Shown here: positions 1-64,000 of the stretch, one piece after another
Layout of the letters: each line of letters opens with the position of its first letter
Position numbering within the stretch: the first letter of the stretch is position 1
Assembly: GCA_963667035.1 (NCBI GenBank)
Contig: OY762964.1
Span: forward strand, 1,536,001-1,600,000
Direction of reading: 5' to 3'
Length of the DNA stretch: 64,000 nt
Source: Candidatus Cloacimonadales bacterium
Lineage (GTDB): Bacteria > Cloacimonadota > Cloacimonadia > Cloacimonadales > JAFGVF01
Notes under the pieces: generated by a model
Seen by the model: the letters and a program-made list of their open reading frames with translations, nothing else
Database searches by the model: none
Told to the model about the DNA's origin: nothing
Translations under genes and position numbers: made by a program

Positions 1-876
1 TATAAGCACAAAGAACCAAACATATATAGGTGGTGACCACTCGCTTAACTGCTGGTTCATCTTCTTGAGTACAAGTGGGCTTAAATTCACAAGTACTATT
101 CCAGAACACATATTTAATAGTATTGGAGATAACTCCAAATATTCAGCTATTGCACAGTTTAATAGTATCATTCCTAATGAAAAATACATTATCATTAATC
201 TGTCATAAGTTCTTTTACCTATTATGTATAGCACATAACCTATTGCAGAGCCTATGAGTATAGATAGCCCAACTTCCTTGCCAGCATGTAGTAATGAGCC
301 GGCAATTGTCAGTTCTTTACTTCCAATTACAATTAATGCGACCGGAAGGGTAATTGTAAAGATTAATAATGCAAAAATATCATCTAATCCCAAAACAGCA
401 TACAGGGTGGTAGTCATATCACCGGATGCTTTATATTGCTTTATCACATCTACTGTCCCAGCAGGAGCTGTAGCACAAGCAAAGGATCCATAGATCATTC
501 CCATTGCCGCACTAAGATTCCAAGCTTCTCCTGTCATTCTCAAGACTAGTGTTGTTACAACTCCTACAACTATAAAGGCTGTTGTCGCTTCAAAAATGGT
601 TATCCACACTATCATACTACCGAATTTACGAAGCTTCTTAATCCTTAATTCACCTCCGATACCAAAACCGATAAGAGATAAGGTTACGACATTGATAATA
701 TCAAAACTCTGAAAGTGTTCTGTTTTAATTAACCCTAGAATTGCAGGTCCTATCAAAGCTCCGGCAATTATGTAGCCCAAAAGAAGAGGTGACTTTAAAA
801 GTGATACACCTCTAGCAGTCAAGGCTGATAATAGCAGTGTCACAGCCAGAAAAAGAAATACTTCAGGTAACGGCAT
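1..876 (-). CDS. Cation:proton antiporter (CPA2/Kef-like), 3' end outside window
   Basis: Not in the ORF track. ATG at 876 gives MPLPEVFLFLAV..., then a hydrophobic multi-TM sequence with GYIIAGALIGP, IGFGIGGEL and LACATAPAGT, typical of the Na+/H+ exchanger family. Confidence 0.8.
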   Translation of the reverse strand, partial: MPLPEVFLFLAVTLLLSALTARGVSLLKSPLLLGYIIAGALIGPAILGLIKTEHFQSFDIINVVTLSLIGFGIGGELRIKKLRKFGSMIVWITIFEATTAFIVVGVVTTLVLRMTGEAWNLSAAMGMIYGSFACATAPAGTVDVIKQYKASGDMTTTLYAVLGLDDIFALLIFTITLPVALIVIGSKELTIAGSLLHAGKEVGLSILIGSAIGYVLYIIGKRTYDRLMIMYFSLGMILLNCAIAEYLELSPILLNMCSGIVLVNLSPLVLKKMNQQLSEWSPPIYVWFFVLI

Positions 877-879
877 CAG

Positions 880-1335
880 CTAGTTTTCACTAATTAGATT
901 AAATATTTCTTTTGAGTCTTTAGCTTTCATGAGCTTTTTTCTAAGCTTCTGATCTTTTAACCTGAGTACAAGTCTGGATAATAATCTGATGTATTCTTTA
1001 TCTTGTGTATCTGATGCACCAATCATGAAGATTAAATTAACAGGTTTATCATCAATTGATTCATACTCAATTCCGTCTTTTACTCGTCCAAGAGCAATTG
1101 TAAAATCAGTTACGCCTTTCAACTTTGCGTGTGGTACTGCAATACCGTAACCGATACCGGTACTCATTAGCTTCTCACGTTTGTAAATTGCATTTTCAAA
1201 TGCTTTCTTATCAACTATTTTGGAGCTTTTACTGATAAGCTCAAGCATCTCTTTCAATGCTCCCTCTTTATCGGTAGCTTCAAGGTCAGTAATCATTTCC
1301 ACGGACATATAATCTGATATGATTATTCTTTCCAT
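880..1335 (-). CDS. PTS sugar transporter subunit IIA (Fru/Ntr-type)
   Basis: RE..MSTGIGYGIAVPHAK phospho-His motif and DDKPVNLIFMI. Confidence 0.9.
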   Translation of the reverse strand: MERIIISDYMSVEMITDLEATDKEGALKEMLELISKSSKIVDKKAFENAIYKREKLMSTGIGYGIAVPHAKLKGVTDFTIALGRVKDGIEYESIDDKPVNLIFMIGASDTQDKEYIRLLSRLVLRLKDQKLRKKLMKAKDSKEIFNLISEN

Positions 1336-1557
1336 AGTACGTCTCCTTAGAGTTTTTTTCTATCTTTATTAACAAGAGATAATGTCAATCTATATTTCCA
1401 ACTCAATGATTAGTCTATGAATCTCCGGTTCTCATTAACTCTTATTTAACTTATGGATCGCCCCCGGATCTCTCTTGCGTTGCAAGGATACCCAAGAGTA
1501 AGCCAAGAAAGACCAAAAGGAAGATTATTCATTACAATATTAGTGGATAATAGCAAT

Positions 1558-1585
1558 AAAAAAAGGTCATCACAGGTGATGACCT
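1558..1585 (-). terminator. Rho-independent terminator of tRNA cluster
   Basis: AGGTCATCAC/GTGATGACCT hairpin followed by a T-run on the minus strand. Confidence 0.7.
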
Positions 1586-1593
1586 AAAATTTA

Positions 1594-1669
1594 TGGTGGG
1601 CGCTAAGGGACTTGAACCCCTGACCACCTGCTTGTAAGGCAGGCGCTCTCCCAACTGAGCTAAACGCCC
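1594..1669 (-). tRNA. tRNA-Val(TAC)
   Basis: GGGCGTTTAGCTCAGTTGGGAGAGCGCCTGCCTTACAAGCAGG...GTTCAAGTCCCTTAGCGCCCACCA cloverleaf, anticodon TAC, encoded CCA. Confidence 0.97.
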
Positions 1670-1683
1670 GAATTAATAAAAGA

Positions 1684-1759
1684 TGGTGGGCGCTAAGGGA
1701 CTTGAACCCCTGACCACCTGCTTGTAAGGCAGGCGCTCTCCCAACTGAGCTAAACGCCC
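1684..1759 (-). tRNA. tRNA-Val(TAC), identical second copy
   Basis: Same sequence as 1594-1669, at 90 bp spacing. Confidence 0.97.
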
Positions 1760-1783
1760 ATCTTTTATAAATCACTCTATATC

Positions 1784-1862
<79 letters not shown>

Positions 1863-1954
1863 ACGTGATGTTTAGCCAACATCTACATCAGCGTTATGAT
1901 GTCAAGTAGAAATATTAAATTATTTTGCTTTTATTAACACTCTCTTCCCGCTTA

Positions 1955-3670
1955 TCATAATAAATTACGTGTATACAAAGTTTTATAGTATCCATCCATA
2001 TTCAGAAGATCTTCGTGACTTCCTTGTTCAATCAGTTTACCACTTCTCAGAACATATATCCAATCGGCATTTCTCACAGTAGATAATCTATGGGCAATGA
2101 TTATTGTGGTTCTGTTCACCGACAATTCTTCCATTGATTTTTGAATCAAAGACTCTGATTCTGTATCTAATGAAGATGTTGCTTCATCGAATATGAGTAC
2201 CGGAGGATTCTTTAAAAATGCCCTGGCAATAGAAACTCTTTGTTTTTGTCCACCGGACAACTTTACTCCTCTCTCCCCTACAAGTGTATCAAATCCATCC
2301 GGTAATGTCATGATAAAGTCATAGATGTTAGCTTTCTTGGCACAATCAATGAGTTCATCTTCTGAGGCTTCGGGATTACCATATAATATATTCTCTCTGA
2401 TTGTAGTATCGAATAGGAAAACATTTTGTTGAACAATGCCAATACTCTCGCGAAGGGAACGTATCTTGAACTTAGCTATATCTTTATCGTCGAGTCTAAT
2501 TGTTCCCTCATCAACTTCATAGAATCTTGGGATAAGAGATACAAGAGTCGATTTTCCGGCTCCTGATTCACCAACAACAGCAATTGTCTTTCCTGCTGGC
2601 ATAGTCATAGATATGTCATTTATCACAATATCCTTTGTCCCATCATACTTAAAAGTAACATTCTTAAATTCAATCTTGCCAGCTACATTAGTTGCTTTAA
2701 CAGCATTTGCAACATCTTTGATATCCGGTTCTATATCCATTATTTCAGTGAATCTTTCGAAAGCTGTTGTCCCTTGCTGATATTGCTCAACAAAGTTAAT
2801 AAGTCTTTTAATTGGATCAAGAATGAAGTTTATATAAAGAATAAAACTGATGAGGTCTGCCGCATCAAGTTGATTTCTAAGTATAAGATATGTTCCACCG
2901 CCTACAACTGTACCATAATATACATCCGTGAGGAAATTCATTCCGGTAAAGAATGTAGCCATTAATGTATACATTCTCTCTTTAGCTTTTTTAAACAGTC
3001 TGTTAACTTCTCCAAACTTAGCTATTTCAAGATCTTCTTTGGCAAAAGACTTAACCTCTCTTATTCCAACAACCGAATTCTCAACACTACTATTCATGTC
3101 CGCTATCCTAGCTCTAACATCCCTGAAACCGGCTTTCATTCTACGACCAAGTGTAAAGCCCCAAATGAGTAAGAAAGGTAATGGGATAAGAGAAATCCAA
3201 GCTAAACGAGAATTGAAGTAAAACATGAATATGAAAGAGCCTATAATCATGAAAACTGATATTATCAAGTCTTCCGGACCATGATGAGCGACTTCTGCAA
3301 TCATATTCAAATCGTTTGTAATACGAGACATTATATGACCTGTCTTCGTATTATCATAATAAGTAAAAGAGAGTTTTTGAAGATGTTGGAAAATATGCTT
3401 TCGCATATCTGCTTCCATTCTAACTCCAAGAATATGACCCCATTTTACTCGAATGAAATTGAAGATTGCTCTAAACATCCATACTACTCCCATAATTATG
3501 AAAGCAATTGTAATCATTCTTGTATCTTTTTCAGGGATATAGAACTTGAGAAGATTACGAGTTATCATAGGGAAAAAGATTCCCATAATTGAACTTAAAA
3601 TAGCAGCTGTCATATCCAAAACAAATAAATGGATATGGGGCTTGTAATACGAGATAAACCTTTTTAGCAT
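1955..3670 (-). CDS. ABC exporter, fused permease/ATP-binding (MsbA/MdlB-like)
   Basis: N-terminal TMD, Walker A GESGAGKST, LSGGQ signature, DEATSSLD, IAHRLST. Confidence 0.92.
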   Translation of the reverse strand: MLKRFISYYKPHIHLFVLDMTAAILSSIMGIFFPMITRNLLKFYIPEKDTRMITIAFIIMGVVWMFRAIFNFIRVKWGHILGVRMEADMRKHIFQHLQKLSFTYYDNTKTGHIMSRITNDLNMIAEVAHHGPEDLIISVFMIIGSFIFMFYFNSRLAWISLIPLPFLLIWGFTLGRRMKAGFRDVRARIADMNSSVENSVVGIREVKSFAKEDLEIAKFGEVNRLFKKAKERMYTLMATFFTGMNFLTDVYYGTVVGGGTYLILRNQLDAADLISFILYINFILDPIKRLINFVEQYQQGTTAFERFTEIMDIEPDIKDVANAVKATNVAGKIEFKNVTFKYDGTKDIVINDISMTMPAGKTIAVVGESGAGKSTLVSLIPRFYEVDEGTIRLDDKDIAKFKIRSLRESIGIVQQNVFLFDTTIRENILYGNPEASEDELIDCAKKANIYDFIMTLPDGFDTLVGERGVKLSGGQKQRVSIARAFLKNPPVLIFDEATSSLDTESESLIQKSMEELSVNRTTIIIAHRLSTVRNADWIYVLRSGKLIEQGSHEDLLNMDGYYKTLYTRNLL

Positions 3671-4716
3671 AACTTTTCTATTTCCTCTATTATTGAATTA
3701 ATAATTAATTCAGAAAAGGAAATAGGATAAACCGTTACTTCTGCATTTGCCCCTTTAAAAAGGATTAAATTGAGAGAATCTGTAGCTTTTTTATCAGTCA
3801 TAAGTATTTCCCTTCCTAAATCCTTTATTTTTGATATGATGTTAGGGTCAAGAAATACTGTTAAAGGAATTTTATTTAACTTTGTACGGATACTTTTTTC
3901 TATTCTTTCATCAATCAATTCCAGCTTATAGCTGATACTCAGTGCTATCCTCATACCAATTGCCACTGCCACACCATGCGGTATTTGATAATCACTAACA
4001 ACTTCAAGTAAATGTGCAAATGTGTGACCAAGATTAAGCTTTCTTCGATCTCCCCTATCATATAGGTCATTCTCACAAATTGAAAGTTTAAGAGTTACTG
4101 TCTGTTTAATAAGCTCTTTAGAAAATCCGATCATAAACACATTACTATCAATGACAATTCTATCACTGATAAACGACATTTTAAGAATCTCATATAGCCC
4201 GTTCAAACCTTCCGTTAAAGGGAGAGTATCTAGAAAATCATGACAATATACAACCTTTTCGGCAGGATAGAAAGTTCCAATCAGGTTTTTGCTATTTGAA
4301 TGATTAACTGCTGTTTTCCCTCCTATTCCTGCATCTACCATAGCAATTACAGTTGTAGGAACCAACCATAATCTACAGCCTCTCTTAAAAGTTGATGCAC
4401 AATAAGCAACTAAATCAGTTGTTATACCTCCACCTATTGCACAAATAACAGAGTTACGCTTAACATTATTACTATTAAGAAATCTGTAGATTTTTTGAAC
4501 TGTTTCTAAGCTCTTAGAACTCTCTGACGCTTGATACAAGTAAACAGGATTAATTTCCAAATTTTGAAGTAACTTCGAGTTCTTAGTAGCCACATTCTCA
4601 TCAATAACAAAAACAATCTCCTTCTCAGATAGAAGGAGATTGCTTAAATCTATAATCCGAGATTCTACTATCTCAGTTTTGTATTCTTCAGGATGCAATC
4701 TAAATTCTCTATTCAT
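3664..4716 (-). CDS. aroB: 3-dehydroquinate synthase
   Basis: GGGITTD, PTT..AMVDAGIGGKTAVN, KNLIGTF, LNLGHTFAH, HGVAVAIG. Confidence 0.88.
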   Translation of the reverse strand: MNREFRLHPEEYKTEIVESRIIDLSNLLLSEKEIVFVIDENVATKNSKLLQNLEINPVYLYQASESSKSLETVQKIYRFLNSNNVKRNSVICAIGGGITTDLVAYCASTFKRGCRLWLVPTTVIAMVDAGIGGKTAVNHSNSKNLIGTFYPAEKVVYCHDFLDTLPLTEGLNGLYEILKMSFISDRIVIDSNVFMIGFSKELIKQTVTLKLSICENDLYDRGDRRKLNLGHTFAHLLEVVSDYQIPHGVAVAIGMRIALSISYKLELIDERIEKSIRTKLNKIPLTVFLDPNIISKIKDLGREILMTDKKATDSLNLILFKGANAEVTVYPISFSELIINSIIEEIEKLC

Positions 4717-7265
4717 TATCTAATCAGAGCTATTTTCCCTTTAGCAACATCTCCACTACCGGTAATTACATAAAAATAGATACCGGAACTACATTTGTTT
4801 CCTGCTTTGTTGGTTCCATCCCAAGTAAATCTCTTCTCAACACTAAGATTAAGAGTTACTACTAGATCACCACCGGTGTCATATATCCTACATTCATCAT
4901 ATGAATCAGGAAAAGTATAAACATTACTGTTAGCTAAGTCTTTATTATCACTGTTTACAATCATTAATGGTGTTGTTGTTTCATCAGGATAGTAGGGATT
5001 AGGATAAGCAATTGTTTGAATAAACTCTTTTTGCTCATTCTGAGTCACACCAATAATAAATGAACTCAATCCGTCAGAACTACCGACAAACAATCTTCCG
5101 GAGACAGGATCATAACCAAAATCCGTTACATCATTAGAAATCATCTTTGTATTAGAAACAGAATAGTTAGTAAATCTCTCAGAATAAGGATCAAAGGAAC
5201 TCATACCATGCCCGTTTGACCCAATCCATAATCTTCCAAAAGGATCGAAGAACAATGAAAGTGTTTCGGCTTCATTGGAACCGAACAATCTCTCTTCATC
5301 TTCATAATAGAGATCACTCTGATTATAATACCAAGAATACCCGTTCCATCTTTCCCTTTTTATGTTTGTTCCCCATTTATACCAACCTTTGTCTGTTCCG
5401 TTACTACTTATGTATGTAAACAATCCTGTATTTGTCGCAAACCAAGTTTGTGATCTACCAAATGAATCTATAAATGTTTCCATTGCATTCATAGTGCAAT
5501 TTCTTAACTCAGGAATCTCAGCTATATTCCAATATTGCAAAGAATCTACTTCAGGAGGATTAGTTCCTTCCCAATAGTAAACCTTACCATTATCTTCCAG
5601 AGTTCTATTCACTGCAAAATAATATCTATCTCTTGATTGGATTGAATATGTTACTTTCTGACCATCATTAACATCGATTCTCACATCTCTAATCTTATTA
5701 ATCTTATAGTCATTTGTGGCATTGGGGCTGTAAACAGAAAGACCTACATCATAACAATTTACAATAATGTTATCGTTGCTATCTTTCATTATATACGGTA
5801 TTGTTGAGCCTCCGCATCCATTATTATTATCCAAGAGTACAAAGTCTTCTTCAATAACGTCATAAATGCTCACATTACCCGGCAAGAGTCGATACCAAAC
5901 ATTATCATCTCCTGAATCATCAAGGATACTAATACCTCCAACCCATCCGTACTCATTGTTACTGGATGCAGACCATGCTCCGAACCACTTTCTGTTTTCT
6001 GAATCAACGGCAATAGTATTAATATTATCACTATTAATTTGAGAGTTCTTTACATTGTAAGTTATCCATTTCTCTCCATCAAATGAGCTTACACCTCTTG
6101 TTCCTTTCTTTGTCTTTGAATCTCCCCATGTACCTGCACAAAACCATAATGTGTTATTATTATCTGTGGAAATACTCTTGATTGAATTAAAGCCTATACA
6201 ATCCTCGGCAAGTTGTTCCCATTTTCCTTCATCAAAGATGAGTAATCCTTCTCCCCAAGTTGCTAAGCATAATTTACCTTCAAACTCTTTAATCCTACGA
6301 ATATCTTTAGTTATTAAACCATTTTCTCCAGTCTTGTATGTAAAAAGCACATTTCCTGTACTATTCAATTTACATAAAGCATAATCGGAACTCTCTTGAT
6401 AACTCATTGTATCTTCGTCCCAAATTCCAAGACTTAACCAAATCTGATTCTCTTCATCAATGTATATAGTTGAGACTGGCGGTTGATTCATTTCTTCGAT
6501 TCTCGTAACAACATTGTAATGTTGCTTTGTGGGGAATCCAGATACAATCATAGCTCCCTTATTAGTTCCTATTGCAATATATCCATTTCTTGATGAAATA
6601 CTTGTAACATCATTTGAAGGAAGCAATGAATTTTCGAAAGTCCAGCTATGCCAAGCAGAAGAGTAATCTAAAGAATCTCGATGAACATAATTAACTCCTG
6701 ATGAAGTCCCTAAGACTAAGTAATTATCATCTGTCATAATCATATCCCTGATATTAGAGCTTATCAATTCTTCATCATAAGAGCTCATTAAGAGTGGAAA
6801 TGATAAACCTTCATAGCTGTTATAAATACACAATCCGGCATTCGTAGCTACATAGAAATAGTCGTCTAAAAGTACACTTGTAACTTTGTTTGATAGAAGT
6901 CCTAACTTATCTTGATCAATTAACGTGACCCTATTTGACTCATCTAAAGTATTTATTCCTTCGTTATATGCACTCATCCACACCGATTTAGAGTTATTAT
7001 CGTATGTAACTGTTCTTAAATCGTTTGTTGACAAACCGTCTATGTTGTTGTAAGTTTTCTGATGTATACAGTTGTCTCTCGTAAAAGCACTTTGAATAGT
7101 GTACTCGACCAACCCACCCCAAGTAGCAATGTATAACTTACTATTTTCAACTGTAAAATCATGAATATGAGTTGTATTAGTATATGATCTCCAACTATTG
7201 TTATCTACAGCATAACAAATTGTAAGTATCACTATTATCAGTATTGTTATTGTAGTCTTTTTCAT
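4716..7265 (-). CDS. Secreted beta-propeller protein (PorZ-like / two-component regulator propeller) with FlgD/T9SS-type C-terminal domain
   Basis: Signal peptide, repeated GLxSN / D..grlWig propeller motifs, C-terminal AYPNPY...WDGTN..G.KCSSGIYFY...GKIALIR. Confidence 0.7.
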   Translation of the reverse strand: MKKTTITILIIVILTICYAVDNNSWRSYTNTTHIHDFTVENSKLYIATWGGLVEYTIQSAFTRDNCIHQKTYNNIDGLSTNDLRTVTYDNNSKSVWMSAYNEGINTLDESNRVTLIDQDKLGLLSNKVTSVLLDDYFYVATNAGLCIYNSYEGLSFPLLMSSYDEELISSNIRDMIMTDDNYLVLGTSSGVNYVHRDSLDYSSAWHSWTFENSLLPSNDVTSISSRNGYIAIGTNKGAMIVSGFPTKQHYNVVTRIEEMNQPPVSTIYIDEENQIWLSLGIWDEDTMSYQESSDYALCKLNSTGNVLFTYKTGENGLITKDIRRIKEFEGKLCLATWGEGLLIFDEGKWEQLAEDCIGFNSIKSISTDNNNTLWFCAGTWGDSKTKKGTRGVSSFDGEKWITYNVKNSQINSDNINTIAVDSENRKWFGAWSASSNNEYGWVGGISILDDSGDDNVWYRLLPGNVSIYDVIEEDFVLLDNNNGCGGSTIPYIMKDSNDNIIVNCYDVGLSVYSPNATNDYKINKIRDVRIDVNDGQKVTYSIQSRDRYYFAVNRTLEDNGKVYYWEGTNPPEVDSLQYWNIAEIPELRNCTMNAMETFIDSFGRSQTWFATNTGLFTYISSNGTDKGWYKWGTNIKRERWNGYSWYYNQSDLYYEDEERLFGSNEAETLSLFFDPFGRLWIGSNGHGMSSFDPYSERFTNYSVSNTKMISNDVTDFGYDPVSGRLFVGSSDGLSSFIIGVTQNEQKEFIQTIAYPNPYYPDETTTPLMIVNSDNKDLANSNVYTFPDSYDECRIYDTGGDLVVTLNLSVEKRFTWDGTNKAGNKCSSGIYFYVITGSGDVAKGKIALIR

Positions 7266-8314
7266 TTTTTAGACTCCCTTTTTAAAGTAGAATATAGTAC
7301 TATCATAATTATTAGCAGTAATAGTACTAGAACCGAGAGCAATATTCTCTTCGATGAGAATGAAAAACCTAGTGCTATTAAACCAAACAAAAGAGTAAAC
7401 AAGTATGAGATATAAGAGATGGCTTTATGAGACAATCCATGATTAAGCAATATATGATGGAAATGCTCTTTATCAGCTGAGAAAATGTGTCTTTTTTCTT
7501 TTATTCTTCTAAATACAGCTAAAAAAGTATCTAATAATGGCACTCCCATTACAGTAATGGGTATTATCAGAGTTATTGCTGTTATACCTTTTAATTGTCC
7601 GGTTCCAATCGTAGCAATAGAGGCTAAATTCATTCCAATGAACATGCTTCCGGTATCACCCATGAATATCTTTGCCGGATAGAAATTGTCTTTTAAGAAT
7701 GCAGTGCATCCGGCGATTAATACCATTGATAAATACATGACATAGATATTGTTATACTTCACTCCTACAAGAAATAATATTGTTGATGCTACACTGCCTA
7801 TCCCCGAAGCTAACCCATCAATCCCATCAATTAGATTAATTGAGTTAATTAGTAATAAATACCAGAATACTGTAACGGGAAACGACAGATATCCTAATTG
7901 AATTTCTGCTCCTAATGGATTGGTTAACTCCATTATTCTAAATCCTGTAAAATATAGAAAAACTGCTAATATAGCTTGATATATAAGTTTTGTATAAGCA
8001 TTCACTTTAAATCTGTCATCAATTATTCCAAGAATCATAACCCATAGACCACTTACAGCTAAGGCTCCCACTTGATTCTTGTATTCAAAATCAGGATAAA
8101 CTAAGTAGAAGATAAATTGAGCTAATATAACTGGAATTCCAAAGGCTAAACCACCTCCGCTTGGTATTGGTATCTTATGAACTTTTCTATGTTCAGGCTT
8201 ATCAACTATACCTATTAGTGTTACAAGCTTTCGTGTTATAGGAAGTAAAACGAGTGTTAAAACGAAAACACCTATAAATATGCTTATAAACTTAACAATC
8301 TCTATATAATTCAA
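7262..8314 (-). CDS. Polyprenyl-phosphate GlcNAc-1-phosphate transferase (WecA/TagO, MraY family)
   Basis: RKVH..PIP..GG, GIIDD, NLIDGIDGLA, FMGDTGS, ADKEHFHH. Confidence 0.9.
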   Translation of the reverse strand: MNYIEIVKFISIFIGVFVLTLVLLPITRKLVTLIGIVDKPEHRKVHKIPIPSGGGLAFGIPVILAQFIFYLVYPDFEYKNQVGALAVSGLWVMILGIIDDRFKVNAYTKLIYQAILAVFLYFTGFRIMELTNPLGAEIQLGYLSFPVTVFWYLLLINSINLIDGIDGLASGIGSVASTILFLVGVKYNNIYVMYLSMVLIAGCTAFLKDNFYPAKIFMGDTGSMFIGMNLASIATIGTGQLKGITAITLIIPITVMGVPLLDTFLAVFRRIKEKRHIFSADKEHFHHILLNHGLSHKAISYISYLFTLLFGLIALGFSFSSKRILLSVLVLLLLIIMIVLYSTLKRESKK

Positions 8315-9392
8315 GATAACCTTCTACCATTTTTTCTAAAGAGAAATTCTCTGAAACAAAGTTGTGGGCATTCTGACCCATATTTTTGACTAAATCGGGA
8401 TTTTCTATTAATCTAATTAGTAACTCTGATAAACCTATGTAATCCCTTGGTTTGTATAAATATCCCGTCATATCTTTTACCACAACTTCTCTAACTCCAA
8501 TTATATCAGTACCAATAGTCGGTAACCCGGAGTAAGCGGCTTCTAGAAATGAAAGAGGTAATGCTTCATACAGTGAACTGGAGCAGAAAACATTTGAATC
8601 ATCCAGAACTTCAGAAACATCATCTCTCCATCCCAACAGTTCTACATTATCCTGTAAATTCCATTTCTGTATGTATTGATCACACATATCGGTTAACTCG
8701 CCGTCTCCAACAAATTTTGCCTTGATCCTATACCCTCTTTTTACAACTAGATTAATAGCTTTAAGTATTGTAATTGGATCTTTCTGAAAATCTAATCTTC
8801 CTAAGAAAACCAATGAAATCTCTTTATCATAGTTATCTTTTACTCTTAGTTTATTTATATCAATACCATTATATATGGTAACTAACTTCTTCAAAGTAAA
8901 CCAAAAGGTTTTACGATAGCCCCTATTGACCAAAACAAGCTTATCACAATATCTTGATGCATACATTTCGCAAAGATAATAAACTACTTTCTTCCATAAT
9001 TTTTCATAAGGATGAAATGCAATCCCATGCATAGTGTGAATGATACGTTTGACTCCTACTTTTCTAGCTAATATTCTACCGATAATCCCCATTTTGGAAG
9101 TATGGGTATGCACAATATCAAACTCTTCTCTTTTTAATATATCCTTCACCTGCTTAAAAACTGAGATATCTTTGATATTTACTTCTCGTTTCAAACCTTT
9201 AATCAAATGAACAGTTACACCTAGCTCTTGAGACTTACTAATTAGTGATTCCTCTCTTTGATATGGATCGTCTGAGCAAATCAGATGAACATCAAACTTA
9301 TTTTTATCCAGTTCCTTAAAAATATTATATGTTACCCTCTGGACACCGGACATAATAGGAAGCAATTGTATATGTACTATTTTCGTCTTCAT
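8292..9392 (-). CDS. Glycosyltransferase family 4
   Basis: HTHTSKMG, GRLDFQKD, EALPLSFLEA (EX7E motif). Confidence 0.9.
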   Translation of the reverse strand: MKTKIVHIQLLPIMSGVQRVTYNIFKELDKNKFDVHLICSDDPYQREESLISKSQELGVTVHLIKGLKREVNIKDISVFKQVKDILKREEFDIVHTHTSKMGIIGRILARKVGVKRIIHTMHGIAFHPYEKLWKKVVYYLCEMYASRYCDKLVLVNRGYRKTFWFTLKKLVTIYNGIDINKLRVKDNYDKEISLVFLGRLDFQKDPITILKAINLVVKRGYRIKAKFVGDGELTDMCDQYIQKWNLQDNVELLGWRDDVSEVLDDSNVFCSSSLYEALPLSFLEAAYSGLPTIGTDIIGVREVVVKDMTGYLYKPRDYIGLSELLIRLIENPDLVKNMGQNAHNFVSENFSLEKMVEGYLELYRDC

Positions 9393-11734
9393 AATGTGTT
9401 TAACCTCTGATTCAGTAACTTTGTTTGTTCTTCCCTACTATACTTACTATCTAACTTAGGTGAAAAAACTTCAGCCTGTATTCGTAAAACTAATTTCTTG
9501 AATAAATTCTTTATTACATCAACATCATCAATCGAGCAGATTAAATTATTTCCTGTACTTCTCAGAATTTGGGCTGCCTCTCCTTCCTGAGGAATCATTG
9601 CTAGAATTGGTATTCCTGATCTCAAATACTCAAAGAGTTTTCCAGTTATTACTCCCTTACCGTTTTCATTTGCAATGAATAATAATAATCCGGAAGTTTC
9701 TTCATACTTCTTAATCACTTCCTCATGAGTAACTTGAGGTACAATTTCTAAGATATCAGCAACCTTACTATCTTCAAGACACTCCCTCGCTTCTCTAAAA
9801 TAATTACCTACAAATCTGAATGAGATGTTTGAGAAATCAAATCCTTCATCCCTTAATTCCTTTATAGCTTCTACAAAAAACTTAGGTGTTCTGTTTCGAT
9901 AGAAATTACCTATATAACTTATTACAATAGGCAATTTAGAAGGAGAACGCTTATAGTCAGTAAAGTCACTTTCATCAAAGCCATTATACAAGACATGTAT
10001 CTTAGAGCTTAAATTGCTACCAAATCTATCGCAAAGTTGCTCTTTCATAACATTACCAATAACTGTCACAAGCTTACTATGATTTAATATCTTCTTTTCC
10101 CAATGAACTGATAAAGGTTTTAATAAGCTAATATTATCATCGTATGGATTTATTGTCCAATGGTCTCTGTAATCAACAATTAAAGGGATGTTGCAACTTT
10201 TTGATATGTAATATCCTATTAATCCGGCTGTATATGGTCCCATAGTTGTGAAAATAAATCTATAATTGTTTCTTTTCGCTTCTCTAATACCTTTGAGTAC
10301 AGCCGGAATTAGCCAACCAATCTTATCATCAATAGGGAATAGTTTCTTTATTGCTACTTTAAATCCCTCCGGTATTCGAAAATAGAAGCTATTGTTATCA
10401 GGATTATCTGCTTTTATGGATTTCGTAACTGCCATAGGATCAAATGAGTTAGCTTTAAACACCTGTCTTTCGCTACATTCATTGAGTAAAGTAAGATCTT
10501 GAGAGTGATAAAAAATGCTTTTAACTGTTAGCACATCACAATCCCACCCTAGCTTTGATAAATATTTGATTGTTTTACATGATCTTTGTACTGCAGGTCC
10601 TCCTAATGGAGGGTAAAAATATGAACAAACTAACATCTCATTGTGTTGTTCCAAACTATCGAACATTTCTAAAAGCTTCTTAGACTGATTATTCCAACAT
10701 GCTTTAGTCCTGATAAACTCAATATTCATGATAGATTGATTCTGAATCTGTTCTCTTGTTATTGACAAGATACTTGCAATAGCCTTTGCCAGTGCTTTTG
10801 AGTTGTAATCTATGTAAGTAACTCCTCCCTTAAGCTCAGAGAGAAAGTTCTTTTGGAAAGTAAAATCATTAGTTATCACGTAAAGTCCGTTAGCAAGGTA
10901 TTCTAAAGTCTTTAAGGGTATTGCTTTTTCAAAACGCTTTATCTTTGGATTTAACACTGAAATTCCAATTTTAGAAGTTGAAATATATCTTTGTGCTTCA
11001 TTTACTGAAACTTCAGGCTTGATTTGAACATTATCTACCAGTTCATGTTCAAGCACAAGTTGCTGAAGTTCAACCAACAAATCATTTTTAACACGTCCAA
11101 GTATCAAGACTCTAATGTTTGGGAAAGCACTCTTTAACATGGAGGTAGCAATGATGAGTTTAGTGACTCCGCGATCTTTAACTATTCCACCGGCATAAAT
11201 TACATCATACTCATATTCGAGAGCACTCATTTTAGATATTACTGTAGGGTAATTTGATACAACTCTAACATTGTTATGCTTTTTGAATCTTTCTTTTAAT
11301 AGAGAATTAACAACTAAAATCCCTGTAGCCCTTTTCACAAGAAAGTCTTCCACTGTCTTGTATGCTTTTTCAGCAATAAGGGAGACAATTCCTTTGTATC
11401 TTTCAGCAAAAGCCTCAGCAAAGAATTCATGACAGTCGTAAAATAATTTCAGCTTAGTCTTTCTTTTCAACAATATCCCGACAATTAATGTTAATGGCTC
11501 AACACAGATCAAGACATCGGGTTTGTAACTATTAGCAAATTTATAAAGCTCAATCAGATTATCCAGAGTATCCAGTTCTTGTCTTCTCACAAAATTAACA
11601 GGGGAATCCTCAACAGCGTTACCTTTGAATCCTATTATTGTTACTTCATTGTGGCTTGCCAGTGTTAGACCTATCTTCCAATAAAGTCTTGTATCATCAA
11701 TTCTATGAGAATTAGTTATAATTGCTATCTTCAT
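9389..11734 (-). CDS. Tandem (double) GT4-type glycosyltransferase fusion
   Basis: Two GT-B modules: first with YDCHE / PLKTLEYLANG, second with YFYPPLGGPAVQR / DYRDHW / GKLFEYLRSG. Confidence 0.8.
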   Translation of the reverse strand: MKIAIITNSHRIDDTRLYWKIGLTLASHNEVTIIGFKGNAVEDSPVNFVRRQELDTLDNLIELYKFANSYKPDVLICVEPLTLIVGILLKRKTKLKLFYDCHEFFAEAFAERYKGIVSLIAEKAYKTVEDFLVKRATGILVVNSLLKERFKKHNNVRVVSNYPTVISKMSALEYEYDVIYAGGIVKDRGVTKLIIATSMLKSAFPNIRVLILGRVKNDLLVELQQLVLEHELVDNVQIKPEVSVNEAQRYISTSKIGISVLNPKIKRFEKAIPLKTLEYLANGLYVITNDFTFQKNFLSELKGGVTYIDYNSKALAKAIASILSITREQIQNQSIMNIEFIRTKACWNNQSKKLLEMFDSLEQHNEMLVCSYFYPPLGGPAVQRSCKTIKYLSKLGWDCDVLTVKSIFYHSQDLTLLNECSERQVFKANSFDPMAVTKSIKADNPDNNSFYFRIPEGFKVAIKKLFPIDDKIGWLIPAVLKGIREAKRNNYRFIFTTMGPYTAGLIGYYISKSCNIPLIVDYRDHWTINPYDDNISLLKPLSVHWEKKILNHSKLVTVIGNVMKEQLCDRFGSNLSSKIHVLYNGFDESDFTDYKRSPSKLPIVISYIGNFYRNRTPKFFVEAIKELRDEGFDFSNISFRFVGNYFREARECLEDSKVADILEIVPQVTHEEVIKKYEETSGLLLFIANENGKGVITGKLFEYLRSGIPILAMIPQEGEAAQILRSTGNNLICSIDDVDVIKNLFKKLVLRIQAEVFSPKLDSKYSREEQTKLLNQRLNTL

Positions 11735-11735
11735 A

Positions 11736-13394
11736 TCACTTCTTTGCAGAGAATTTTACAATCAATTCTGACCCACTAGTAACATTGGTACACTCAATCT
11801 TATTACCATTTATCTTAACTTCGGCTCCCGTAATTTCGGAAATTCTTTTATCGCCTACTATAGAAAATGTTATATTCTTAAAATCCTCCTGGAAGGTAAT
11901 TGACAAATCATATTCTTCTTCAAAAGCTATTACATCAGATCTTGATTTCCACCAGTTATTTATATCATAGAGAGTTCCAATAAAGACATTATCATCTTTA
12001 ATCTTCTCAAAAATATAGCTTGTAAGTTTGCTCTGATAATATGTCTCGAAATAGTTTGATAGCTTTAAATCCAAGCATAATAATCCGTGATATTTTTTAA
12101 CATCGTCCAAGACTTCTTTAAAGGCTACTTTTGCCTGTTTAAACATTATTGCTTTGTATTTTTCAATCCTAAGAGCGCTATCGTTACAATTCACAGGATA
12201 AGTATAGTTCTCTGATCTGAATTTGGAAGTAATAGGCTTGAAGGGATGAACAAACCCATTAAAGAAACCGAATTTTCTTTTGAAGGAATAAGAACTATCA
12301 TAGCTCAGATTTGCTCTTTCGGCTCTTGAAAGTGAAGAAGAATTGCTCATATAATCGTCATTTCTAACTCCTGAGCCCTTTCCTGACGCAATCTTTAACC
12401 TCTTCTCATTCTGAAAGAGTTTCTCAATGGTCTCTTGTTCAGGAAATGAATATAAAGCTATGTCATGTCCGGATTTTGACAATGTAATGATTACATTTTG
12501 AAGATCCTTATCCAGAAAATTATAATCAGTTAAATCACTTTCATTAACTGCAAAGAACCAACTTGACTTTAGAGTATAATCATCTTCCAGTTTGGAATAT
12601 TCAGGAAATGACCAATATTGTTCCACCCCTCTAAACATATAGTTTAACATGCTCCCAAATTGTCTGAGGAAAGCAGGCAATCTTAATGTCACCAATAATA
12701 CGAATATGTCTAAAAGCGAGTGGAATATCTTACCCCAAGTCCACTTATTAAGTTTGTCGACCGTATGAGTAACTGCAAAGGCATAATTCTGGGATTTGGG
12801 CCACATCTCTTTCTTAATCAGATAAAAGCCTTTAGCTTTTAAAATGGATTCCAGAACCCAATCAAAGGCTGTTAAATACTCAGCAACAAAGGCATGGTCA
12901 AAGTCTTTATAAAAAAAGCTTTTATTTTCAGGAAACTTGCCACCCCCATCAGCTCGAATCTCCCCTTCCAAATTGGACAAGAAAAACATGATATTGCCTA
13001 GTAAATCAAAGTTGTATTTAGCTGTTACAATATGTTCATTGCTCATTATTGTCACAGGTTCTTTTATCTTTTTATTATGCAAAACAGGTACTTCCGAACC
13101 AATATTTATGTATTGTTTAAAGCTTTCTATACGACCTTTCTTAATTTTATCAAGATTGTATATTTCTTCGCAGAAAGGCATAAGAATGACAGGATGCTTG
13201 AGAGCAAAGGAAATGAATAATTCATTTGAAGGTGTTTTAGGGGAATAATAAAGCAACGTATCTGTGATAATTAAACTATCAAAATCATAGATAATTCTGA
13301 ATTGATACCCTAAAGTATCAAGTAAAAATTCTATTGCAGCATTAATACTAGTATTATGCTTTGATAGTTCAGGATCGATGTAAATAGCTATCAT
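11736..13394 (-). CDS. Polysaccharide-deacetylase-like protein of a glycan locus
   Basis: WP....AFAVTHTVD (THDVD-like), YDSS...GF.NG..HPF. Weak manual family call supported by context. Confidence 0.5.
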   Translation of the reverse strand: MIAIYIDPELSKHNTSINAAIEFLLDTLGYQFRIIYDFDSLIITDTLLYYSPKTPSNELFISFALKHPVILMPFCEEIYNLDKIKKGRIESFKQYINIGSEVPVLHNKKIKEPVTIMSNEHIVTAKYNFDLLGNIMFFLSNLEGEIRADGGGKFPENKSFFYKDFDHAFVAEYLTAFDWVLESILKAKGFYLIKKEMWPKSQNYAFAVTHTVDKLNKWTWGKIFHSLLDIFVLLVTLRLPAFLRQFGSMLNYMFRGVEQYWSFPEYSKLEDDYTLKSSWFFAVNESDLTDYNFLDKDLQNVIITLSKSGHDIALYSFPEQETIEKLFQNEKRLKIASGKGSGVRNDDYMSNSSSLSRAERANLSYDSSYSFKRKFGFFNGFVHPFKPITSKFRSENYTYPVNCNDSALRIEKYKAIMFKQAKVAFKEVLDDVKKYHGLLCLDLKLSNYFETYYQSKLTSYIFEKIKDDNVFIGTLYDINNWWKSRSDVIAFEEEYDLSITFQEDFKNITFSIVGDKRISEITGAEVKINGNKIECTNVTSGSELIVKFSAKK

Positions 13395-13580
13395 TGCTTT
13401 CCCTTATATAGTTAATCATAAGTGTCATCACTTTTCAGATAACATTTAACAACACCTTGCTAACAGTCAAGATTTTGTTCTTGAATTAGCACTATAAACA
13501 ATCTAGTTTGACTATCGGTCAAACCTGACACGGTAAAATAAAAAACAGTTAACAAAGATTGTCTTTAGAATAACAATAGC

Positions 13581-14870
13581 TTATAGAACATTCCTTTCAA
13601 AGAATTGACCATTACATACTTGCTTAACATCGTCATCATAAGAATGAACTCTCTCTCCTCTTACAAAAGTATGAGCAACACAACAGTTCATCTTATAACC
13701 ATGATAATTTGAGTCCTTATCATCAACAACATAAGAAACATTAGGATCTAAAATGAAGAAATCCGCATCTGCACCTTTTTCTATACTTCCCTTTCTAGGG
13801 AATATATTCAAAGTACGAGCGATATTCTCCGAAGTTAAATTTATAAATTGGCTCATTTGTGCCTTAGGATTTGAAAAGAATTCCGTGTATAGGAATGGGA
13901 TATGATAAGGATAATCCGCAGGATTACTCTCAGGTAAATCAGAATTATATATCATATTCTTATCTTTAAAACCGTAATGAGTCGCTAAAATACTTGCTCG
14001 ACAGAACTTAAACATATCTTTCAAATTGTTTCTTTCTTCATTTCTTTTCTGGTAAGAACGAGCAAATATCGCAGATACCAGTTTATCTTTATGAAGTTTT
14101 ATAAAGTATTCAGGTCTTAAATCAAAGCTGATGTCAAAACGTTTTTGAGCGGAAATTAAATAGTTTATCGCTTTGAATGTGGACATGTTTGTAAAGTGAA
14201 TCGGATTGTCTAAAGATCTTCTGACAATTTTTGTTAAGGCATCAAGCTGATGATTGGATAAAGTTTCCTCATCCAATGTTTCTTCTAACTCAGATATAGT
14301 TTGATAATCTAATGCACTGATAGATACAACCATTTCTTTATCAGGAATATCCGAGAATAAGTCATTTATTTCCTCATAAGTGAAATATTCCAAATCAGTA
14401 TTATCAGTTAATGTGTAAATCTGAAATCCGATAGCACCTTTATCCCAAATCTCTTCCATATCTTCAAAATAGTAGGGAGCTTCAGCAGGGTCAATTTTAG
14501 CCCAAAGTGCTCTATTTATAGGTAATTTCTTGAATTTGTCTCTTGAATCACAATACTGTTCCGAAGTAATGATTGCTTCATCATCACTTACAGGAGAATC
14601 AATCACTGAAGTAAACCCGCCCTTAACGGCTAAAGAGCTCATCTCTTCAACACAATCTTCGTCTCCGTCAACACTTGTAAAATGAACTTGTGCGTCAATT
14701 GCTCCGGGAAGTAGATACATTCCTTCTGCATCGATAATTTCATCGATTTGTTCATCTTCAATTTCTTCATTAGTAATCTTGACAACCTTGTCATCAAAGA
14801 GCACATTACAGGGTTTGAGTTTCTTATTGCTTTTGGGCAAGTAGACATTTCTTATTAGTTTCATTACCAC
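13581..14870 (-). CDS. Dihydroorotase/allantoinase-like amidohydrolase-fold protein, degenerate active site
   Basis: LLPGAIDAQVH, AVKGGFTSVID, SENIA...FPRKGSIEKGADADF, TFVRGE. Confidence 0.75.
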   Translation of the reverse strand: MVMKLIRNVYLPKSNKKLKPCNVLFDDKVVKITNEEIEDEQIDEIIDAEGMYLLPGAIDAQVHFTSVDGDEDCVEEMSSLAVKGGFTSVIDSPVSDDEAIITSEQYCDSRDKFKKLPINRALWAKIDPAEAPYYFEDMEEIWDKGAIGFQIYTLTDNTDLEYFTYEEINDLFSDIPDKEMVVSISALDYQTISELEETLDEETLSNHQLDALTKIVRRSLDNPIHFTNMSTFKAINYLISAQKRFDISFDLRPEYFIKLHKDKLVSAIFARSYQKRNEERNNLKDMFKFCRASILATHYGFKDKNMIYNSDLPESNPADYPYHIPFLYTEFFSNPKAQMSQFINLTSENIARTLNIFPRKGSIEKGADADFFILDPNVSYVVDDKDSNYHGYKMNCCVAHTFVRGERVHSYDDDVKQVCNGQFFERNVL

Positions 14871-14910
14871 GGCCTATTTATTATTGGAAGTATGTAATCT
14901 TCGTTAGACA

Positions 14911-14938
14911 ATTATACAAAATCACAAAATCCTGTCAA
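14911..14938 (-). promoter_or_regulatory. Consensus sigma70 promoter
   Basis: Minus strand TTGACA-16 nt-TATAAT (with TG extension), about 40 nt upstream of the 14870 start. Confidence 0.7.
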
Positions 14939-15005
14939 TGGTTAACATGCTAGGTATGGTATTTTTCTCAATTTGTTATGATTTTACTTCGCTTGATTGA
15001 TACGC

Positions 15006-15743
15006 TTATTGCTTGATGTATCTTGCATTAACTTGATTAATGGCTTGAGATACTTCCTCAAAAGTTGGAGAGTCAAGATATAGATAATTGTAGCCAATTC
15101 CAACCTGATTTAGGTAATGTGAGTCGGAATTACGGATAAGTTGATACTCTTTTGTAAATGGATAGCTTTCGAAAAGTCTGTCTGTTTTGCACTTTGCACT
15201 TATTCCTAAAGTACGAAAGTTAAGATTAGGCGGAACAAATCCAAGCTGTCCGAGTAAGGAATATGTTGTTGCATCTACATGAGCCGGGAAACATACTCCT
15301 CCAAAGCTTCTGATATTTTCGACTGCTTCATCAAATGACCACATGGAAGAATTAATCAGAGCTCTATCTTCAATACCGATTATGTTCTCCTCGGAATCAA
15401 TAATCACTTGATCACCAAAGAAATCGGGATTGTTCTCAATTGGAAGAAGCGACTGATAAATCTGTTCATCGAATTGCATTCCAATCTCTAAGCTTGGAAA
15501 CAAGCCAATCAGATGAATTTCTTCTGCTGTTTGAACTTCAACTCCCGCCAGAACTTTAATCCCGGCCTTCTCCCCTACCATAATATAGGCTTCGCAATTC
15601 TTTAATGAATTATGATCTGTTATTGCAATAATCTCCAGTCCTGCCTCAGCAGCCTTTGCAATCAGAGCACCGGGAGCCATCTCCAAATCCCCGCAGGGAG
15701 AAAGGACAGTATGCAGGTGTAAATCTGCCTTGTAGAATCTCAT
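15006..15743 (-). CDS. PHP-domain phosphoesterase
   Basis: DLHLHT.LSPC, ITDHN, GVEVQTAEEIH, PAHVD, SDSH. Confidence 0.9.
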   Translation of the reverse strand: MRFYKADLHLHTVLSPCGDLEMAPGALIAKAAEAGLEIIAITDHNSLKNCEAYIMVGEKAGIKVLAGVEVQTAEEIHLIGLFPSLEIGMQFDEQIYQSLLPIENNPDFFGDQVIIDSEENIIGIEDRALINSSMWSFDEAVENIRSFGGVCFPAHVDATTYSLLGQLGFVPPNLNFRTLGISAKCKTDRLFESYPFTKEYQLIRNSDSHYLNQVGIGYNYLYLDSPTFEEVSQAINQVNARYIKQ

Positions 15744-16087
15744 TAACTATTCAGAAGAGTATAAATCTGTCCTGATAATTCGAAAACGGTTAATGGGCTT
15801 GTTAAAAGGATAATACCTTCTTCTCTAGCTTTATCAATAACCGACTGCTCTGGAATAATATCCTTAGCAAAAACAATTACAGGTACACCTGTCATAGAAG
15901 CAACTGCAATAGTATTTAGATGTCTCATTATAGTAATCCAGATTTGATTTTCTTTAGCTGAACCCATAACATCGGATAAAAGATCAGACACATAACCACT
16001 TTCGATTTCTACATTTGAGGTATCTAAATCAGGAGTTAAGTTTGTTACTTGTATTTTGTTTATAATATTTTCAACTTTAATAGCCAT
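15743..16087 (-). CDS. DRTGG-domain protein
   Basis: GYVSDLLSDVM...IWIT..H.N.IAVA pattern. Confidence 0.8.
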   Translation of the reverse strand: MAIKVENIINKIQVTNLTPDLDTSNVEIESGYVSDLLSDVMGSAKENQIWITIMRHLNTIAVASMTGVPVIVFAKDIIPEQSVIDKAREEGIILLTSPLTVFELSGQIYTLLNS

Positions 16088-17364
16088 TATTCTTCCTTTG
16101 TTTGCTTGTATAATATAATACAGTCATCTACTGTAGCTTTTCCTTGAACAATATCCTCCGCCAGACTCTCACAATTCGGAGATCCGCAAGCAGAACAATT
16201 CAGTCCCGGAAGCTCGGTCAATATCTCATTTATCTTTCTCATTTTTACTAGAGCAGCCTTAATATCATGATCCAGCTTCATCATTGATCTTTGTTTCAAT
16301 GGTTCAACGTCAAACTCACCTTTTTCAAGCAATTCTCTAAATCCTGATTCATCAATAGGATGATGTTCAGCTTCTTTAGAGAGTTTCTTGATTCTGCTCA
16401 TGGCAACAAAAGGATTCTCGACATTTAATGGACCACCAACACAACCGTTTTTGCAATTTCTAACAACAATATAGTCATACTGATCAAGATAGTGATCTTC
16501 TACTTTAGAGAGAACATCCTTCACATTCTCAATACCGTTAACCGAGAGAGTTCTGATATCTTCGCAATCCACCATATCAGCTTCAACACCCGAAAGAGTC
16601 CAGGCAAGTCCGGATTCATATGTTTCGAAATCTATATCAAGTTCAACCCCTGAATTAAGGATTTGTTTAACTTCATTATAGACATCGGTAATTGAAAAGG
16701 CGGCATCGTATAGTTTTTTCCTTGATCCTTCAGGCTGATGAGTTGCTGTTACATCAGCTAGACACGGTACAATATTAAAGATACCAATGGAATCGGGATC
16801 AATATCAAGTTCCTTTATCACCTTTTCTTTGCAATAGTTAGCCAGTATTCCCATTGGTGATTCCAATAACAATAAGTTTGGAAGTAACGAAGGGAATCTC
16901 ACTTGGATCAATCTGACTACAGCCGGGCAATTACTTGAGAGTATAGGTCTTATATGCTTATTCTTTCGTACGTAATCACGAATCAATTTAACCATAAAAT
17001 CCGTAACCATACTCTCTTCAATCACCATATCAAAACCAAGTTTCTTTACTGCCGCCAGAATCTCTTTGTAAGAGATATTAGCTGAAAATTGACCGGCAAA
17101 AGCTGAAGTTACGATTGCTATTCTATATTCAAATTCTTTTAATACTTTCAATTTATCCGGTTTAGGTATTAATGCATGGAATTTGCATGCAGTTATACAA
17201 TCACCGCAATCAATACATCTATTTGCATCGATTACCACTTTCCCATGCCTTACACGCATTGCTTCTGTCGGACAAACGCGCACACATGCCGTACAACCGG
17301 TACATCTTTCTCTTACTACCTCAAAACCGTGATAGTATCTTTTATCTTCCATATTTACCTTCAA
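16087..17364 (-). CDS. [FeFe]-hydrogenase-like Fe-S protein (putative sensory, non-canonical H-cluster motifs)
   Basis: Two N-terminal CxxCxxCxxxC ferredoxin motifs, SSNCP, VPCLAD, CKNGCVGG, and a C-terminal LPGLNCSACGSPNC FeS domain. Confidence 0.8.
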   Translation of the reverse strand: MKVNMEDKRYYHGFEVVRERCTGCTACVRVCPTEAMRVRHGKVVIDANRCIDCGDCITACKFHALIPKPDKLKVLKEFEYRIAIVTSAFAGQFSANISYKEILAAVKKLGFDMVIEESMVTDFMVKLIRDYVRKNKHIRPILSSNCPAVVRLIQVRFPSLLPNLLLLESPMGILANYCKEKVIKELDIDPDSIGIFNIVPCLADVTATHQPEGSRKKLYDAAFSITDVYNEVKQILNSGVELDIDFETYESGLAWTLSGVEADMVDCEDIRTLSVNGIENVKDVLSKVEDHYLDQYDYIVVRNCKNGCVGGPLNVENPFVAMSRIKKLSKEAEHHPIDESGFRELLEKGEFDVEPLKQRSMMKLDHDIKAALVKMRKINEILTELPGLNCSACGSPNCESLAEDIVQGKATVDDCIILYKQTKEE

Positions 17365-17855
17365 CTTTGAAAGAATATTATTACATCTAACCTTGTTTGG
17401 GAATCTTTTTCGGAGTTAAGCCTCATTATATCAGAGTTTCTTTCTATATTTGGTAAGCCCAGTCCTGCCCCGAATCCCATTTCTCTAACCAATTCAATAG
17501 CTGTAGAGAACCCAGGAGTCATGGCTTTTGATAGATCTTCTATTCCCGGTCCCCTATCTTCAAATACAATATGAACATAGTCAGGATAGATATTACTTAT
17601 CATTGTTCCGCCATGTGAATGAGCAGCAATATTGATTTCAGCTTCATAAGCCGCTACAGCTACTTTTCTCATAATCGCAGGATCTACACCTAATCTTTTT
17701 ATAGTTAACTTAAGCTCGGCTGAGCCCTTACCCGAGTTAACGAAATCATGCTCAAGAATATCAAACTCAAGGGTTATTTCAGGTGTTTTATCATTTGAGA
17801 AAACTTCATTTTCTCGATTATTATATTCCGGATTTACTTTTAAATATTCTGCCAT
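17361..17855 (-). CDS. Anti-sigma-factor-like Ser/Thr kinase (RsbT/HATPase_c)
   Basis: YEAEIN..AH, DRGPGI, GFSTA...GFGAGLGLPN. Confidence 0.85.
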   Translation of the reverse strand: MAEYLKVNPEYNNRENEVFSNDKTPEITLEFDILEHDFVNSGKGSAELKLTIKRLGVDPAIMRKVAVAAYEAEINIAAHSHGGTMISNIYPDYVHIVFEDRGPGIEDLSKAMTPGFSTAIELVREMGFGAGLGLPNIERNSDIMRLNSEKDSQTRLDVIIFFQS

Positions 17856-17859
17856 AATT

Positions 17860-18210
17860 CTACTTTATTTTGCAACTTCTGAGCCCATTATTAAATAGAA
17901 CTCCACTCGCCATAAACATTGTATACTGAGTCGAAATAAGGGGTAATTCCCTTTCATTTGCCATCTCAATAAGTTCGTCAGTAGGACGCTTTCCTCTAAC
18001 AAAAACTATACCGGATAAATCAATCATATCGGATAATCTGATAACCTGTGGATTAGTTAAACCGGTTAATATAAGCGTTGATTCTTGGGTACACATCAGA
18101 ATATCACTAATCAAATCGCAACTAAAAGCACATGGTACTTCAGTATCAAGATTAGCAGATGGAGTCAATACTTCAGCATCAAGTATTGATACGAGTTCTC
18201 TCAGAGTCAT
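17860..18210 (-). CDS. DRTGG-domain protein
   Basis: FSCDLISDIL...ILTGLTNPQVIR...VFVRGK. Confidence 0.82.
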   Translation of the reverse strand: MTLRELVSILDAEVLTPSANLDTEVPCAFSCDLISDILMCTQESTLILTGLTNPQVIRLSDMIDLSGIVFVRGKRPTDELIEMANERELPLISTQYTMFMASGVLFNNGLRSCKIK

Positions 18211-18608
18211 ATTTACCTCTATTTATCTTTTATTTTATAAATACATCTTCTATGAGAAACAAACTATAAACCTCCATTTTCGAGTCAATAAAAAGGTTTT
18301 AGTTTACATCTGTGTGTAGTTTACTCATCTCATTTTTGGATTGAAGACGTTTTTACCAACTCATCTATTTTCATGTCAATAGCAAAATTGTTTTAGATTA
18401 ATTTTCTTCTCATTCGCCATAAATATCTCTCTTTAAGATACTTTAAAGGGTTACTTCCCATGTAGTGCAAGTGTCATCACTTGCACATAGCTCGGAGAGC
18501 TATAATTGTGAATATCTTCAAGTAAGGTTTGACTACCGGATTCCTGTCAGTGTAACTTACTGGCGATGTCAGAGCACATAAGACTAGTACGTTTGGATCA
18601 AGTTGCAG

Positions 18609-20857
18609 TTAATCAAAAGGAATCCCAATCTGTTCACTTACTCCTTTAAAATAATCTATAACTAGCTCATTATGTGTTAGTTTTGCATACTTATATGATT
18701 CAACTATCAATTCTATCGCTTTCTTTTCATCACCAATCTGTGCTTCTGTAAATCCTAATGCTAAAAGTGTAAGAGCTAAACCTTGGGGTTCTTTTTCATT
18801 TTTATAGAGTATTATTGCTTGAGTATATAAATCCCTTGCTTTCTCTGGTTCTCTTAAACGACTTTCCAAATCTCCAAGGGATTTCAGAGCGTTTGCAAGA
18901 CCAAGATTAGACTGTTCTTTTGTATAAAGCTCAATTGATTTATTATAATTATCCCTTGCTTTCTCTGGTTCACCTAAAAGACGTTCCAAATCTCCAAGGG
19001 ATTTCAGAGCGTTTGCAAGACCAAGATTAGACTGTTCTTTTGTATAAAGCTCAATTGATTTATTATAATTATCCCTTGCTTTCTCTGGTTCACCTAAAAG
19101 ACGTTCCAAATCTCCAAGGGATTTCAGAGCGTTTGCTTTACCTTTTATAAAAGAGAAAGCAATGTTTATTAAATCTCTACTTGTTACTGCTCTAAATTGG
19201 TATGCATTAGTTAAACTATACATAAGAATACTAAGAGCGTCAATATCAGGTTTTCCAATTCTACAATCTTGTTTAACAAGCTGAGTCAGTGCTGTAAAAT
19301 GAAAGAGGATTAATTGTCTGGCAGACAAATTCTCTTCAGTTGATTGAATTCTATCAGCTATTTTTGCAATGCGTATGAAATACGAATAGATTACATCTCT
19401 TGCTTCTTTCCAGGAAAACCCGTTCTCCTCATTTATTGCTTCATCCAGAGCATATTGAGCAAGTGGAGGAAGCATAGTATAACCTGATTCATTTTTCACA
19501 AGGATATTGTGTTTACACAAAATGCTTATTGATGAGATTTCATCCTGGAAGAGATTCTTAGCTGTTATTTCAACCATTTTTTCAGCAAAGATAGCTGCAA
19601 TTGTCCATAACTTGAGAGCAATAGGGTTCTTGTTACATATTGCATCACTGGTTAATCTTAGCGATATTTGAAGTGATTCCAATCTTTCACTACTACATTC
19701 TGTGTCTGCAAGTTTAGCACCTTCTTTTTCCCATTGTTCATAAATCGTGTTAAGAGAATAGCTATATCCCAATCTGGCAATTAGTACTATTGTCAGAGCA
19801 TGACACCCAAGTTTTTTCTGTATGAAATCTTGAAGTACTTCATCATCTTTTTTGGGAGTTTGATTACCATTCCAAGCTAAAATAAATAAGGAGATTGCCT
19901 CATCGATTGAAAATGGGCATATTATAATTGGCTCTTCGAAACAAACATCAAGTGGAACTCTTGATGAAAATAGAATTCTAATACTGCTATTTATTTTCAG
20001 TTCTTCAAGTTGCTTTCTTCCGATTGGAGTTGAGACAATGCTTTCAAGATTATCAAGATAATACAATCCCTCATCAAGTAGAGGCAAAAGTTGTATGAGA
20101 TTATCAACATCGTTTTTTCCTAAGGCAGAACCAATATGAGAATATAAACTACCTGGATCAGCATTATCAGGAATATTGATGTAATAAGCATTATCTTGGG
20201 GTTTCAACTTTAACCATTCTTTAAGAGATGCCTTGCAAACCTCTGTTTTACCAATACCAGCCACACCAACTATTTGAATTGGTTTGCCATCACCTAATCT
20301 ACTCACTACTTTCTTTATATCATCATCTCGTCCTATAAGCTTCTTTTCTCTCGGTTCTAAGCGTCCGTCATCAGCTCCTTTTAGCTTTGCAGGTTGTAGA
20401 ATAAGATTTTCATTTTTTAATTCTACATTTGGAGTAATATCAGTTACTTTTTTTGAATATTAGAAATCTCTTTTAGAATATTTAACAACAATGTTATATT
20501 AATACTATTGTCACCACTATTCTTTAATTCATTTTCAAAAGCATTATTTATATCTTCTATCTGACTTTGCTCTATATTGAATCGCTCATATACTTCTAGA
20601 ATTATACTCGATGAGTTATCCTCAATGCTGGAAGGTTCTTCTAAATAGTTATTTGCCATCAAATACGCATCAATCTCACTTCCAATCTTTGAGACATCAA
20701 TACTAGTACCTACAACTGATTTAAATGCTTTTTTATACAACTTAGCAATCGTTCTTGAATGTGAATCCATCGCTGTAAGATAAGGAGCTAGCTTTTTCTT
20801 CACCTTAGTAGCTAACCCAATAATTGCTAGATATTCTCCTGCTCCTTTCGGTAGCAT
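18609..20857 (-). CDS. STAND/NB-ARC NTPase with C-terminal TPRs, split by a -1 frameshift at about 20447-20454 (ORFs 20444-20857 and 18609-20306)
   Basis: The frame of the 565-aa ORF stays open up to the A7 run and includes LIGRDDD. Walker A GVAGIGKT, Walker B YYLDNLE, SSR, GCHAL, 40-aa TPR repeats. Confidence 0.75.
18831..19136. repeat. 120-bp tandem repeat (about 2.5 copies) encoding TPR units
   Basis: 18864-19016 is identical to 18984-19136. Confidence 0.95.
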
Positions 20858-21594
20858 CTTCCCTCCTAATAGTTGCCTTTACTATATCCGATTTAACGAT
20901 TCTTTCATTTAATTGTCAAGTTGAAGTTTATGATAAATAGATGTTGTTGATGCTTATTAGTAAATATGTAAACTGTCATTGGCTTTGATGGCATGTTATT
21001 AATAAGGTTTTAGATCAAAATCCACCTCAAAAATACTCAGTTTTCTCTTCAAGATAGTTTGGTTGGAATGGGAAAGCCTCCCGTGGGCATCCCGTGGGGC
21101 TCGCGTGTCTCTCCCGTGGCTATGCATGCGTGGGGCACGAGATACCCACGGGAGGGTTAGGTTTAGTTATCATATTTCTTTCAATGTATCTTGCTGACGA
21201 TGTCAGCATGGCGACTCAGGTGAGTTGCAGTACCATTTTTCACTGCCATTGACATCTAATTATAGCTTACAGACTATTAATTATTAATTACCTATAATAG
21301 TTTCTTCACCTTCATAACTAAATTTCTTAACTTCGAAAATCATTGCATTGATTTCCTGCTTTTATCTGACTCATTTTTCTATCTTAACTCGCAAGAGACA
21401 CTTGTTAGCTCCCCGTTAGATACCCGTTAGATACCCGTTACAGGCAATGGGAAAGAAACGACAGTCTGACGAGGTACTGATTGAACTTTATTCTCTATTA
21501 TGTTCGAACAATGAAAGTGCGTAGGAATTGCTAATTTATTCCTAAAACAGATAATTTCCAATTCATTTTGAGTTAGTTTAAATCGTAAAAATGC

Positions 21595-21622
21595 AAAAGG
21601 GCTGACATTTGTCAGCCCCTTT
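21595..21622 (-). terminator. Rho-independent terminator
   Basis: GGGCTGAC-attt-GTCAGCCC hairpin with flanking A/T runs, just past the 21646 stop. Confidence 0.75.
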
Positions 21623-21645
21623 CAATATAGTATATCCAACTAATC

Positions 21646-23631
21646 TTAGTCAGCTTTAATAATCATCAGATTATCACCTTTAGCAACAGAATCACCTGAT
21701 GAGAAAGGAATTTCAACAACTGTTCCACTCACAGGGCTAGGAATATTGTTGTACATCTTCATAGCTTCAAGCACAAGAACTGTCTCTCCTGCTTCAACAT
21801 GGTCACCTACGTTCTTCTCGTAGCTAACAAGCATACCGGGCATTGGAGCTTCAACAGAGTTTCCACCTTCAGTAGCAACAGGTTTAGCCGCAGGCTTAGG
21901 TGCCGGAGCGGCAACAGGTGCAGGTTGTGGCTTTGGTGCAGTAACTTTAGGGGCTACAGGACGAGGAGCACTTGCTACTATAGCAGGCATCTCTTTGTCG
22001 TCTACTTCAACCTTGAAGTAATCACCATCAACATAAACATCAAAAGAACGTACATTCTCTGATTTTTCAGGAACCTCTTTAGTAGGTTTAGCCGTTAACT
22101 CACCGCTAAGAGCTTTCTTAACAAGCTCTTCTTCTTCCTTAACCTGTTCCAATGTTTTTGGTTTCACATCTTCCGGAATATCTTTCTTACCATACTTCCA
22201 TTCCAGGAATCTCTTTCCGGTAATTGGATAAAGAGCAACTATGAGTTCATCATCAAGATCCTTTGCAAGACCTTTAACACTCTCTTGAACCGCTGATAAT
22301 TCCGGTTCAATAATATCGCCGGGGCGACAAGTAATAGGTTCTTCACCACGAGGGTAACCTTTCAGAGCTTTTGCTCTGACTTCCGGATCTATATCAAGAG
22401 TAGTTTTACCATAGAGTCCGAAACAAAGGTCTTTAACCTGCTCGGTAATTGATTTGTACTCTCCCATCTTATCATCAAAGAGCACATTGTTTACTGTTTG
22501 AATACCAACAATCTGACTTGTCGGCGTTACAAGTGGTACCGTACCTAAATCTTTTCTAACTGCAGGAAGTGTCTCGAATACATCATCAAGCTTATCAAGA
22601 GCATCCATTTGACGGAGCTGGTTAACAAGATTAGAGAGCATACCACCCGGAGTCTGATGAATGATAACATTAGTATCAATGATAGAGAACTTAGTATTAT
22701 CGGCAAAATGCTTATACTTAGGAATTACTTTCTCAAGTTCTTTATCAATAGTAGCAAGTGCTTTGATGTCAAAACCTGTGTCCCTAGTTGTTCCCAAAAG
22801 AGATACAACAAGAGGTTCAACTGCGGCATGAGCTGTTCTGTAAGCATAAGGTGCCATACATGTATCGATAATATCAACTCCTGCTTCAATGGCTTTGAAG
22901 AGAGTTAAATCTCCCATACCTGATGTGAAATGAGTATGTAAATGGATTGGTACCGAAACAGCTTCTTTTAAAGCCTTAATCAGATTATATGCATCATAAG
23001 GAGCAACAAGTCCCGCCATATCCTTGATGCAAATAGAATCCGCACCCATAGCTTCTAATTGTTTTGCTTTATCAACATAATAATCGATGTTATACACTTC
23101 ACCGCCCATTCTCATTTCTGTTAGAGAATAGCAGATAGTTCCTTGAAAATGTTTATTATTCTTTTTTATTACTTTTAAGGCTGTCTCGAAATTACGGAAA
23201 TCATTCAAGGCATCAAATACACGGAAAATGTCTATTCCATTATCACAAGCTCTTTGTACAAATGCTTCGACAACATCATCGGCATAGTTCCTGTAGCCCA
23301 CTAAGTTCTGTCCTCTGAGCAACATTGAGAATGGTGTGTTCTTAATATATTTCTTAAGAGTTCTGATTCTCTCCCATGGATCTTCTCCCAGATAGCGATG
23401 CATTGTATCAAAAGTAGCACCACCCCAAACTTCCATAGAATGGAAACCGACTTTATCCATTGCCTCGGCAACAGCAATCATGTCTTCGGTTCTACCTCTG
23501 GTTGCAAAGATGGACTGATGTCCGTCTCTGAAAGTAACGTCTTGAATTTTAATCGGGTTTATAGCTTTAGGACGATTGACGTCATAGTTCATTTCTGCCA
23601 TTTGCAGAACACCATGTTTATCAAAATTCAT
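21646..23631 (-). CDS. Pyruvate/oxaloacetate carboxyltransferase (OadA/PycB/transcarboxylase 5S-like) fused to biotin carrier
   Basis: RDGHQS, EVWGGATFD, IKDMAG, HLHTH, VTPTSQIVG, Pro/Ala linker, EAMKM. Start placed at the GGAGG-preceded ATG 23631. Confidence 0.9.
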   Translation of the reverse strand: MNFDKHGVLQMAEMNYDVNRPKAINPIKIQDVTFRDGHQSIFATRGRTEDMIAVAEAMDKVGFHSMEVWGGATFDTMHRYLGEDPWERIRTLKKYIKNTPFSMLLRGQNLVGYRNYADDVVEAFVQRACDNGIDIFRVFDALNDFRNFETALKVIKKNNKHFQGTICYSLTEMRMGGEVYNIDYYVDKAKQLEAMGADSICIKDMAGLVAPYDAYNLIKALKEAVSVPIHLHTHFTSGMGDLTLFKAIEAGVDIIDTCMAPYAYRTAHAAVEPLVVSLLGTTRDTGFDIKALATIDKELEKVIPKYKHFADNTKFSIIDTNVIIHQTPGGMLSNLVNQLRQMDALDKLDDVFETLPAVRKDLGTVPLVTPTSQIVGIQTVNNVLFDDKMGEYKSITEQVKDLCFGLYGKTTLDIDPEVRAKALKGYPRGEEPITCRPGDIIEPELSAVQESVKGLAKDLDDELIVALYPITGKRFLEWKYGKKDIPEDVKPKTLEQVKEEEELVKKALSGELTAKPTKEVPEKSENVRSFDVYVDGDYFKVEVDDKEMPAIVASAPRPVAPKVTAPKPQPAPVAAPAPKPAAKPVATEGGNSVEAPMPGMLVSYEKNVGDHVEAGETVLVLEAMKMYNNIPSPVSGTVVEIPFSSGDSVAKGDNLMIIKAD

Positions 23632-23661
23632 TCTTCCTCCGGATATATTCAATTTCTTTAA

Positions 23662-23853
23662 TTAACGTTTTAAAACACGACGTTGCATCATTTGATTATT
23701 AATCATCTGATTCTGACGTCCGTAAAAAGCCCAACTTGTAGGTAAGTTCGGCGGTTTTATTTCAGGAGCAGGCAACTGTGCCCTCTCTGCTTGAATGTAT
23801 TGTAATACTGCAGAAATAGCTGCAATTTGTTTCTTCTTCATATCTTCCATCAT
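23662..23853 (-). CDS. Small accessory subunit of acyl-CoA carboxyltransferase complex
   Basis: AAISAV..YI..E...SW...GR pattern, located between the two carboxyltransferase genes. Confidence 0.6.
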   Translation of the reverse strand: MMEDMKKKQIAAISAVLQYIQAERAQLPAPEIKPPNLPTSWAFYGRQNQMINNQMMQRRVLKR

Positions 23854-23862
23854 TCACCCTCC

Positions 23863-25416
23863 TTACACAGGGATGTTTCCATGTTTTTTAGGAGGTAATG
23901 ACTCACTCTTAGTACAAAGAACGTGCATTGCATCAATTAGCCTTGCTCTTGTTTCTGAAGGTCTTATCACGGCTTCAATATAACCTCTTTCGGCAGCTCT
24001 ATACGGATTATTGAAGAGCTCTTCATATTCATGAATCTTTCTTGCTCTTTCTGCTTCAGGATCTTCAGCTTTATTAATCTCGGTTCTATAGATAATATTA
24101 GCTGCACCTTTAGCTCCCATAACGGCAATCTCAGCAGACGGCCATGCAAATATCATATCTGCACCAAGGTGTTTTGAGCTCATGGCAATATATGAACCAC
24201 CGTAGTTCTTACGAGTAACAACTGTCATTTTCGGTACTGTTGCTTCGGAGTAAACCCATAACAGTTTAGCACCGTGACGAATAATGCCACTCCATTCCTG
24301 ATGGCAACCCGGTAAGTAACCGGGAACATCAACAAGTGTAAGTAACGGAATATTAAATGAGTCGCAGAAGCGAATAAAGCGAGAAGCTTTATCACTTGCA
24401 TCAATATCTAAGCATCCGGCTAACACGATGGGTTGATTAGCAATTATACCAACAGTTCTTCCGTCTAATCTGGCAAAAGATATGATTATATTCTGAGCAT
24501 AATACTCATGAGGTTCATACATATAACCGTCATCTACAATGGCTTTGATTACGTCACGCATATCATAACCCATCATAGGACTATCGGGAATTATGCTGTC
24601 AAGCTCGGGAGCGAGTCTATGAGGATCATCTTCCGTTGGAACAATTGGAGGTTCCTCCATATTGTTGCTAGGGAGAAAGCTCAAAAGTTCTCTAATACTT
24701 TCAAGTGCTTCCGCATCACTTTCACAAGCAAAATGAGCATTTCCCGATTTGGTGTTATGTGTCCAGGCACCGCCTAACTCCTCTTGAGTTGTGACTTCAC
24801 CCGTTACGGCTCTGATAACATCTGGACCTGTAATGAACATGAAACTGGAATTCTTCACCATATAGATAAAGTCTGTCATAGCAGGACTATAAACTGCACC
24901 ACCGGCACAAGGTCCCATTATTGCAGATATCTGAGGTATAACACCGGAGAAACGTGAGTTGCGTATAAAGATATCACCATACCCTTTTAATGCGTCAACG
25001 CCTTCCTGGATTCTGGCACCGCCCGAATCGTTAATTCCAACAAGTGGAACACCGGATTTACCGGCTAAATCCATTACTTTACATATTTTAGCTGCATGCA
25101 TTTCACCAAGAGAACCCGCTCTAGCGGTAAAATCCTGTGCAAAAGCACAAACCGGTCTTCCGTTTATTAATCCGTGTCCGGTTACCACACCATCACTAGG
25201 AATATCTTTCGTTTCCATTCCGAAATTTGTGCAACGATGCTTAACAAACTTGTCAATTTCCCTGAATGTTCCCGGATCGAATAAAAGGTTTATTCTTTCT
25301 CGAGCAGTCAGCTTACCCTTATTATGTTGTTTCTCAATTTGGGCTTCACCGCCCATCATCTCAATCTTCTTTTCTTTTTCCAATAAGTTATTGATTTTGT
25401 CTTTTGTAGTTGACAT
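23863..25416 (-). CDS. Methylmalonyl-/propionyl-CoA carboxyltransferase beta (12S-like) subunit
   Basis: GKLTARERI, DSGGARIQEG, GPCAGGAVYSPA, DVPGYLPG, KKHGNIP. Confidence 0.93.
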   Translation of the reverse strand: MSTTKDKINNLLEKEKKIEMMGGEAQIEKQHNKGKLTARERINLLFDPGTFREIDKFVKHRCTNFGMETKDIPSDGVVTGHGLINGRPVCAFAQDFTARAGSLGEMHAAKICKVMDLAGKSGVPLVGINDSGGARIQEGVDALKGYGDIFIRNSRFSGVIPQISAIMGPCAGGAVYSPAMTDFIYMVKNSSFMFITGPDVIRAVTGEVTTQEELGGAWTHNTKSGNAHFACESDAEALESIRELLSFLPSNNMEEPPIVPTEDDPHRLAPELDSIIPDSPMMGYDMRDVIKAIVDDGYMYEPHEYYAQNIIISFARLDGRTVGIIANQPIVLAGCLDIDASDKASRFIRFCDSFNIPLLTLVDVPGYLPGCHQEWSGIIRHGAKLLWVYSEATVPKMTVVTRKNYGGSYIAMSSKHLGADMIFAWPSAEIAVMGAKGAANIIYRTEINKAEDPEAERARKIHEYEELFNNPYRAAERGYIEAVIRPSETRARLIDAMHVLCTKSESLPPKKHGNIPV

Positions 25417-25516
25417 TGAAACTCCTTTTGTATAGAGTTAGAATAATCACATACAAATGAGCTTTTCGGATATAAGTCAAGCTAAATTATTATATATGAA
25501 AGTGAGGACAGCATTA

Positions 25517-26464
25517 ATGACATCAGTAGAAAGTGATAAGAAAAGTGTTGCAGTAGTACTGGGAGGCGGAGCAGCTTTAGGCTTAGCCCATATTGGAGTA
25601 TTGAATGTCATTCAGAAGCATTTTAATATAAAGGGTATTGTTGGCACAAGCATGGGAGCAATAATTGGCGGGATGTATGCATTAGGTAAATCTCCCGAAT
25701 GGATATTGGAATCGTTAAAAGAATACAATTACTTAAAAATATTTAATCCTATGCACTTCGATTTTAGTATGAAAGGGTTTTTTAATGGTAAAGTTCTATT
25801 AGATGAACTAGATAGCTACACCGAAAAAGCAGTTATTGAGAATTGCGAAATTCCTTTTTATGCTGTTGCTTATGATATTCATACCAAAAGATCGGTAATA
25901 ATCCATAAAGGAAGCTTATCAAAAGCAATGCGAGCTTCTTCAAGTGTTCCCTATGTTTTCCGTCCCTTTAAATATGAACAATACTTATTCCTGGATGGAG
26001 GAGTCGAATATCCTGTCCCAGTGAACTTTGCTAAACAGCTTTTTCCTGATACTATGATTATTGCCGTGAATGTTCAAGAGCCATTACCCAGAACTGCCGA
26101 GTTCTTCAAACCTGTTAAGGCAAAGCATAGCAACAAGAAGGAATTAGGTTTCGTGGAAGTATTACTGGAAAGCGTATATGGTAACCAAGCGTATTTAAGT
26201 ATAAATGAAATCATCAATGAAAAGCCTGAGATTGTCATCAATCCTTTCAATCCCGATTATTCGTTCAAAGACTTTCAAAAAGTCAAAGAGTTCTATGAAT
26301 TAGGCAAGAAGACTGCTGAACGAGAGATGAGTAACTACTTACATAAAACTGAGAAAGTAGACCCTCTGGCAATCTACAAAGAAAGAATAGAGCAAATCCG
26401 CAAGAACTTCACAGAGATGATTCCTATCCTTAAGGATTTACCTAATCCTTTTAAAAAGGAATAA
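25517..26464 (+). CDS. Patatin-like phospholipase
   Basis: LGGGAALGLAHIGV, GTSMG, ASSSVP, DGG. Start moved to the RBS-preceded ATG 25517. Confidence 0.88.
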   Translation: MTSVESDKKSVAVVLGGGAALGLAHIGVLNVIQKHFNIKGIVGTSMGAIIGGMYALGKSPEWILESLKEYNYLKIFNPMHFDFSMKGFFNGKVLLDELDSYTEKAVIENCEIPFYAVAYDIHTKRSVIIHKGSLSKAMRASSSVPYVFRPFKYEQYLFLDGGVEYPVPVNFAKQLFPDTMIIAVNVQEPLPRTAEFFKPVKAKHSNKKELGFVEVLLESVYGNQAYLSINEIINEKPEIVINPFNPDYSFKDFQKVKEFYELGKKTAEREMSNYLHKTEKVDPLAIYKERIEQIRKNFTEMIPILKDLPNPFKKE

Positions 26465-26476
26465 CTGCTATATATA

Positions 26477-26506
26477 AGAAAGAGCCCCTTTTACGGGGCT
26501 CTTTTT
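26477..26506. terminator. Bidirectional terminator
   Basis: AAAGAGCCCC-tttta-CGGGGCTCTTT between convergent genes. Confidence 0.8.
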
Positions 26507-26519
26507 CAACTAAAAACTA

Positions 26520-27500
26520 TTATTTTACTTTCTCTTTTCCTATACTGATTCCACATTTAGCATTATCAGTAATTTCAGGTAACTTAGAAACAACTTGAGA
26601 ATCACAAATGTTCTTTGAAGTATTTGTAAGAGTTATTTCTTGATTCATTGTCCATGGTAAATTGAACTGTTGACCTTGTCTCCAATAGGAATAAGTGTTT
26701 TCATTTTGCCAGAAAGCCGCTACCACAGTGTTTGAATAAGCACGATAATATCCAATATTATAAAGTGCATCGTCTACAGGAATGACTATTTGGTCCACAG
26801 TCTCATGGGCTAACTCGTAATTTACATACAATGGAGAAAGATTATGTGAACCATTATTTCTCATTTTAAGATAGAAATAATCTTCGCTAACCACCAAGTT
26901 CCAAGTGTATTCCGAACCGGAAATTGTTTCGGTTGAAGACCATTCAAGCTTCAAGCCGACTTGTGAGCCTTGGGTTGTTTGTCCCGAAGTACTTGCATAA
27001 TATGAATAAGAATTATCTGTTTTAAGAACCCTAAAGGTCACTGTTTCATCCGGATTGATTATTTTTGTGCCATATCTGTTAACAGAGATATCGATATCGG
27101 TAAAGGTTGTATTATAGAAACTTAAATCAAAATATCCAGAGTCTAAAGTCATTACAGATATAACATCCGAATAAGAACTGTTTCCATCACCATTATGAGC
27201 TCTTACTCTATAGTAGTAATGAGTGTCATCTGATAATCCGTTCACGTTGCAATAAGTATCCTCAACGACTCTACTACGATAGTCCGGTAAATAGTTATTA
27301 AAATTAACGTCAGTCGCTACATCAAGACGATAACTATCTGCATCATCAACAGGTTCCCAGTTTGCAACAAAACTATTTTCGGTAACATAGCTTGCATCTA
27401 GAGCATAAGGAGCATCGGGATAGTTAGCAGAAGTAGGATCTTCACAAGATATTAGCACAAAACTAACAATAAATAGCAACAGTAACTTAGTAATTTTCAT
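26520..27500 (-). CDS. Lipoprotein with fibronectin type III domain
   Basis: Lipobox LISC, FN3 motifs W.PV..A.SY and L..DT.YYYRVRA.N..G.S.YS. Confidence 0.8.
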   Translation of the reverse strand: MKITKLLLLFIVSFVLISCEDPTSANYPDAPYALDASYVTENSFVANWEPVDDADSYRLDVATDVNFNNYLPDYRSRVVEDTYCNVNGLSDDTHYYYRVRAHNGDGNSSYSDVISVMTLDSGYFDLSFYNTTFTDIDISVNRYGTKIINPDETVTFRVLKTDNSYSYYASTSGQTTQGSQVGLKLEWSSTETISGSEYTWNLVVSEDYFYLKMRNNGSHNLSPLYVNYELAHETVDQIVIPVDDALYNIGYYRAYSNTVVAAFWQNENTYSYWRQGQQFNLPWTMNQEITLTNTSKNICDSQVVSKLPEITDNAKCGISIGKEKVK

Positions 27501-27590
27501 AAATTCCCCTTTCAATTTGTTTACAACTCTTTCTCAAGTGTTATTATCAATGAAAGGCATCTTTCGTTGCATGTCAAGCGTTAAAAGAAG

Positions 27591-28827
27591 CTGGCATCCC
27601 CCCGTTTTTTATCATAAGCATGTCATCTGCTCCCATTCTGCATGACAACCTTGATACTTTGGAACAAAGTAATGCTTCCAATCTCTGAATAGATTTTTAA
27701 CAACAACCGATAGTCTGTAGTAGATAAACTTACATAATTCCTTTAGATTACTCTTTTTACTAAGCATAATGTGTTGATACATTTCCGCAAAGTCGTATCG
27801 ATACTTATCCAAAGAATAAAGATAACTGACTGCCAATAATAACATGCAGTTCAGATTTCTTAACCTGTCCAATGTCATAACCTGCATATCTTCCCACGAA
27901 TACTCCTGCTTCACATGACGGTGTACTTCTTCTACTTTCCAGCGGAGACGATACCCTCTTATTGCAGTTGTTATCAACTCCAAATCACTAAGGTCTCGAT
28001 TGGGGAAATCACAGTTCAAATAGAAAAAACCTTTGACGCGAATGATATATGAAGCCTCATTCTCTGTTAAATAGTTGATTACTACCTTATCATCATAACC
28101 TCTATCCATTACATATATCCCTTTATTTCCTGAATACACCTGAATATCATTGATCCGATCAAACACAGACTGTTTCAGTATGCCCGGATCTTCGTCGTTA
28201 GTATGCAATTCAGACACAAGAGGACGTATCTCAAGCGAATGACCTTCTTTTGATACTCTGATTATATCTAATACTTCATAACCGTTACACCACTCGCCTG
28301 TACTGCCGTCTCTAACTCTGGTTAATCCTTCCATCTTCTTTGAATGGCTTTTCATTATGTCGCTGGGATCAATGACTATCAGGTCATAAGATGCTATCTT
28401 CTTGCTTTCACAAATCAGATGAATATTTGATAGATTTTTGTACAACTCAGGTTTTGATAAATGACGACGATATCGTTCGCAGAGCTTTTCTAATGAGATA
28501 TTCACTTCATGGCTCATTGCAATCCTTCTGATTATACAACTACCGGATTTCAAAATGCCACTGACAAGCTCTTTTACAAATTTCTTCTCTTTGATAGTAC
28601 AGCTATGTGTGACTTTGTTGATGAATTTTGAAAATTTAGCTTGCAGATTATGCTTTTTTATTATTGATAGTTCCATATAGTGAGTTCCTTTTGTTTTATT
28701 TTAAGCGTAACAACAATAAATAGGGACTCACTCTTTTCAAGCTTTTTCTTGACTATTTTTATACTTAAATTACCACTTTTTCAGTCACTTATTATGACCA
28801 TTATTCTAAATTTCGGGGGGATGCTTG
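27591..28827 (-). mobile_element. IS4-family insertion sequence (1237 bp)
   Basis: Terminal IRs CTGGCATCCCCCCG / CAAGCATCCCCCCG, and a 10-bp target duplication TTAAAAGAAG at 27581-27590 and 28828-28837. Confidence 0.9.
27612..28676 (-). CDS. IS4-family DDE transposase, probably internally deleted
   Basis: IDPS, DRGY and the Y-2-R-3-E-6-K motif (YRLRWKVEEVHRHVK). Confidence 0.85.
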   Translation of the reverse strand: MELSIIKKHNLQAKFSKFINKVTHSCTIKEKKFVKELVSGILKSGSCIIRRIAMSHEVNISLEKLCERYRRHLSKPELYKNLSNIHLICESKKIASYDLIVIDPSDIMKSHSKKMEGLTRVRDGSTGEWCNGYEVLDIIRVSKEGHSLEIRPLVSELHTNDEDPGILKQSVFDRINDIQVYSGNKGIYVMDRGYDDKVVINYLTENEASYIIRVKGFFYLNCDFPNRDLSDLELITTAIRGYRLRWKVEEVHRHVKQEYSWEDMQVMTLDRLRNLNCMLLLAVSYLYSLDKYRYDFAEMYQHIMLSKKSNLKELCKFIYYRLSVVVKNLFRDWKHYFVPKYQGCHAEWEQMTCL

Positions 28828-28898
28828 TTAAAAGAAGCTCTTTATGTTGCACCTACATGCTATTTCGCTTTAGCATACCATTGTGATTTATGATCAAG

Positions 28899-28924
28899 AA
28901 AAGCCCGGACTGCTCCGGGCTTTT
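28899..28924 (-). terminator. Terminator of the A-B-C operon
   Basis: AAAAGCCCGGA-ctgc-TCCGGGCTTTT. A near copy lies at 35540-35567. Confidence 0.8.
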
Positions 28925-28940
28925 AAATATATGTTTTAGG

Positions 28941-31900
28941 CTATTTGAGTAACAACATTTTCTTAGTAATTGATTTCTTAGAAGTCTCTAATCTATAGAA
29001 GTAAACTCCTGATCCTGTTTCTTTACCTAAACTATTTTTCCCATCCCACACTATTTCATGCCTTCCAACGGACATCTCCTGATTAACCAATGTAGCGACT
29101 TTCTGTCCCTTAATATTATAGACAGAAAGTTTTACCATAGTCTCTTTTGGAATTGAGAATGAGATTGTGGTTATTGGATTGAATGGGTTGGGATAGTTGT
29201 TACTTAGCTCAACCCACTTTGGAATAGCAAAACCATCATTAAAATCCTTATCAAAACTGACTAAATGGTAGTCAGTAGTGAATGGTTGTATTGGCTCATC
29301 TACAAACCATTCTGTATCTTCATTGTAAACGAAATAGTTATTCATGCTTTTACGATCTTTCTGTTGAGTGATCAATTCAAAATGGATTTGAGAGTTTGAT
29401 TTTGCAGATACAATATCTGTATATGCTAGTATTTGGGTTTTCCCTTCATCAACAAAAGATGACCCAACGCATGTATCACCAATATATGCACCGATCTCTA
29501 CTATATCGTCATCAATATCAATAATGTCAATCGCTTCATAATCATCTGTCTTTTTATATACAAATGTATCAGATTCTTTTACAATCACAGGACTTTTTGT
29601 TGGTACTTGAGTTCCTAAATTCCATCTAAAATCCTCAATTCGCTCTTTTACTCTCACTATATAACCTCTACCGAAATTTAGCGGTCTTATATTATGGCTT
29701 AATGGTATCGTTAGGTCATCTTTTTTTAGCGAGTTTTGGGGAGTATCCTTTTTATAATACCAAAGTTCTGATTTTATAGATGCTACTTTACTAAAATCAT
29801 TTCCAAAGGCTGCATCCATATCCTGACTATTTCTCCAATAACCAACCCAATTATCAACTCCTGGTTCTAAAGTGACGTCATGATGTTGAATTTCATAACC
29901 ATCGCTAAATTGAATACAGTATTGGTTATCATTTCTATTCATCTCCAATTTGTAGGATGATAATGGAGAGAAGGAAAAGCTCGGATTATCTAAAATCCAT
30001 TGATTGTTAATATAATTCAATCCTCCATCATCACTTTTGATAGACAGCCCGAAGGGATTAAGCAATTGGAAAATATACTCATTATCAGCTCCAACAAATA
30101 AGTATGGGAATGAAATCCAGTTCCAACCATTATGTAGTGCGGTAAAAGCTGAAATAGGAATCACTATTTCAGGATTATATATATCATTTGTATTTATAGT
30201 CAGTTCTCCAAAGTAATCTTTATACATTTTGTGGGGAGTGATCTTTACTTTGAAACAAAGACTATCACTTGGAGGAATAACACTTGGAAGTGAAATAATC
30301 TCTAAAACATTACTTAATTGAGCACTTACTGTATGTGAAGTAATCTGAAGATTATTTTGATCTGAATTATTCCGAATCCAGATTTTTCTAACATATCCTC
30401 CATCAGGTATGATGTTCCCAAAGCAGATTTCTGCATTTGAAGTTGATACTGCAGCTCCATCTTGAAAATACTCAACTGCTCCAACATCAATATTCCCGCC
30501 AAGAACTCGAAGGTTATTCAAGACATCTGTATAGGGGAAGGTTACCCCCATTTCATATGATGACTCAATATCTTCTACCGATGAGCCTGAGTTATAACAT
30601 GATGAATTAGTTGAAATTTGAAAACCATCAATTATATTAATTCCTCCTACAATAGAAGATATGGGGTTATAATCTACATTATTCCAGTTATGCCATACAC
30701 CTAAAGGATATTCATAACCCGTTACAATTCCGCCATTATTCCCGGTATCAAAAGCATTATGATTGAAAAATAATGCTGGAGTTATAGTGCAAGCTGTCTT
30801 AATAAGAAAATCTGTTGATCCACTAGTAATATTCGCAGTATTGTTACTAAAGATGTTATTTACAAAGTTGTAAGTTGAAGAAGGTAAATCCTGATAAAAA
30901 CACCCTCCCCAGTTAATTGAATTATTTTGGGTAAAAGTATTATTAACAAACAATATAGGCCCTCTGTTGTCTATATTTAATTCCCCATTTCTTCCATTAA
31001 TATAGAAAGCTCCACCGTTATACGAAAAATTATCAACAAACACATTTGATACAAACTCTTTTCGGAAAGTTAAATCACTTTCATAAAGATATACGGCACC
31101 TCCCGCACAGTTTGAATTTATCGCAGGGGATGTACTTTCGAATCCTGTCACCTTCCCATTCCCTTCAAAATAACAATTTACAACACTTAAATCAGCATGT
31201 TGGCACCATATAGCACCTCCCTCGACTGCATCATTATTAATAAACTCACAGTTGGCAAAATTTACTTGTACCCTTGCTTGATTAAGTTCATTATGGGAAT
31301 ATTCATGGCTATCAATATATACAGCTCCTCCTGAATAAGCAGTGTTATTTTCGAATCTGCACCTATTAAAATCAACATTTATCTCTGTTTCTGATGCAGC
31401 GTTTACAATTATTGCTCCCCCAGTATGAGATTCAGGTTCATCTTGTGTGTTTCCTTGAGTTTCGCAGGATAAAAAGTTACAATTATCAAATAAAACATTC
31501 TTCCCTGATTCATCAAAGCCCCAAATAGAGCCAATATAAACTGCAGTTTTCGCATCCGTAAAATTAACATTTCTGAATTCAGAGTCAGCTGAACTTTCGG
31601 ATTGAAGGAAGTTAATACCTTTCCAGCTATTACCATCAATCCCTGTAAAAGATACAGGATTATTTTCAGTACCAATAACTTTGATACGACCGAGCACAGC
31701 AATAGCACAAAACTGCTCAATAGATATATTTAAATCTTCATTTGGATTTAGAGATTGAATAATAAGCTGAGTATTCTCTGGTATGCTAATCTTCGAATGT
31801 GGCCTTCCATAAATATCTACACCTAAAAGTACATATAGATTTCCTAATGTTTCATGCCCAATAATATCGTCGGGGAAAGTCATATCTTGGGTGATATAGA

Positions 31901-33401
31901 AAGTTTGGTCGAATGAATTATCATCATATCGTGAAACAGTTTTCTTTAAGTAATTGTGGTATCTTTGCTTTGCTGCATTTTTATCATGTTCCGGATTATA
32001 TGGCCAACTCTGATTGGAATACCAAAATCCGGGAGCGCTTGATCTGTTTGCAAGGTAGTATGATTGATCATTTTTTACTTCATTGGATGAACAATATGGA
32101 ATACTATGTGACCATGTTTGAGTATATGTAAAACCGAAAAAAGAAACTTTTTTTATTCGATTATGTCGTTCGAATGGTTTAAAATAACTTCTAAACCTTC
32201 TCGGGAACTTTAAAAAATTGCTTTGAAACCAGTTTACATTTTGAAGATAATTGTAATTTGTGATTTGTCTGGGTTGCATAACCCAGTCACAAGCGTCCGT
32301 GCAACTCATTAGCATTTCTAACAAACTCGGTATAAATGGAGATATCCCCCATGTACCGACTCCCATTATCCATAAACCTTTATCGGAAGACCTATTTCTA
32401 AAGAAAGCATTGTCTTTGCCATTAGCTCTATGGAAAGAATCTACCCACATCCATCCGACTTGATTTCCTTCAAAAAGGTTTTCTTTAGGACCTCCATATT
32501 GTCCTCCAGATTGAGAACTTGTCTCCCCATGGCAGCTAATATCTGCTACATAAGAATTAGGTAAATAATCAAAATCAGAATGCCTCCTTCCTGTTGAATA
32601 ATTATATCCGTAAACATTCCATTTTGCTTCATTTTGCACTAGCATTGCGTGTCTCATACTGTAAAAGATGTTATTTTCTATTAAGCAGTGCTGAGATGCA
32701 TTTTCAGTGATTACACCGTATCCAAACCCTCCGGCACCAACGTCCTGAGCTCCTTTAAAGTAGCAACCTGTTACTTCAATATGTTCACTCTTACTTATGT
32801 CTATATGATGCTTAACTGGATTTCGACTCTCAACCCCGACTACCCAACAGTTTGACGCTTTTTGGATAAGAATGTTATGTCCTTGCTGACTATCTAAGCC
32901 ATCTGAATGTGTACTATCTAACCGTTCAATTACAATATCTTCAATACCGGAAGAGACCAATATATGCTCTTGTACAGGTGGAGTTTGGTTTGGCTTCGCT
33001 TCTACTCCCTTGATTTCTATGCAATTATTAGTATTTGCCATATCAAATCGTAAAACTGTTCTGTTAGCATTATTCTCTCCATCCTTGAACATGTGATTGC
33101 CTCTTAATACAACATAGTCAGCTAATACTAGCTCATCAGTAAATAAATATTCACCAGGAGAAAGTATTACCCTGCGAATAGCTGATGAATTTCCAGACAC
33201 TAACAATGCTGATCTAATATCTTCTTCAGTATTAGTAGTGTTAAAAGGATAATCTACAAAATTAACGGGAAAACCATTTTCAAGTCCGGCCTGTTGCCAC
33301 TCATGACTTTTATTATTAACATGGCTGTATTCGGTATCATAAACAGAAAATAAGAAATATAAATTAATTAGAAATAGTATCGCGAGTATATATTTTTTCA
33401 T
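28941..33401 (-). CDS. Large secreted beta-helix protein (gene C) with GGA(I/V)/FxxN repeats, Ig-like region and FlgD/T9SS-type sorting domain
   Basis: Signal peptide, pectate-lyase-like N-terminal beta-helix (GYGV, CLIENNIF..MRHAM), Pmp-like GGAI/GGAV repeats, NYPNPFNP...WDGK...SGVYFYRL...KKMLLLK. Confidence 0.75.
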   Translation of the reverse strand: MKKYILAILFLINLYFLFSVYDTEYSHVNNKSHEWQQAGLENGFPVNFVDYPFNTTNTEEDIRSALLVSGNSSAIRRVILSPGEYLFTDELVLADYVVLRGNHMFKDGENNANRTVLRFDMANTNNCIEIKGVEAKPNQTPPVQEHILVSSGIEDIVIERLDSTHSDGLDSQQGHNILIQKASNCWVVGVESRNPVKHHIDISKSEHIEVTGCYFKGAQDVGAGGFGYGVITENASQHCLIENNIFYSMRHAMLVQNEAKWNVYGYNYSTGRRHSDFDYLPNSYVADISCHGETSSQSGGQYGGPKENLFEGNQVGWMWVDSFHRANGKDNAFFRNRSSDKGLWIMGVGTWGISPFIPSLLEMLMSCTDACDWVMQPRQITNYNYLQNVNWFQSNFLKFPRRFRSYFKPFERHNRIKKVSFFGFTYTQTWSHSIPYCSSNEVKNDQSYYLANRSSAPGFWYSNQSWPYNPEHDKNAAKQRYHNYLKKTVSRYDDNSFDQTFYITQDMTFPDDIIGHETLGNLYVLLGVDIYGRPHSKISIPENTQLIIQSLNPNEDLNISIEQFCAIAVLGRIKVIGTENNPVSFTGIDGNSWKGINFLQSESSADSEFRNVNFTDAKTAVYIGSIWGFDESGKNVLFDNCNFLSCETQGNTQDEPESHTGGAIIVNAASETEINVDFNRCRFENNTAYSGGAVYIDSHEYSHNELNQARVQVNFANCEFINNDAVEGGAIWCQHADLSVVNCYFEGNGKVTGFESTSPAINSNCAGGAVYLYESDLTFRKEFVSNVFVDNFSYNGGAFYINGRNGELNIDNRGPILFVNNTFTQNNSINWGGCFYQDLPSSTYNFVNNIFSNNTANITSGSTDFLIKTACTITPALFFNHNAFDTGNNGGIVTGYEYPLGVWHNWNNVDYNPISSIVGGINIIDGFQISTNSSCYNSGSSVEDIESSYEMGVTFPYTDVLNNLRVLGGNIDVGAVEYFQDGAAVSTSNAEICFGNIIPDGGYVRKIWIRNNSDQNNLQITSHTVSAQLSNVLEIISLPSVIPPSDSLCFKVKITPHKMYKDYFGELTINTNDIYNPEIVIPISAFTALHNGWNWISFPYLFVGADNEYIFQLLNPFGLSIKSDDGGLNYINNQWILDNPSFSFSPLSSYKLEMNRNDNQYCIQFSDGYEIQHHDVTLEPGVDNWVGYWRNSQDMDAAFGNDFSKVASIKSELWYYKKDTPQNSLKKDDLTIPLSHNIRPLNFGRGYIVRVKERIEDFRWNLGTQVPTKSPVIVKESDTFVYKKTDDYEAIDIIDIDDDIVEIGAYIGDTCVGSSFVDEGKTQILAYTDIVSAKSNSQIHFELITQQKDRKSMNNYFVYNEDTEWFVDEPIQPFTTDYHLVSFDKDFNDGFAIPKWVELSNNYPNPFNPITTISFSIPKETMVKLSVYNIKGQKVATLVNQEMSVGRHEIVWDGKNSLGKETGSGVYFYRLETSKKSITKKMLLLK

Positions 33402-33410
33402 TGTTTCTCC

Positions 33411-34418
33411 CTAAAAATCATATGGATGTTGTCTTTGAGTCTTGCTTATTAATCTTGTGCTGTTTTTATTAAACGAGACCTTTCCCGATTGACGATCAAA
33501 TTTAACATAATCGCCAGTCTGCATAAAATACATTAGCGGATATTCTTGGGAACCGCATAGGCAAATGTTTTCTTTGGATGTATCTAACACTAAGTAGGAA
33601 TAAGCTCTCTGAGTGGATTCAATAAACAAAACCTGTGAATCTAAGCTATTGATGTCTATCTGCAAAAGAGTGCGTGAAGCCTGTAGAAGATATATAGAAT
33701 TATCATAGTCTGTTATCATATCAACAAGCGAGCTATCGTTATAAACAAGGCTATCAATACCAGTAATTATATCATAACAGTATAAACCATCTGGTTTGAC
33801 ATCTGGAGTGCTTGAAATCAAATAAAAAACTTTATCTGAAACAATACATTTATCACTAATATTAATGTAATTGTCATTCTCTTCCCTTATTAGCTCTGTT
33901 TCGGTATTATTGGTCAAATCATATATAAGCAGAGCCCCAGAACGAACCTCCTGATTATAAATAGATCTACTATAAACTAACTTCGTATTATCAGTAGAAA
34001 TTGAAGCATCATGCTCTCTGATATCAGGGGTATTAGTAATCTGTATTAGATTCGACCCGTCAACATTGGCAATGTAGATATCATAATTGTATTCCATTAC
34101 CATTTTAGTTCTGTCCTGACTTATTTCGACAATATTCCCTACACCTAATAAGATACCTTCCCATAAAGTTCCTTCGGAATTGAGTGAGTAAACAGAACTG
34201 AAACCGCTAATGATAATCTTTTCCTGCTCTGGATTACTTAAGTCTGCTACATAGAAAGGAGACCCTCCCCCTGCAAATAGGTAATCAATCTCACTTCCAT
34301 CAATATTCATGGTAGCAGTCCATTCTTCGGACCAGTACTTACCCTCATCTGAATAATCAAAACACGAAGTTAAAAGAAGCAACAACACTAAAATCACGAA
34401 TGATTTAATGTATCTCAT
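33411..34418 (-). CDS. TolB-like beta-propeller lipoprotein (gene B, copy in the intact operon)
   Basis: Lipobox LLTSC and the PD40-like motif DIYIANVDGSNLIQITNTP..E..ASIS.D. Confidence 0.7.
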   Translation of the reverse strand: MRYIKSFVILVLLLLLTSCFDYSDEGKYWSEEWTATMNIDGSEIDYLFAGGGSPFYVADLSNPEQEKIIISGFSSVYSLNSEGTLWEGILLGVGNIVEISQDRTKMVMEYNYDIYIANVDGSNLIQITNTPDIREHDASISTDNTKLVYSRSIYNQEVRSGALLIYDLTNNTETELIREENDNYINISDKCIVSDKVFYLISSTPDVKPDGLYCYDIITGIDSLVYNDSSLVDMITDYDNSIYLLQASRTLLQIDINSLDSQVLFIESTQRAYSYLVLDTSKENICLCGSQEYPLMYFMQTGDYVKFDRQSGKVSFNKNSTRLISKTQRQHPYDF

Positions 34419-34420
34419 TA

Positions 34421-35164
34421 TTAGTCCCCTCTTCGAAATTCAATCAACTCAAGTGCACTACTCTTCACAAAGCCTTTGTTTTGTTGATTTAAGATTTCAA
34501 GCGAATTCAACATTCCCAATGTAACTCCCGTAAATGGGATTAGTTTGGGTATATCCTCCGAAAAGTACAAAGAGGCTTCTTTCTCAATTTGCTCAAGTTG
34601 GTCCTGAGCTAATTTTTGCTTATACATTTCAGGTATTTCCATATTTACTTTTGTACAGGTTATATCTCTGGAGTTAACCGAGACAGCATATTCTGCTCTG
34701 TCATTTTGAGAAAAACTGAAAGGCATTAAAGCGGCTGCCTGTTCTCTAACTAAACTGAAATTGGCTTCAACCTCGCTCTTGCGTAACAGCTTTGGTGTTT
34801 GCTTGACCTTATTTTCATCATAACCATAAAAATCGACTATCTGATTAGAAACCGGGTCCCAAGTTGTGTAAGTTATATTCCCATCAAAAGATTCCTTAAT
34901 AACAATACCTTTACTCGACTCTTCAATTACTTCTAAGCTGACAAACTCTTCGCTTTGATTTTCACTTGAGAGGTCGCTATTGACACGATAGACTACCTTG
35001 TCCCCGACCTTCAAATCAATACCAAAACGGCTCCCGGCTGTGTATTGAAGTGTGCTCAACATATCCTTTTGTGCTTGTTCTTCAATCTCTCTGTCAGATA
35101 GTTCTTTTGCTACAAGAAACAACACTGTTGACAGTACTAGTGCAATTAAGACAAATTTCTTCAT
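34421..35164 (-). CDS. Exported hypothetical protein (gene A)
   Basis: Signal peptide MKKFVLIALVLSTVLFLVA, RBS AGGAG. No recognisable family. Confidence 0.7.
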   Translation of the reverse strand: MKKFVLIALVLSTVLFLVAKELSDREIEEQAQKDMLSTLQYTAGSRFGIDLKVGDKVVYRVNSDLSSENQSEEFVSLEVIEESSKGIVIKESFDGNITYTTWDPVSNQIVDFYGYDENKVKQTPKLLRKSEVEANFSLVREQAAALMPFSFSQNDRAEYAVSVNSRDITCTKVNMEIPEMYKQKLAQDQLEQIEKEASLYFSEDIPKLIPFTGVTLGMLNSLEILNQQNKGFVKSSALELIEFRRGD

Positions 35165-35252
35165 AAATGCTCCTTTGTTTTCCGAATCGATTACTTAGAC
35201 TAATTAATAGGCTAAATTGTTGTACGATTCGCTTATTAGATTTCCATACTAT

Positions 35253-35546
35253 TTATTTTGAATTTGAGACACAAATACAACATATAGTATGATTATTTTA
35301 CCTTCCCATACCTACAGTAAATCAACTTTTGTCTTTCTTTCCTAGAATTGTGTAGCAATGTTAGTAATGATAAATTACATGGCAAGTATTTATTCATTTT
35401 TTCTTGCATCGCTTCATAGGACTATTTAGAGATTTCGCTTATCTTTCACCCCTTTAAGGTTTAATCATATTTAGGGGATACACGCCCCATGCGACAAGTG
35501 CATGGGGCTATTAAACAATAGCTCCTTCAGAGCAAAATTAAAAAAG
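35253..35546. repeat. About 294-bp duplicated upstream/promoter region (copy of 42204-42496)
   Basis: Near-identical sequence, including a GCCCCATGC...GCATGGGGC REP-like hairpin. Confidence 0.9.
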
Positions 35547-35569
35547 CCCGGACTGTTCCTGGCTTTTAA

Positions 35570-35707
35570 ATAGAAGTCTCTAATCTATAGAAGTAAACTC
35601 CTACTCCTGTTTCTTTACCTAAACTATTTTTCCCATCCCACACTATTTCATGCCTTCCAACGGACATCTCCTGATTAACCAAATGTAGCGAGTAAAATCT
35701 TCTTCAT
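35570..35707 (-). pseudogene. Collapsed remnant of gene C (start joined directly to C-terminal sorting domain)
   Basis: RBS + ATG AAG AAG ATT TTA CTC GCT ACA, then DNA matching about 28979-29098 (LVNQEMSVGRHEIVWDGKNSLGKETG.GVYFYRLETS) out of frame, then a terminator copy. Confidence 0.85.
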
Positions 35708-35717
35708 TGTTTCTCCT

Positions 35718-36743
35718 TTAAAAATCATCTGGATGTCGTCTTGAGATAACGCTAATTATTTTTGTACTGTTTAAATTAAAAGTAGCATATCCAATAGGCT
35801 TCGGTAAGTAAAATATATCTCCGGTTTTCATAGAGTAAATCCAATCATTTCCATTGTTTGTATCTCCACAAAATGCAAGGTATTCGTAAGTTGGATTGAA
35901 GCTCAATACGCCTCGAAATCCAACTCCTTTACCACCTATCAAGTCATGACTGGCAAAAGTATTAATATCCATTTCCACAATACCTTCAGAAGAAGCCAAG
36001 AAATAAACTGCATCCGTGCTATTTGATATAATATTTCCGGTTGAAGAACAGGAATACACCAGAGAATCAGTAAGCGTTGACATATTTAAGTTATATATTC
36101 CTCTTGGTTTTACATTCAATTCATACCATTTATAGTAAAAAATCTTATCAGAGATAATGCATTTCTCTCGAATAAATGTATGCTTTTCAGTTTCTTCGCG
36201 TAAGAGAATAGTCTCTGTATCAGTATTAAGGTTGTATCCATTAATTGAAATCCAATTCAATTCATCTGGATCAAGAGCATTTAAAGGCCATTGATTATAC
36301 ACAACCATCGAGTTATCTGCAGAAATAGAGGCAAAATCCTCTCTCAGGTCAGGTGTATTTGTAAGGTTTCTAAGTCCGGTACCATCGACATTAGCAACAT
36401 AGATATCATAATTATACTCCATTACCATTTTAGTTCGGTCCTGACTTATTTCGACAATATTCCCTACATCTAATAAGATACCTTCCCACAAAGTTCCTTC
36501 GGAATTGAGTGAATAAACAGAACTGGAACTGCTCATGATAATCTTTTCCTGCCCTGGATTACTTAAGTCTGCTACATAGAAAGGAGTTTGTGCACCTTTT
36601 AGTAGGTAATCAATCTCACTCCCATCAATATTCATGGTAGCAGTCCATTCTTCGGACCAGTACTTACCCTCATCTGAATAATCATAACAGGAGGTTATAA
36701 GAAGTAATAGCAATAGAATCGCTATTGATTTTATAAATCGCAT
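35718..36743 (-). CDS. Gene B variant 5 (beta-propeller lipoprotein)
   Basis: Lipobox LITSC. Paralog of 33411-34418 with a divergent C-terminal half. Confidence 0.8.
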   Translation of the reverse strand: MRFIKSIAILLLLLLITSCYDYSDEGKYWSEEWTATMNIDGSEIDYLLKGAQTPFYVADLSNPGQEKIIMSSSSSVYSLNSEGTLWEGILLDVGNIVEISQDRTKMVMEYNYDIYVANVDGTGLRNLTNTPDLREDFASISADNSMVVYNQWPLNALDPDELNWISINGYNLNTDTETILLREETEKHTFIREKCIISDKIFYYKWYELNVKPRGIYNLNMSTLTDSLVYSCSSTGNIISNSTDAVYFLASSEGIVEMDINTFASHDLIGGKGVGFRGVLSFNPTYEYLAFCGDTNNGNDWIYSMKTGDIFYLPKPIGYATFNLNSTKIISVISRRHPDDF

Positions 36744-36745
36744 AA

Positions 36746-37027
36746 TTAATTTCCTTTTATGAATTCTACTAATTCAAGGACGCTACTCTTCACAAAGCCT
36801 TTGTTTTGTTGATTTAAGGTTTCAAGCGAATTCAACATTCCCAATGTAACTCCCGTAAATGGGATTAGTTTGGGTATATCCTCAAAAAGAGTAGGGAAAT
36901 CGTTCTCTAAACCAGCAGACTGCCACTGGTGACTCTCATTATTAACATGGCTGTATTCGGTATCATAAACAGAAAATAAGAAATATAAATTAATTAGAAA
37001 TAGTATCGTGAGTATATATTTTTTCAT
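36746..37027 (-). CDS. Chimeric 93-aa linker ORF (5' of gene C fused to 3' of gene A)
   Basis: MKKYIL...GLENDFPTLF from C joined to EDIPKLIPF...EFIKGN from A. Confidence 0.75.
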   Translation of the reverse strand: MKKYILTILFLINLYFLFSVYDTEYSHVNNESHQWQSAGLENDFPTLFEDIPKLIPFTGVTLGMLNSLETLNQQNKGFVKSSVLELVEFIKGN

Positions 37028-37035
37028 TGTTCCCC

Positions 37036-38049
37036 TTAAAAATCATATGGATGTTGTCTTTGGGTTGTGCTTATTAATCTTGTACTGTTTTTATTAAACG
37101 AGACCTTTCCCGATTGACGATCAAATTTTACATAATCACCTGTCTGTATAAAATACATTAGCGGATATGCTTCGGAATCGCATAAACAAATGTTTTCTTT
37201 GGATGGGTCTAACACTAATTCGTTATAATATCTCTGAGTGGATTCAATAAACAATACCTGAGAATCAAAGCTATTCATGTCTATTTGCAAAAGAGTGCGC
37301 GAAGCCTGTAGAAGATATACAGAATTATCATAGTCTGTTATCATATCAACAAGCGAGCTATCGTTATAAACAAGGCTATCAATACCAGTAATTATATCAT
37401 AACAGTATAAACCATCTGGTTTGACATCTGGAGAGCTTGAGATTGAATAGAATATCTTATTTGAGGCAACGCATGTATCTCTTATTCTAAGATAATTGCT
37501 ATTGCTATTCTCTTCTCGTAACAGTTCTGTCTCAGTATTCTCCATCAAATCATATATAAGCAGAATCTCAGAACGAACCTCCTGATTATTAATATATCGA
37601 CTATAAACAATTTGTGAGTTATCAGCAGAAATTGAAGCATCATGCTCTCTGATATCAGGGGTATTAGTAATCTGTATTAGATTCGATCCGTCAACATTGG
37701 CAATGTAGATATCCAGATTATATTCCATCAACATTTTTGTTCTGTCCTGACTTATTTCAACAATGTTTCCCATATCTGTAAGGATATTATCCCCCAAAGT
37801 TCCATCTTCATTCATGGATAATACTGCTGTGTTAGCACCAATAATGATTCTCTCTTCTTCCGGATTGTCTAAATCTGCAACATAATAAGGAGTGCCTCCC
37901 CACTGAATCAGGAATTTTCTTTCACTTCCGTCAATATTCGTGGTAGCAATCCATGATTCTGTCCAGTGTTTACCCTCATCTGAATAATCAAAACACGAAG
38001 TCATAAGAAGCAACAACACTAAAATCACGAATGATTTAATGTATCTCAT
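37036..38049 (-). CDS. Gene B variant 4
   Basis: Lipobox LMTSC, mosaic paralog of B. Confidence 0.8.
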   Translation of the reverse strand: MRYIKSFVILVLLLLMTSCFDYSDEGKHWTESWIATTNIDGSERKFLIQWGGTPYYVADLDNPEEERIIIGANTAVLSMNEDGTLGDNILTDMGNIVEISQDRTKMLMEYNLDIYIANVDGSNLIQITNTPDIREHDASISADNSQIVYSRYINNQEVRSEILLIYDLMENTETELLREENSNSNYLRIRDTCVASNKIFYSISSSPDVKPDGLYCYDIITGIDSLVYNDSSLVDMITDYDNSVYLLQASRTLLQIDMNSFDSQVLFIESTQRYYNELVLDPSKENICLCDSEAYPLMYFIQTGDYVKFDRQSGKVSFNKNSTRLISTTQRQHPYDF

Positions 38050-38051
38050 TA

Positions 38052-38333
38052 TTAGTCCCCTCTTCGAAATTCAATCAACTCAAGTGTACTACTCTTCACA
38101 AAGCCTTTGCTTTGTTGATTTAAGGTTTCAAGCGAATTCAACATTCCCAATGTAACTCCCGTAAATGGGATTAGTTTGGGTATATCCTCAAAAAGAGTAG
38201 AGAAATCGTTCTCTAAACCAGCAGACTGCCATTGGTGACTTTTATTATTAACATGGCTGTATTCGGTATCATAAACAGAAAATAAGAAATATAAATTAAT
38301 TAGAAATAGTATCGTGAGTATATATTTTTTCAT
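38052..38333 (-). CDS. Chimeric C'::'A linker ORF
   Basis: Same junction as 36746-37027, ends EFRRGD. Confidence 0.75.
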   Translation of the reverse strand: MKKYILTILFLINLYFLFSVYDTEYSHVNNKSHQWQSAGLENDFSTLFEDIPKLIPFTGVTLGMLNSLETLNQQSKGFVKSSTLELIEFRRGD

Positions 38334-38341
38334 TGTTCCCC

Positions 38342-39352
38342 CTAAAAATCATATGGATGTTGTCTTTGGGTTGTGCTTATTAATCTTGTGCTGTTTTTAT
38401 TAAACGAGACCTTTCCCGATTGACGATCAAATTTTACATAATCACCTGTCTGTATAAAATACATTAGCGGATATTTTTGGGAACCGCATAAGCAAATGTT
38501 TTCTTTGGATGGACCTAACACTAAGTAGGAATAAGATCTCTGAGTGGGTTCAATATACAAAACCTGTGAATCTAAGCTATTGATGTCTAACTGCAAAAGA
38601 GTGCGTGAAGCCTGTAGAAGATATACAGAATTTTCATAGTCTGTTATCATATCAACAAGAGAGCTATCGTTATAAACAAGGCTGTCAATCCCTGTATCAA
38701 TATCGATACAATATAGTCCTTTCGGTTTTGTCTCTGATACACTAAATTTAAAATAGTAATATACTTTATTAGAAACTATACATGTATTATTAACTGAGAA
38801 ATCTGTGATGTTATCTACTCGCATCAGTTCTGTCTCAGTATTCTCCATCAAATCATATATAAGCAGAGTCTCAGAACGAACCTCCTGATTATAAATATAT
38901 CTACTATAAACTAACTTCGTATTATCAGCAGAAATTGAAGCATCATGCTCCCAAATATCCGTTGTATTTGTAATGTTTCTAAGTCCGGTACCATCGACAT
39001 TAGCGACATAGATATCATAATTGTATACCATTACCATTTTGGTTCGGTCTTGACTTATTTCAACAATATTTCCCACATCCGTCAGAACATAATCTCCAAC
39101 AGTTCCGTCCTCATTCAGAGATAATACTGCATGGAAAGCATCAATAATGATCCTCTCCTCTCCAGGATTGTCCAAATCTGCAACATAATAAGGAGTTCCT
39201 CCCCACTGAATCAGGAATTCTCTTTCACTTCCGTCAATATTCGTGGTGGCAATCCATGATTCTGTCCAGTATTTACCCTCATCTGAATAATCAAAACAGG
39301 AGGCCAAAAGAAGTAATAGCAATAGAATCGCTATTGATTTTATAAATCGCAT
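38342..39352 (-). CDS. Gene B variant 3
   Basis: Lipobox LLASC, mosaic paralog of B. Confidence 0.8.
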   Translation of the reverse strand: MRFIKSIAILLLLLLLASCFDYSDEGKYWTESWIATTNIDGSEREFLIQWGGTPYYVADLDNPGEERIIIDAFHAVLSLNEDGTVGDYVLTDVGNIVEISQDRTKMVMVYNYDIYVANVDGTGLRNITNTTDIWEHDASISADNTKLVYSRYIYNQEVRSETLLIYDLMENTETELMRVDNITDFSVNNTCIVSNKVYYYFKFSVSETKPKGLYCIDIDTGIDSLVYNDSSLVDMITDYENSVYLLQASRTLLQLDINSLDSQVLYIEPTQRSYSYLVLGPSKENICLCGSQKYPLMYFIQTGDYVKFDRQSGKVSFNKNSTRLISTTQRQHPYDF

Positions 39353-39354
39353 AA

Positions 39355-39636
39355 TTAATTTCCTTTTCTGAATTCTACTAATTCAAGGACGCTACTCTTC
39401 ACAAAGCCTTTGCTTTGTTGATTTAAGATTTCAAGCGAATTCAACATTCCTAATGTAACTCCCGTAAATGGGATTAGTTTGGGTATATCCTCAAAAAGAG
39501 TAGGAAAATCGTTCTCTAAACCAGCAGACTGCCATTGGTGACTTTTATTATTGATATGGCTGTATTCGGTATCATAAACCGGATGGATCAGGTTTGATGA
39601 AATTGCTAATAAGATTATAATAATAATTCTTTTCAT
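39355..39636 (-). CDS. Chimeric C'::'A linker ORF with a different signal-peptide allele
   Basis: True start is ATG 39636 (MKRIIIIILLAISSNLIHPVYDTEYSH), 93 aa. The track's extension to 39810 overlaps B2 and is spurious. Confidence 0.72.
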   Translation of the reverse strand: MKRIIIIILLAISSNLIHPVYDTEYSHINNKSHQWQSAGLENDFPTLFEDIPKLIPFTGVTLGMLNSLEILNQQSKGFVKSSVLELVEFRKGN

Positions 39637-39646
39637 TGTTGCCCCT

Positions 39647-40663
39647 TTAAAAATCTTGAGGGAAAAATCTTTCAACAACACAAACAATATGTGTAGCTTC
39701 ACTATTGAAAGAAGCATCTCGTATGCTTCTTGGATTATAGTAATACTCATCAGTGCTGATATCGTACATGAAATCATTCTTTTGTGAATTACTAATACAT
39801 AAATATTCATTATGCGGGCTTATGATGAGATCAATAGGATTACCGATTACTTTACTTTCTCCAATATATCCCTGTATGATGAAAGTCTGTAAATCAATTT
39901 CAATTACTGATTGAGTAGAAAGGTTAGCAAAATAAAAGACATCAGTATAATCACTTACGATGTTGCTATTGACATAATTATCATAAACTTTAATATTCTC
40001 ATTATTGTTTAAATCAATTCTAAACAATCCTTCATTTTCCTCTTCATCGTAATATGTTCTATAGAAATACACATAATCCTGTAAAACATAGATCTTTTCA
40101 TAAATAAAATAACTGTTTCGTTCTTCTTGAAAAAGTTTTGTTGATATATCAATATTTAAATCGTATAGATTCAATGAAATAACATAATAGTTATCAATAA
40201 TCGATTCGTTCCGGACAAAGACTACTTTATTGTTATCAGCAGAAATTGCTGCATTTCGTTCTGATAAATTTGGAGTATTCGTAATATTCCTCAATCCAGT
40301 TCCATCGACATTGGCAATGTAGATATCTTGATTATATTCCAATAATATCTTGGTTTTATCACGACTAACTTCAACAATATTTCCTACTTCTGACAAAACT
40401 GTTTCCTGTTTAGAGCCATCAGTATTCATTGAAACAATATATTCGCTATAATCAAGAAGTATCTTCTCGTTTGTTGTATCACTCAGGTCTTTAACATAAA
40501 AAGGTGTCATATCACCTTTAAAAAGGTAATTTACCTCACTTCCATCAATATTCATGGTGGCAATCCATGATTCTGTCCAGTGCTTACCCTCATCTGAATA
40601 ATCATAACACGAAGTCATAAGAAGCAACAACACTAAAATCACGAATGATTTAATGTATCTCAT
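39647..40663 (-). CDS. Gene B variant 2 (most divergent)
   Basis: Lipobox LMTSC, shared N-terminus, unique body, ends ERFFPQDF. Confidence 0.8.
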   Translation of the reverse strand: MRYIKSFVILVLLLLMTSCYDYSDEGKHWTESWIATMNIDGSEVNYLFKGDMTPFYVKDLSDTTNEKILLDYSEYIVSMNTDGSKQETVLSEVGNIVEVSRDKTKILLEYNQDIYIANVDGTGLRNITNTPNLSERNAAISADNNKVVFVRNESIIDNYYVISLNLYDLNIDISTKLFQEERNSYFIYEKIYVLQDYVYFYRTYYDEEENEGLFRIDLNNNENIKVYDNYVNSNIVSDYTDVFYFANLSTQSVIEIDLQTFIIQGYIGESKVIGNPIDLIISPHNEYLCISNSQKNDFMYDISTDEYYYNPRSIRDASFNSEATHIVCVVERFFPQDF

Positions 40664-40665
40664 TA

Positions 40666-40947
40666 TTAGTCCCCTCTTCGAAATTCAATCAACTCAAGTG
40701 TACTACTCTTCACAAAGCCTTTGCTTTGTTGATTTAAGGTTTCAAGCGAATTCAACATTCCCAATGTAACTCCCGTAAATGGGATTAGTTTGGGTATATC
40801 CTCAAAAAGAGTAGGGAAATCGTTCTCTAAACCAGCAGACTGCCATTGGTGACTTTTATTATTAACATGGCTGTATTCGGTATCATAAACAGAAAATAAG
40901 AAATATAAATTAATTAGAAATAGTATCGTGAGTATATATTTTTTCAT
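40666..40947 (-). CDS. Chimeric C'::'A linker ORF
   Basis: Same junction, ends EFRRGD. Confidence 0.75.
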   Translation of the reverse strand: MKKYILTILFLINLYFLFSVYDTEYSHVNNKSHQWQSAGLENDFPTLFEDIPKLIPFTGVTLGMLNSLETLNQQSKGFVKSSTLELIEFRRGD

Positions 40948-40956
40948 TGTTTCTCC

Positions 40957-41964
40957 CTAAAAATCATATGGATGTTGTCTTTGAGTCTTGCTTATTAATC
41001 TTGTGCTGTTTTTATTAAACGAGACCTTTCCCGATTGACGATCAAATTTTACATAATCACCTGTCTGTATAAAATACATTAGAGGATATGCTTCGGAATC
41101 ACATAGACAAATGTTTTCTTTGGATGGGTCTAACACTAAGTCGTTATAATATCTCTGAGTGGATTCAATAAACAATACCTGAGAATCAAAGCTATTCATG
41201 TCTATTTGCAAAAGAGTGCGTGAAGCCTGTAGAAGATATATAGAATTATCATAGTCTGTTATCATATCAACAAGCGAGCTATCGTTATAAACAAGGCTAT
41301 CAATACCAGTAATTATATCATAACAGTATAAACCATCTGGTTTGACATCTGGAGTGCTTGAAATCAAATAAAAAACTTTATCTGAAACAATACATTTATC
41401 ACTAATATTAATGTAATTGTCATTCTCTTCCCTTATTAGCTCTGTTTCGGTATTATTGGTCAAATCATATATAAGCAGAGCCCCAGAACGAACCTCCTGA
41501 TTATAAATAGATCTACTATAAACTAACTTCGTATTATCAGCAGAAATTGAAGCATCATGCTCTCTGATATCAGGGGTATTAGTAATCTGTATTAGATTCG
41601 ATCCGTCAACATTGGCAATGTAGATATCCAGATTATATTCCATCAACATTTTTGTTCTGTCCTGACTTATTTCAACAATGTTTCCCATATCTGTAAGGAT
41701 ATTATCCCCAAAAGTTTCATCATCATTCAAATATGATACTGATATGTAGTTATCAATAATAACCTTTTCTTCTCCCGGATTGTCCAAATCTGCAACATAA
41801 AAAGGAGGACCACCACCCTTAGCTAAGTATTCAATCTCACTTCCATCAATATTCATAGTAGCAGTCCATTCTTCGGACCAGTACTTACCCTCATCTGAAT
41901 AATCAAAACAGGAGGTCAAAAGAAGTAATAGCAATAGAATCGCTATTGATTTTATAAATCGCAT
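40957..41964 (-). CDS. Gene B variant 1
   Basis: Lipobox LLTSC. Central region nearly identical to 33411-34418. Confidence 0.8.
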   Translation of the reverse strand: MRFIKSIAILLLLLLLTSCFDYSDEGKYWSEEWTATMNIDGSEIEYLAKGGGPPFYVADLDNPGEEKVIIDNYISVSYLNDDETFGDNILTDMGNIVEISQDRTKMLMEYNLDIYIANVDGSNLIQITNTPDIREHDASISADNTKLVYSRSIYNQEVRSGALLIYDLTNNTETELIREENDNYINISDKCIVSDKVFYLISSTPDVKPDGLYCYDIITGIDSLVYNDSSLVDMITDYDNSIYLLQASRTLLQIDMNSFDSQVLFIESTQRYYNDLVLDPSKENICLCDSEAYPLMYFIQTGDYVKFDRQSGKVSFNKNSTRLISKTQRQHPYDF

Positions 41965-41966
41965 AA

Positions 41967-42188
41967 TTAATTTCCTTTTATGAATTCTACTAATTCAAGG
42001 ACGCTACTCTTCACAAAGCCTTTGTTTTGTTGATTTAAGGTTTCAAGCGAATTCAACATTCCCAATGTAACTCCCACAAATGGAATTAATTTAGGGATGC
42101 TCTCCGAAAAATACAAAGAGGCTTCTTCCTCAATTTGCTCAAGTTGGTCCTGAGCTAATTTTTGCTTATACATTTCAGGTATATCCAT
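41967..42188 (-). pseudogene. 5'-truncated copy of gene A (last 73 aa)
   Basis: MDIPEMYKQKLAQDQLEQIEEEASLYFSE... matches the C-terminus of 34421-35164. The signal peptide and N-terminal 174 aa are missing. Confidence 0.85.
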
Positions 42189-42490
42189 GATTAAGCAAAA
42201 TACTTATTTTGAATTTGAGACACAAATACAACATATAGTATGATTATTTTGCCTTCCCATACCTACAGTAAATCAACTTTTGTCTTTCTTTCCTAGAATT
42301 GTGTAGCAATGTTAGTAATGATAAATTACAAGGCAAGTATTTATTCATTTTTTCTTGCATCGCTTCATAGGACTATTTAGAGAATTCGCTTATCTTTCGC
42401 CTCTTTAAGGTTTAATCATATTTAGGGATACACACCCCATGCGACAAGTGCACGGGGCTATTAAACGGTAGCTCCTTCAGAGTAAAATTG

Positions 42491-42516
42491 AAAAAGGGAA
42501 GCAAAATACTTCCCTT
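42491..42516 (-). terminator. Terminator after pyrF
   Basis: AAGGGAAG-caaaata-CTTCCCTT with an adjacent A-run (T-run on minus strand). Confidence 0.65.
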
Positions 42517-42537
42517 CTCTTATATATTGGATTAATA

Positions 42538-43337
42538 CTATCGAATATGTGAGTTGATCTCTTTTCTCAGCTTATCAGCTTCCTGACCTGCAACTTCGGC
42601 AAATCTCTCCGATTTATCTTTGAAGATAATACCTCTGGATGAGTTAATTAAGATGCGCAAGTCGCCAGGATTAGCTCCTGCGTGTTTAACAACTGCTTCT
42701 ACACTTCCACCTTGAGCTCCGATACCCGGAACGAGGAATAGTGTATTAGGCATTATTGCTCTGAGGTCAGATAACTCTTCAGTATTTGTACCGCCGACAA
42801 CCGCACCTGCTTGTTCCATTGGAAGCTCAGCCAGTTTCTCGGAGATACGTTTGTATAAATCCTGAGGTTTCAGATAATCCGCTGAAGTAGGATTAGATGT
42901 TAACGCAAGTGAGAAAAAGAATTTATCCTCAAAAGCCAATAATGGCTTATAAACATCATGTCCCATGAGAGGATTACAAGTTATAGCATCAACTTTCCAA
43001 GTCTCAAAGAAAGCTTTTGCATATTGCGTCATTGTATTACCGATATCTCCGGTTTTAACATCAAGTATAACAGGGATGTTATCAGGAATATAATCTAAGG
43101 TAAGCTCAAGAGCTTCAAGTCCCATCTTACCTGCAGATAAATAAAACGCAAAGTTAGGTTTATATGCAGCGGTATAAGTTTGGGTTGCATCAATGATAGC
43201 TTTATTAAAAGCAAAGATAGGATTAGCTTCATCCATCACACAATCAGGTAACTTGGTAATATCACTATCAAGTCCTACGCATACGTAAGAATTGTTTTCT
43301 TTAATAATGTTTCTATACTTAGTCCAAAAACTCATCA

Positions 43338-43338
<1 letters not shown>
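42538..43338 (-). CDS. pyrF: Orotidine-5'-phosphate decarboxylase (type 2)
   Basis: CVGLD, YKPN, DVKTGDIGNT, LTSNP, LVPGIGAQGG, NSSRGI. Confidence 0.93.
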
Positions 43339-43904
<566 letters not shown>

Positions 43905-44389
43905 TTAATTACTACTTCAAAGTTACGTCAAGGATAAATTGTTCTTGTTGTTTCCCATACTACTTTATGAAGTGTGTTTCCTTTTCCATTAGCATCTGCA
44001 CAACTTGGAAATTAACTCTTATAAATCTCCGGTCCTCCCGATTTTTCATTGTTTTATCGTTTTTTTCTCGTGACCAATAACCACATCCAACTGGCAAGAC
44101 TCTTGCATAATCCTTGCATAAATCATGCATAATTATGTAAGAAAGTTGTAAGCATTTTGTGACATTGATGTTCCGATTTTGTGTTTGTTAATCATGGCTA
44201 AATCAGGAGAAAAAAGCGAGAAATTCTAAAAAGTTCCGAATAGCATACACTAAAATAGCAATTCTATGCCCTCTAATTTATATGGGAGATTTAAAATAGT
44301 TGTGATTTACCAGAGTGAAAATCGCATTTCCCGGAGTTATATATAATAGAGGAAACATATATCCTCAAAAAAGTGAAATGGAGGAAATT

Positions 44390-44842
44390 ATGAAACTTAG
44401 TCTGTTACCTTTATTGACCGGTTTATCAGGTAGACTTGGTAAACTTGTCTTTTGTATCGAGAAGAGTTCCGGTGCCTGTTGGACACGCTATTATGTTTAT
44501 CCTGAATTGACTGAACATAACCACAATATCGGGAGTGTCGGTAAGAATATGAGCATTATCTATCACTCAGCGAATATCGGTTATATCGAGGACCTGAAAA
44601 ACTATGTCGATAGGTATAATCTGAGTGGCTTCGGTAGTAACGGAAGATTGAGAGCGTTTACCTGCTTCACGAAGATGCTCTATAACTTAAAGAAATCACA
44701 CGAATCCGTTAACCTTAAGACCCTGACAATTGAGCAAATCATGAACGACGACCTTCCGGTTCGCTCAATTAAAGAAGCTATTGATAATCAGTTGTTACCT
44801 GCTGTGAGTCGGTATCAGGAACTGAATGTCTTAATTGTGTGA
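44390..44842 (+). CDS. Hypothetical protein (150 aa), N-terminus reminiscent of DUF6266-type G(L/F)SG(R/K)(L/V)G proteins
   Basis: GGAGG RBS before ATG 44390, TGLSGRLGKLVF motif, degraded paralog at 54413-54590. Family label is tentative. Confidence 0.6.
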   Translation: MKLSLLPLLTGLSGRLGKLVFCIEKSSGACWTRYYVYPELTEHNHNIGSVGKNMSIIYHSANIGYIEDLKNYVDRYNLSGFGSNGRLRAFTCFTKMLYNLKKSHESVNLKTLTIEQIMNDDLPVRSIKEAIDNQLLPAVSRYQELNVLIV

Positions 44843-44979
44843 AACCTATACAAGATATTGGAAAAGCACAGGTTCGTAACTAAGGTTGGATTCCTTTAAA
44901 ACCCCTACTTTGAAGTAGGGGTATATTGAATATATTTAACCTACTTCGGGGTTAATATCTATTTTGGGATTATTAACCC

Positions 44980-45965
44980 CGAATTACATTCGGGGCTATT
45001 CACAGGTTACCCCGTTGGGGTTAACAAAACAACACCATTTACGTTTAGAGATAATCATATTTAGCACCGTTGGGGATTAGCGAACTGCACAGAATTACAT
45101 TTGAGAAACTCATATTTAACTCCGATGGTGCTAATAAAAATACCCCGATTTACGTTTGGGGATACGTATAGGTAATCTCGTTAGTATTAGGAAAAGGCAA
45201 CCATTATCCCAACGGGATAAAATGTGAGTAGCCATGTATGAAATGCATGGTCAGTAATAACCAAGAACAACAAGCGACCCCGAAGTGGGTCGAATTGCAT
45301 TCGGGGCTACTCATAGGTTACCCCGTTGGGGTTAACAAAACAATACCATTCATGTATAGAGATAATCATATTTAGCACCATTGGGGATTAGCAAACTGAA
45401 TTGAATTACATTCGAGAGACTCATATTTAACTCCGATGGAGCTAGAATAAATACCCCGATTTACGTTTGGGGATACGTATAGGAAATCTCGTTAGTATTA
45501 GGAATAGGCAACCATTATCCCAACGGGATAAAATGTGAGTAGCCATGTATGAAATGCATGGTTAGTAATAACCAAGAACAACAAGCGACCCCGAAGTGGG
45601 TCGAATTGCATTCGGGGCTACTCATAGGTTACCCCGTTGGGGTTAACAAAACAATACCATTCATGTATAGAGATATTCATATTTAGCACCGTTGGGGATT
45701 AGCAAACTGATTTGAATTACATTTGAGAGACTCGTATTTAACTCCGATGGAGCTAGAATAAATACCCCGATTTACGTTTGGGGATACGTATAGGTAATCT
45801 CGTTAGTATTAGGAATAGGCAACCATTATCCCAACGGGATAAAATGTGAGTAGCCATGTATGAAATGCATGGTCAGTAATACCAACTCAAACAAGCGACC
45901 CCGAAGTGGGTCAAATTGCATTCGGGGTTACTCACAGGTTACCCCGTTGTAGTAAAAAACAACAC
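44980..45965. repeat. Tandem array of a 311-bp unit (3+ copies) built from REP-like palindromes
   Basis: CA(C/T)AGGTTACCCCGTTG recurs at 45001, 45312, 45623 and 45933. Internal hairpins ACCCCGTTGGGGT, ATCCCAACGGGAT, GACCCCGAAGTGGGTC, CCATGTATGAAATGCATGG. Confidence 0.92.
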
Positions 45966-46120
45966 CATATTAGTTTGGCGATACTCAAATTTTAATACGA
46001 TGTATATAATAATAATCTTTTTCTTGCCCTTTTAAAACCGGAGTATATAAATGACAAACCCATTCGGGGTATAAAACTATAATATAGATACAAATTTAAA
46101 ATATACATACAGGAGGTCGT

Positions 46121-47563
46121 ATGGATTTCGCTTTACAAGCAATTGATCTGGCGAAACAACTTGGTGCGGAATATGCTGATATCAGAATTCAATACACTAA
46201 GTCTGAACAAATATTTCTACATAACAGGAGTATCAAGAATGTTGATAATTCCGAGTTACACGGTTATGGTATAAGATTCTTCAAAGATGGTGCATGGGGA
46301 TTTGCCAGTAATTACAAATTCAGTGCAGATGAAGTGGCAAAGACAGTGCATAGAGCTAAAGAAATAGCTGTTAATTCCGCAAGGATTAACAAAGACAGAA
46401 AGCTTGTTTTAGCTACTGAAAGAGGATATATTGACTCTTTTGAAACTCCAATAGTAAAGAATCCTTTTGAGGTTCCACTTAATGAGAAAGTAGACCTAAT
46501 GCTTGAAGTTAACAACAAGATGATGACTTATGAGCAAGTTAAAAGAGCTACATTCTGGATTAAGAGTGAATACAGCAATAAGATATTTGCTTCTACCCGT
46601 GGTTCTTACATAACATCTGAAACTTACTTAACCGAACCGACATTTTCTGCTACTGTTGTAGGTAACAACGACAGTCAATCCCGCTCTTTACGTCCCGGAG
46701 CCAGTTCTGCCGGTTGGGAGTTCATTGAGTCACTTAACTGCCTTACAGAGGCTGACAGAGTAGCAAGAGAAGCTATCATGAAACTTAATGCAGACTCACT
46801 TGACGGTGAAGCAAGAATGGATATGGTTCTTGATCATGCTAATCTAGCTTTAACTATGCATGAATCTGTGGGTCATCCTACAGAACTTGATAGAGTTCTA
46901 GGTTGGGAAGCAGACTTTGCAGGTATCTCTTTTGCAACACCGGAGAAGTTAAAGAACTATAGGTACGGAGCTAAAGAAGTTAACTTCTGTGCTAATAATA
47001 CACTTCCAAACGGGTTGGCGACAGCAGGATACGATGATGACGGTGTCCCTAATCAGAAATGGTACATTGTAAAAGACGGTATTCTTAATGAGTACGGAAC
47101 TACAATTGATACAGCCCCGATAATCGGAGAAGCAATGTCTCGTGGTTGCTCCAGAGCAACTAACTACTATGATTTTCCAATTAATAGAATTCCGAATCTT
47201 TATCTGGAACCGGGAAAAGAGAAACTCACACCTTCTCAATTGATTGCCGGTGTTGATAATGGAGTTTTCATTGAAGGACAAGGCTCATTCTCTATAGACC
47301 AACATCGCGTTAACTTCCAGTTTGGTGGTGATATGTTCTGGAAGATAGAGAACGGCAAGATAACCAAACCACTTAAAAAGATACTGTATCGTTCCAATAA
47401 CCCTGAGTTCTGGAACAGTGTAGACGGAATAGCAGATGAGAGATTCTGGAAGCCTTGGGGTGTTTCTAACTGCGGTAAAGGACAACCTTCCCAAACAGGC
47501 AGAATGACTCATGGTGCATCTCCCACAAGATTCAGAAATATCCGTGTAGGAGGTTCAAAATGA
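46121..47563 (+). CDS. tldD: TldD family metalloprotease
   Basis: HESVGHPTELDR, YDDDG, CGKGQP. Confidence 0.88.
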   Translation: MDFALQAIDLAKQLGAEYADIRIQYTKSEQIFLHNRSIKNVDNSELHGYGIRFFKDGAWGFASNYKFSADEVAKTVHRAKEIAVNSARINKDRKLVLATERGYIDSFETPIVKNPFEVPLNEKVDLMLEVNNKMMTYEQVKRATFWIKSEYSNKIFASTRGSYITSETYLTEPTFSATVVGNNDSQSRSLRPGASSAGWEFIESLNCLTEADRVAREAIMKLNADSLDGEARMDMVLDHANLALTMHESVGHPTELDRVLGWEADFAGISFATPEKLKNYRYGAKEVNFCANNTLPNGLATAGYDDDGVPNQKWYIVKDGILNEYGTTIDTAPIIGEAMSRGCSRATNYYDFPINRIPNLYLEPGKEKLTPSQLIAGVDNGVFIEGQGSFSIDQHRVNFQFGGDMFWKIENGKITKPLKKILYRSNNPEFWNSVDGIADERFWKPWGVSNCGKGQPSQTGRMTHGASPTRFRNIRVGGSK

Positions 47564-48849
47564 TATTCAAAGAAAATGCAAAGATAATAAATAATGAGAT
47601 AAAAAGACTCACAGATGCAGATGATTACTTCTTCTACTTAAGTGAATCGGAAAGTATTGAAACAAGGTTTGCTCAGAATAGAATTACTCAACACATGGGT
47701 AAGGTTCATTTATATGGGAAGATTACACTCGTATATGATAACAGAGTAGGCACTGTAAGCTCTAACCTTTTCAGTCTTGAGAAACTACCTGAGTTATTGA
47801 AGCAAGCAAAAGACCTTGCTATGCTTACACAACCGGACGAGGAATACATTCCAACTCAACCATATTGTGAGATTACTCCCAGAAACAACTCTGATGAGAA
47901 TGTAATTAACCTCACGAATGAAGAAATGACGGATATTGTTGCAAAATGCATCGCTCGTGCAGAAAAAGCAAATGCTATGATTTCCGGTATGACAGAGAAA
48001 GAAGTTAACAAATCCTATATAGCAGGTAAGAACGGATTTGAAGAATACTCAGAATTTGCTTTCTTTGCTCATTCAATGACAATGAAAAGAGAAAGTGCTG
48101 AAACTAAACGAGCTATCTCGGTTAAGTTGATGAAGGAGTTTGATCTTGAAGATGAACTTAACAAGATTGAACAACAGCTTAATGACCTGACGGAGCCTGC
48201 CGATATGGACGCTAAGCCAATAGCAGTTATATTAAGACCTGCTGCTGTTGATAACTTTTTTAGTTGGTTGTTATGGATGATGGACAGAAGACAAGCAGAT
48301 GAAGGATTTACTCCTTACACCGATCAGTTTGGTCAGCAATTCTTTGGTGAGAAATTCAACCTTTATTCTACCGATAAAATTAAATCTCTATATACTCCTC
48401 TGACATCAAGCGAGATGGAGCCTTTCAAACCAATTAACTACGTTGATAAAGGTGTAATAAAAGCTATGCCTACAAGTCGTTTCTGGGCTCAACAAAACAA
48501 TCTTGAGTTCACTCCTTATCCTGGTAACTTTGTAGTTTCGGGTGGTGAAGCTTCCGAAGAAGAAATGATGAAAATGGTGCCTGAAGGACTTATCATAAAC
48601 AATTTCTGGTATTTACGAATGGTAGATGCTAAGAGAGGTGAAATTACCGGTATGACACGTGACGGTGTACTATACTTTAAAGACGGTAAAATACAACATG
48701 CAGTCAACAACTTCAGGTTCAACGAAGTAGTTCATGATGTCTCAAGACGTATCTTAGCTCTCGGGAAGAGTGAGCAAAGATCAGTGCATTCAATACTACC
48801 AACCATGTTGATTAAAGACTTTGCCTTTGTAGATAAATCTACATTTTAA
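47560..48849 (+). CDS. TldE/PmbA family protein
   Basis: TRFAQNRITQ, L.PAAV, TGMTRDG, NFRFNE. Coupled to tldD and lacks HExxxH. Confidence 0.82.
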   Translation: MIFKENAKIINNEIKRLTDADDYFFYLSESESIETRFAQNRITQHMGKVHLYGKITLVYDNRVGTVSSNLFSLEKLPELLKQAKDLAMLTQPDEEYIPTQPYCEITPRNNSDENVINLTNEEMTDIVAKCIARAEKANAMISGMTEKEVNKSYIAGKNGFEEYSEFAFFAHSMTMKRESAETKRAISVKLMKEFDLEDELNKIEQQLNDLTEPADMDAKPIAVILRPAAVDNFFSWLLWMMDRRQADEGFTPYTDQFGQQFFGEKFNLYSTDKIKSLYTPLTSSEMEPFKPINYVDKGVIKAMPTSRFWAQQNNLEFTPYPGNFVVSGGEASEEEMMKMVPEGLIINNFWYLRMVDAKRGEITGMTRDGVLYFKDGKIQHAVNNFRFNEVVHDVSRRILALGKSEQRSVHSILPTMLIKDFAFVDKSTF

Positions 48850-48855
48850 TAATCG

Positions 48856-48891
48856 GGTTCCTTGTGCCAATTGGTGCAAGGAACCTTTTTT
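48856..48891 (+). terminator. Rho-independent terminator
   Basis: GGTTCCTTG...CAAGGAACC followed by TTTTTT. Confidence 0.75.
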
Positions 48892-48898
48892 CCCTATA

Positions 48899-50200
48899 AT
48901 GACAAAGCCTCTTCCCCTCTCCAATATTCAAGAACAAGCTTTTAAAGAGGAACTCTTATACCATATCTGGGATGGAAGGCACATTACCAATAATCTTAAA
49001 ACTGTTTCTGGTAAAAGAGTTAAACTTATCTTTACAGGACACTTCAATACAGGTAAAGGTCCGGACTTCAAGAATGCAGTATTCAAACTTAACGGTGAGT
49101 ATATGCGTGGAGACGTTGAAGTGCATGTAAATACCTATGATTGGGTGAACCATAATCATTACCTTGATAGTAATTACAATAGAGTTATTCTACACGTAGT
49201 TTACAATCATAACTCTGCCTTGTCATACAGTATTAAAGAGAACGGTGAATTACTTGAAATATTAGAGTTAAATCATGTTTTAGATAGTGAGATAGGTAAG
49301 CTACTGGAAAGATATAGCACAGATACAAGCTTGAAAGAGAAAAGTTGTAGATTCTTCAATGGAATTACTGCTGAGCAGTTGATTGTTATTTTAAAAAGAA
49401 TAGGTATTGAAAGATTCAAAGCTAAAATCAACAGATTTGATTCATTACTTCTATTCTCTAACTTTAATCAGGTTCTATATCAAGGTATTCTGGAAACATG
49501 CGGTTATTCCAAGAATAAAGTCAATATGATTACTTTAAGTGAGTTATTCACTTGGAATGAGTTAAGAGACTTTGCGAACAACAATAGTTATGAGAGTACG
49601 CTTAATGAGCTACTGACCAAGTCAGGATTAATAGAATTCATTAATCATTCCGATACTACCGAATCAAGTATAAAGTGGAACACATTCAGAATCAGGCCTG
49701 CTAATCATCCGGCAAAAAGAGTTATCCAAATATTCCCGCTTTTATATCAATCAACGGAAGAAGGCTTGATAAAAAGATTCACTTCGGACAGTATAGTTTA
49801 TGAGAAAAACTCCAACAAGTTAATAAAGCAACTAAAGCAGATACTACAAGCATCGTTTAAAGAGTATCGGTATCTCGATAAGACTTACAAGAGACCCGGG
49901 AACCAACTTATTCAAACTATACTATTCAATACTATTTTACCGATTCTAATTCTTTACTATTCAAAACTCGGATTACAAGACAAAACGGATTTGTTATGGG
50001 AAGCAGTGTTAAACTATAAGAATCTGCCAGATAATCATATAATAAACAAGATGAAGCTATTCATGACAGAGAATCAGTATAAGCATTTGGATAAAGAGAT
50101 TCTACGGCAAGGAGTGTTGAAAATATACTTTGACAACTGTGAATATTTTGCTTGTAATGCTTGCGAAAAACAAAAGGAGTCTCTCTTACTTGAGTTGTAA
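48899..50200 (+). CDS. DUF2851 family protein
   Basis: GPDF.NA....G....GDVEVH....DW..H.H..D..Y..VILHVV and RPANHP motifs. Confidence 0.8.
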   Translation: MTKPLPLSNIQEQAFKEELLYHIWDGRHITNNLKTVSGKRVKLIFTGHFNTGKGPDFKNAVFKLNGEYMRGDVEVHVNTYDWVNHNHYLDSNYNRVILHVVYNHNSALSYSIKENGELLEILELNHVLDSEIGKLLERYSTDTSLKEKSCRFFNGITAEQLIVILKRIGIERFKAKINRFDSLLLFSNFNQVLYQGILETCGYSKNKVNMITLSELFTWNELRDFANNNSYESTLNELLTKSGLIEFINHSDTTESSIKWNTFRIRPANHPAKRVIQIFPLLYQSTEEGLIKRFTSDSIVYEKNSNKLIKQLKQILQASFKEYRYLDKTYKRPGNQLIQTILFNTILPILILYYSKLGLQDKTDLLWEAVLNYKNLPDNHIINKMKLFMTENQYKHLDKEILRQGVLKIYFDNCEYFACNACEKQKESLLLEL

Positions 50201-50202
50201 GT

Positions 50203-53200
50203 ATGCTTAAAAGAAAAGTAATCCCTGAAAACCATTTTCCGGAACAAGAGAAACGCAATGCAATTGAAATGATTACGCGTTTCTTTGTTTATATATTCAA
50301 GAATAGCCGTAATGTTACTGACAATGATATAAATCTACTATACAAGCTTCTTGAGAGTTTGTTCAATCAAGTTGATATTTCTTGGGAACTCTTCGTAGGT
50401 GAGATAATTGAGAAGGACTACGATTTAAGACCGATTGTGAAGTACCTGAGACGTAATCTGAATCTGATTGATAAAGTCAGGATTATCGGTAATCTTATTC
50501 TTATGCTGGATCAAGATTTAGCTAAGAGTGAAGAGAATAGACAATATTTAATAGAATACAGTGCTCAACTTGGCTTGGAAGAATCAGGGATTAGTAATTT
50601 TATCAATAGAACCGTCTCGAGTAACAATGAACTTGTTGAAATTCAGACTATTAATCCCCAATATGAGCTTAAGTACTCCTTGTTTACCGATTATATAACT
50701 CTTGGTTCAGGTAACCAAGCAAATGTCAGATTCAGAGACCACGATAAATATAGTGATATTGAGATTACTTTCCTTTTCATCGATAAAGATACTTTCGCTG
50801 TATGTGGTCCCGGAAGTCATGTTACCATTAATGGAAAACCATTTGAACCCGGTAAACTAATGATGCTTCCTCCAAATCTTGGAGTGACCGTTAAAGACCA
50901 GTTTATAAATCACGACATTATCAGTAAGCTATATGAGTTTAAAGATGTAAATGACGTTATCTCTTTCAAGAGAAACGACGCGGATTTTGTTCTAACGATT
51001 AATAGAATGAACTTCTCGGTTGAATTGAATAAAGGAATTGTTTACCATAACGGTCGTCAGTTATCTCAGAAAAAGGAACAAGATTTATATTTTGACGATA
51101 CACTGAGAATAAAGGGGTTAGATAGTTTTACACTACTTGATGTAATCAGAGAAAGAGGATCAATTGGTGTAGAAAGCCTTGATGCAAAAGAGCTTTATAT
51201 TAACTTCAACGACAATTACTTCTATCTTTCACAGTCGGAAACCAGCAGGTCAATCATATACTTTGAAGTTGAAGATGATAATATGGTTATGTACCAACCA
51301 AAGAAAGGTTGGAAAGTATTCTTAAACGGTAGACAGATAGATCATATCACTCATTTTAAACTTAACAAAGACATCATAACAATCAATAAAAGAAACTTTA
51401 GAATCAACTCCTACTATGACCTGATTGAAGTACCATTCAATATGAAGAGTGTCTCTGTTAGAGATATAAGACACGTATTTTCCGATGGTGTTACAGGCAT
51501 AGACAGTATATCATTCGATATTGAGGAAGGTGAGTTAGTCGGAATATTAGGACAATCAGGTTGCGGTAAATCCACCTTATTGAAAGCCTTAAGTGCTAAT
51601 ATTATCCCAACCGGCGGTATGGTAACAATTAATAATAAGAAGCTTTATAACAATGTAAACTATTTCTCTCCTCATATCGGTTATGTTCCTCAAGAAGAAT
51701 TACTTTTCCCGGACTTAACAGTTTATGAAAATCTTTACTACAGAGGCTCATTCCTTGTGCCAAAAATCAGTCGTGAGCATCTTGATAAGAAAATAGACAA
51801 CATCCTTCAACAAGTTAATCTGGTACATAAAAGAAACTCTAGAGTCGGTACTCCCAAGACAAAACTGTTATCCGGTGGGGAGAGAAAAAGGTTAAACCTA
51901 GGTCTTGAGCTTCTCTCGGAACCTTCGCTTATTATATGTGACGAACCGACCTCAGGGCTTTCGTTCAGCGATGCAGACCAAATTGTAACAATATTGAAAT
52001 CACTTACAGAACAAGGTAAGATAGTCATTTTGACCATTCATCAACCAAACTCTCGTATCTATAAAAAATTCAATAAAGTATTACTTATGGATATAGGTGG
52101 TGTTGAAGTCTTTTTTGGTAAACCCGCTAATTCATTCACTTACTTCAATTCGGAGTTAAAAAATCTGACCGTTAACAAGGAAGAAATTACCCTAAAGAAG
52201 GATGATAAGCAAGCAGACTATCCCTATGATATAATAACATATCCTGAATACTCATCCGATAACAGGATTGTTTACGAGCAAACAAACAAAAGTGTTACAA
52301 TCAAGCGTAAATACCCCCCTGAATATTGGCGAAACAAGTATAAGCGGAAACAGTTAGGCGAATTCTTTAACAAGAATGAGCAAATCACCAAAAACAACTC
52401 AATAGCTGATACGTCATATCGTATAAAAATGGATTTAAATCAGCATGTTAAACAAGTAGTAAATATATTCAGAAGAAATATTACTCTCAAATTGAGAAAT
52501 AAGACAAACCTAATGATAACATTCTTGCAAGCTCCAATCTTAGCTTTGATTGTTAGCTTTATCCTTAGATTAGCTCCGAATGACGCTTCTTACTCATATT
52601 ATGATAATGTGAACATAGGAATATTCTACTTTGTTTCCATAATCATCTTCATCTTCTTCGGGCTGTCCAACAGTCTTGAAGATATAGCATCCGAACGAAG
52701 AATGTTCTCTCGAGAGAAAAGTCTGAACATGAAAGTCAGTTATTACACACTCTCCAAGTTCGTAACTCTAGGTATTTTTACAGCAATACAGGCATTACTT
52801 TATCTTTTTATCTCAATTGTTATTCTTGAGATAAGAGGAGTTACGGGAATCTCTCTACTTTATCTGATTAGTGCGGGAATAAGCGGTTACTCAATTGGGC
52901 TGTTCATATCATGTTTTCTAAACGACAGTAAATCTATTATAAATATACTACCGTTGATATTGATCCCTCAGATTATATTTGCCGGAGCTATCATTGAATA
53001 CGAGAAGATGAATCGTAATCTCACTATCTCCAAGCATAATCCTATTCCTGAGATTGTACAGGTAATGCCATCCAGATGGTTGTTTGAAGGTATGGTAACA
53101 GGTATAGTAAAAAAGAATAGCTATAACAAGAATATGGAACGACTAAAACATGAGAGTAGTGAGTTGCTTAACGAGTACAAAACGGGATATATATCGAATT

Positions 53201-53475
53201 CGACTTATAAGGAAAGACTATATGAAAACTATGATGAGAAAGCTTTAGTTGCAAAAAGATTCTCAAGAAGTAAATACACCAATCGTTCTTTAGAGCTGTC
53301 AGTTAGCCTCATGGATGGCAGATTTATGAATACAAATAAGAATGTATTTCTTGCATCCTACAAAAAGTTATTTAACTTGACATTCAGAACCTTTAATTTC
53401 AACTTAATTGTTATTATGTTGTATGTTGGATTGGTTAATTTCTTAACCTTGATTAAACTTAAATATTATAAATAA
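50203..53475 (+). CDS. ABCG-like exporter (NBD followed by ABC-2 TMD) with long N-terminal extension
   Basis: GQSGCGKST, GYVPQ, LSGGE, CDEPTSGL, TIHQP, C-terminal TM helices. Confidence 0.82.
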   Translation: MLKRKVIPENHFPEQEKRNAIEMITRFFVYIFKNSRNVTDNDINLLYKLLESLFNQVDISWELFVGEIIEKDYDLRPIVKYLRRNLNLIDKVRIIGNLILMLDQDLAKSEENRQYLIEYSAQLGLEESGISNFINRTVSSNNELVEIQTINPQYELKYSLFTDYITLGSGNQANVRFRDHDKYSDIEITFLFIDKDTFAVCGPGSHVTINGKPFEPGKLMMLPPNLGVTVKDQFINHDIISKLYEFKDVNDVISFKRNDADFVLTINRMNFSVELNKGIVYHNGRQLSQKKEQDLYFDDTLRIKGLDSFTLLDVIRERGSIGVESLDAKELYINFNDNYFYLSQSETSRSIIYFEVEDDNMVMYQPKKGWKVFLNGRQIDHITHFKLNKDIITINKRNFRINSYYDLIEVPFNMKSVSVRDIRHVFSDGVTGIDSISFDIEEGELVGILGQSGCGKSTLLKALSANIIPTGGMVTINNKKLYNNVNYFSPHIGYVPQEELLFPDLTVYENLYYRGSFLVPKISREHLDKKIDNILQQVNLVHKRNSRVGTPKTKLLSGGERKRLNLGLELLSEPSLIICDEPTSGLSFSDADQIVTILKSLTEQGKIVILTIHQPNSRIYKKFNKVLLMDIGGVEVFFGKPANSFTYFNSELKNLTVNKEEITLKKDDKQADYPYDIITYPEYSSDNRIVYEQTNKSVTIKRKYPPEYWRNKYKRKQLGEFFNKNEQITKNNSIADTSYRIKMDLNQHVKQVVNIFRRNITLKLRNKTNLMITFLQAPILALIVSFILRLAPNDASYSYYDNVNIGIFYFVSIIIFIFFGLSNSLEDIASERRMFSREKSLNMKVSYYTLSKFVTLGIFTAIQALLYLFISIVILEIRGVTGISLLYLISAGISGYSIGLFISCFLNDSKSIINILPLILIPQIIFAGAIIEYEKMNRNLTISKHNPIPEIVQVMPSRWLFEGMVTGIVKKNSYNKNMERLKHESSELLNEYKTGYISNSTYKERLYENYDEKALVAKRFSRSKYTNRSLELSVSLMDGRFMNTNKNVFLASYKKLFNLTFRTFNFNLIVIMLYVGLVNFLTLIKLKYYK

Positions 53476-53496
53476 ACAAAGAAAAAGGGGAACCTG

Positions 53497-54294
53497 ATGA
53501 AAAAAACAGTAATCTGGATTGTTATGATAGCGTTGCTATCTGTGTCTGTTATTGGTTGTACTAAAAAGCAAAAAAAGCCACAGGGCACTCAAAACGTTAC
53601 TGTAGAGTGGAGAAATTTTCCGCTCCCTTCGTTTAAAGATTTACTGACAAAACTTGACTACCTGAAGAACACTGATTTCTCAAAGTCACTTCCTGAAGAT
53701 ATCTATACTGTTGAAGAGACAGTTTATCAAGCATCATTCGCTCTAGGCGTACTTACTGCCGATGCTATCTTAAGTGTTAAAGCAAGAAACAAAACCAATC
53801 TGATTGAAATCTCTCAAAACATGATCGAGTATTCAAATCTTGTTGGTATTGATGAACAGGTTCTAAAACTTGCTGATGAGTTAAAGGGCTACATTGAAGC
53901 TGAAGAATGGGCTAAACTTGAGACTTCTCTTGATAAGTATCAAACTAAAGTTCACGCTAACCTCTTCCAAGCTCAAAGATATGATGTATTCACTCTTATG
54001 CAACTTGGCGGATGGATGGAAGGACTTAACAGAATCTCCGATCTGCTTGTTAATAACTATCAGGAAGCCTACAGTAGTATAGTAGATCAGAAGGGTATTC
54101 TGAACTCACTTATTCAAAATATGCAGTTGATTGAAAATACTAAGATAACAGAAACTAATTATTACAAGATTAGCTCCACAAATCTCGGTCAAATCAAATC
54201 AATTATCTATAATTCGGAAGACACTAAGTATAGTAAAGAACAGCTTGTTGAACTTGAGAAGCTTACTACTGAAATACTTAAAGCTGTAAGATAA
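53497..54294 (+). CDS. Helical lipoprotein, unknown function
   Basis: Lipobox VIGC, GGWMEGL motif. Confidence 0.7.
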   Translation: MKKTVIWIVMIALLSVSVIGCTKKQKKPQGTQNVTVEWRNFPLPSFKDLLTKLDYLKNTDFSKSLPEDIYTVEETVYQASFALGVLTADAILSVKARNKTNLIEISQNMIEYSNLVGIDEQVLKLADELKGYIEAEEWAKLETSLDKYQTKVHANLFQAQRYDVFTLMQLGGWMEGLNRISDLLVNNYQEAYSSIVDQKGILNSLIQNMQLIENTKITETNYYKISSTNLGQIKSIIYNSEDTKYSKEQLVELEKLTTEILKAVR

Positions 54295-54307
54295 GATATA
54301 AGAGTTA

Positions 54308-54394
54308 AAAAGATTATGGCTTGTATAGAGATATACAAGCCATTTTTGTTTATAATCAGAATTACTTTATTTAAAGATGTCATCTCTAAAGGCA
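54308..54394. repeat. 87-bp direct repeat, left copy (duplicate of fetB 3' end and terminator)
   Basis: 82/87 identical to 57925-58011. Contains the ATGGCTTGTATA-gaga-TATACAAGCCAT hairpin. Confidence 0.9.
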
Positions 54395-54412
54395 AGATAG
54401 TACTCCTAAATT

Positions 54413-54590
54413 GACTTTACTAAACTGATGTAAGTACAAAACATAATGACCAAGAGATAGACTTGGAGATATTACCCTTAACTATGTGATAAGTAATGCT
54501 CTCCCTATCAGAGCTATCCGAGAAGCTGTTGAGAATGAACTTCTGCCAGAAGTTACGAGATACCAGAGTTTGGATAGCTGGATTAGGTGA
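54413..54590 (+). pseudogene. Degraded paralog of the 44390-44842 protein
   Basis: DFTKLM* ... LPIRAIREAVENELLPEVTRYQSL aligns with CFTKML...LPVRSIKEAIDNQLLPAVSRYQEL. Premature stop and frameshifts. Confidence 0.75.
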
Positions 54591-54761
54591 GATATCTTAG
54601 CAGTTAGAAGCAGAAGTGATTAGCCATGTGGTGCAAGTCCATGGCTCAATCCCAAATAATCTCTACACTAAATGGGGTGAACATGTTTAAGAAACTCAAA
54701 CAATTAGGAAAGAAGTTTCTTTTGTGAATCGAAAAAGTGATAACGGTGAATATATAATAAA

Positions 54762-55634
54762 TCAGTCTCCATGCATCTTGTATTTCTTTACAAGTTTCTT
54801 TAAGCCATCTTTTCCATACTCATATATGTACTTACCGTCACCAGGACTCCACTCTCCATCACAAAAGAAAGAAAGAATTTTAGTTGCATTACCTAAAATC
54901 CCACATGTATACTGCTCAGTATCATCGACTAAGCTCTTACACGCTTTCCTCCTTTCTTCATGACAATAAATTACCGCTTCAATTATTCTAGTTATTTTTT
55001 CTTCTCCCCACAAATCATTATTATATGGTAAAGTTGTATTCCGTGCAATTACTTTTTTTTCTGATAAAGTAGAGATAATGAAATCTAAATAGTTCATTAC
55101 TTGTTTAATTATACTTAATACAAACTCTTTATCACATATATAAAACCTACCTGTTTCATTATCGATTACAACATGCTTATACTTTTTTAGTATCTGAAAA
55201 AGCGTACTTTTATCAATACTTGAATCATTACTAAAGGTAATTCTTGAGTTATTGTGGACTATTGCATTTCTAATCTTTTGAAACTCTTTTATTCTTCTCC
55301 ATTCATTTGATACTGGTTCTAGATTTATCTCTGCAACTTTATCAAAATAGATTCGACTCTTTTCGATGTAGTTGTTTCCGGCTAAATCTTTTACTTTTAA
55401 CGTCGTGAAACCTCTATATTGATCTGCATTGCATAATTTCTTTAACCCATCTTCTATTGTGCTAAAGACAGCAACGAGTAATGTATGATAATGTAATTGC
55501 TTATACACATTAACATTGTCGGTTTCTTTATATTGCTTTTCAAATTCTACATTTATTTTTGGTTCCATTAATTCTATGTAATCAATAATGCTCGTCAATC
55601 TATCCTTAATAGACTTCTGAATCATATAAAACAT
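54762..55634 (-). CDS. Hypothetical protein with HEPN-like Rx4H motif
   Basis: Helical protein with upstream E (FSTIED) and RNAIVH. Confidence 0.55.
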   Translation of the reverse strand: MFYMIQKSIKDRLTSIIDYIELMEPKINVEFEKQYKETDNVNVYKQLHYHTLLVAVFSTIEDGLKKLCNADQYRGFTTLKVKDLAGNNYIEKSRIYFDKVAEINLEPVSNEWRRIKEFQKIRNAIVHNNSRITFSNDSSIDKSTLFQILKKYKHVVIDNETGRFYICDKEFVLSIIKQVMNYLDFIISTLSEKKVIARNTTLPYNNDLWGEEKITRIIEAVIYCHEERRKACKSLVDDTEQYTCGILGNATKILSFFCDGEWSPGDGKYIYEYGKDGLKKLVKKYKMHGD

Positions 55635-55720
55635 AACCTACTCCTTTAGTTTTTCTAAATCACCGTTTAACTTGTGGATATATTTATTTACAAGTTTTGT
55701 TTTGTTATCTTTCTCTAATT

Positions 55721-56392
55721 CTACAATTCTGGTTTTAGACAATTATCCATCGCAATGATAGTAACTTCAAAACCTTCATAAAATTTCAGAAATAATAACT
55801 TATCATTAAAGTTTTTACTATCGACACTGTAAAAACAATAAGTAAAGACCTTAGGGTTGTTACCTTTATAGTCGTCTAAGTCCAACTTGTTTTTAATATC
55901 TAAGAAATGTTGACTTCCACTATCTATTGTCAGATCTTTATAATATAGAAATTCAGTTACAATCTCTAATTTACTAAACCAAGTTCTCCCAAATTCTTTG
56001 TAAAACAAAGCGTATCCGATTTCCTTAAAAGTTCTATCTAATCTTTCTCTATCAATTTCAATTCGTAAAGATGGTTCATAAATCGGTCCCGCTTTCACAT
56101 ACACTCTTGTGGGATTATTAATTATTTCATTAAAGTACTTATTGCTTTTTATAAGAGATTTGTATGTTTTATCAAGGAATTTATTATGTGCTAGATTATT
56201 ATTCCCATGTGATAAAGCAATTGTATCTCTAGCATAATCGTCATCTGAAGAGGTATCAATATTATGTTCATGACATGATGAAACTGTTATCAAATTTTTA
56301 CGATATTGAGCTTCAGTTGGAAAGAAACATTTGGGAGGGACATGTTCTTTTGAAGTTGCGGTTTGATTACATAAATAGCATTTCTTTTTCAT
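55721..56392 (-). CDS. HNH endonuclease-like protein
   Basis: CYLC...SKEHVPPK...VSSCHEHN. Confidence 0.65.
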   Translation of the reverse strand: MKKKCYLCNQTATSKEHVPPKCFFPTEAQYRKNLITVSSCHEHNIDTSSDDDYARDTIALSHGNNNLAHNKFLDKTYKSLIKSNKYFNEIINNPTRVYVKAGPIYEPSLRIEIDRERLDRTFKEIGYALFYKEFGRTWFSKLEIVTEFLYYKDLTIDSGSQHFLDIKNKLDLDDYKGNNPKVFTYCFYSVDSKNFNDKLLFLKFYEGFEVTIIAMDNCLKPEL

Positions 56393-56444
56393 CTAATATC
56401 TCTTATTGATACTCTCTTTCTGCATGTTACTTTTTTAAAAATTG

Positions 56445-57275
56445 TCATACCCAAGTATTTACGATTTCTAAAGGCTTATTACTAATTTTTCTATTGAATA
56501 GTATTCGTTTGTGAGGGAATTTATCCTTACCTGATTTAAGGCAACAATTCTTATATTTTTGATTACTGTTACATGGACAAATATCATTCCTCCCAATATT
56601 TTTATATTCTGGTTTAGTCTCTAAAACTGTGCTTATATCCCATTTCTCGAATGGATCATTTAACTCACTCATAAGCATTTCTAAGCCTTTATAATTATAC
56701 TCCATTTCTTCTTTTGCTGGCATAAGTACAGCATACTTATCAAAAGGATTCTCAACAATTACGAACCCGATAACCTCTAAATCCATTACTTCTGAACCGC
56801 ACAACTCACCATTATAGATATCTCCAACAACATGCTGGCAATTCTCCCAGATAGATCTTTCTTGCTTACATATAGAGCAAATTCTCTTTTTTACAATAGC
56901 TTCTCGACTAAAAAAATGTACATAAGGGAAAAGTTCTTGGAATTTGTGTACTTGGTCGGATATCAATTGAATCTGGAAATCATTGCTAGTAATATCAAAG
57001 TGTTTCACAAGAAAGCTAATTTTAATATCAATCTGGTTAAAAGTATTCCAAGCTTGAAAGTAGTTTTTTGAATAAAGACCTTGAAACGCATCCATATAAC
57101 CATTGTTTATGCTGCAAATTGTTTCTAGAATCCATATTTTTTTAGCAATGTCTTGATTGTCTTCTTTAATTGCTTCAATTTTTAAATCGGCAAGTTTATC
57201 TATGATTGTTTTATTGAATCTGCAGGATTTATTTGACTTCATTAGATTGAATAACTCAACATATTTTTTTATCAT
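56445..57275 (-). CDS. SEC-C (zinc) motif protein
   Basis: GRNDICPCNSNQKYKNCC plus CSIC.....C.H..G..Y.G..C. Confidence 0.7.
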   Translation of the reverse strand: MIKKYVELFNLMKSNKSCRFNKTIIDKLADLKIEAIKEDNQDIAKKIWILETICSINNGYMDAFQGLYSKNYFQAWNTFNQIDIKISFLVKHFDITSNDFQIQLISDQVHKFQELFPYVHFFSREAIVKKRICSICKQERSIWENCQHVVGDIYNGELCGSEVMDLEVIGFVIVENPFDKYAVLMPAKEEMEYNYKGLEMLMSELNDPFEKWDISTVLETKPEYKNIGRNDICPCNSNQKYKNCCLKSGKDKFPHKRILFNRKISNKPLEIVNTWV

Positions 57276-57339
57276 AATGCTCCAGAATAGTAGTAAATGA
57301 AGTGTTTATTTTGTGAAAGACCTTCAGTGTGACCTGTAA

Positions 57340-57852
57340 TTAGCCACTAATAATATTTTCATTGATGGACTTCATTGTTTTTTCGAAATCTTCAGTAGGT
57401 CCATTATAAGAAATCTTCTTTGTCTCTCCATGTTTTTCAACATGTATATCTACATGAAGATTGACACTTTTTCTTCTCCTAAATGTATATTCTACAGTGA
57501 AACTTACAATCATCTTGATTATTTCCTGAAAAAAATAATCTTGGACTAGAATTGATGCAAGATTTAAGAATTCACCATGCAGTTCTAACTCTCTATAACT
57601 TTCCTTTGTTATGCATATTGAGGTCTTACAAGCAAGCACATTTTCTTGCAGAAATCTAAAAAAGCTAGTGGTATGAGCAGGGAATAATGGACCCTGATAA
57701 TCTTTCCAAGATTCAGTAGGTATAAGTAATATGCCTGAATTCTGGATTTCTTTAGATAAATCTTCAGGATAGTAATCTTTATCCTGAATCGATTTTAATG
57801 AAACATCAGAATCAGTAATTTCAAATAATGGGTTTCTCTCAAATCCATGCAT
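57340..57852 (-). CDS. Hypothetical protein
   Basis: 170-aa ORF with AGAGG RBS, first gene of the islet. Confidence 0.6.
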   Translation of the reverse strand: MHGFERNPLFEITDSDVSLKSIQDKDYYPEDLSKEIQNSGILLIPTESWKDYQGPLFPAHTTSFFRFLQENVLACKTSICITKESYRELELHGEFLNLASILVQDYFFQEIIKMIVSFTVEYTFRRRKSVNLHVDIHVEKHGETKKISYNGPTEDFEKTMKSINENIISG

Positions 57853-57924
57853 AAATACCTCTTTTTCTTCTTTTAATACATTTTCATGCTATTTGAAAAA
57901 CATGTCAATAAAAACTATTTAATT

Positions 57925-58011
57925 AAAAGATTATGGCTTGTATAGAGATATACAAGCCATTTTTGTTTATAATCCGAAATACTTTATTTAAAGATATCAT
58001 CTCTGAGGGCA
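57925..58011. repeat. 87-bp direct repeat, right copy (native fetB 3' end and terminator)
   Basis: Matches 54308-54394. Confidence 0.9.
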
Positions 58012-58778
58012 TCAAACCTGTTGAAAGAAATTCTCCTTACCATCTTGATAAGAATATAAGTTGATAATGACATAGTAGAGAAGATAGCAATCATTATTGC
58101 AATTTGATACTTAATGGCAGTCGTAGGTATAGATCCTCCCAGTATCTGTCCTGTCATCATACCGGGTAAAGAAACAAGCCCGATAGTAGCCATTGAGGCA
58201 ATTGTTGGCTCCAAAGCTGTTCTCATGCTCTCTACAACTATATCCTTTAAAGCCTCAGCTCTTGATGCACCTAAAGAAAGGGCAAAATAGTATTCCTGTT
58301 CTCTATTTTTAAAATAGTTTAGGAAGGTTCTGGTAGCAAGTATGTTAGCTCGCATAGTGTTACCCAATAGCATGCCTGCAATCGGGATAAGATATTTAGC
58401 CGAGAACAGGCTATCAAGTCTGACTATGAGAGTTGTAAAGTAGAGTGTGTTCAGCAATAGCGGTATACTTATTGATATAAGGATTGGCAACAAGAAATAC
58501 TTAATCTTCAAAGAGTTTGAATTAATTACCGTTATTGTCGACACTACACTCATAACCAATAACCATCCGATATTCACATAAACGCTATCAAGTATAAACA
58601 GATATTTCAAATAGAAACCTATTAATGACAACTGAACAATCATCCTACTAACTGATAATAGGACTTTAGCCGTCACCTTTAACTTAGAGACTGTAACTAT
58701 TATTAAAGGAACAATCAATAAAAGCAGAGTAAATAGTATTGAAGTGAAACCTAAATCTTTTGCACCCATAATCACCAC
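57984..58778 (-). CDS. fetB: ABC permease, UPF0014/FetB (YbbM) family
   Basis: RMIVQL..IG, IPIAGMLLGN, GLVSLPGMMTGQILGG..P..AIKYQI. Confidence 0.85.
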   Translation of the reverse strand: MVIMGAKDLGFTSILFTLLLLIVPLIIVTVSKLKVTAKVLLSVSRMIVQLSLIGFYLKYLFILDSVYVNIGWLLVMSVVSTITVINSNSLKIKYFLLPILISISIPLLLNTLYFTTLIVRLDSLFSAKYLIPIAGMLLGNTMRANILATRTFLNYFKNREQEYYFALSLGASRAEALKDIVVESMRTALEPTIASMATIGLVSLPGMMTGQILGGSIPTTAIKYQIAIMIAIFSTMSLSTYILIKMVRRISFNRFDALRDDIFK

Positions 58779-59383
58779 CTCACCTTTCTAAAACTCTGTA
58801 GATTCCAAACCTCATCATGCGAGACAATTATAACAGTATTAGGTAACGATATGAAGTAATCCTTGATAATTGATTTCAATTCTATGTTCAATGCGGATGT
58901 AACCTCATCCAGCAAATAATATTCCCGCTTTAGCAGTCGCATTAATATGATTCCCAGTCTTTGCTTTTCACCACCTGACAACTCATTAGTTTTTCTAAGC
59001 AATATCGCTTTATCAAGGGATAACTCGTTGAAAAGCTCTTCTATCTCTTGCCTGTCATATTTCAAATGTTGGTTAGCATTGTATTTCAACACTCCGGTAA
59101 TTACATCTTCAACTTTACCTGATGGAAAAGAAATGTTTTGAGGAAGATATGCAAACTTATGTCTGATTCTTTTAACAGTATCTTGATTAAGAACATCACC
59201 GTCAATGATCACTTCGCCTGAATCCGGTTGCTTAAATCCCATAAGGATTTTAAGAAGTGAGGTCTTCCCCGTTCCCGATTCCATGTTAAGAAGAATCTTC
59301 TCCCCATTATCTATCTTGAAACTCAACTCATTGAAGACTTTCTTATCATCATATTCCAGATTTATGTTTTTAACTTCTATCAA
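58772..59383 (-). CDS. ABC ATP-binding protein (FetA-like)
   Basis: ESGTGKTS, LSGGEKQR, LLDEVTSAL, VSHD. Confidence 0.85.
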   Translation of the reverse strand: MIEVKNINLEYDDKKVFNELSFKIDNGEKILLNMESGTGKTSLLKILMGFKQPDSGEVIIDGDVLNQDTVKRIRHKFAYLPQNISFPSGKVEDVITGVLKYNANQHLKYDRQEIEELFNELSLDKAILLRKTNELSGGEKQRLGIILMRLLKREYYLLDEVTSALNIELKSIIKDYFISLPNTVIIVSHDEVWNLQSFRKVRW

Positions 59384-59635
59384 TTAATCGCCTTCATCAA
59401 GTATTTTAGCAAGAGTATCTCTGTGTTCCTTGCTAAGCTCATGCCATCTAACACCATGTTTGGCTCCTTCAATGGCAAAAAGTTTGCTCTTACAAACGGA
59501 ATAACCCTTATTCTTGAGCATATATACTATTTTCTCAATAGGTAGCTCCATAAATGTGTTAGTGCTATCAATACCTGAATCTGATAGTTCATCCGCAAGT
59601 TTCTTCCCAATGTTAGGTAAATCTGTTAACTTCAT
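59384..59635 (-). CDS. TfoX C-terminal domain protein
   Basis: LTDLPNIG..L...L...GI...L.AIEGA...VRW. Start at the RBS-preceded ATG 59635. Confidence 0.8.
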   Translation of the reverse strand: MKLTDLPNIGKKLADELSDSGIDSTNTFMELPIEKIVYMLKNKGYSVCKSKLFAIEGAKHGVRWHELSKEHRDTLAKILDEGD

Positions 59636-59975
59636 AATACCTCTTTTAGCATGCATATTATTTTTTTAAACTATAGATACTCATGGTTGTCAAGTATGAT
59701 TAATGATTATCATGCATCCCCTGTTCTTTCTTAATGCCATGACATCATTAACATCTCTTGATACTTATTACAAAGTATGAGTCTCCTATCTCTGAATAGT
59801 TCATTAACTACTGATGCAAGTCGACTAATAAACAAACTTAGGCAAACTTGACGACTTCTCTTTGTCAAAGACTACATAACTAAACAATTATCAATTAAGA
59901 AGTTATATTTTAAAGCACCGGTCATGTTTGCTTCATTTGTCTCCCGAACGTGACCAATATAGTACTTACTTTGGG

Positions 59976-60803
59976 TTACAAGAGAACCGGATTTATCTTT
60001 ACATCCTCGTTTTGAATAGCCCTAGCATATTTCCTTGCCGGCTTTCCAAAGATAAGTGCCGCCTCTACCACATGGTCCTCAGGTATCCCGATTATCTGTT
60101 TTACTTCCGGAGCAATACTATTAAGCATATACAGGGCAAATCCATCCCATAGTGTTCCAAATCCATGACTATTGGCTAGCAACTCAAAATAACTCATTGC
60201 AATGCAACTATCAGTCTGAGGAGATGAACAGTCTTTGGACGCAGAAGTTATCAGCATATGTGGTGCATCTCTGAAAATGATATCAATCCCTTTATTAAAC
60301 CACATCTCTTGGAAGTTATTGAAGTATAGAAGTGATTCGGGGACTTTTTGGTTTTCACAAGCTTCTTTAACATGATTGTAAACTAGCTTTCTTAGCTTAT
60401 TCATCTCTTCTCTATTATCCACGACAGTGAATAGTACAGCATTATCATTTTTTGCAGTAGGTGCATAGGACGCAGTTGTGACTAATTCATGGATTAATGC
60501 TTTATCCACATCTTCCTTCTTGAATTTGCGGATTGATCTTCTGGTTTTAATCAGGCGTTCCATCTCGTCTGGTTTGGGTATAACATCTGAAGAAAGTAGG
60601 CTATTCTCAGGTACTTTTCCCAAAATGGAGATTGCTCCGGTGGGGCAGATTGCCAGGCAATGCTGACATCTCAAGCAGTTACCTTCTTTCCCTTCTTTGA
60701 TTGTAGGAAACTCAGTTTTGTTATTAATAATCAAGGTAGGACAATCAGCACTGCATAGTCCGCATTTTATACATTTGTTTGTATCTACTTTAAAGTTAAT
60801 CAT
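59976..60803 (-). CDS. Nitroreductase family protein with N-terminal 2x[4Fe-4S]
   Basis: CIKCGLCSADCP, CLRCQHCLAICP, RRSIRKF, APTAKN. Start corrected to MINFKVD. Confidence 0.9.
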   Translation of the reverse strand: MINFKVDTNKCIKCGLCSADCPTLIINNKTEFPTIKEGKEGNCLRCQHCLAICPTGAISILGKVPENSLLSSDVIPKPDEMERLIKTRRSIRKFKKEDVDKALIHELVTTASYAPTAKNDNAVLFTVVDNREEMNKLRKLVYNHVKEACENQKVPESLLYFNNFQEMWFNKGIDIIFRDAPHMLITSASKDCSSPQTDSCIAMSYFELLANSHGFGTLWDGFALYMLNSIAPEVKQIIGIPEDHVVEAALIFGKPARKYARAIQNEDVKINPVLL

Positions 60804-60816
60804 TTCTTTCTCCAAT

Positions 60817-61743
60817 TTATCGTAATTTGTTTTGAATAAACGCACATATTCGGTTTTTAGCTTCTGTTGCCTCAGTAAACATATTTGCACATGCAGGATA
60901 GCAGTGAATCATACCATCTCCGATAGTAATATCAACAGAAACACCACTTTCTTTAGCTTTTTGGGCAAATCTTATAGAGTCATCTCTAAGAAGTTCATCA
61001 CTACCAGCATAAATCTGTAATGCAGGGAGTCCACTTAAATCTCCATAAATCGGTGATATTAGGGGATTAGATGGATCTTTCTTACCACAATAATGAACTG
61101 CAAAATCAGTCCATGAATCATGCCATGTGAGGGGATCTTTGTCTATATTTGTTTTCAATGATTCGCTTTTATGGGTAAGGTCTGTCCACGGAGATAGAGT
61201 TACAGCACCGGCAGGTAATTCAATTGCGTCTTTCTTTAGAGCTAAGAGCGTTGCCAGAACGAGTCCACCACCTGCTGAATCACCCATAAAGATAATATCT
61301 TGATGGTTGAATCCGTTACTGAGTAGGTATTGATAAGCTTTTATAGCATCATTAAGTCCATTAGGGAAAGGTTTTTCAGGTGCAAGAGCATAGTTAAACA
61401 CGAGAGCTTTAATGCCACTACCTTTGGTAAATTTGGCTACAATAGCTCTATGAGCCTGAGCATTTCCTATCACATAACCACCACCATGAAAGTAAAGGAT
61501 TGCTTTATTGGAAGGACTATTCCGGGGAGTTAACCATTCAGAATATAATCCATCGATGTCTAGTGGTTCAATCGAAACATTTTTAGGAATCTTACCGAGT
61601 AATCCACTACTTTTTGCCGTTCTTTCCCGAAGTTCTAAAACACCTTTCACAGTTGTGTCAGGTCTTTTACCTTTTAATTTAAATCTGAGTGTACTTGAAA
61701 GACTCAATAGAGAAATAAATAACTTTGCTCTTAATGTTGGCAT
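60817..61743 (-). CDS. Alpha/beta hydrolase (HSL/family IV esterase)
   Basis: HGGGY, GDSAGG, SPWTD, ELLRDD, GMIH. Confidence 0.9.
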   Translation of the reverse strand: MPTLRAKLFISLLSLSSTLRFKLKGKRPDTTVKGVLELRERTAKSSGLLGKIPKNVSIEPLDIDGLYSEWLTPRNSPSNKAILYFHGGGYVIGNAQAHRAIVAKFTKGSGIKALVFNYALAPEKPFPNGLNDAIKAYQYLLSNGFNHQDIIFMGDSAGGGLVLATLLALKKDAIELPAGAVTLSPWTDLTHKSESLKTNIDKDPLTWHDSWTDFAVHYCGKKDPSNPLISPIYGDLSGLPALQIYAGSDELLRDDSIRFAQKAKESGVSVDITIGDGMIHCYPACANMFTEATEAKNRICAFIQNKLR

Positions 61744-62465
61744 TAACTTACCTCTTAATAATCATAGTACTAAGAGTATAAATTGTCCGCTTTAGTCAAG
61801 TCCAAAGTTGATGTTATGAATCACTACTATCGACAGTTTAACTATGACCCTGAGATGACTTTTATCATACAAGGATTTCCTTTAATTGCTTTTTAGCTTG
61901 AACATAGAAATATGGATGAGTGTTTACAAAATACACTTGTAATTAGCATACTAATCCCTTCAAACAAGAAACCTAAAATTATCAATATCTTTGTAGGTCG
62001 CGTTATTGCTAAAACTATTATTGTTGGAAGAGATAAAAGCAGTCGTTAATCGGTACCTTATTTTGTTAGATTCCGGTATCTTGTAAATTTCATTAGACCA
62101 TTTATCAAATCCGTATTCTCCCACTGTTTTTCCACTGTGAAGGCACTGCGAACCCGGTGTTTCAGTGCGTGGATAGTGCGTTCGCACTGCCTTCACAGTG
62201 CAAACGCAGTGCGTTGATTAATCGAGCAATGTAAGGAGGTAGAAGTAGCCAAGAAAAAGCGTAAGTCATTGAAAAACACACTGTGTACGTAATTAAAACA
62301 TGTATAAGTTACTTATCGCTATCAGATTGCAAGTAGACTAATAACGATGTGTCTATACTAACGGAAATCTAACAAAATAAACCTAGAGCTAAATCAAAAA
62401 GCTCAATAGTCTGATTTTTATTGACTTGAAACTATCCGGAGTTAGAAAGTGCTAGTGGAGGATTT

Positions 62466-63380
62466 ATGTTTAATACAAAAACAGAATTTTTATATGTATA
62501 TATGTGTGCCAATGGGTACGATAAAGAAACAATGATTAGAGAGTTGGAAATCACCGAAGAAAAATTCAATGAGTTTGAAGATAAATTCAAAGATCAACTG
62601 GCATATCTGAAATCAAATGAAGAAGAGTCGGCAGGTATTGGTGAGAAGTTTAGACAACTTACAAGCTATCAGTTCAAATCCGTTTCAGACCAACAAAACG
62701 GTAAAAAATCACTTCCCCCCTATAAGATAATCGAAGGAGAATTGATAGAGTTACCTCCGGTTAAAGATTATGTGCCAGAAAATGATAGTTTTACCAGTAT
62801 AAACTTGAGCAGAGTCAGCAGAAGAGATTACTCTGACGAGTCATTGACTTTGAAAGAGCTTTCCTACCTTTTATTACATACACAAGGTATAAGAAAAGAG
62901 CTTAAGAACGAGAGAATCCACATAGGGTTCAGATATGTACCGTCAGCCGGATGTAGACATCCCTTTGAGACATATCTTCAGATTAACAGATGCGAAGGAT
63001 TGAAATCCGGTCTTTATTTCTATCGAGCAGACAAGCATGCCTTAGTGCTACTTGACGATTCAGAAACCACTTCAAGTTTATGCACCGATATGTGCTCAGG
63101 TCAATCAATTGTGAAAACAGCCGCAGTAGTATTTATGTGGACGGCAGTTGCCTATAGAACAACATGGAGATACTGTCAGAGAGGTTATAGATATATATAT
63201 CTGGATGCGGGACATGTCGGACAGAATCTTTACCTTGCCTGTGAAGCTCTTAACCTTGGGGTATGCACTATTGGAGCTTTCTTTGACGAGTTGGCAGTAC
63301 CTTATCTGAAAATTGATAATGATACTGAATTCCTGGTTTATGCCGGTGCAGTTGGTAAAAATAAAGAGGAAAACGAATAG
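62466..63380 (+). CDS. SagB/ThcOx-family nitroreductase-like dehydrogenase
   Basis: RVSRRDY, PSAGCRHPFE, Y..RGYRY..LDAGH.GQN. Confidence 0.85.
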   Translation: MFNTKTEFLYVYMCANGYDKETMIRELEITEEKFNEFEDKFKDQLAYLKSNEEESAGIGEKFRQLTSYQFKSVSDQQNGKKSLPPYKIIEGELIELPPVKDYVPENDSFTSINLSRVSRRDYSDESLTLKELSYLLLHTQGIRKELKNERIHIGFRYVPSAGCRHPFETYLQINRCEGLKSGLYFYRADKHALVLLDDSETTSSLCTDMCSGQSIVKTAAVVFMWTAVAYRTTWRYCQRGYRYIYLDAGHVGQNLYLACEALNLGVCTIGAFFDELAVPYLKIDNDTEFLVYAGAVGKNKEENE

Positions 63381-63381
63381 A

Positions 63382-64000
63382 GTGGGAACAATAAATATTC
63401 TTGATACAAATGTCCTTATTCACAATCCAAATGCTATATTCAGCTTTGGAGAGGATAGGGTCGTTATACCGATGGTAGTAATAGAAGAGATTGACCAATT
63501 CAAGAAGAATCTGGATGAAAAGGGTCGTAATGCAAGACAATTAGGTCGCTATCTTGACAGACTGAGAGAACGAGGCTCACTAAAAGACGGAGTTGTAAAC
63601 GATCAGGGAGGAATTATACAGGTTACTGTTATGAATGACTCCATAACCAGCGCGGAAAATGTGTTCTTCCTTGATAAAAATGATAACCTGATTATCGGAA
63701 CCGCTCTCTATTTCAAAGAGAAATATCCCGAGTCTAAAGTTGTGTTATTATCCAAAGATACCAATGTAAGAATAAAAGCTGATGCTATAGGCATTACATC
63801 AAGCAATTATCAAGATGATTTAATCAACTTTGATGAGATGTATACCGGATTCAGAGAGCTAGAGATAACTCAAAGCCAACTTGGTTTATATCTCACTAAC
63901 GGATTCATCTTTGTTGAAGAAGAGTTTGGTGAGTTCTACCCTAATCAGTTTGTGAAGCTTACGTGTACAAATGAACCCTCCACGGAAGACAGCTATGTGC
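63382..64000 (+). CDS. PhoH-family protein with N-terminal PIN domain (PhoH2/YbeZ-like), 3' end outside window
   Basis: Not in the ORF track. GTG start, ILDTNVLIHNP, VVIEEIDQFKK, GRNAR, NDNLI, SKDTNVRIKA, YTG. Confidence 0.85.
   Translation, partial: MGTINILDTNVLIHNPNAIFSFGEDRVVIPMVVIEEIDQFKKNLDEKGRNARQLGRYLDRLRERGSLKDGVVNDQGGIIQVTVMNDSITSAENVFFLDKNDNLIIGTALYFKEKYPESKVVLLSKDTNVRIKADAIGITSSNYQDDLINFDEMYTGFRELEITQSQLGLYLTNGFIFVEEEFGEFYPNQFVKLTCTNEPSTEDSYV

Follow-up and report, generated by a model that had tools for sequence, protein, structure and literature searches.

A tandem array of lipoprotein genes, located beside an intact three-gene operon, is probably an expressed paralog array that arose through duplication of a segment, followed by unequal crossing-over and gene conversion. 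The window, the whole analysed stretch of 64,000 nt, belongs to genome G000; genome G001 represents a sister species. The operon encodes a secreted protein A, a lipoprotein B0 and a type IX secretion system (T9SS) cargo protein C. The array holds five further B genes, B1 to B5, and four fusion ORFs, F1 to F4, in which the 5' end of C is joined to the 3' end of A. The earlier note had interpreted the locus as a recombinational cassette system. Of this interpretation, the anatomy, the exchange of B sequence and the variation at the operon site stand; silent copies, purposeful homology arms, exchange directed at the operon and an immunity function are not supported.

Layout of the locus

All genes of the locus are encoded on the minus strand. 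The order is upstream region-'A-B1-F1-B2-F2-B3-F3-B4-F4-B5-collapsed C-terminator, followed by upstream region-A-B0-C-terminator. Directly 3' of the pyrF terminator (42519-42491), the array starts with an upstream copy (42196..42496) similar to 35245-35546 and including a REP-like hairpin (42435-42457). The upstream region of the intact operon (35165..35546) is the repeat of this copy and has a REP-like hairpin at 35485-35507. The two copies have ~297-301 nt in common at 96-97% identity, with blocks of 232 nt at 97% and 72 nt at 92%; the array copy is without the final ~80 nt of the leader. It is followed by the 'A fragment, a 73-codon ORF (41967..42188) which corresponds to the C-terminal part of A. 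Its similarity to A spans residues 161-246, and one TAA lies upstream. A deletion has removed the leader of A and its 5' 160 codons, the signal peptide is absent, and no obvious ribosome-binding site was found for this ORF.

The array continues with B1 (40957..41964; 335 aa, a beta-propeller lipoprotein with 88% identity to B0), the 93-codon F1 (40666..40947) and B2 (39647..40663; 338 aa), the most divergent copy with 41% identity to B0. F2 (39355..39636) has a signal peptide that is different from those of the other fusion ORFs and still hydrophobic. B3 (38342..39352; 336 aa, 75% to B0) is followed by F3 (38052..38333), which is 1 nt apart from F1, by B4 (37036..38049; 337 aa, 80%), F4 (36746..37027) and B5 (35718..36743; 341 aa, 55%). 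The array ends in a collapsed C with an intrinsic terminator (35541..35707). This remnant consists of the first 6 codons of C and 112 nt of its 3' end (the last ~45 codons) at 98% identity, with a frameshift and a further deletion of ~50 nt ahead of the terminator.

The intact operon comprises A (34421..35164; 247 aa), B0 (33411..34418; 335 aa) and C (28941..33401; 1486 aa), with gaps of 2-10 nt between A and B and between B and C. The terminator hairpin and T-run after C (about 28897..28920) has a hairpin identical to the one after the collapsed C. Terminators are present at the ends only, of the array and of the operon. The gene of an IS4-family DDE transposase (27612..28676, minus strand) lies just downstream of the locus and may be no more than a neighbour.

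The repeat units are spaced by 1306, 1303, 1311 and 1301 nt. A chance origin is ruled out by 1.3-kb repeats at such identity, with B proteins 41-88% identical to B0. Tandem Repeats Finder returned no rows because the unit exceeds its period limit of 500 nt. The Rfam search of the locus found nothing. Among 28 different ORFs of the window compared with Pfam, a dedicated recombinase, reverse transcriptase or invertase was not found, the IS4 transposase being the sole exception. Around both upstream copies, only short, imperfect, AT-rich inverted repeat pairs were present, and an invertible promoter is not indicated. A sigma-70 scan gave 81 sites against 67.5 expected, not above shuffled sequences, and the promoter type of the phylum may differ.

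The anatomy and order of the array had been described correctly in every detail checked against ORFs and repeats, including the unit length of 1301-1311 bp and the loss of most of A and C beside intact, diversified B genes (6/6 complete). The duplicated upstream region is likewise real, and its length, given before as 294 bp, was measured as about 301 nt.

The B lipoproteins

A start codon, a signal peptide and an L-x-S-C lipobox are present in all six B copies, with L-L-(T/A)-S-C at residues 15-19. The five array copies all have ATG, ribosome-binding site, signal peptide and lipobox. Cys19 is the sole invariant column in an alignment of 20 B family members (20/20). B is a lipoprotein by these sequence features, and its lipidation is predicted. 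In Bacteroidota, surface lipoproteins carry an export signal at about +3 to +5 from the cysteine, namely two acidic residues preceded by a polar or positive one. After the lipobox, B reads C-F-D-Y-S-D-E, which places S-D-E at +5 to +7, and the export rule is that of Bacteroidota and may not fit Cloacimonadota. The position of the signal is described as critical in a report on Bacteroidota lipoprotein export (PMC5080379).

The structure model of B (pLDDT 88.9) is an all-beta propeller with matches to propellers, TolB and oligogalacturonate lyase. Foldseek found TolB at E 3e-9, with other propellers ranking higher. Distant sequence matches of B are annotated as TolB or Tol system component. PD40 was matched weakly by 4/20 family members (best E 6e-4), and B0 passes no Pfam threshold, PD40 included. 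In the modelled fold, B may resemble the TolB/PD40 propellers. Unlike TolB, it is a lipoprotein, the TolB N-terminal domain is missing, and its gene neighbours that of a T9SS cargo and lies outside any tol-pal operon. A, B and the fusion ORFs belong to no Pfam or NCBIfam family; for A and B, the families had rightly been called unrecognised at this level. B2 stands apart. Its C-terminal half is only 22-30% identical to all other copies, and its relatives at E <= 0.001 are seven proteins: B2 itself, the five other B proteins of the window and a protein of genome G003 at 38% identity.

All B copies are under purifying selection. The dN/dS check suggested in the earlier note gave 0.17-0.39 across all 28 whole-gene pairs. 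Among B0, B1, B3 and B4, variable positions account for 59/181 strand and 42/129 loop positions of the predicted model. The mean number of distinct residues among all six copies is 2.29 in strands and 2.24 in loops of the same model. Loop-focused diversifying selection was rejected on the basis of this equal variation and a gene-wide dN/dS below 0.4.

Silent donors that come to expression once transferred would equally be under purifying selection.

Proteins A and C

The structure model weakly suggests a LolA/RseB-like fold for the secreted protein A. Structural matches of residues 45-247 were RseB (Z 6.7), MucB (6.3), LolA (5.3 and 5.2) and Porphyromonas gingivalis LolA3 (4.6). The superposition with RseB has an rmsd of 4.8 over 131 aligned residues; with Z below 8, it may reflect just a common arrangement. 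Foldseek found RseB with a probability of 0.97 and E 0.009. The ESM Atlas returned only unnamed clusters and a cluster with a CT021 domain at 0.91. At the sequence level, a match to LolA, LolB or RseB was not found in Pfam and NCBIfam. In Bacteroidetes, T9SS lipoproteins are served by several LolA and LolB homologues, according to a preprint (bioRxiv 10.1101/2024.09.13.612696). A may be similar to the LolA/LolB/RseB carriers, and its gene lies directly upstream of a lipoprotein gene. It differs in that the likeness of the fold comes from structure only and that binding of lipids or lipoproteins is hypothetical. A predicted complex of A (23-247) with B0 (20-335) scored 0.00 against a mark of 0.32, a value obtained without controls that is evidence neither for nor against an interaction. 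The C-terminal 47 residues of A are the most conserved stretch across eight family members.

C has a signal peptide, a right-handed beta-helix, repeats of the Chlamydia PMP type and a C-terminal T9SS type A sorting domain. The sorting domain matched TIGR04183 (Por_Secre_tail) with 39.2 bits (cut-off 23) and PF18962 with 29.9 bits (cut-off 27). The genome encodes SprA (SprA_N, 51.4 bits) and has 144 matches to the T9SS sorting domain. With a sorting domain above the curated threshold and a translocon in the genome, C is by sequence a T9SS type A cargo. A search of the PDB with the C sequence gave only a FlgD-like match at E 0.29.

The module in other Cloacimonadota

A-B(n)-C is a conserved module of Cloacimonadota, with one to three B genes in genomes other than G000. 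The comparison of B copy numbers between genomes, proposed in the earlier note, covered 232 genomes of the phylum, 37 of which encode the B family. G000 is the richest in copies with six. A-B-C with a single B is present in G001, G045, G052 and G005, A-B-B-C in G010, G166 and G228, and A-B-B-B-C in G023; G210 also has two B copies. In the sister species G001, the array is absent and a single operon, with 87% identity over 6.6 kb, is present. The repeated independent duplication of B points to selection on lipoprotein number or diversity. A metagenome scan with the B alignment yielded two loci, the G023 contig and a weak match at 30%, and no further strains. In literature searches on type IX secretion in Cloacimonadota and on lipoprotein gene conversion in Cloacimonas, a description of the A-B-C module or the array was not found.

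Exchange between B copies

The B genes are mosaics. The longest exact tracts are 334 nt between B0 and B1, 209 nt between B4/F3 and B2/F1, and 176 nt between B4 and B1. Around the tract of B0 and B1, the genes are just 60-70% identical a few hundred nt away. Within single B pairs, sliding identity ranges from about 40% to 100%. In a permutation test of run lengths, the observed values were reached by 0/2000 permutations in 15/15 B pairs. The nearest neighbours shift along the B gene, across species as well: the N-terminal third of the single B of G001 is 96% identical to B5 and 80% to B0, the middle part of the same gene is 95% identical to B4, and B1 is 81% identical to G003b in its N part. 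Judged from these patterns, the B copies, including B0 of the operon, exchange segments by gene conversion, and ongoing exchange makes each B a mosaic.

An identical tract of 334 nt shared by array and operon is the trace expected from a system of donors and an expression site.

In the Neisseria pilE/pilS and Borrelia vlsE/vls systems, diversified copies lie near one complete locus, with segmental conversion tracts and conserved flanks. The donors are silent, having no promoter or being truncated or without a start, and conversion runs frequently and one way into the single site. The variable segments are within exposed loops of a conserved framework. By analogy, the array could be a donor library and A-[B0]-C an expression site, rewritten by RecA-type segmental conversion via the A-3' and C-5' spacers and the conserved 5' part of B, so that cells would show a changing set of B variants, for example as an escape from phages with B or the B-C complex as receptor. 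Such programmed variation is unlikely. The B locus shares with pilE/pilS and vlsE/vls the cluster of diversified copies near a complete locus, the conversion tracts and the conserved flanks on each copy. The exact tract of B1 and B0 inside diverged genes supports a movement of B sequence between array and operon, as had been inferred. At the operon site, sister species have different B sequences, which resemble array segments. The repeated expansion of B in the phylum suggests selection for B diversity. However, a silent store is not supported by the array copies; the five genes are complete and translatable, with start codon, signal peptide, their own upstream copy and their own terminator. 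Exchange is not visibly aimed at one site, since tracts among array copies are as common as tracts with B0. Variation extends beyond the loops. Elsewhere in the phylum, arms of this kind are by-products, and the tandem B copies of G010 and G166 lack them. The organism, moreover, is a free-living anaerobe without an adaptive immune host.

Fusion ORFs and retained gene ends

Each fusion ORF opens with 132 nt from the 5' end of C and runs on in frame into ~147 nt from the 3' end of A. In F1, the signal peptide and N-terminus of C (44 codons) are fused to the C-terminal module of A (~47 codons). The junctions are identical in 4/4 fusion ORFs, which indicates a single origin and later amplification. 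All four frames are open and begin with a signal-peptide-like segment. Their C part includes the (Y/F)xTEY start known from C homologues. The stop codon of each F is 2 nt from the ATG of the next B. The comparison of the F head with C gave pS 0.39 and pN 0.06; the 'A fragment compared with A has pN/pS 0.094/0.453.

Stubs of the C 5' end also trail extra B copies in G210 (85 codons), G228 (96 codons) and G023 (38-nt remnants), and the breakpoints are all different. G010 and G166 have tandem B copies without arms. The recurrence of stubs in three other lineages identifies the 'homology arms' as by-products of duplication in a packed operon, not as the purposeful feature that had been proposed. 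They are present because A and B, and B and C, are only 2-10 nt apart; any B duplication inevitably includes parts of the adjacent genes.

In a combined reading, the locus would be a working combinatorial variation device in a phylum without a cultured model. The homogenised F spacers of 280 nt would act with the conserved 5' third of B as anchors for the continued reshuffling of the six B genes, B0 included, and the F frames would be new genes that originated at a duplication joint, as opposed to scars; this reading is not a likely one. The same holds for its component that secreted F mini-proteins fuse the N-terminal peptide of C to the C-terminal module of A and that each serves the adjacent B.

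The F-B pairs could also be two-gene modules in their own right, in which F is a secreted mini-protein, a partner or chaperone of the adjacent B, and the spacers are kept by selection. This seems improbable. It is in agreement with four open frames that start like signal peptides, with that of F2 differing, and with the retention of the most conserved stretch of A and of the (Y/F)xTEY start of C. The low pN relative to pS of the F head and the persistence of C stubs in G210, G228 and G023 are also in its favour. Yet the 'A fragment, which is probably dead as it has no signal peptide, has an equally low pN/pS, and the ratio of F may be a legacy of functional A and C alleles or a result of conversion. 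The close similarity of F1, F3 and F4 leaves no room for a test, and translational coupling explains the open frames equally well. F-like short proteins were not found outside the window; in a set of 5.8 billion proteins, the 4/4 short matches were those of the window itself.

Very little speaks for an immunity or receptor repertoire in which each B matches an allele of a polymorphic toxin C. Orphan immunity arrays consist of units of a toxin 3' tip and an immunity gene downstream. The likeness to them is superficial, an array of small diversified genes adjoining the gene of a very large secreted protein. B is encoded upstream of C and is an exported lipoprotein, and the single-B module is conserved across families. 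Neither Pfam nor NCBIfam reveals a toxin domain in C; only beta-helix, Chlam_PMP and sorting-domain matches were found, and C ends in the T9SS sorting domain. The retained pieces of C are its 5' ends with the signal peptide, not variable toxin tips. The architecture of the locus already speaks against an immunity repertoire.

Assembly support

Read evidence came from runs X1-X3, available as short-read contigs at a depth of ~1-16; the three runs are from one sample, which may be the one that was assembled. A fourth run yielded nothing. These contigs had 0 differences to the unique parts of the locus and bridged four joints: pyrF / upstream copy / 'A fragment (42046-42600), B2 / F2 (39523-40635), B5 / C stub (35653-36467) and C-stub terminator / upstream copy / A (34529-35600). 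Within these low-depth contigs, variant alleles or variant joints were not seen. The unit order is known from one assembly only, a single 3.1-Mb contig.

One X1 contig joined 37509 to 39617 with 12 other letters. Its depth was unlike that of its neighbours, and it was read as repeat-induced or foreign.

An assembly artefact, a false array chained together from strain variants of a single B gene, had been named as the finding that would overturn the cassette interpretation; despite a metagenome-type source, long repeats and a sequence present in one sample only, it is highly unlikely. The array lies within a single contig, and contigs without differences bridge four diagnostic joints, those of the gutted A and C among them. 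The B proteins differ by up to 59%, well above strain variation. The set of 5.8 billion proteins contains no closer relative of B2, and the fusion ORFs and deletions form coherent biological junctions.

Origin of the array

An expressed paralog array is the preferred explanation. The locus has the characteristics of tandem paralogs: six full-length B genes on the same strand, head to tail and spaced by 1301-1311 nt, a mosaic similarity, and a copy number that varies among related genomes. The history may have started with a tandem duplication of the whole unit, from the REP-like element through the upstream region, A, B and C to the terminator, with the joint located in the terminator T-run. 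A single junction at a short microhomology, linking codon 44 in the 5' part of C to about codon 200 in the 3' part of A, would then have created an F-B unit of ~1.3 kb. This unit would have been multiplied through unequal crossing-over. Steps of two units at once are probable, since the A-tail/B-head boundary has two haplotypes in alternation along the array. In the upstream copy, A and C had become redundant and would have decayed by deletion.

The array can be understood as a second transcription unit from its own upstream copy to its own terminator, with co-transcription deduced from the DNA itself, and would add five B variants to B0 of the operon. Each B would be translated from a ribosome-binding site within the retained A tail. 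The open F frames may carry ribosomes from the strong ribosome-binding site of C to the next B start. The near-identical F spacers of 280 nt would favour further crossing-over and conversion. We infer that the six B variants probably act as partners or anchors of the surface protein C, or as binders of varied envelope ligands, and that A may be a carrier of the B variants.

The lpl genes of Staphylococcus aureus are also tandem lipoprotein paralogs in the same orientation. In the study by Tsuru and Kobayashi (2008, PMC2568036), conserved stretches of the lpl cluster are sites of homologous recombination and phylogenies of gene parts are incongruent. The evolutionary unit described there runs from the 3' end of an ORF across the spacer into the 5' end of the following one. 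The lpl cluster and the B array are alike in recombination sites, incongruent parts, unit and copy-number differences between genomes. The B array differs in the protein family, a beta-propeller, and in the phylum. Its spacers are in-frame fusion ORFs from pieces of two neighbour genes, and it lies in a decayed operon duplicate beside the intact operon and is known from one genome.

Significance

The module of a possibly LolA-like secreted protein, a propeller lipoprotein and a giant T9SS beta-helix protein appears to be previously undescribed, in a group that is known only from metagenomes of anoxic habitats. Should populations reveal that the array rewrites B0 of the operon, a cassette-type variation system would for the first time be linked to a T9SS cargo. 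If the combined reading of spacers as anchors and F frames as new genes is true, the recurrence of C-5' stubs in four lineages would reflect a B-binding peptide at the N-terminus of C. For genome scans, the locus is a caution: flanking homology arms may reflect the compactness of an operon and not a switching mechanism. The array of G000 is a natural record of gene amplification inside a packed operon, with the in-frame fusion of neighbours, the amplification of a unit, the decay of redundant neighbours and ongoing gene conversion.

Locus anatomy and assembly

ORF calls and a repeat search of the window recovered the layout, positions included, that the earlier note had described. B is present as six intact ORFs of 335–341 aa, all on the minus strand. 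The start-to-start spacing of the array copies B1–B5 is 1306, 1303, 1311 and 1301 nt, in agreement with the claimed repeat unit of 1301–1311 bp. The array opens with a copy of the operon upstream region (42496–42196 against 35546–35245, 96–97% identity). Then comes a fragment of A ('A), in which the leader and the first 160 codons are deleted; similarity spans A residues 161–246, with an open part of 73 codons. The array tail is a collapsed C: its first six codons are fused out of frame to the last ~45 codons (98% identity over 112 nt). Behind it stands a terminator hairpin that intact C shares. The intact unit comes after the array with, in order, the upstream region, A (247 aa), B0 (335 aa), C (1486 aa) and the terminator.

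An assembly artefact is an unlikely source of this arrangement. The genome is a single 3.1-Mb contig, in which A and close B homologues are confined to this locus. Short-read contigs from one sample bridge four diagnostic joints and match unique parts of the locus without differences; the unit order is taken from the assembly.

In the window, the locus has genes of housekeeping function as neighbours (pyrF, pyrR, carboxylase subunits and a hydrogenase). Genes for recombinases, reverse transcriptases or invertases were not found among the 28 different window ORFs scanned against Pfam. The sole mobile gene, an IS4-family DDE transposase gene (27612–28676), sits immediately downstream of the C terminator and separates the locus from a gene for another exported protein, a 331-aa lipoprotein with a fibronectin type III domain (26520–27515). 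A 175-aa ORF without a Pfam family (44315–44842) is oriented divergently from the locus, with pyrR and pyrF between it and the array. Of the flanking genes, it alone is also present at the locus of the sister species G001 (34.5%, tblastx; counterpart at 7699–8151 of the locus DNA L013). A tandem pair of tRNA-Val(TAC) genes with identical scores is located beside tRNA-Pro(TGG) at 1594–1862.

Predicted proteins

C has an above-threshold T9SS type A sorting domain (TIGR04183, 39.2 bits), Chlamydia-PMP repeats and, within its first 500 residues, weak right-handed beta-helix and pectate-lyase-like matches. The genome encodes the T9SS translocon SprA. Its 144 type A sorting-domain matches in 3.1 Mb represent a very large predicted T9SS secretome; among these proteins, the C of this locus alone is accompanied by A and B.

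B has a signal peptide and a lipobox, with Cys19 invariant in 20/20 family members. The residues after the cysteine, F-D-Y-S-D-E, are offset from the position required of the Bacteroidota export signal for surface-exposed lipoproteins, which is reported to occupy a set position after the cysteine (PMC5080379). The structural model is an all-beta propeller, a confident predicted fold (pLDDT 88.9). Foldseek retrieved propellers only (oligogalacturonate lyase, designed and WD40 propellers, TolB) and remote sequence matches were confined to TolB-annotated proteins. No Pfam model passed for B0; PD40 was touched weakly by four of 20 relatives.

A had no family match in Pfam or NCBIfam. Its model (pLDDT 81) most resembles the unclosed barrels of RseB, MucB, DUF1849, CT021 and LolA type, at middling scores (Foldseek E 0.009; VIA Z 6.7 to RseB and 5.3 to LolA). 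A LolA-like carrier is a lead from this model. Bacteroidetes are reported to have several LolA/LolB homologues, one pair serving T9SS and gliding lipoproteins (bioRxiv 10.1101/2024.09.13.612696). By this analogy, A may plausibly be a dedicated carrier for the neighbouring lipoprotein.

Mosaicism and proposed origin of the array

Both upstream copies begin with a hairpin element directly after a terminator T-run (35485–35507 and 42435–42457). It has the form CCCCATGC-N7-GCATGGGG, preceded by a GGAGC..GCTCC stem, and makes up the first ~100 nt of the upstream copies. At least seven other places in the genome have the element, several of them around an IS200-like Y1 transposase gene (PF01797, E 7e-21; 2300–4800 of L021, i.e., G000:C1:1483000–1490000). 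This distribution identifies it as a REP-like repeat, and together with the transposase gene it resembles a REP/RAYT-type system. The element marks the exact start of the segmental duplication, and the duplicated unit would extend from there through the terminator after C.

A four-step history, which we infer from the joints, accounts for every one of them. The whole unit would have been duplicated in tandem. A single joint between C codon 44 and A codon 200 would then have formed at a short T-rich microhomology, and unequal crossing-over would have multiplied the resulting F-B unit. Finally, deletions would have gutted the redundant A and C. At the boundary of A tail and B signal peptide two haplotypes alternate (B1, B3, B5 vs. 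B2, B4, B0), which suggests amplification by two units at once.

The units are mosaics. In sliding windows, identity swings from ~40% to 100% inside single pairs. The longest exact tract, 334 nt, is shared by B0 of the operon and B1 of the array; others join B4/F3 with B2/F1 (209 nt), B4 with B1 (176 nt) and B5/F4 with B1/'A (156 nt). In a run-length test on 807 polymorphic sites, none of 2000 permutations reached the observed run in any of 15 pairs; the test overstates, as it ignores rate differences along the gene, while the tracts themselves are plain. These alignments demonstrate gene conversion among the six B copies. Segment alleles are also shared across species. Along the single B of G001, identity is 96% to B5 over the N-terminal third, 95% to B4 over the middle part and 82% to B1 over the C-terminal half; the N-terminal third of G003b is closest to B1 (81%). 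The C-terminal halves form three deeply diverged types (B0/B1/B3/B4, B2 and B5) with 22–35% identity between types. For B2, a set of 5.8 billion proteins contained no relative closer than its own neighbours.

Whole-gene dN/dS was 0.17–0.39 in all 28 B pairs, and no B copy has a stop or frameshift. Among the four similar copies (B0, B1, B3 and B4), the share of variable positions is even between predicted strands and loops (59/181 vs. 42/129), with no sign of loop-focused diversifying selection.

The module in other genomes

The phylum conserves A-B-C as a module. Searched with a profile built from 20 B sequences, 37 of 232 phylum genomes gave a match at E <= 1e-10, and the genome studied here (G000) had the highest copy number. 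The order A-B-C occurs in G001, G045, G052 and G005, A-B-B-C in G010, G166 and G228 and A-B-B-B-C in G023; G210 has B-B-C behind a different lipoprotein gene. B duplication is therefore recurrent. In G001, of the same genus, the operon is 87% identical over 6.6 kb and there is no array. Its C orthologue is split into ORFs of 369 and 1127 aa (L013 10950–15467), corresponding to C residues 1–355 and 360–1486, and appears either interrupted or mis-sequenced near codon 357.

In three genomes a C 5'-end stub stands behind each extra B: an 85-codon ORF in G210, a 96-codon ORF in G228 and 38-nt remnants in G023. Their breakpoints differ from each other and from those of the array. G010 and G166 lack the stub, and their B copies lie 12–15 nt from each other. 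The two B genes of G210 (5228–7584 of its locus DNA L018) encode identical proteins on either side of the stub; by this identity, the pair is a duplication of the array's kind and very recent. The A-B and B-C gaps are only 2–10 nt, so duplication of a whole B must take pieces of its neighbours, and the ‘homology arms’ of the earlier note are expected by-products. None of the C stubs in the four lineages extends beyond the first ~250 nt of the 4.4-kb gene. This limit could reflect the removal of long stubs that do harm, coupled translation, or a function of the C N-terminal peptide.

Probable working of the array

Between consecutive array copies (B1–B2, B2–B3, B3–B4, B4–B5) lie the ORFs F1–F4, of 93 codons each. 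Each opens with 44 codons from the start of C (signal peptide and ~25 mature residues) and closes with ~47 codons from the end of A; the in-frame joint is at one identical point in all four. Against C, the F head shows pS 0.39 and pN 0.06; between the two haplotypes, the A-derived tails show pS ~0.3 and pN ~0.06. This low pN relative to pS resembles constraint. The 'A fragment, without a signal peptide, has the same ratio against A (pS 0.453, pN 0.094), so the pattern in F can be inherited from functional alleles or conversion. The A tail kept in the array is the most conserved part of A (eight homologues) and contains the ribosome-binding site of B. In the set of 5.8 billion proteins, F-like short proteins were not found outside the window; all four matches were its own.

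A literature search found no description of the A-B-C module or the array. The closest described case is the lpl tandem lipoprotein cluster of S. aureus, where conserved stretches are reported to mediate recombination and the evolutionary unit consists of an ORF 3' end, the spacer and the next ORF 5' end (PMC2568036). Unlike in lpl, the spacers here are in-frame fusions of neighbour genes, and the operon copies are split into a decayed and an intact one. These features, the protein families and the phylum are new.

The array has its own upstream copy, tight gene spacing and ribosome-binding sites ahead of every F and B. A terminator stands at its end, and none of any strength was found inside it. 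These features make a second operon the most likely reading, in which the F frames probably keep translation coupled. The earlier note had proposed a recombinase-free store of B alleles. Such a system, with the array as donors and B0 in the operon as the expression site, is improbable beside an array equipped as an operon. The note's other proposal, an immunity or receptor repertoire matched to C alleles, fails as an immunity array, since the architecture contradicts a polymorphic toxin system. As a second operon, the array would add five B variants to B0.

Follow-up and report, generated by a model that had tools for sequence, protein, structure and literature searches.

The six B genes of a Cloacimonadota genome have swapped segments with each other and with a related species, and the best explanation, to which we assign a probability of roughly 0.8, is a tandem array derived from a duplicated operon whose copies subsequently exchanged internal segments. 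All six are full-length ORFs (335-341 aa) lying as adjacent copies of one gene on the minus strand of the window, i.e., the 64,000-nucleotide stretch of DNA that was analyzed (Table 1). B1, B3, B4 and B6 are patchworks of 7-10 segments each, with three or four other copies as sources, while B2 (nt 130-1014) and B5 (nt 391-1001) each have a unique core that lies outside the exchange.

Table 1. Features of the B array and its surroundings, in window positions; segments of B1-B5 are given in each gene's own nucleotide numbering.
Feature	Position	Strand	Size	Description
DDE transposase gene	27612..28676	-		Directly downstream of C; PF01609, E = 4.7e-10
C	28941..33401	-	1486 aa	Type IX secretion (T9SS) cargo protein with C-terminal sorting domain
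B6	33411..34418	-	335 aa	B copy of the intact A-B-C operon; 34360-34418 B4/B2-type, 34093-34359 B5-type, 33661-34082 B1-type, 33537-33660 B3-type, 33414-33536 B1-type (window positions)
B1-B6 exact tract	33661..33994 in B6 = 41207..41540 in B1	-	334 nt (358 alignment columns)	String search
A	34421..35164	-	247 aa	Secreted (signal peptide); uncharacterized small family, 9 relatives
Second copy of region upstream of A	35250..35546	-		95.6% over 297 nt to 42201-42496
Remnant of second C gene	35540..35717	-		After B5; C start codon and ~26 nt, then C nt 4304-4423 (97.5%)
B5	35718..36743	-	341 aa	5' third (nt 55-326) B6-type; 327-390 B3-type; core 391-1001 unique
J4	36746..37027	-	93 aa	Junction ORF
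B4	37036..38049	-	337 aa	Signal peptide identical to B2 (58 nt); 58-211 B3-type, 236-431 B1-type (176 nt exact), 442-528 B3-type, 610-881 B1-type, 882-1011 B3-type
J3	38052..38333	-	93 aa	Junction ORF
B3	38342..39352	-	336 aa	Mosaic of B1-, B4-, B5- and B6-type segments with unique patches
J2	39355..39636	-	93 aa	Junction ORF
B2	39647..40663	-	338 aa	Most divergent copy (aa identity to others 40-45%); 1-129 common to B4/B6, nothing beyond; 130-1014 unique core
J1	40666..40947	-	93 aa	Junction ORF
B1	40957..41964	-	335 aa	Predicted propeller lipoprotein, first copy in transcription order (ORF, segment painting, exact tracts); 1-54 B3-type, 55-134 B6-type, 236-424 B4-type, 425-744 B6-type, 745-915 B4-type, 916-1005 B6-type
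5'-truncated A remnant	41967..42188	-	73 aa	ORF before B1; matches A nt 523-728 (90%)

Protein alignment bore out the block sharing proposed by the first-pass annotation: B6 matches B5 in the N-terminal block, B1 in the central block and B3 in the C-terminal block, two blocks are common to B1 and B4, and one beginning TESWIATTNIDGSER to B3 and B4. In 60-nt windows, B6 is 92-97% identical to B5 versus 52-67% to B1 across alignment columns 181-300, and 100% identical to B1 versus 40-63% to B5 across columns 451-780. The longest conversion-like patch is the 334-nt exact tract of B1 and B6, which reaches 395 nt (33661-34055) if one mismatch is allowed and on either flank of which identity drops; these two genes occupy opposite ends of the array, 7.5 kb apart, and copies joined by such tracts need not adjoin. 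Exact tracts of 176 nt (B1-B4) and 113 nt (B1/B4/B6) were also found, and several tracts have the form that would be expected from gene conversion, i.e., internal patches of identity with both flanks diverged. The further claim that switch points lie in conserved islands holds descriptively but is partly true by construction, because a switch can be placed only between informative sites.

Recombination is strongly supported by tests on site order. For the six genes the PHI statistic is 0.267, whereas permutations average 0.442 (z = -33; none of 2000 as low), and the four closest copies alone give z = -17 (0/2000); the neighbour similarity score (NSS) is 0.843 versus 0.565, a value reached by none of 2000 permutations. 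The longest concordant run exceeds that of every site-order permutation in five of the 15 pairs when the maximum over all pairs is taken (2000 permutations), and at the pairwise level 11 of the 15 have runs matched in at most 5 of 2000 permutations; for the remaining four, permutations as long numbered 1866 (B1-B2), 609 (B2-B5), 348 (B4-B5) and 55 (B2-B3).

Phylogenies of individual segments are in clear conflict, with clades at bootstrap 90-100: the signal-peptide tree sets B2+B4+B6 against B1+B3+B5, followed by B5+B6 and B3+B4 in columns 131-300, B1+B4 in 301-424, B1+B6 in 425-782 and B3+B6 in 783-915. The trees of other segments were rejected in 25 of 30 AU comparisons (p < 0.05), and with them the single consistent phylogeny against which the earlier proposal was to be checked. 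That proposal, a shuffling of propeller segments, thus stands as far as recombination among the paralogs is concerned. Along the gene, dS between B1 and B6 runs 2.82, 0.09, 3.01, 0.22, 0.01, 0.30 and 0.14, being 0.01 in the segment of the 334-nt tract and 3.0 two segments upstream; such jumps cannot be produced by selection on the protein, and values near 0 inside tracts mean that some exchange events are recent. The variable blocks themselves have saturated dS and dN/dS well below 1 and are therefore old alleles, without fresh hypervariation; this ratio gives no direct sign of diversifying selection in them.

These data bear directly on a reading without any recombination, i.e., one duplication tree along which selective constraint was uneven or convergence occurred. 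The conserved islands do coincide with PD40-type strand motifs, which fits it, but the shift of dS from 0.01 to about 3 between neighbouring segments of the same pair, the strongly supported switching of nearest neighbours along the gene and the rejection of a shared tree leave it a practically negligible probability, and we regard it as refuted.

The origin of the array can be read from its junctions. In each of the four junction ORFs, nt 1-107 correspond to nt 1-107 of C (96%) and nt 135-282 to nt 598-744 of A (96%), with blastn identities to A and C of 89-96%, and J1 and J3 are the same at 281 of 282 positions; judged by sequence, the junction ORFs are in-frame chimeras of the start of C and the end of A, scars left when a unit [A 3' end + B + C 5' start] was duplicated in tandem. 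The stretch preceding A has a further copy (42201-42496) downstream of pyrF, and its presence twice means that the whole operon was duplicated together with its upstream region. Events accordingly began with a single duplication of the A-B-C operon. In the upstream operon copy, deletion left a small part of A and almost nothing of C, and a unit running from the final ~150 nt of A through the complete B gene to the opening ~107 nt of C was amplified by unequal recombination, with the same in-frame chimera remaining at every junction. A terminator-like hairpin was spotted by eye behind the C nt 4304-4423 match in the C remnant (35540-35717), where a terminator scan did not pick one up.

The copies then traded internal segments of ~50-400 nt, probably in a homology-dependent and mostly non-reciprocal manner. 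While the exchange itself is established statistically, its probable mechanism is interlocus gene conversion, accompanied by some unequal crossing-over. Exchange may begin in conserved stretches, i.e., the signal peptide with the lipobox and PD40-type strand motifs, among them GNIVEISQDRTK and NITNTPD, and would not reach the strongly diverged B2 and B5 cores, which would thus be kept as old, distinct alleles. The net effect would be a set of co-resident propellers combining old alternative blade sequences.

A wider comparison shows that the A-B-C operon is conserved in Cloacimonadota and has moved between species. Between G000 and the sister species G001 its dS is 0.30-0.34, whereas that of four flanking housekeeping genes (pyrF, pyrR and two others) ranges from 1.6 to saturation, and in G001 it lies at a different genomic place; some segments therefore probably came from outside the genome. 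G001 has a single B, itself a mosaic, 95-98% B5-type (including the 5' third of B5, nt 55-326), then 98-100% B4-type, then 98-100% B1/B6-type, with segment types scattered over B5, B4, B1/B6 and B3 of the array. It could thus be argued that the mosaic arose mainly by import of alleles from other strains or species into each copy rather than by exchange within the array, and two runs, of 118 and 80 nt, that are identical in array and sister species, as well as the dS of the B2 and B5 cores, saturated to all copies (for B2, everywhere except its 5' end) though the flanking junctions are nearly identical, point the same way. The longest and cleanest tracts, however, are those within the array, which in length surpass any with G001, and a search of 5.8 billion proteins found just 13 at E <= 0.001, six of them the window's own, and no close external relative of B2. 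Import as the main source is therefore unlikely. Gene conversion and double crossovers with imported DNA cannot be formally separated here; the operon is laterally exchanged and shares those two runs with the sister species.

Less probable still is a system of the antigenic-variation type, in which B6 would be the expression site and B1-B5 silent donors copied into it. B6 is indeed the sole copy in an intact A-B-C operon and is itself a patchwork of B4/B2-, B5-, B1- and B3-type segments, but each of the six copies has a complete ORF that includes start codon, signal peptide and lipobox, B1-B5 sit behind the duplicate of the A-upstream region, a Pfam scan of the 18 window ORFs found no recombinase besides the DDE transposase, and B1, B3 and B4 show no less of a patchwork than B6, so that exchange was not one-directional. 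Repeat arrays are also prone to collapse and cross-polishing, and the runs holding this one consist of fragmented short-read contigs from one sample; that the identity blocks are artefacts of assembly or polishing is nevertheless highly improbable, since a 683-nt contig of run X3 (33460-34142), crossing three B6 switches, and contigs of run X1 (38596-38854, 38921-39302 and 37765-37999), across switch points of B3 and B4, each match the window with 0 differences. The same type of mosaic recurs outside it, in the single-copy G001 gene and in an independent three-copy array of another family (G023; MaxChi, 0/5000 permutations), one copy of which resembles b3 (92-95%) as far as column ~409 and b2 thereafter.

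B is predicted to be a lipid-anchored, seven-bladed beta-propeller protein. The model of B6 (pLDDT 87.3) has 28 strands over residues 29 to 331, and its Foldseek matches are seven-bladed propellers and TolB, generic seven-bladed propellers being the best (TMq 0.60-0.64); Pfam PD40 gives a weak match (14.2 bits, under the 20.9 cut-off), and distant database matches carry the names TolB or Tol component. Switch points match the blades only roughly, and variability is modestly higher on the top face (mean pairwise identity 0.49 versus 0.64), its loops being assigned from canonical topology rather than coordinates. A, whose stop codon lies 2 nt ahead of the B6 start, matched no Pfam or NCBIfam family; its model (pLDDT 83.9) has weak fold matches, a tentative lead toward a possible LolA-like fold. 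C matches PF18962 (29.9 bits, cut-off 27) and TIGR04183 (39.2 bits, cut-off 23) and its homology to the C gene of G023 extends across the entire protein (34% identity). B is likely a polymorphic envelope or surface binding protein working with the T9SS cargo C.

Among known proteins, TolB, the PD40 beta-propeller of the Tol-Pal system, resembles B in the PD40-like repeat signature and is represented by chains among the Foldseek matches, whereas B is a 335-aa lipoprotein consisting of the propeller only, without the N-terminal domain of TolB. Programmed antigenic variation at vlsE and pilE-pilS likewise involves several related cassettes beside an operon copy and segmental copying among them; in contrast, each B cassette is a complete, individually translatable gene that carries its own signal peptide, exchange runs in both directions, and no dedicated machinery is seen (18 window ORFs, Pfam). 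The Helicobacter bab/sab, Neisseria opa and Treponema tpr families of outer-membrane and surface genes, which belong to host-associated pathogens under immune pressure, undergo interlocus gene conversion and concerted evolution, and share with the B array homology-dependent, non-reciprocal copying of internal tracts and mosaics with tracts of dS near 0; the B array differs in belonging to uncultured Cloacimonadota, in being strictly tandem and in its visible duplication scars.

By analogy, the evolution of the array is of a known kind, that of the S. aureus lpl genes. In the nuSa-alpha lpl cluster, as outlined by Tsuru & Kobayashi (2008, PMC2568036), tandem same-strand lipoprotein paralogs recombine at a conserved sequence within each ORF, the phylogenies of 5' and 3' ORF parts are incongruent, and the co-inherited unit runs from the 3' end of an ORF across the spacer into the 5' end of the following ORF. 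With respect to that outline, the B array also comprises tandem same-strand lipoprotein paralogs with conserved stretches inside the ORFs as likely recombination sites and incongruent gene parts, and the last ~40 nt of A or the junction ORF form, together with the B signal peptide, two linked alleles in six of six units. Differences from the same outline are that B is a seven-bladed PD40-type propeller and lpl belongs to an unrelated family (DUF576), that B genes have several switch points each rather than one central region, that the B array is embedded in a T9SS-cargo operon, and that one genome and two related species are compared here versus many strains. The array offers a clean example of a familiar evolutionary route for surface-protein gene arrays.

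Taking a tandem array as at least three adjacent paralogs, the six B ORFs, all on the minus strand within 8.6 kb, form one, with pyrF and pyrR upstream. They encode lipoproteins of 335-341 aa (B1-B6), each with a signal peptide and a lipobox; four short junction ORFs (J1-J4) lie between the first five copies, and the sixth sits in an intact operon between its partners A and C. No further close B copy was found in this genome (G000; 3.1 Mb, one contig), the only other relative being 22% identical; a distant B-like gene lies at G000:C1:1939849-1940346.

Layout of the B array and of the gene downstream of it, in window positions
Feature	Position	Strand	Basis or remark
Array, total extent	28941-42188	minus	ORF calls
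A remnant, 73 aa	41967-42188	minus	first in transcription order
B1	40957-41964	minus	ORF
J1, junction ORF	40666-40947	minus	
B2	39647-40663	minus	ORF
J2	39355-39636	minus	
B3	38342-39352	minus	ORF
J3	38052-38333	minus	
B4	37036-38049	minus	ORF
J4	36746-37027	minus	
B5	35718-36743	minus	ORF; 550-nt spacer between B5 and full-length A
A, full-length, 247 aa	34421-35164	minus	
B6	33411-34418	minus	ORF
C, 1486 aa	28941-33401	minus	last in transcription order
DDE transposase gene	27612-28676		Pfam; downstream of C

The AF2 model of B (pLDDT 87.3, pTM 0.83) has 28 strands, assigned to seven blades with closure by the N- and C-terminal strands, and its Foldseek matches are seven-bladed propellers and TolB (E from 8e-11); on the model and these matches, B is predicted to be a beta-propeller. 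The N-terminal alpha/beta domain of TolB is absent from the model, in which propeller strands begin at residue 29, directly after a signal-peptide helix (residues 2-19). Neither A nor B reached the cut-off of any Pfam or NCBIfam family (for B2 against PD40, 14.2 bits with a cut-off of 20.9; for B6 against DPPIV_N, 13.2 with a cut-off of 22), and phmmer searches from B reached thousands of PD40-repeat proteins via residues ~100-165. The mature N-terminus, which is acidic, reads C-F/Y-D-Y-S-D-E-G-K in all six copies; its S-D-E occupies +5 to +7 and is thereby shifted relative to the optimal site of the lipoprotein export signal (LES). As outlined for Bacteroidota, i.e., in another phylum than Cloacimonadota, this signal consists of K, Q or S and then at least two acidic residues within +2 to +5 of the lipidated Cys (PMC5080379).

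The first-pass annotation had described the B paralogs as segmental mosaics, and each of the shared blocks it quoted was recovered in the protein alignment. Whole-gene nucleotide identity between pairs of copies is 55-89% and very uneven along the gene: in columns 181-300, B6 matches B5 at 92-97% and B1 at 52-67%; in columns 451-780, it matches B1 at 100% and B5 at 40-63%; and in columns 751-930 it is nearest to B3. B1 and B6 share an exact tract of 334 bases (33661-33994 = 41207-41540; 358 alignment columns), B1 and B4 one of 176 bases, and B1, B4 and B6 have a 113-base exact tract in common. In a copying-model painting, B1, B3, B4 and B6 are each pieced together from 7-10 segments that match three or four other copies, and unique cores are kept by B2 (nt 130-1014) and B5 (nt 391-1001).

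The mosaic structure is borne out alike by PHI, NSS, the longest-run test, segment trees, AU tests and synonymous divergence. PHI for the six copies is 0.267, compared with a permutation mean of 0.442 (z = -33; 0/2000 as low), and z is still -17 for the four closest copies only; NSS is 0.843, compared with 0.565 in permuted data (0/2000). In a longest-run test on the alignment of the six genes, similar to the GENECONV run that had been proposed as a check, five of the 15 pairs exceed all 2000 global permutations, and at the pairwise level 11 of 15 are matched by at most 5/2000 permutations; no significance is reached by B1-B2, B2-B5 or B4-B5, and B2-B3 is a marginal case. Nor was a single consistent phylogeny obtained, the outcome named beforehand as contradicting a mosaic: maximum-likelihood trees of six segments contain mutually exclusive clades with bootstrap values of 90-100, and AU tests reject the tree of another segment in 25/30 comparisons, the remaining five involving the trees of segments 2, 4 and 6. 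The Hudson-Kaplan Rm is 13 for the close four copies and 56 for all six, the latter inflated by multiple hits at saturated sites and not to be read as an event count.

Patchy similarity could also be produced by uneven selective constraint with no recombination at all, and the strongest argument against this is synonymous divergence: along the gene, dS between B1 and B6 runs 2.82, 0.09, 3.01, 0.22, 0.01, 0.30 and 0.14, with 3.01 in columns 130-300 and 0.01 in columns 424-783, i.e., near-zero tracts amid diverged sequence. Since some tracts have a dS near 0, some of the exchange events are recent. The variable blocks themselves are old alleles under purifying selection, with saturated dS and dN/dS well below 1, which have been recombined and are not the product of new mutation. 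Conservation is highest in blade 3, and among the close copies blades 2 and 5 vary most; top-face loops, assigned by canonical topology, are somewhat more variable (mean pairwise identity 0.49 vs 0.64). Because whole strands differ too, the variation reflects segment replacement rather than loop hypervariation. Switch points lie near aa 20, 47-53, 109-112, 242-253 and 294, and match blade boundaries only in part. They fall in conserved islands, as the first-pass annotation noted, but this is partly a bias of method, since breakpoints tend to be put where the copies do not differ.

Short-read contigs that cross switch points in B6, B3 and B4 show 0 differences from the window, and one contig of 683 nt spans three B6 switches, again with 0 differences. 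These contigs come from three sequencing runs (X1-X3) of one sample, probably the source of the assembly; they are short Logan contigs, broken up over the array, and they confirm its sequence without being independent biology, as the runs share one sample. No RNA run is among those listed as containing the array. Three joints in the contigs (35682>38236, 35682>40850 and 42188>35253), considered as variants, are read instead as repeat-graph ambiguities, because they either extend for only 30 letters on their shorter side or link the two upstream-region copies to each other. X3 has no contigs over ~37220-40735 (B1-B4), its depth over B5-A-B6 being similar to that of the other runs, and its 683-nt contig passes unbroken through the tract that B6 has in common with B1; the gap could reflect a shorter array in that run, or filtering, which contigs cannot tell apart. 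Four runs with another organism label (X4-X7) contain only a ~35-nt repeat, and the X4 contigs consist only of the palindromic piece upstream of A. This ~50-nt palindrome (~35485-35539 and ~42440-42490), of which the genome of the sister species (G001) has more than 20 scattered copies at 80-94% identity, looks like a REP-like intergenic repeat. The intergenic interval ~44060-45920, between a 175-aa ORF (44315-44842) and PmbA/TldD genes, also has matches to many short repeats that are dispersed in G001.

The construction of the array can be read from its scars. In J1-J4, the first 107 nt correspond to the start of C (96% identity) and the last 148 nt to the end of A (96%), and J1 and J3 are identical at 281/282 positions. 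All four junction ORFs, of 93 aa, are intact in-frame chimeras that join the signal-peptide start of C to the conserved C-terminal ~49 residues of A, and are what tandem duplication of a unit made of the 3' end of A, B and the 5' start of C would be expected to leave. On the 3' side of B5 lies a C remnant (start codon and ~26 nt, joined to C nt 4304-4423, the latter 97.5% identical), then a terminator-like hairpin, seen by eye only and missed by the promoter/terminator scan, and finally a repeat of the ~300-nt region found between pyrF and the A remnant (95.6% identity over 297 nt). The C remnant and the second upstream region therefore indicate that the whole operon was duplicated with its upstream region; the upstream operon copy lost most of A and C, and its B was amplified to five copies. 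The scan itself (81 promoter-like sites, 65.7 expected) was uninformative. Two linked alleles, made up of ~40 nt from the 3' end of A or of the junction ORF together with the first ~59 nt of B, alternate along the array (B1, B3, B5 vs B2, B4, B6). Such a pattern is a hint that a two-unit block was amplified, but perfect alternation has a chance of ~0.1 (2/20 arrangements), so that a two-unit higher-order repeat is put forward as a note only.

A programmed system of cassette antigenic variation, as in vlsE or pilE, is unlikely here: all copies are complete genes, and exchange among them is mutual. The six B genes are full-length, with start codon, signal peptide and lipobox, and B1-B5 follow a duplicate of the A upstream region, which does not match the single expression site with promoterless, truncated silent cassettes of such systems. 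No reverse transcriptase, as DGR-type mutagenesis would use, was detected among the 18 of the window's ORFs that were scanned. What the data support best is homology-dependent recombination of an ordinary kind between tandem duplicates, by interlocus gene conversion and unequal crossing-over, in an array with an origin that is visible in its scars; lateral exchange of the operon adds to recombination within the array.

The sister species has a single A-B-C locus, in another genomic place than in G000. Its B is 95-98% identical to B5 in the first third, then 98-100% to B4, then 98-100% to B1/B6, and identical stretches of 118 and 80 nt are common to this genome and the array. Between the two species dS is 1.6 for pyrF, 1.9 for pyrR, and 2.1 and saturated for two further genes, as opposed to only 0.30-0.34 for A, B6 and C, whose sites are non-syntenic (window 28941-35164 vs the G001 loci L018/L025). 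On this difference in dS, the A-B-C operon has been laterally exchanged between species, and part of the B mosaic may come from outside the genome. A DDE transposase gene follows C in the window and, with the low dS and the lack of synteny, points to lateral transfer of the module. The C gene of G001 is split into two ORFs (369 and 1127 aa; L018 10950-15467), which may mean a frameshift, a disrupted gene or a mistake in the sequence.

In the phylum as a whole, the B family is present in 24 of the 201 genomes sampled, of which G000 is one, and in 14 of 61 genera (E <= 1e-20), six being the most copies in any one of the 201; adjacent copies also occur in G010, G023, G136, G142, G188 and G003. 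In G023, from another family of the same order, the arrangement is A(244 aa)-B-B-B-C(1488 aa), and identity to the window's proteins is 28% for A and 34% for C. The first of the three B copies resembles the third (92-95%) as far as column ~409 and the second from there on (MaxChi, 0/5000), with the switch at the same conserved NLTGTPD-type motif. In G003, a pair of neighbouring B-family genes (L019 4295-6383), of 346 and 334 aa and separated by 44 nt, lies between lpxK-like and peptidase-like genes (judged from translations only), with neither A nor C beside them; B is therefore not confined to the A-B-C context.

C scores above both curated cut-offs for a T9SS sorting domain (PF18962, 29.9 vs 27; TIGR04183, 39.2 vs 23), by which it is a predicted T9SS cargo; a PDB sequence search with C gave 0 matches. 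G000 has a SprA_N match over the cut-off, and its 144 matches to the T9SS C-terminal sorting domain make a very large predicted T9SS secretome for 3.1 Mb. A belongs to a small unnamed family (9 matches). Fold matches of its model (pLDDT 83.9) are dominated by MucB/RseB, LolA, LolB, CT021 and DUF1849, all weak (Z 5.5-6.8, the trust level being ~8), with Foldseek E values of at least 0.004, and the ESM Atlas returned unnamed clusters and CT021 at 0.91. These models offer a lead that A may be a dedicated lipoprotein carrier for B; a complex prediction for A and B6 scored 0.00, which is no verdict either way. Accessory LolA/LolB proteins are described as serving T9SS lipoproteins in Bacteroidetes (bioRxiv 10.1101/2024.09.13.612696).

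These data define in Cloacimonadota a conserved, uncharacterised A-B(n)-C module (a putative LolA-like protein, a propeller lipoprotein and a T9SS cargo) which crosses species boundaries. To our knowledge, the phylum is without genetic tools, and the hits listed by our literature searches included no paper on the B family or on T9SS-linked propeller arrays in it. A further reading, which we regard as unlikely in its entirety (about one chance in five), is that A-B(n)-C would be a surface system of Cloacimonadota, laterally mobile and linked to the T9SS, in which the propeller lipoprotein serves as a polymorphic specificity determinant (e.g., receptor, adhesin or phage/competitor target), ancient blade alleles, with saturated dS, being kept by balancing selection and re-dealt among copies and species by recombination at conserved strand motifs. 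If true, it would be a free-living anaerobe's counterpart of the surface-variation loci of pathogens.

The array reveals no new mechanism. It is an unusually legible case of how a surface-protein repertoire is built, in that its recombination tracts can be read base by base and its scars (chimeric ORFs, operon remnant) order the events. Of the features by which lpl-type recombining tandem paralogs are recognized, it shows tandem copies, significant incongruence between gene parts and tracts of near-zero dS; on a fourth, rearrangements differing among strains of a species, the analysis covered a single genome of this species and the contigs of one sample. The closest described case is the tandem lipoprotein cluster lpl of S. 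aureus, for which co-inheritance is described of a unit that runs from the end of an ORF into the start of its neighbour (PMC2568036), as is likewise seen in the B array.
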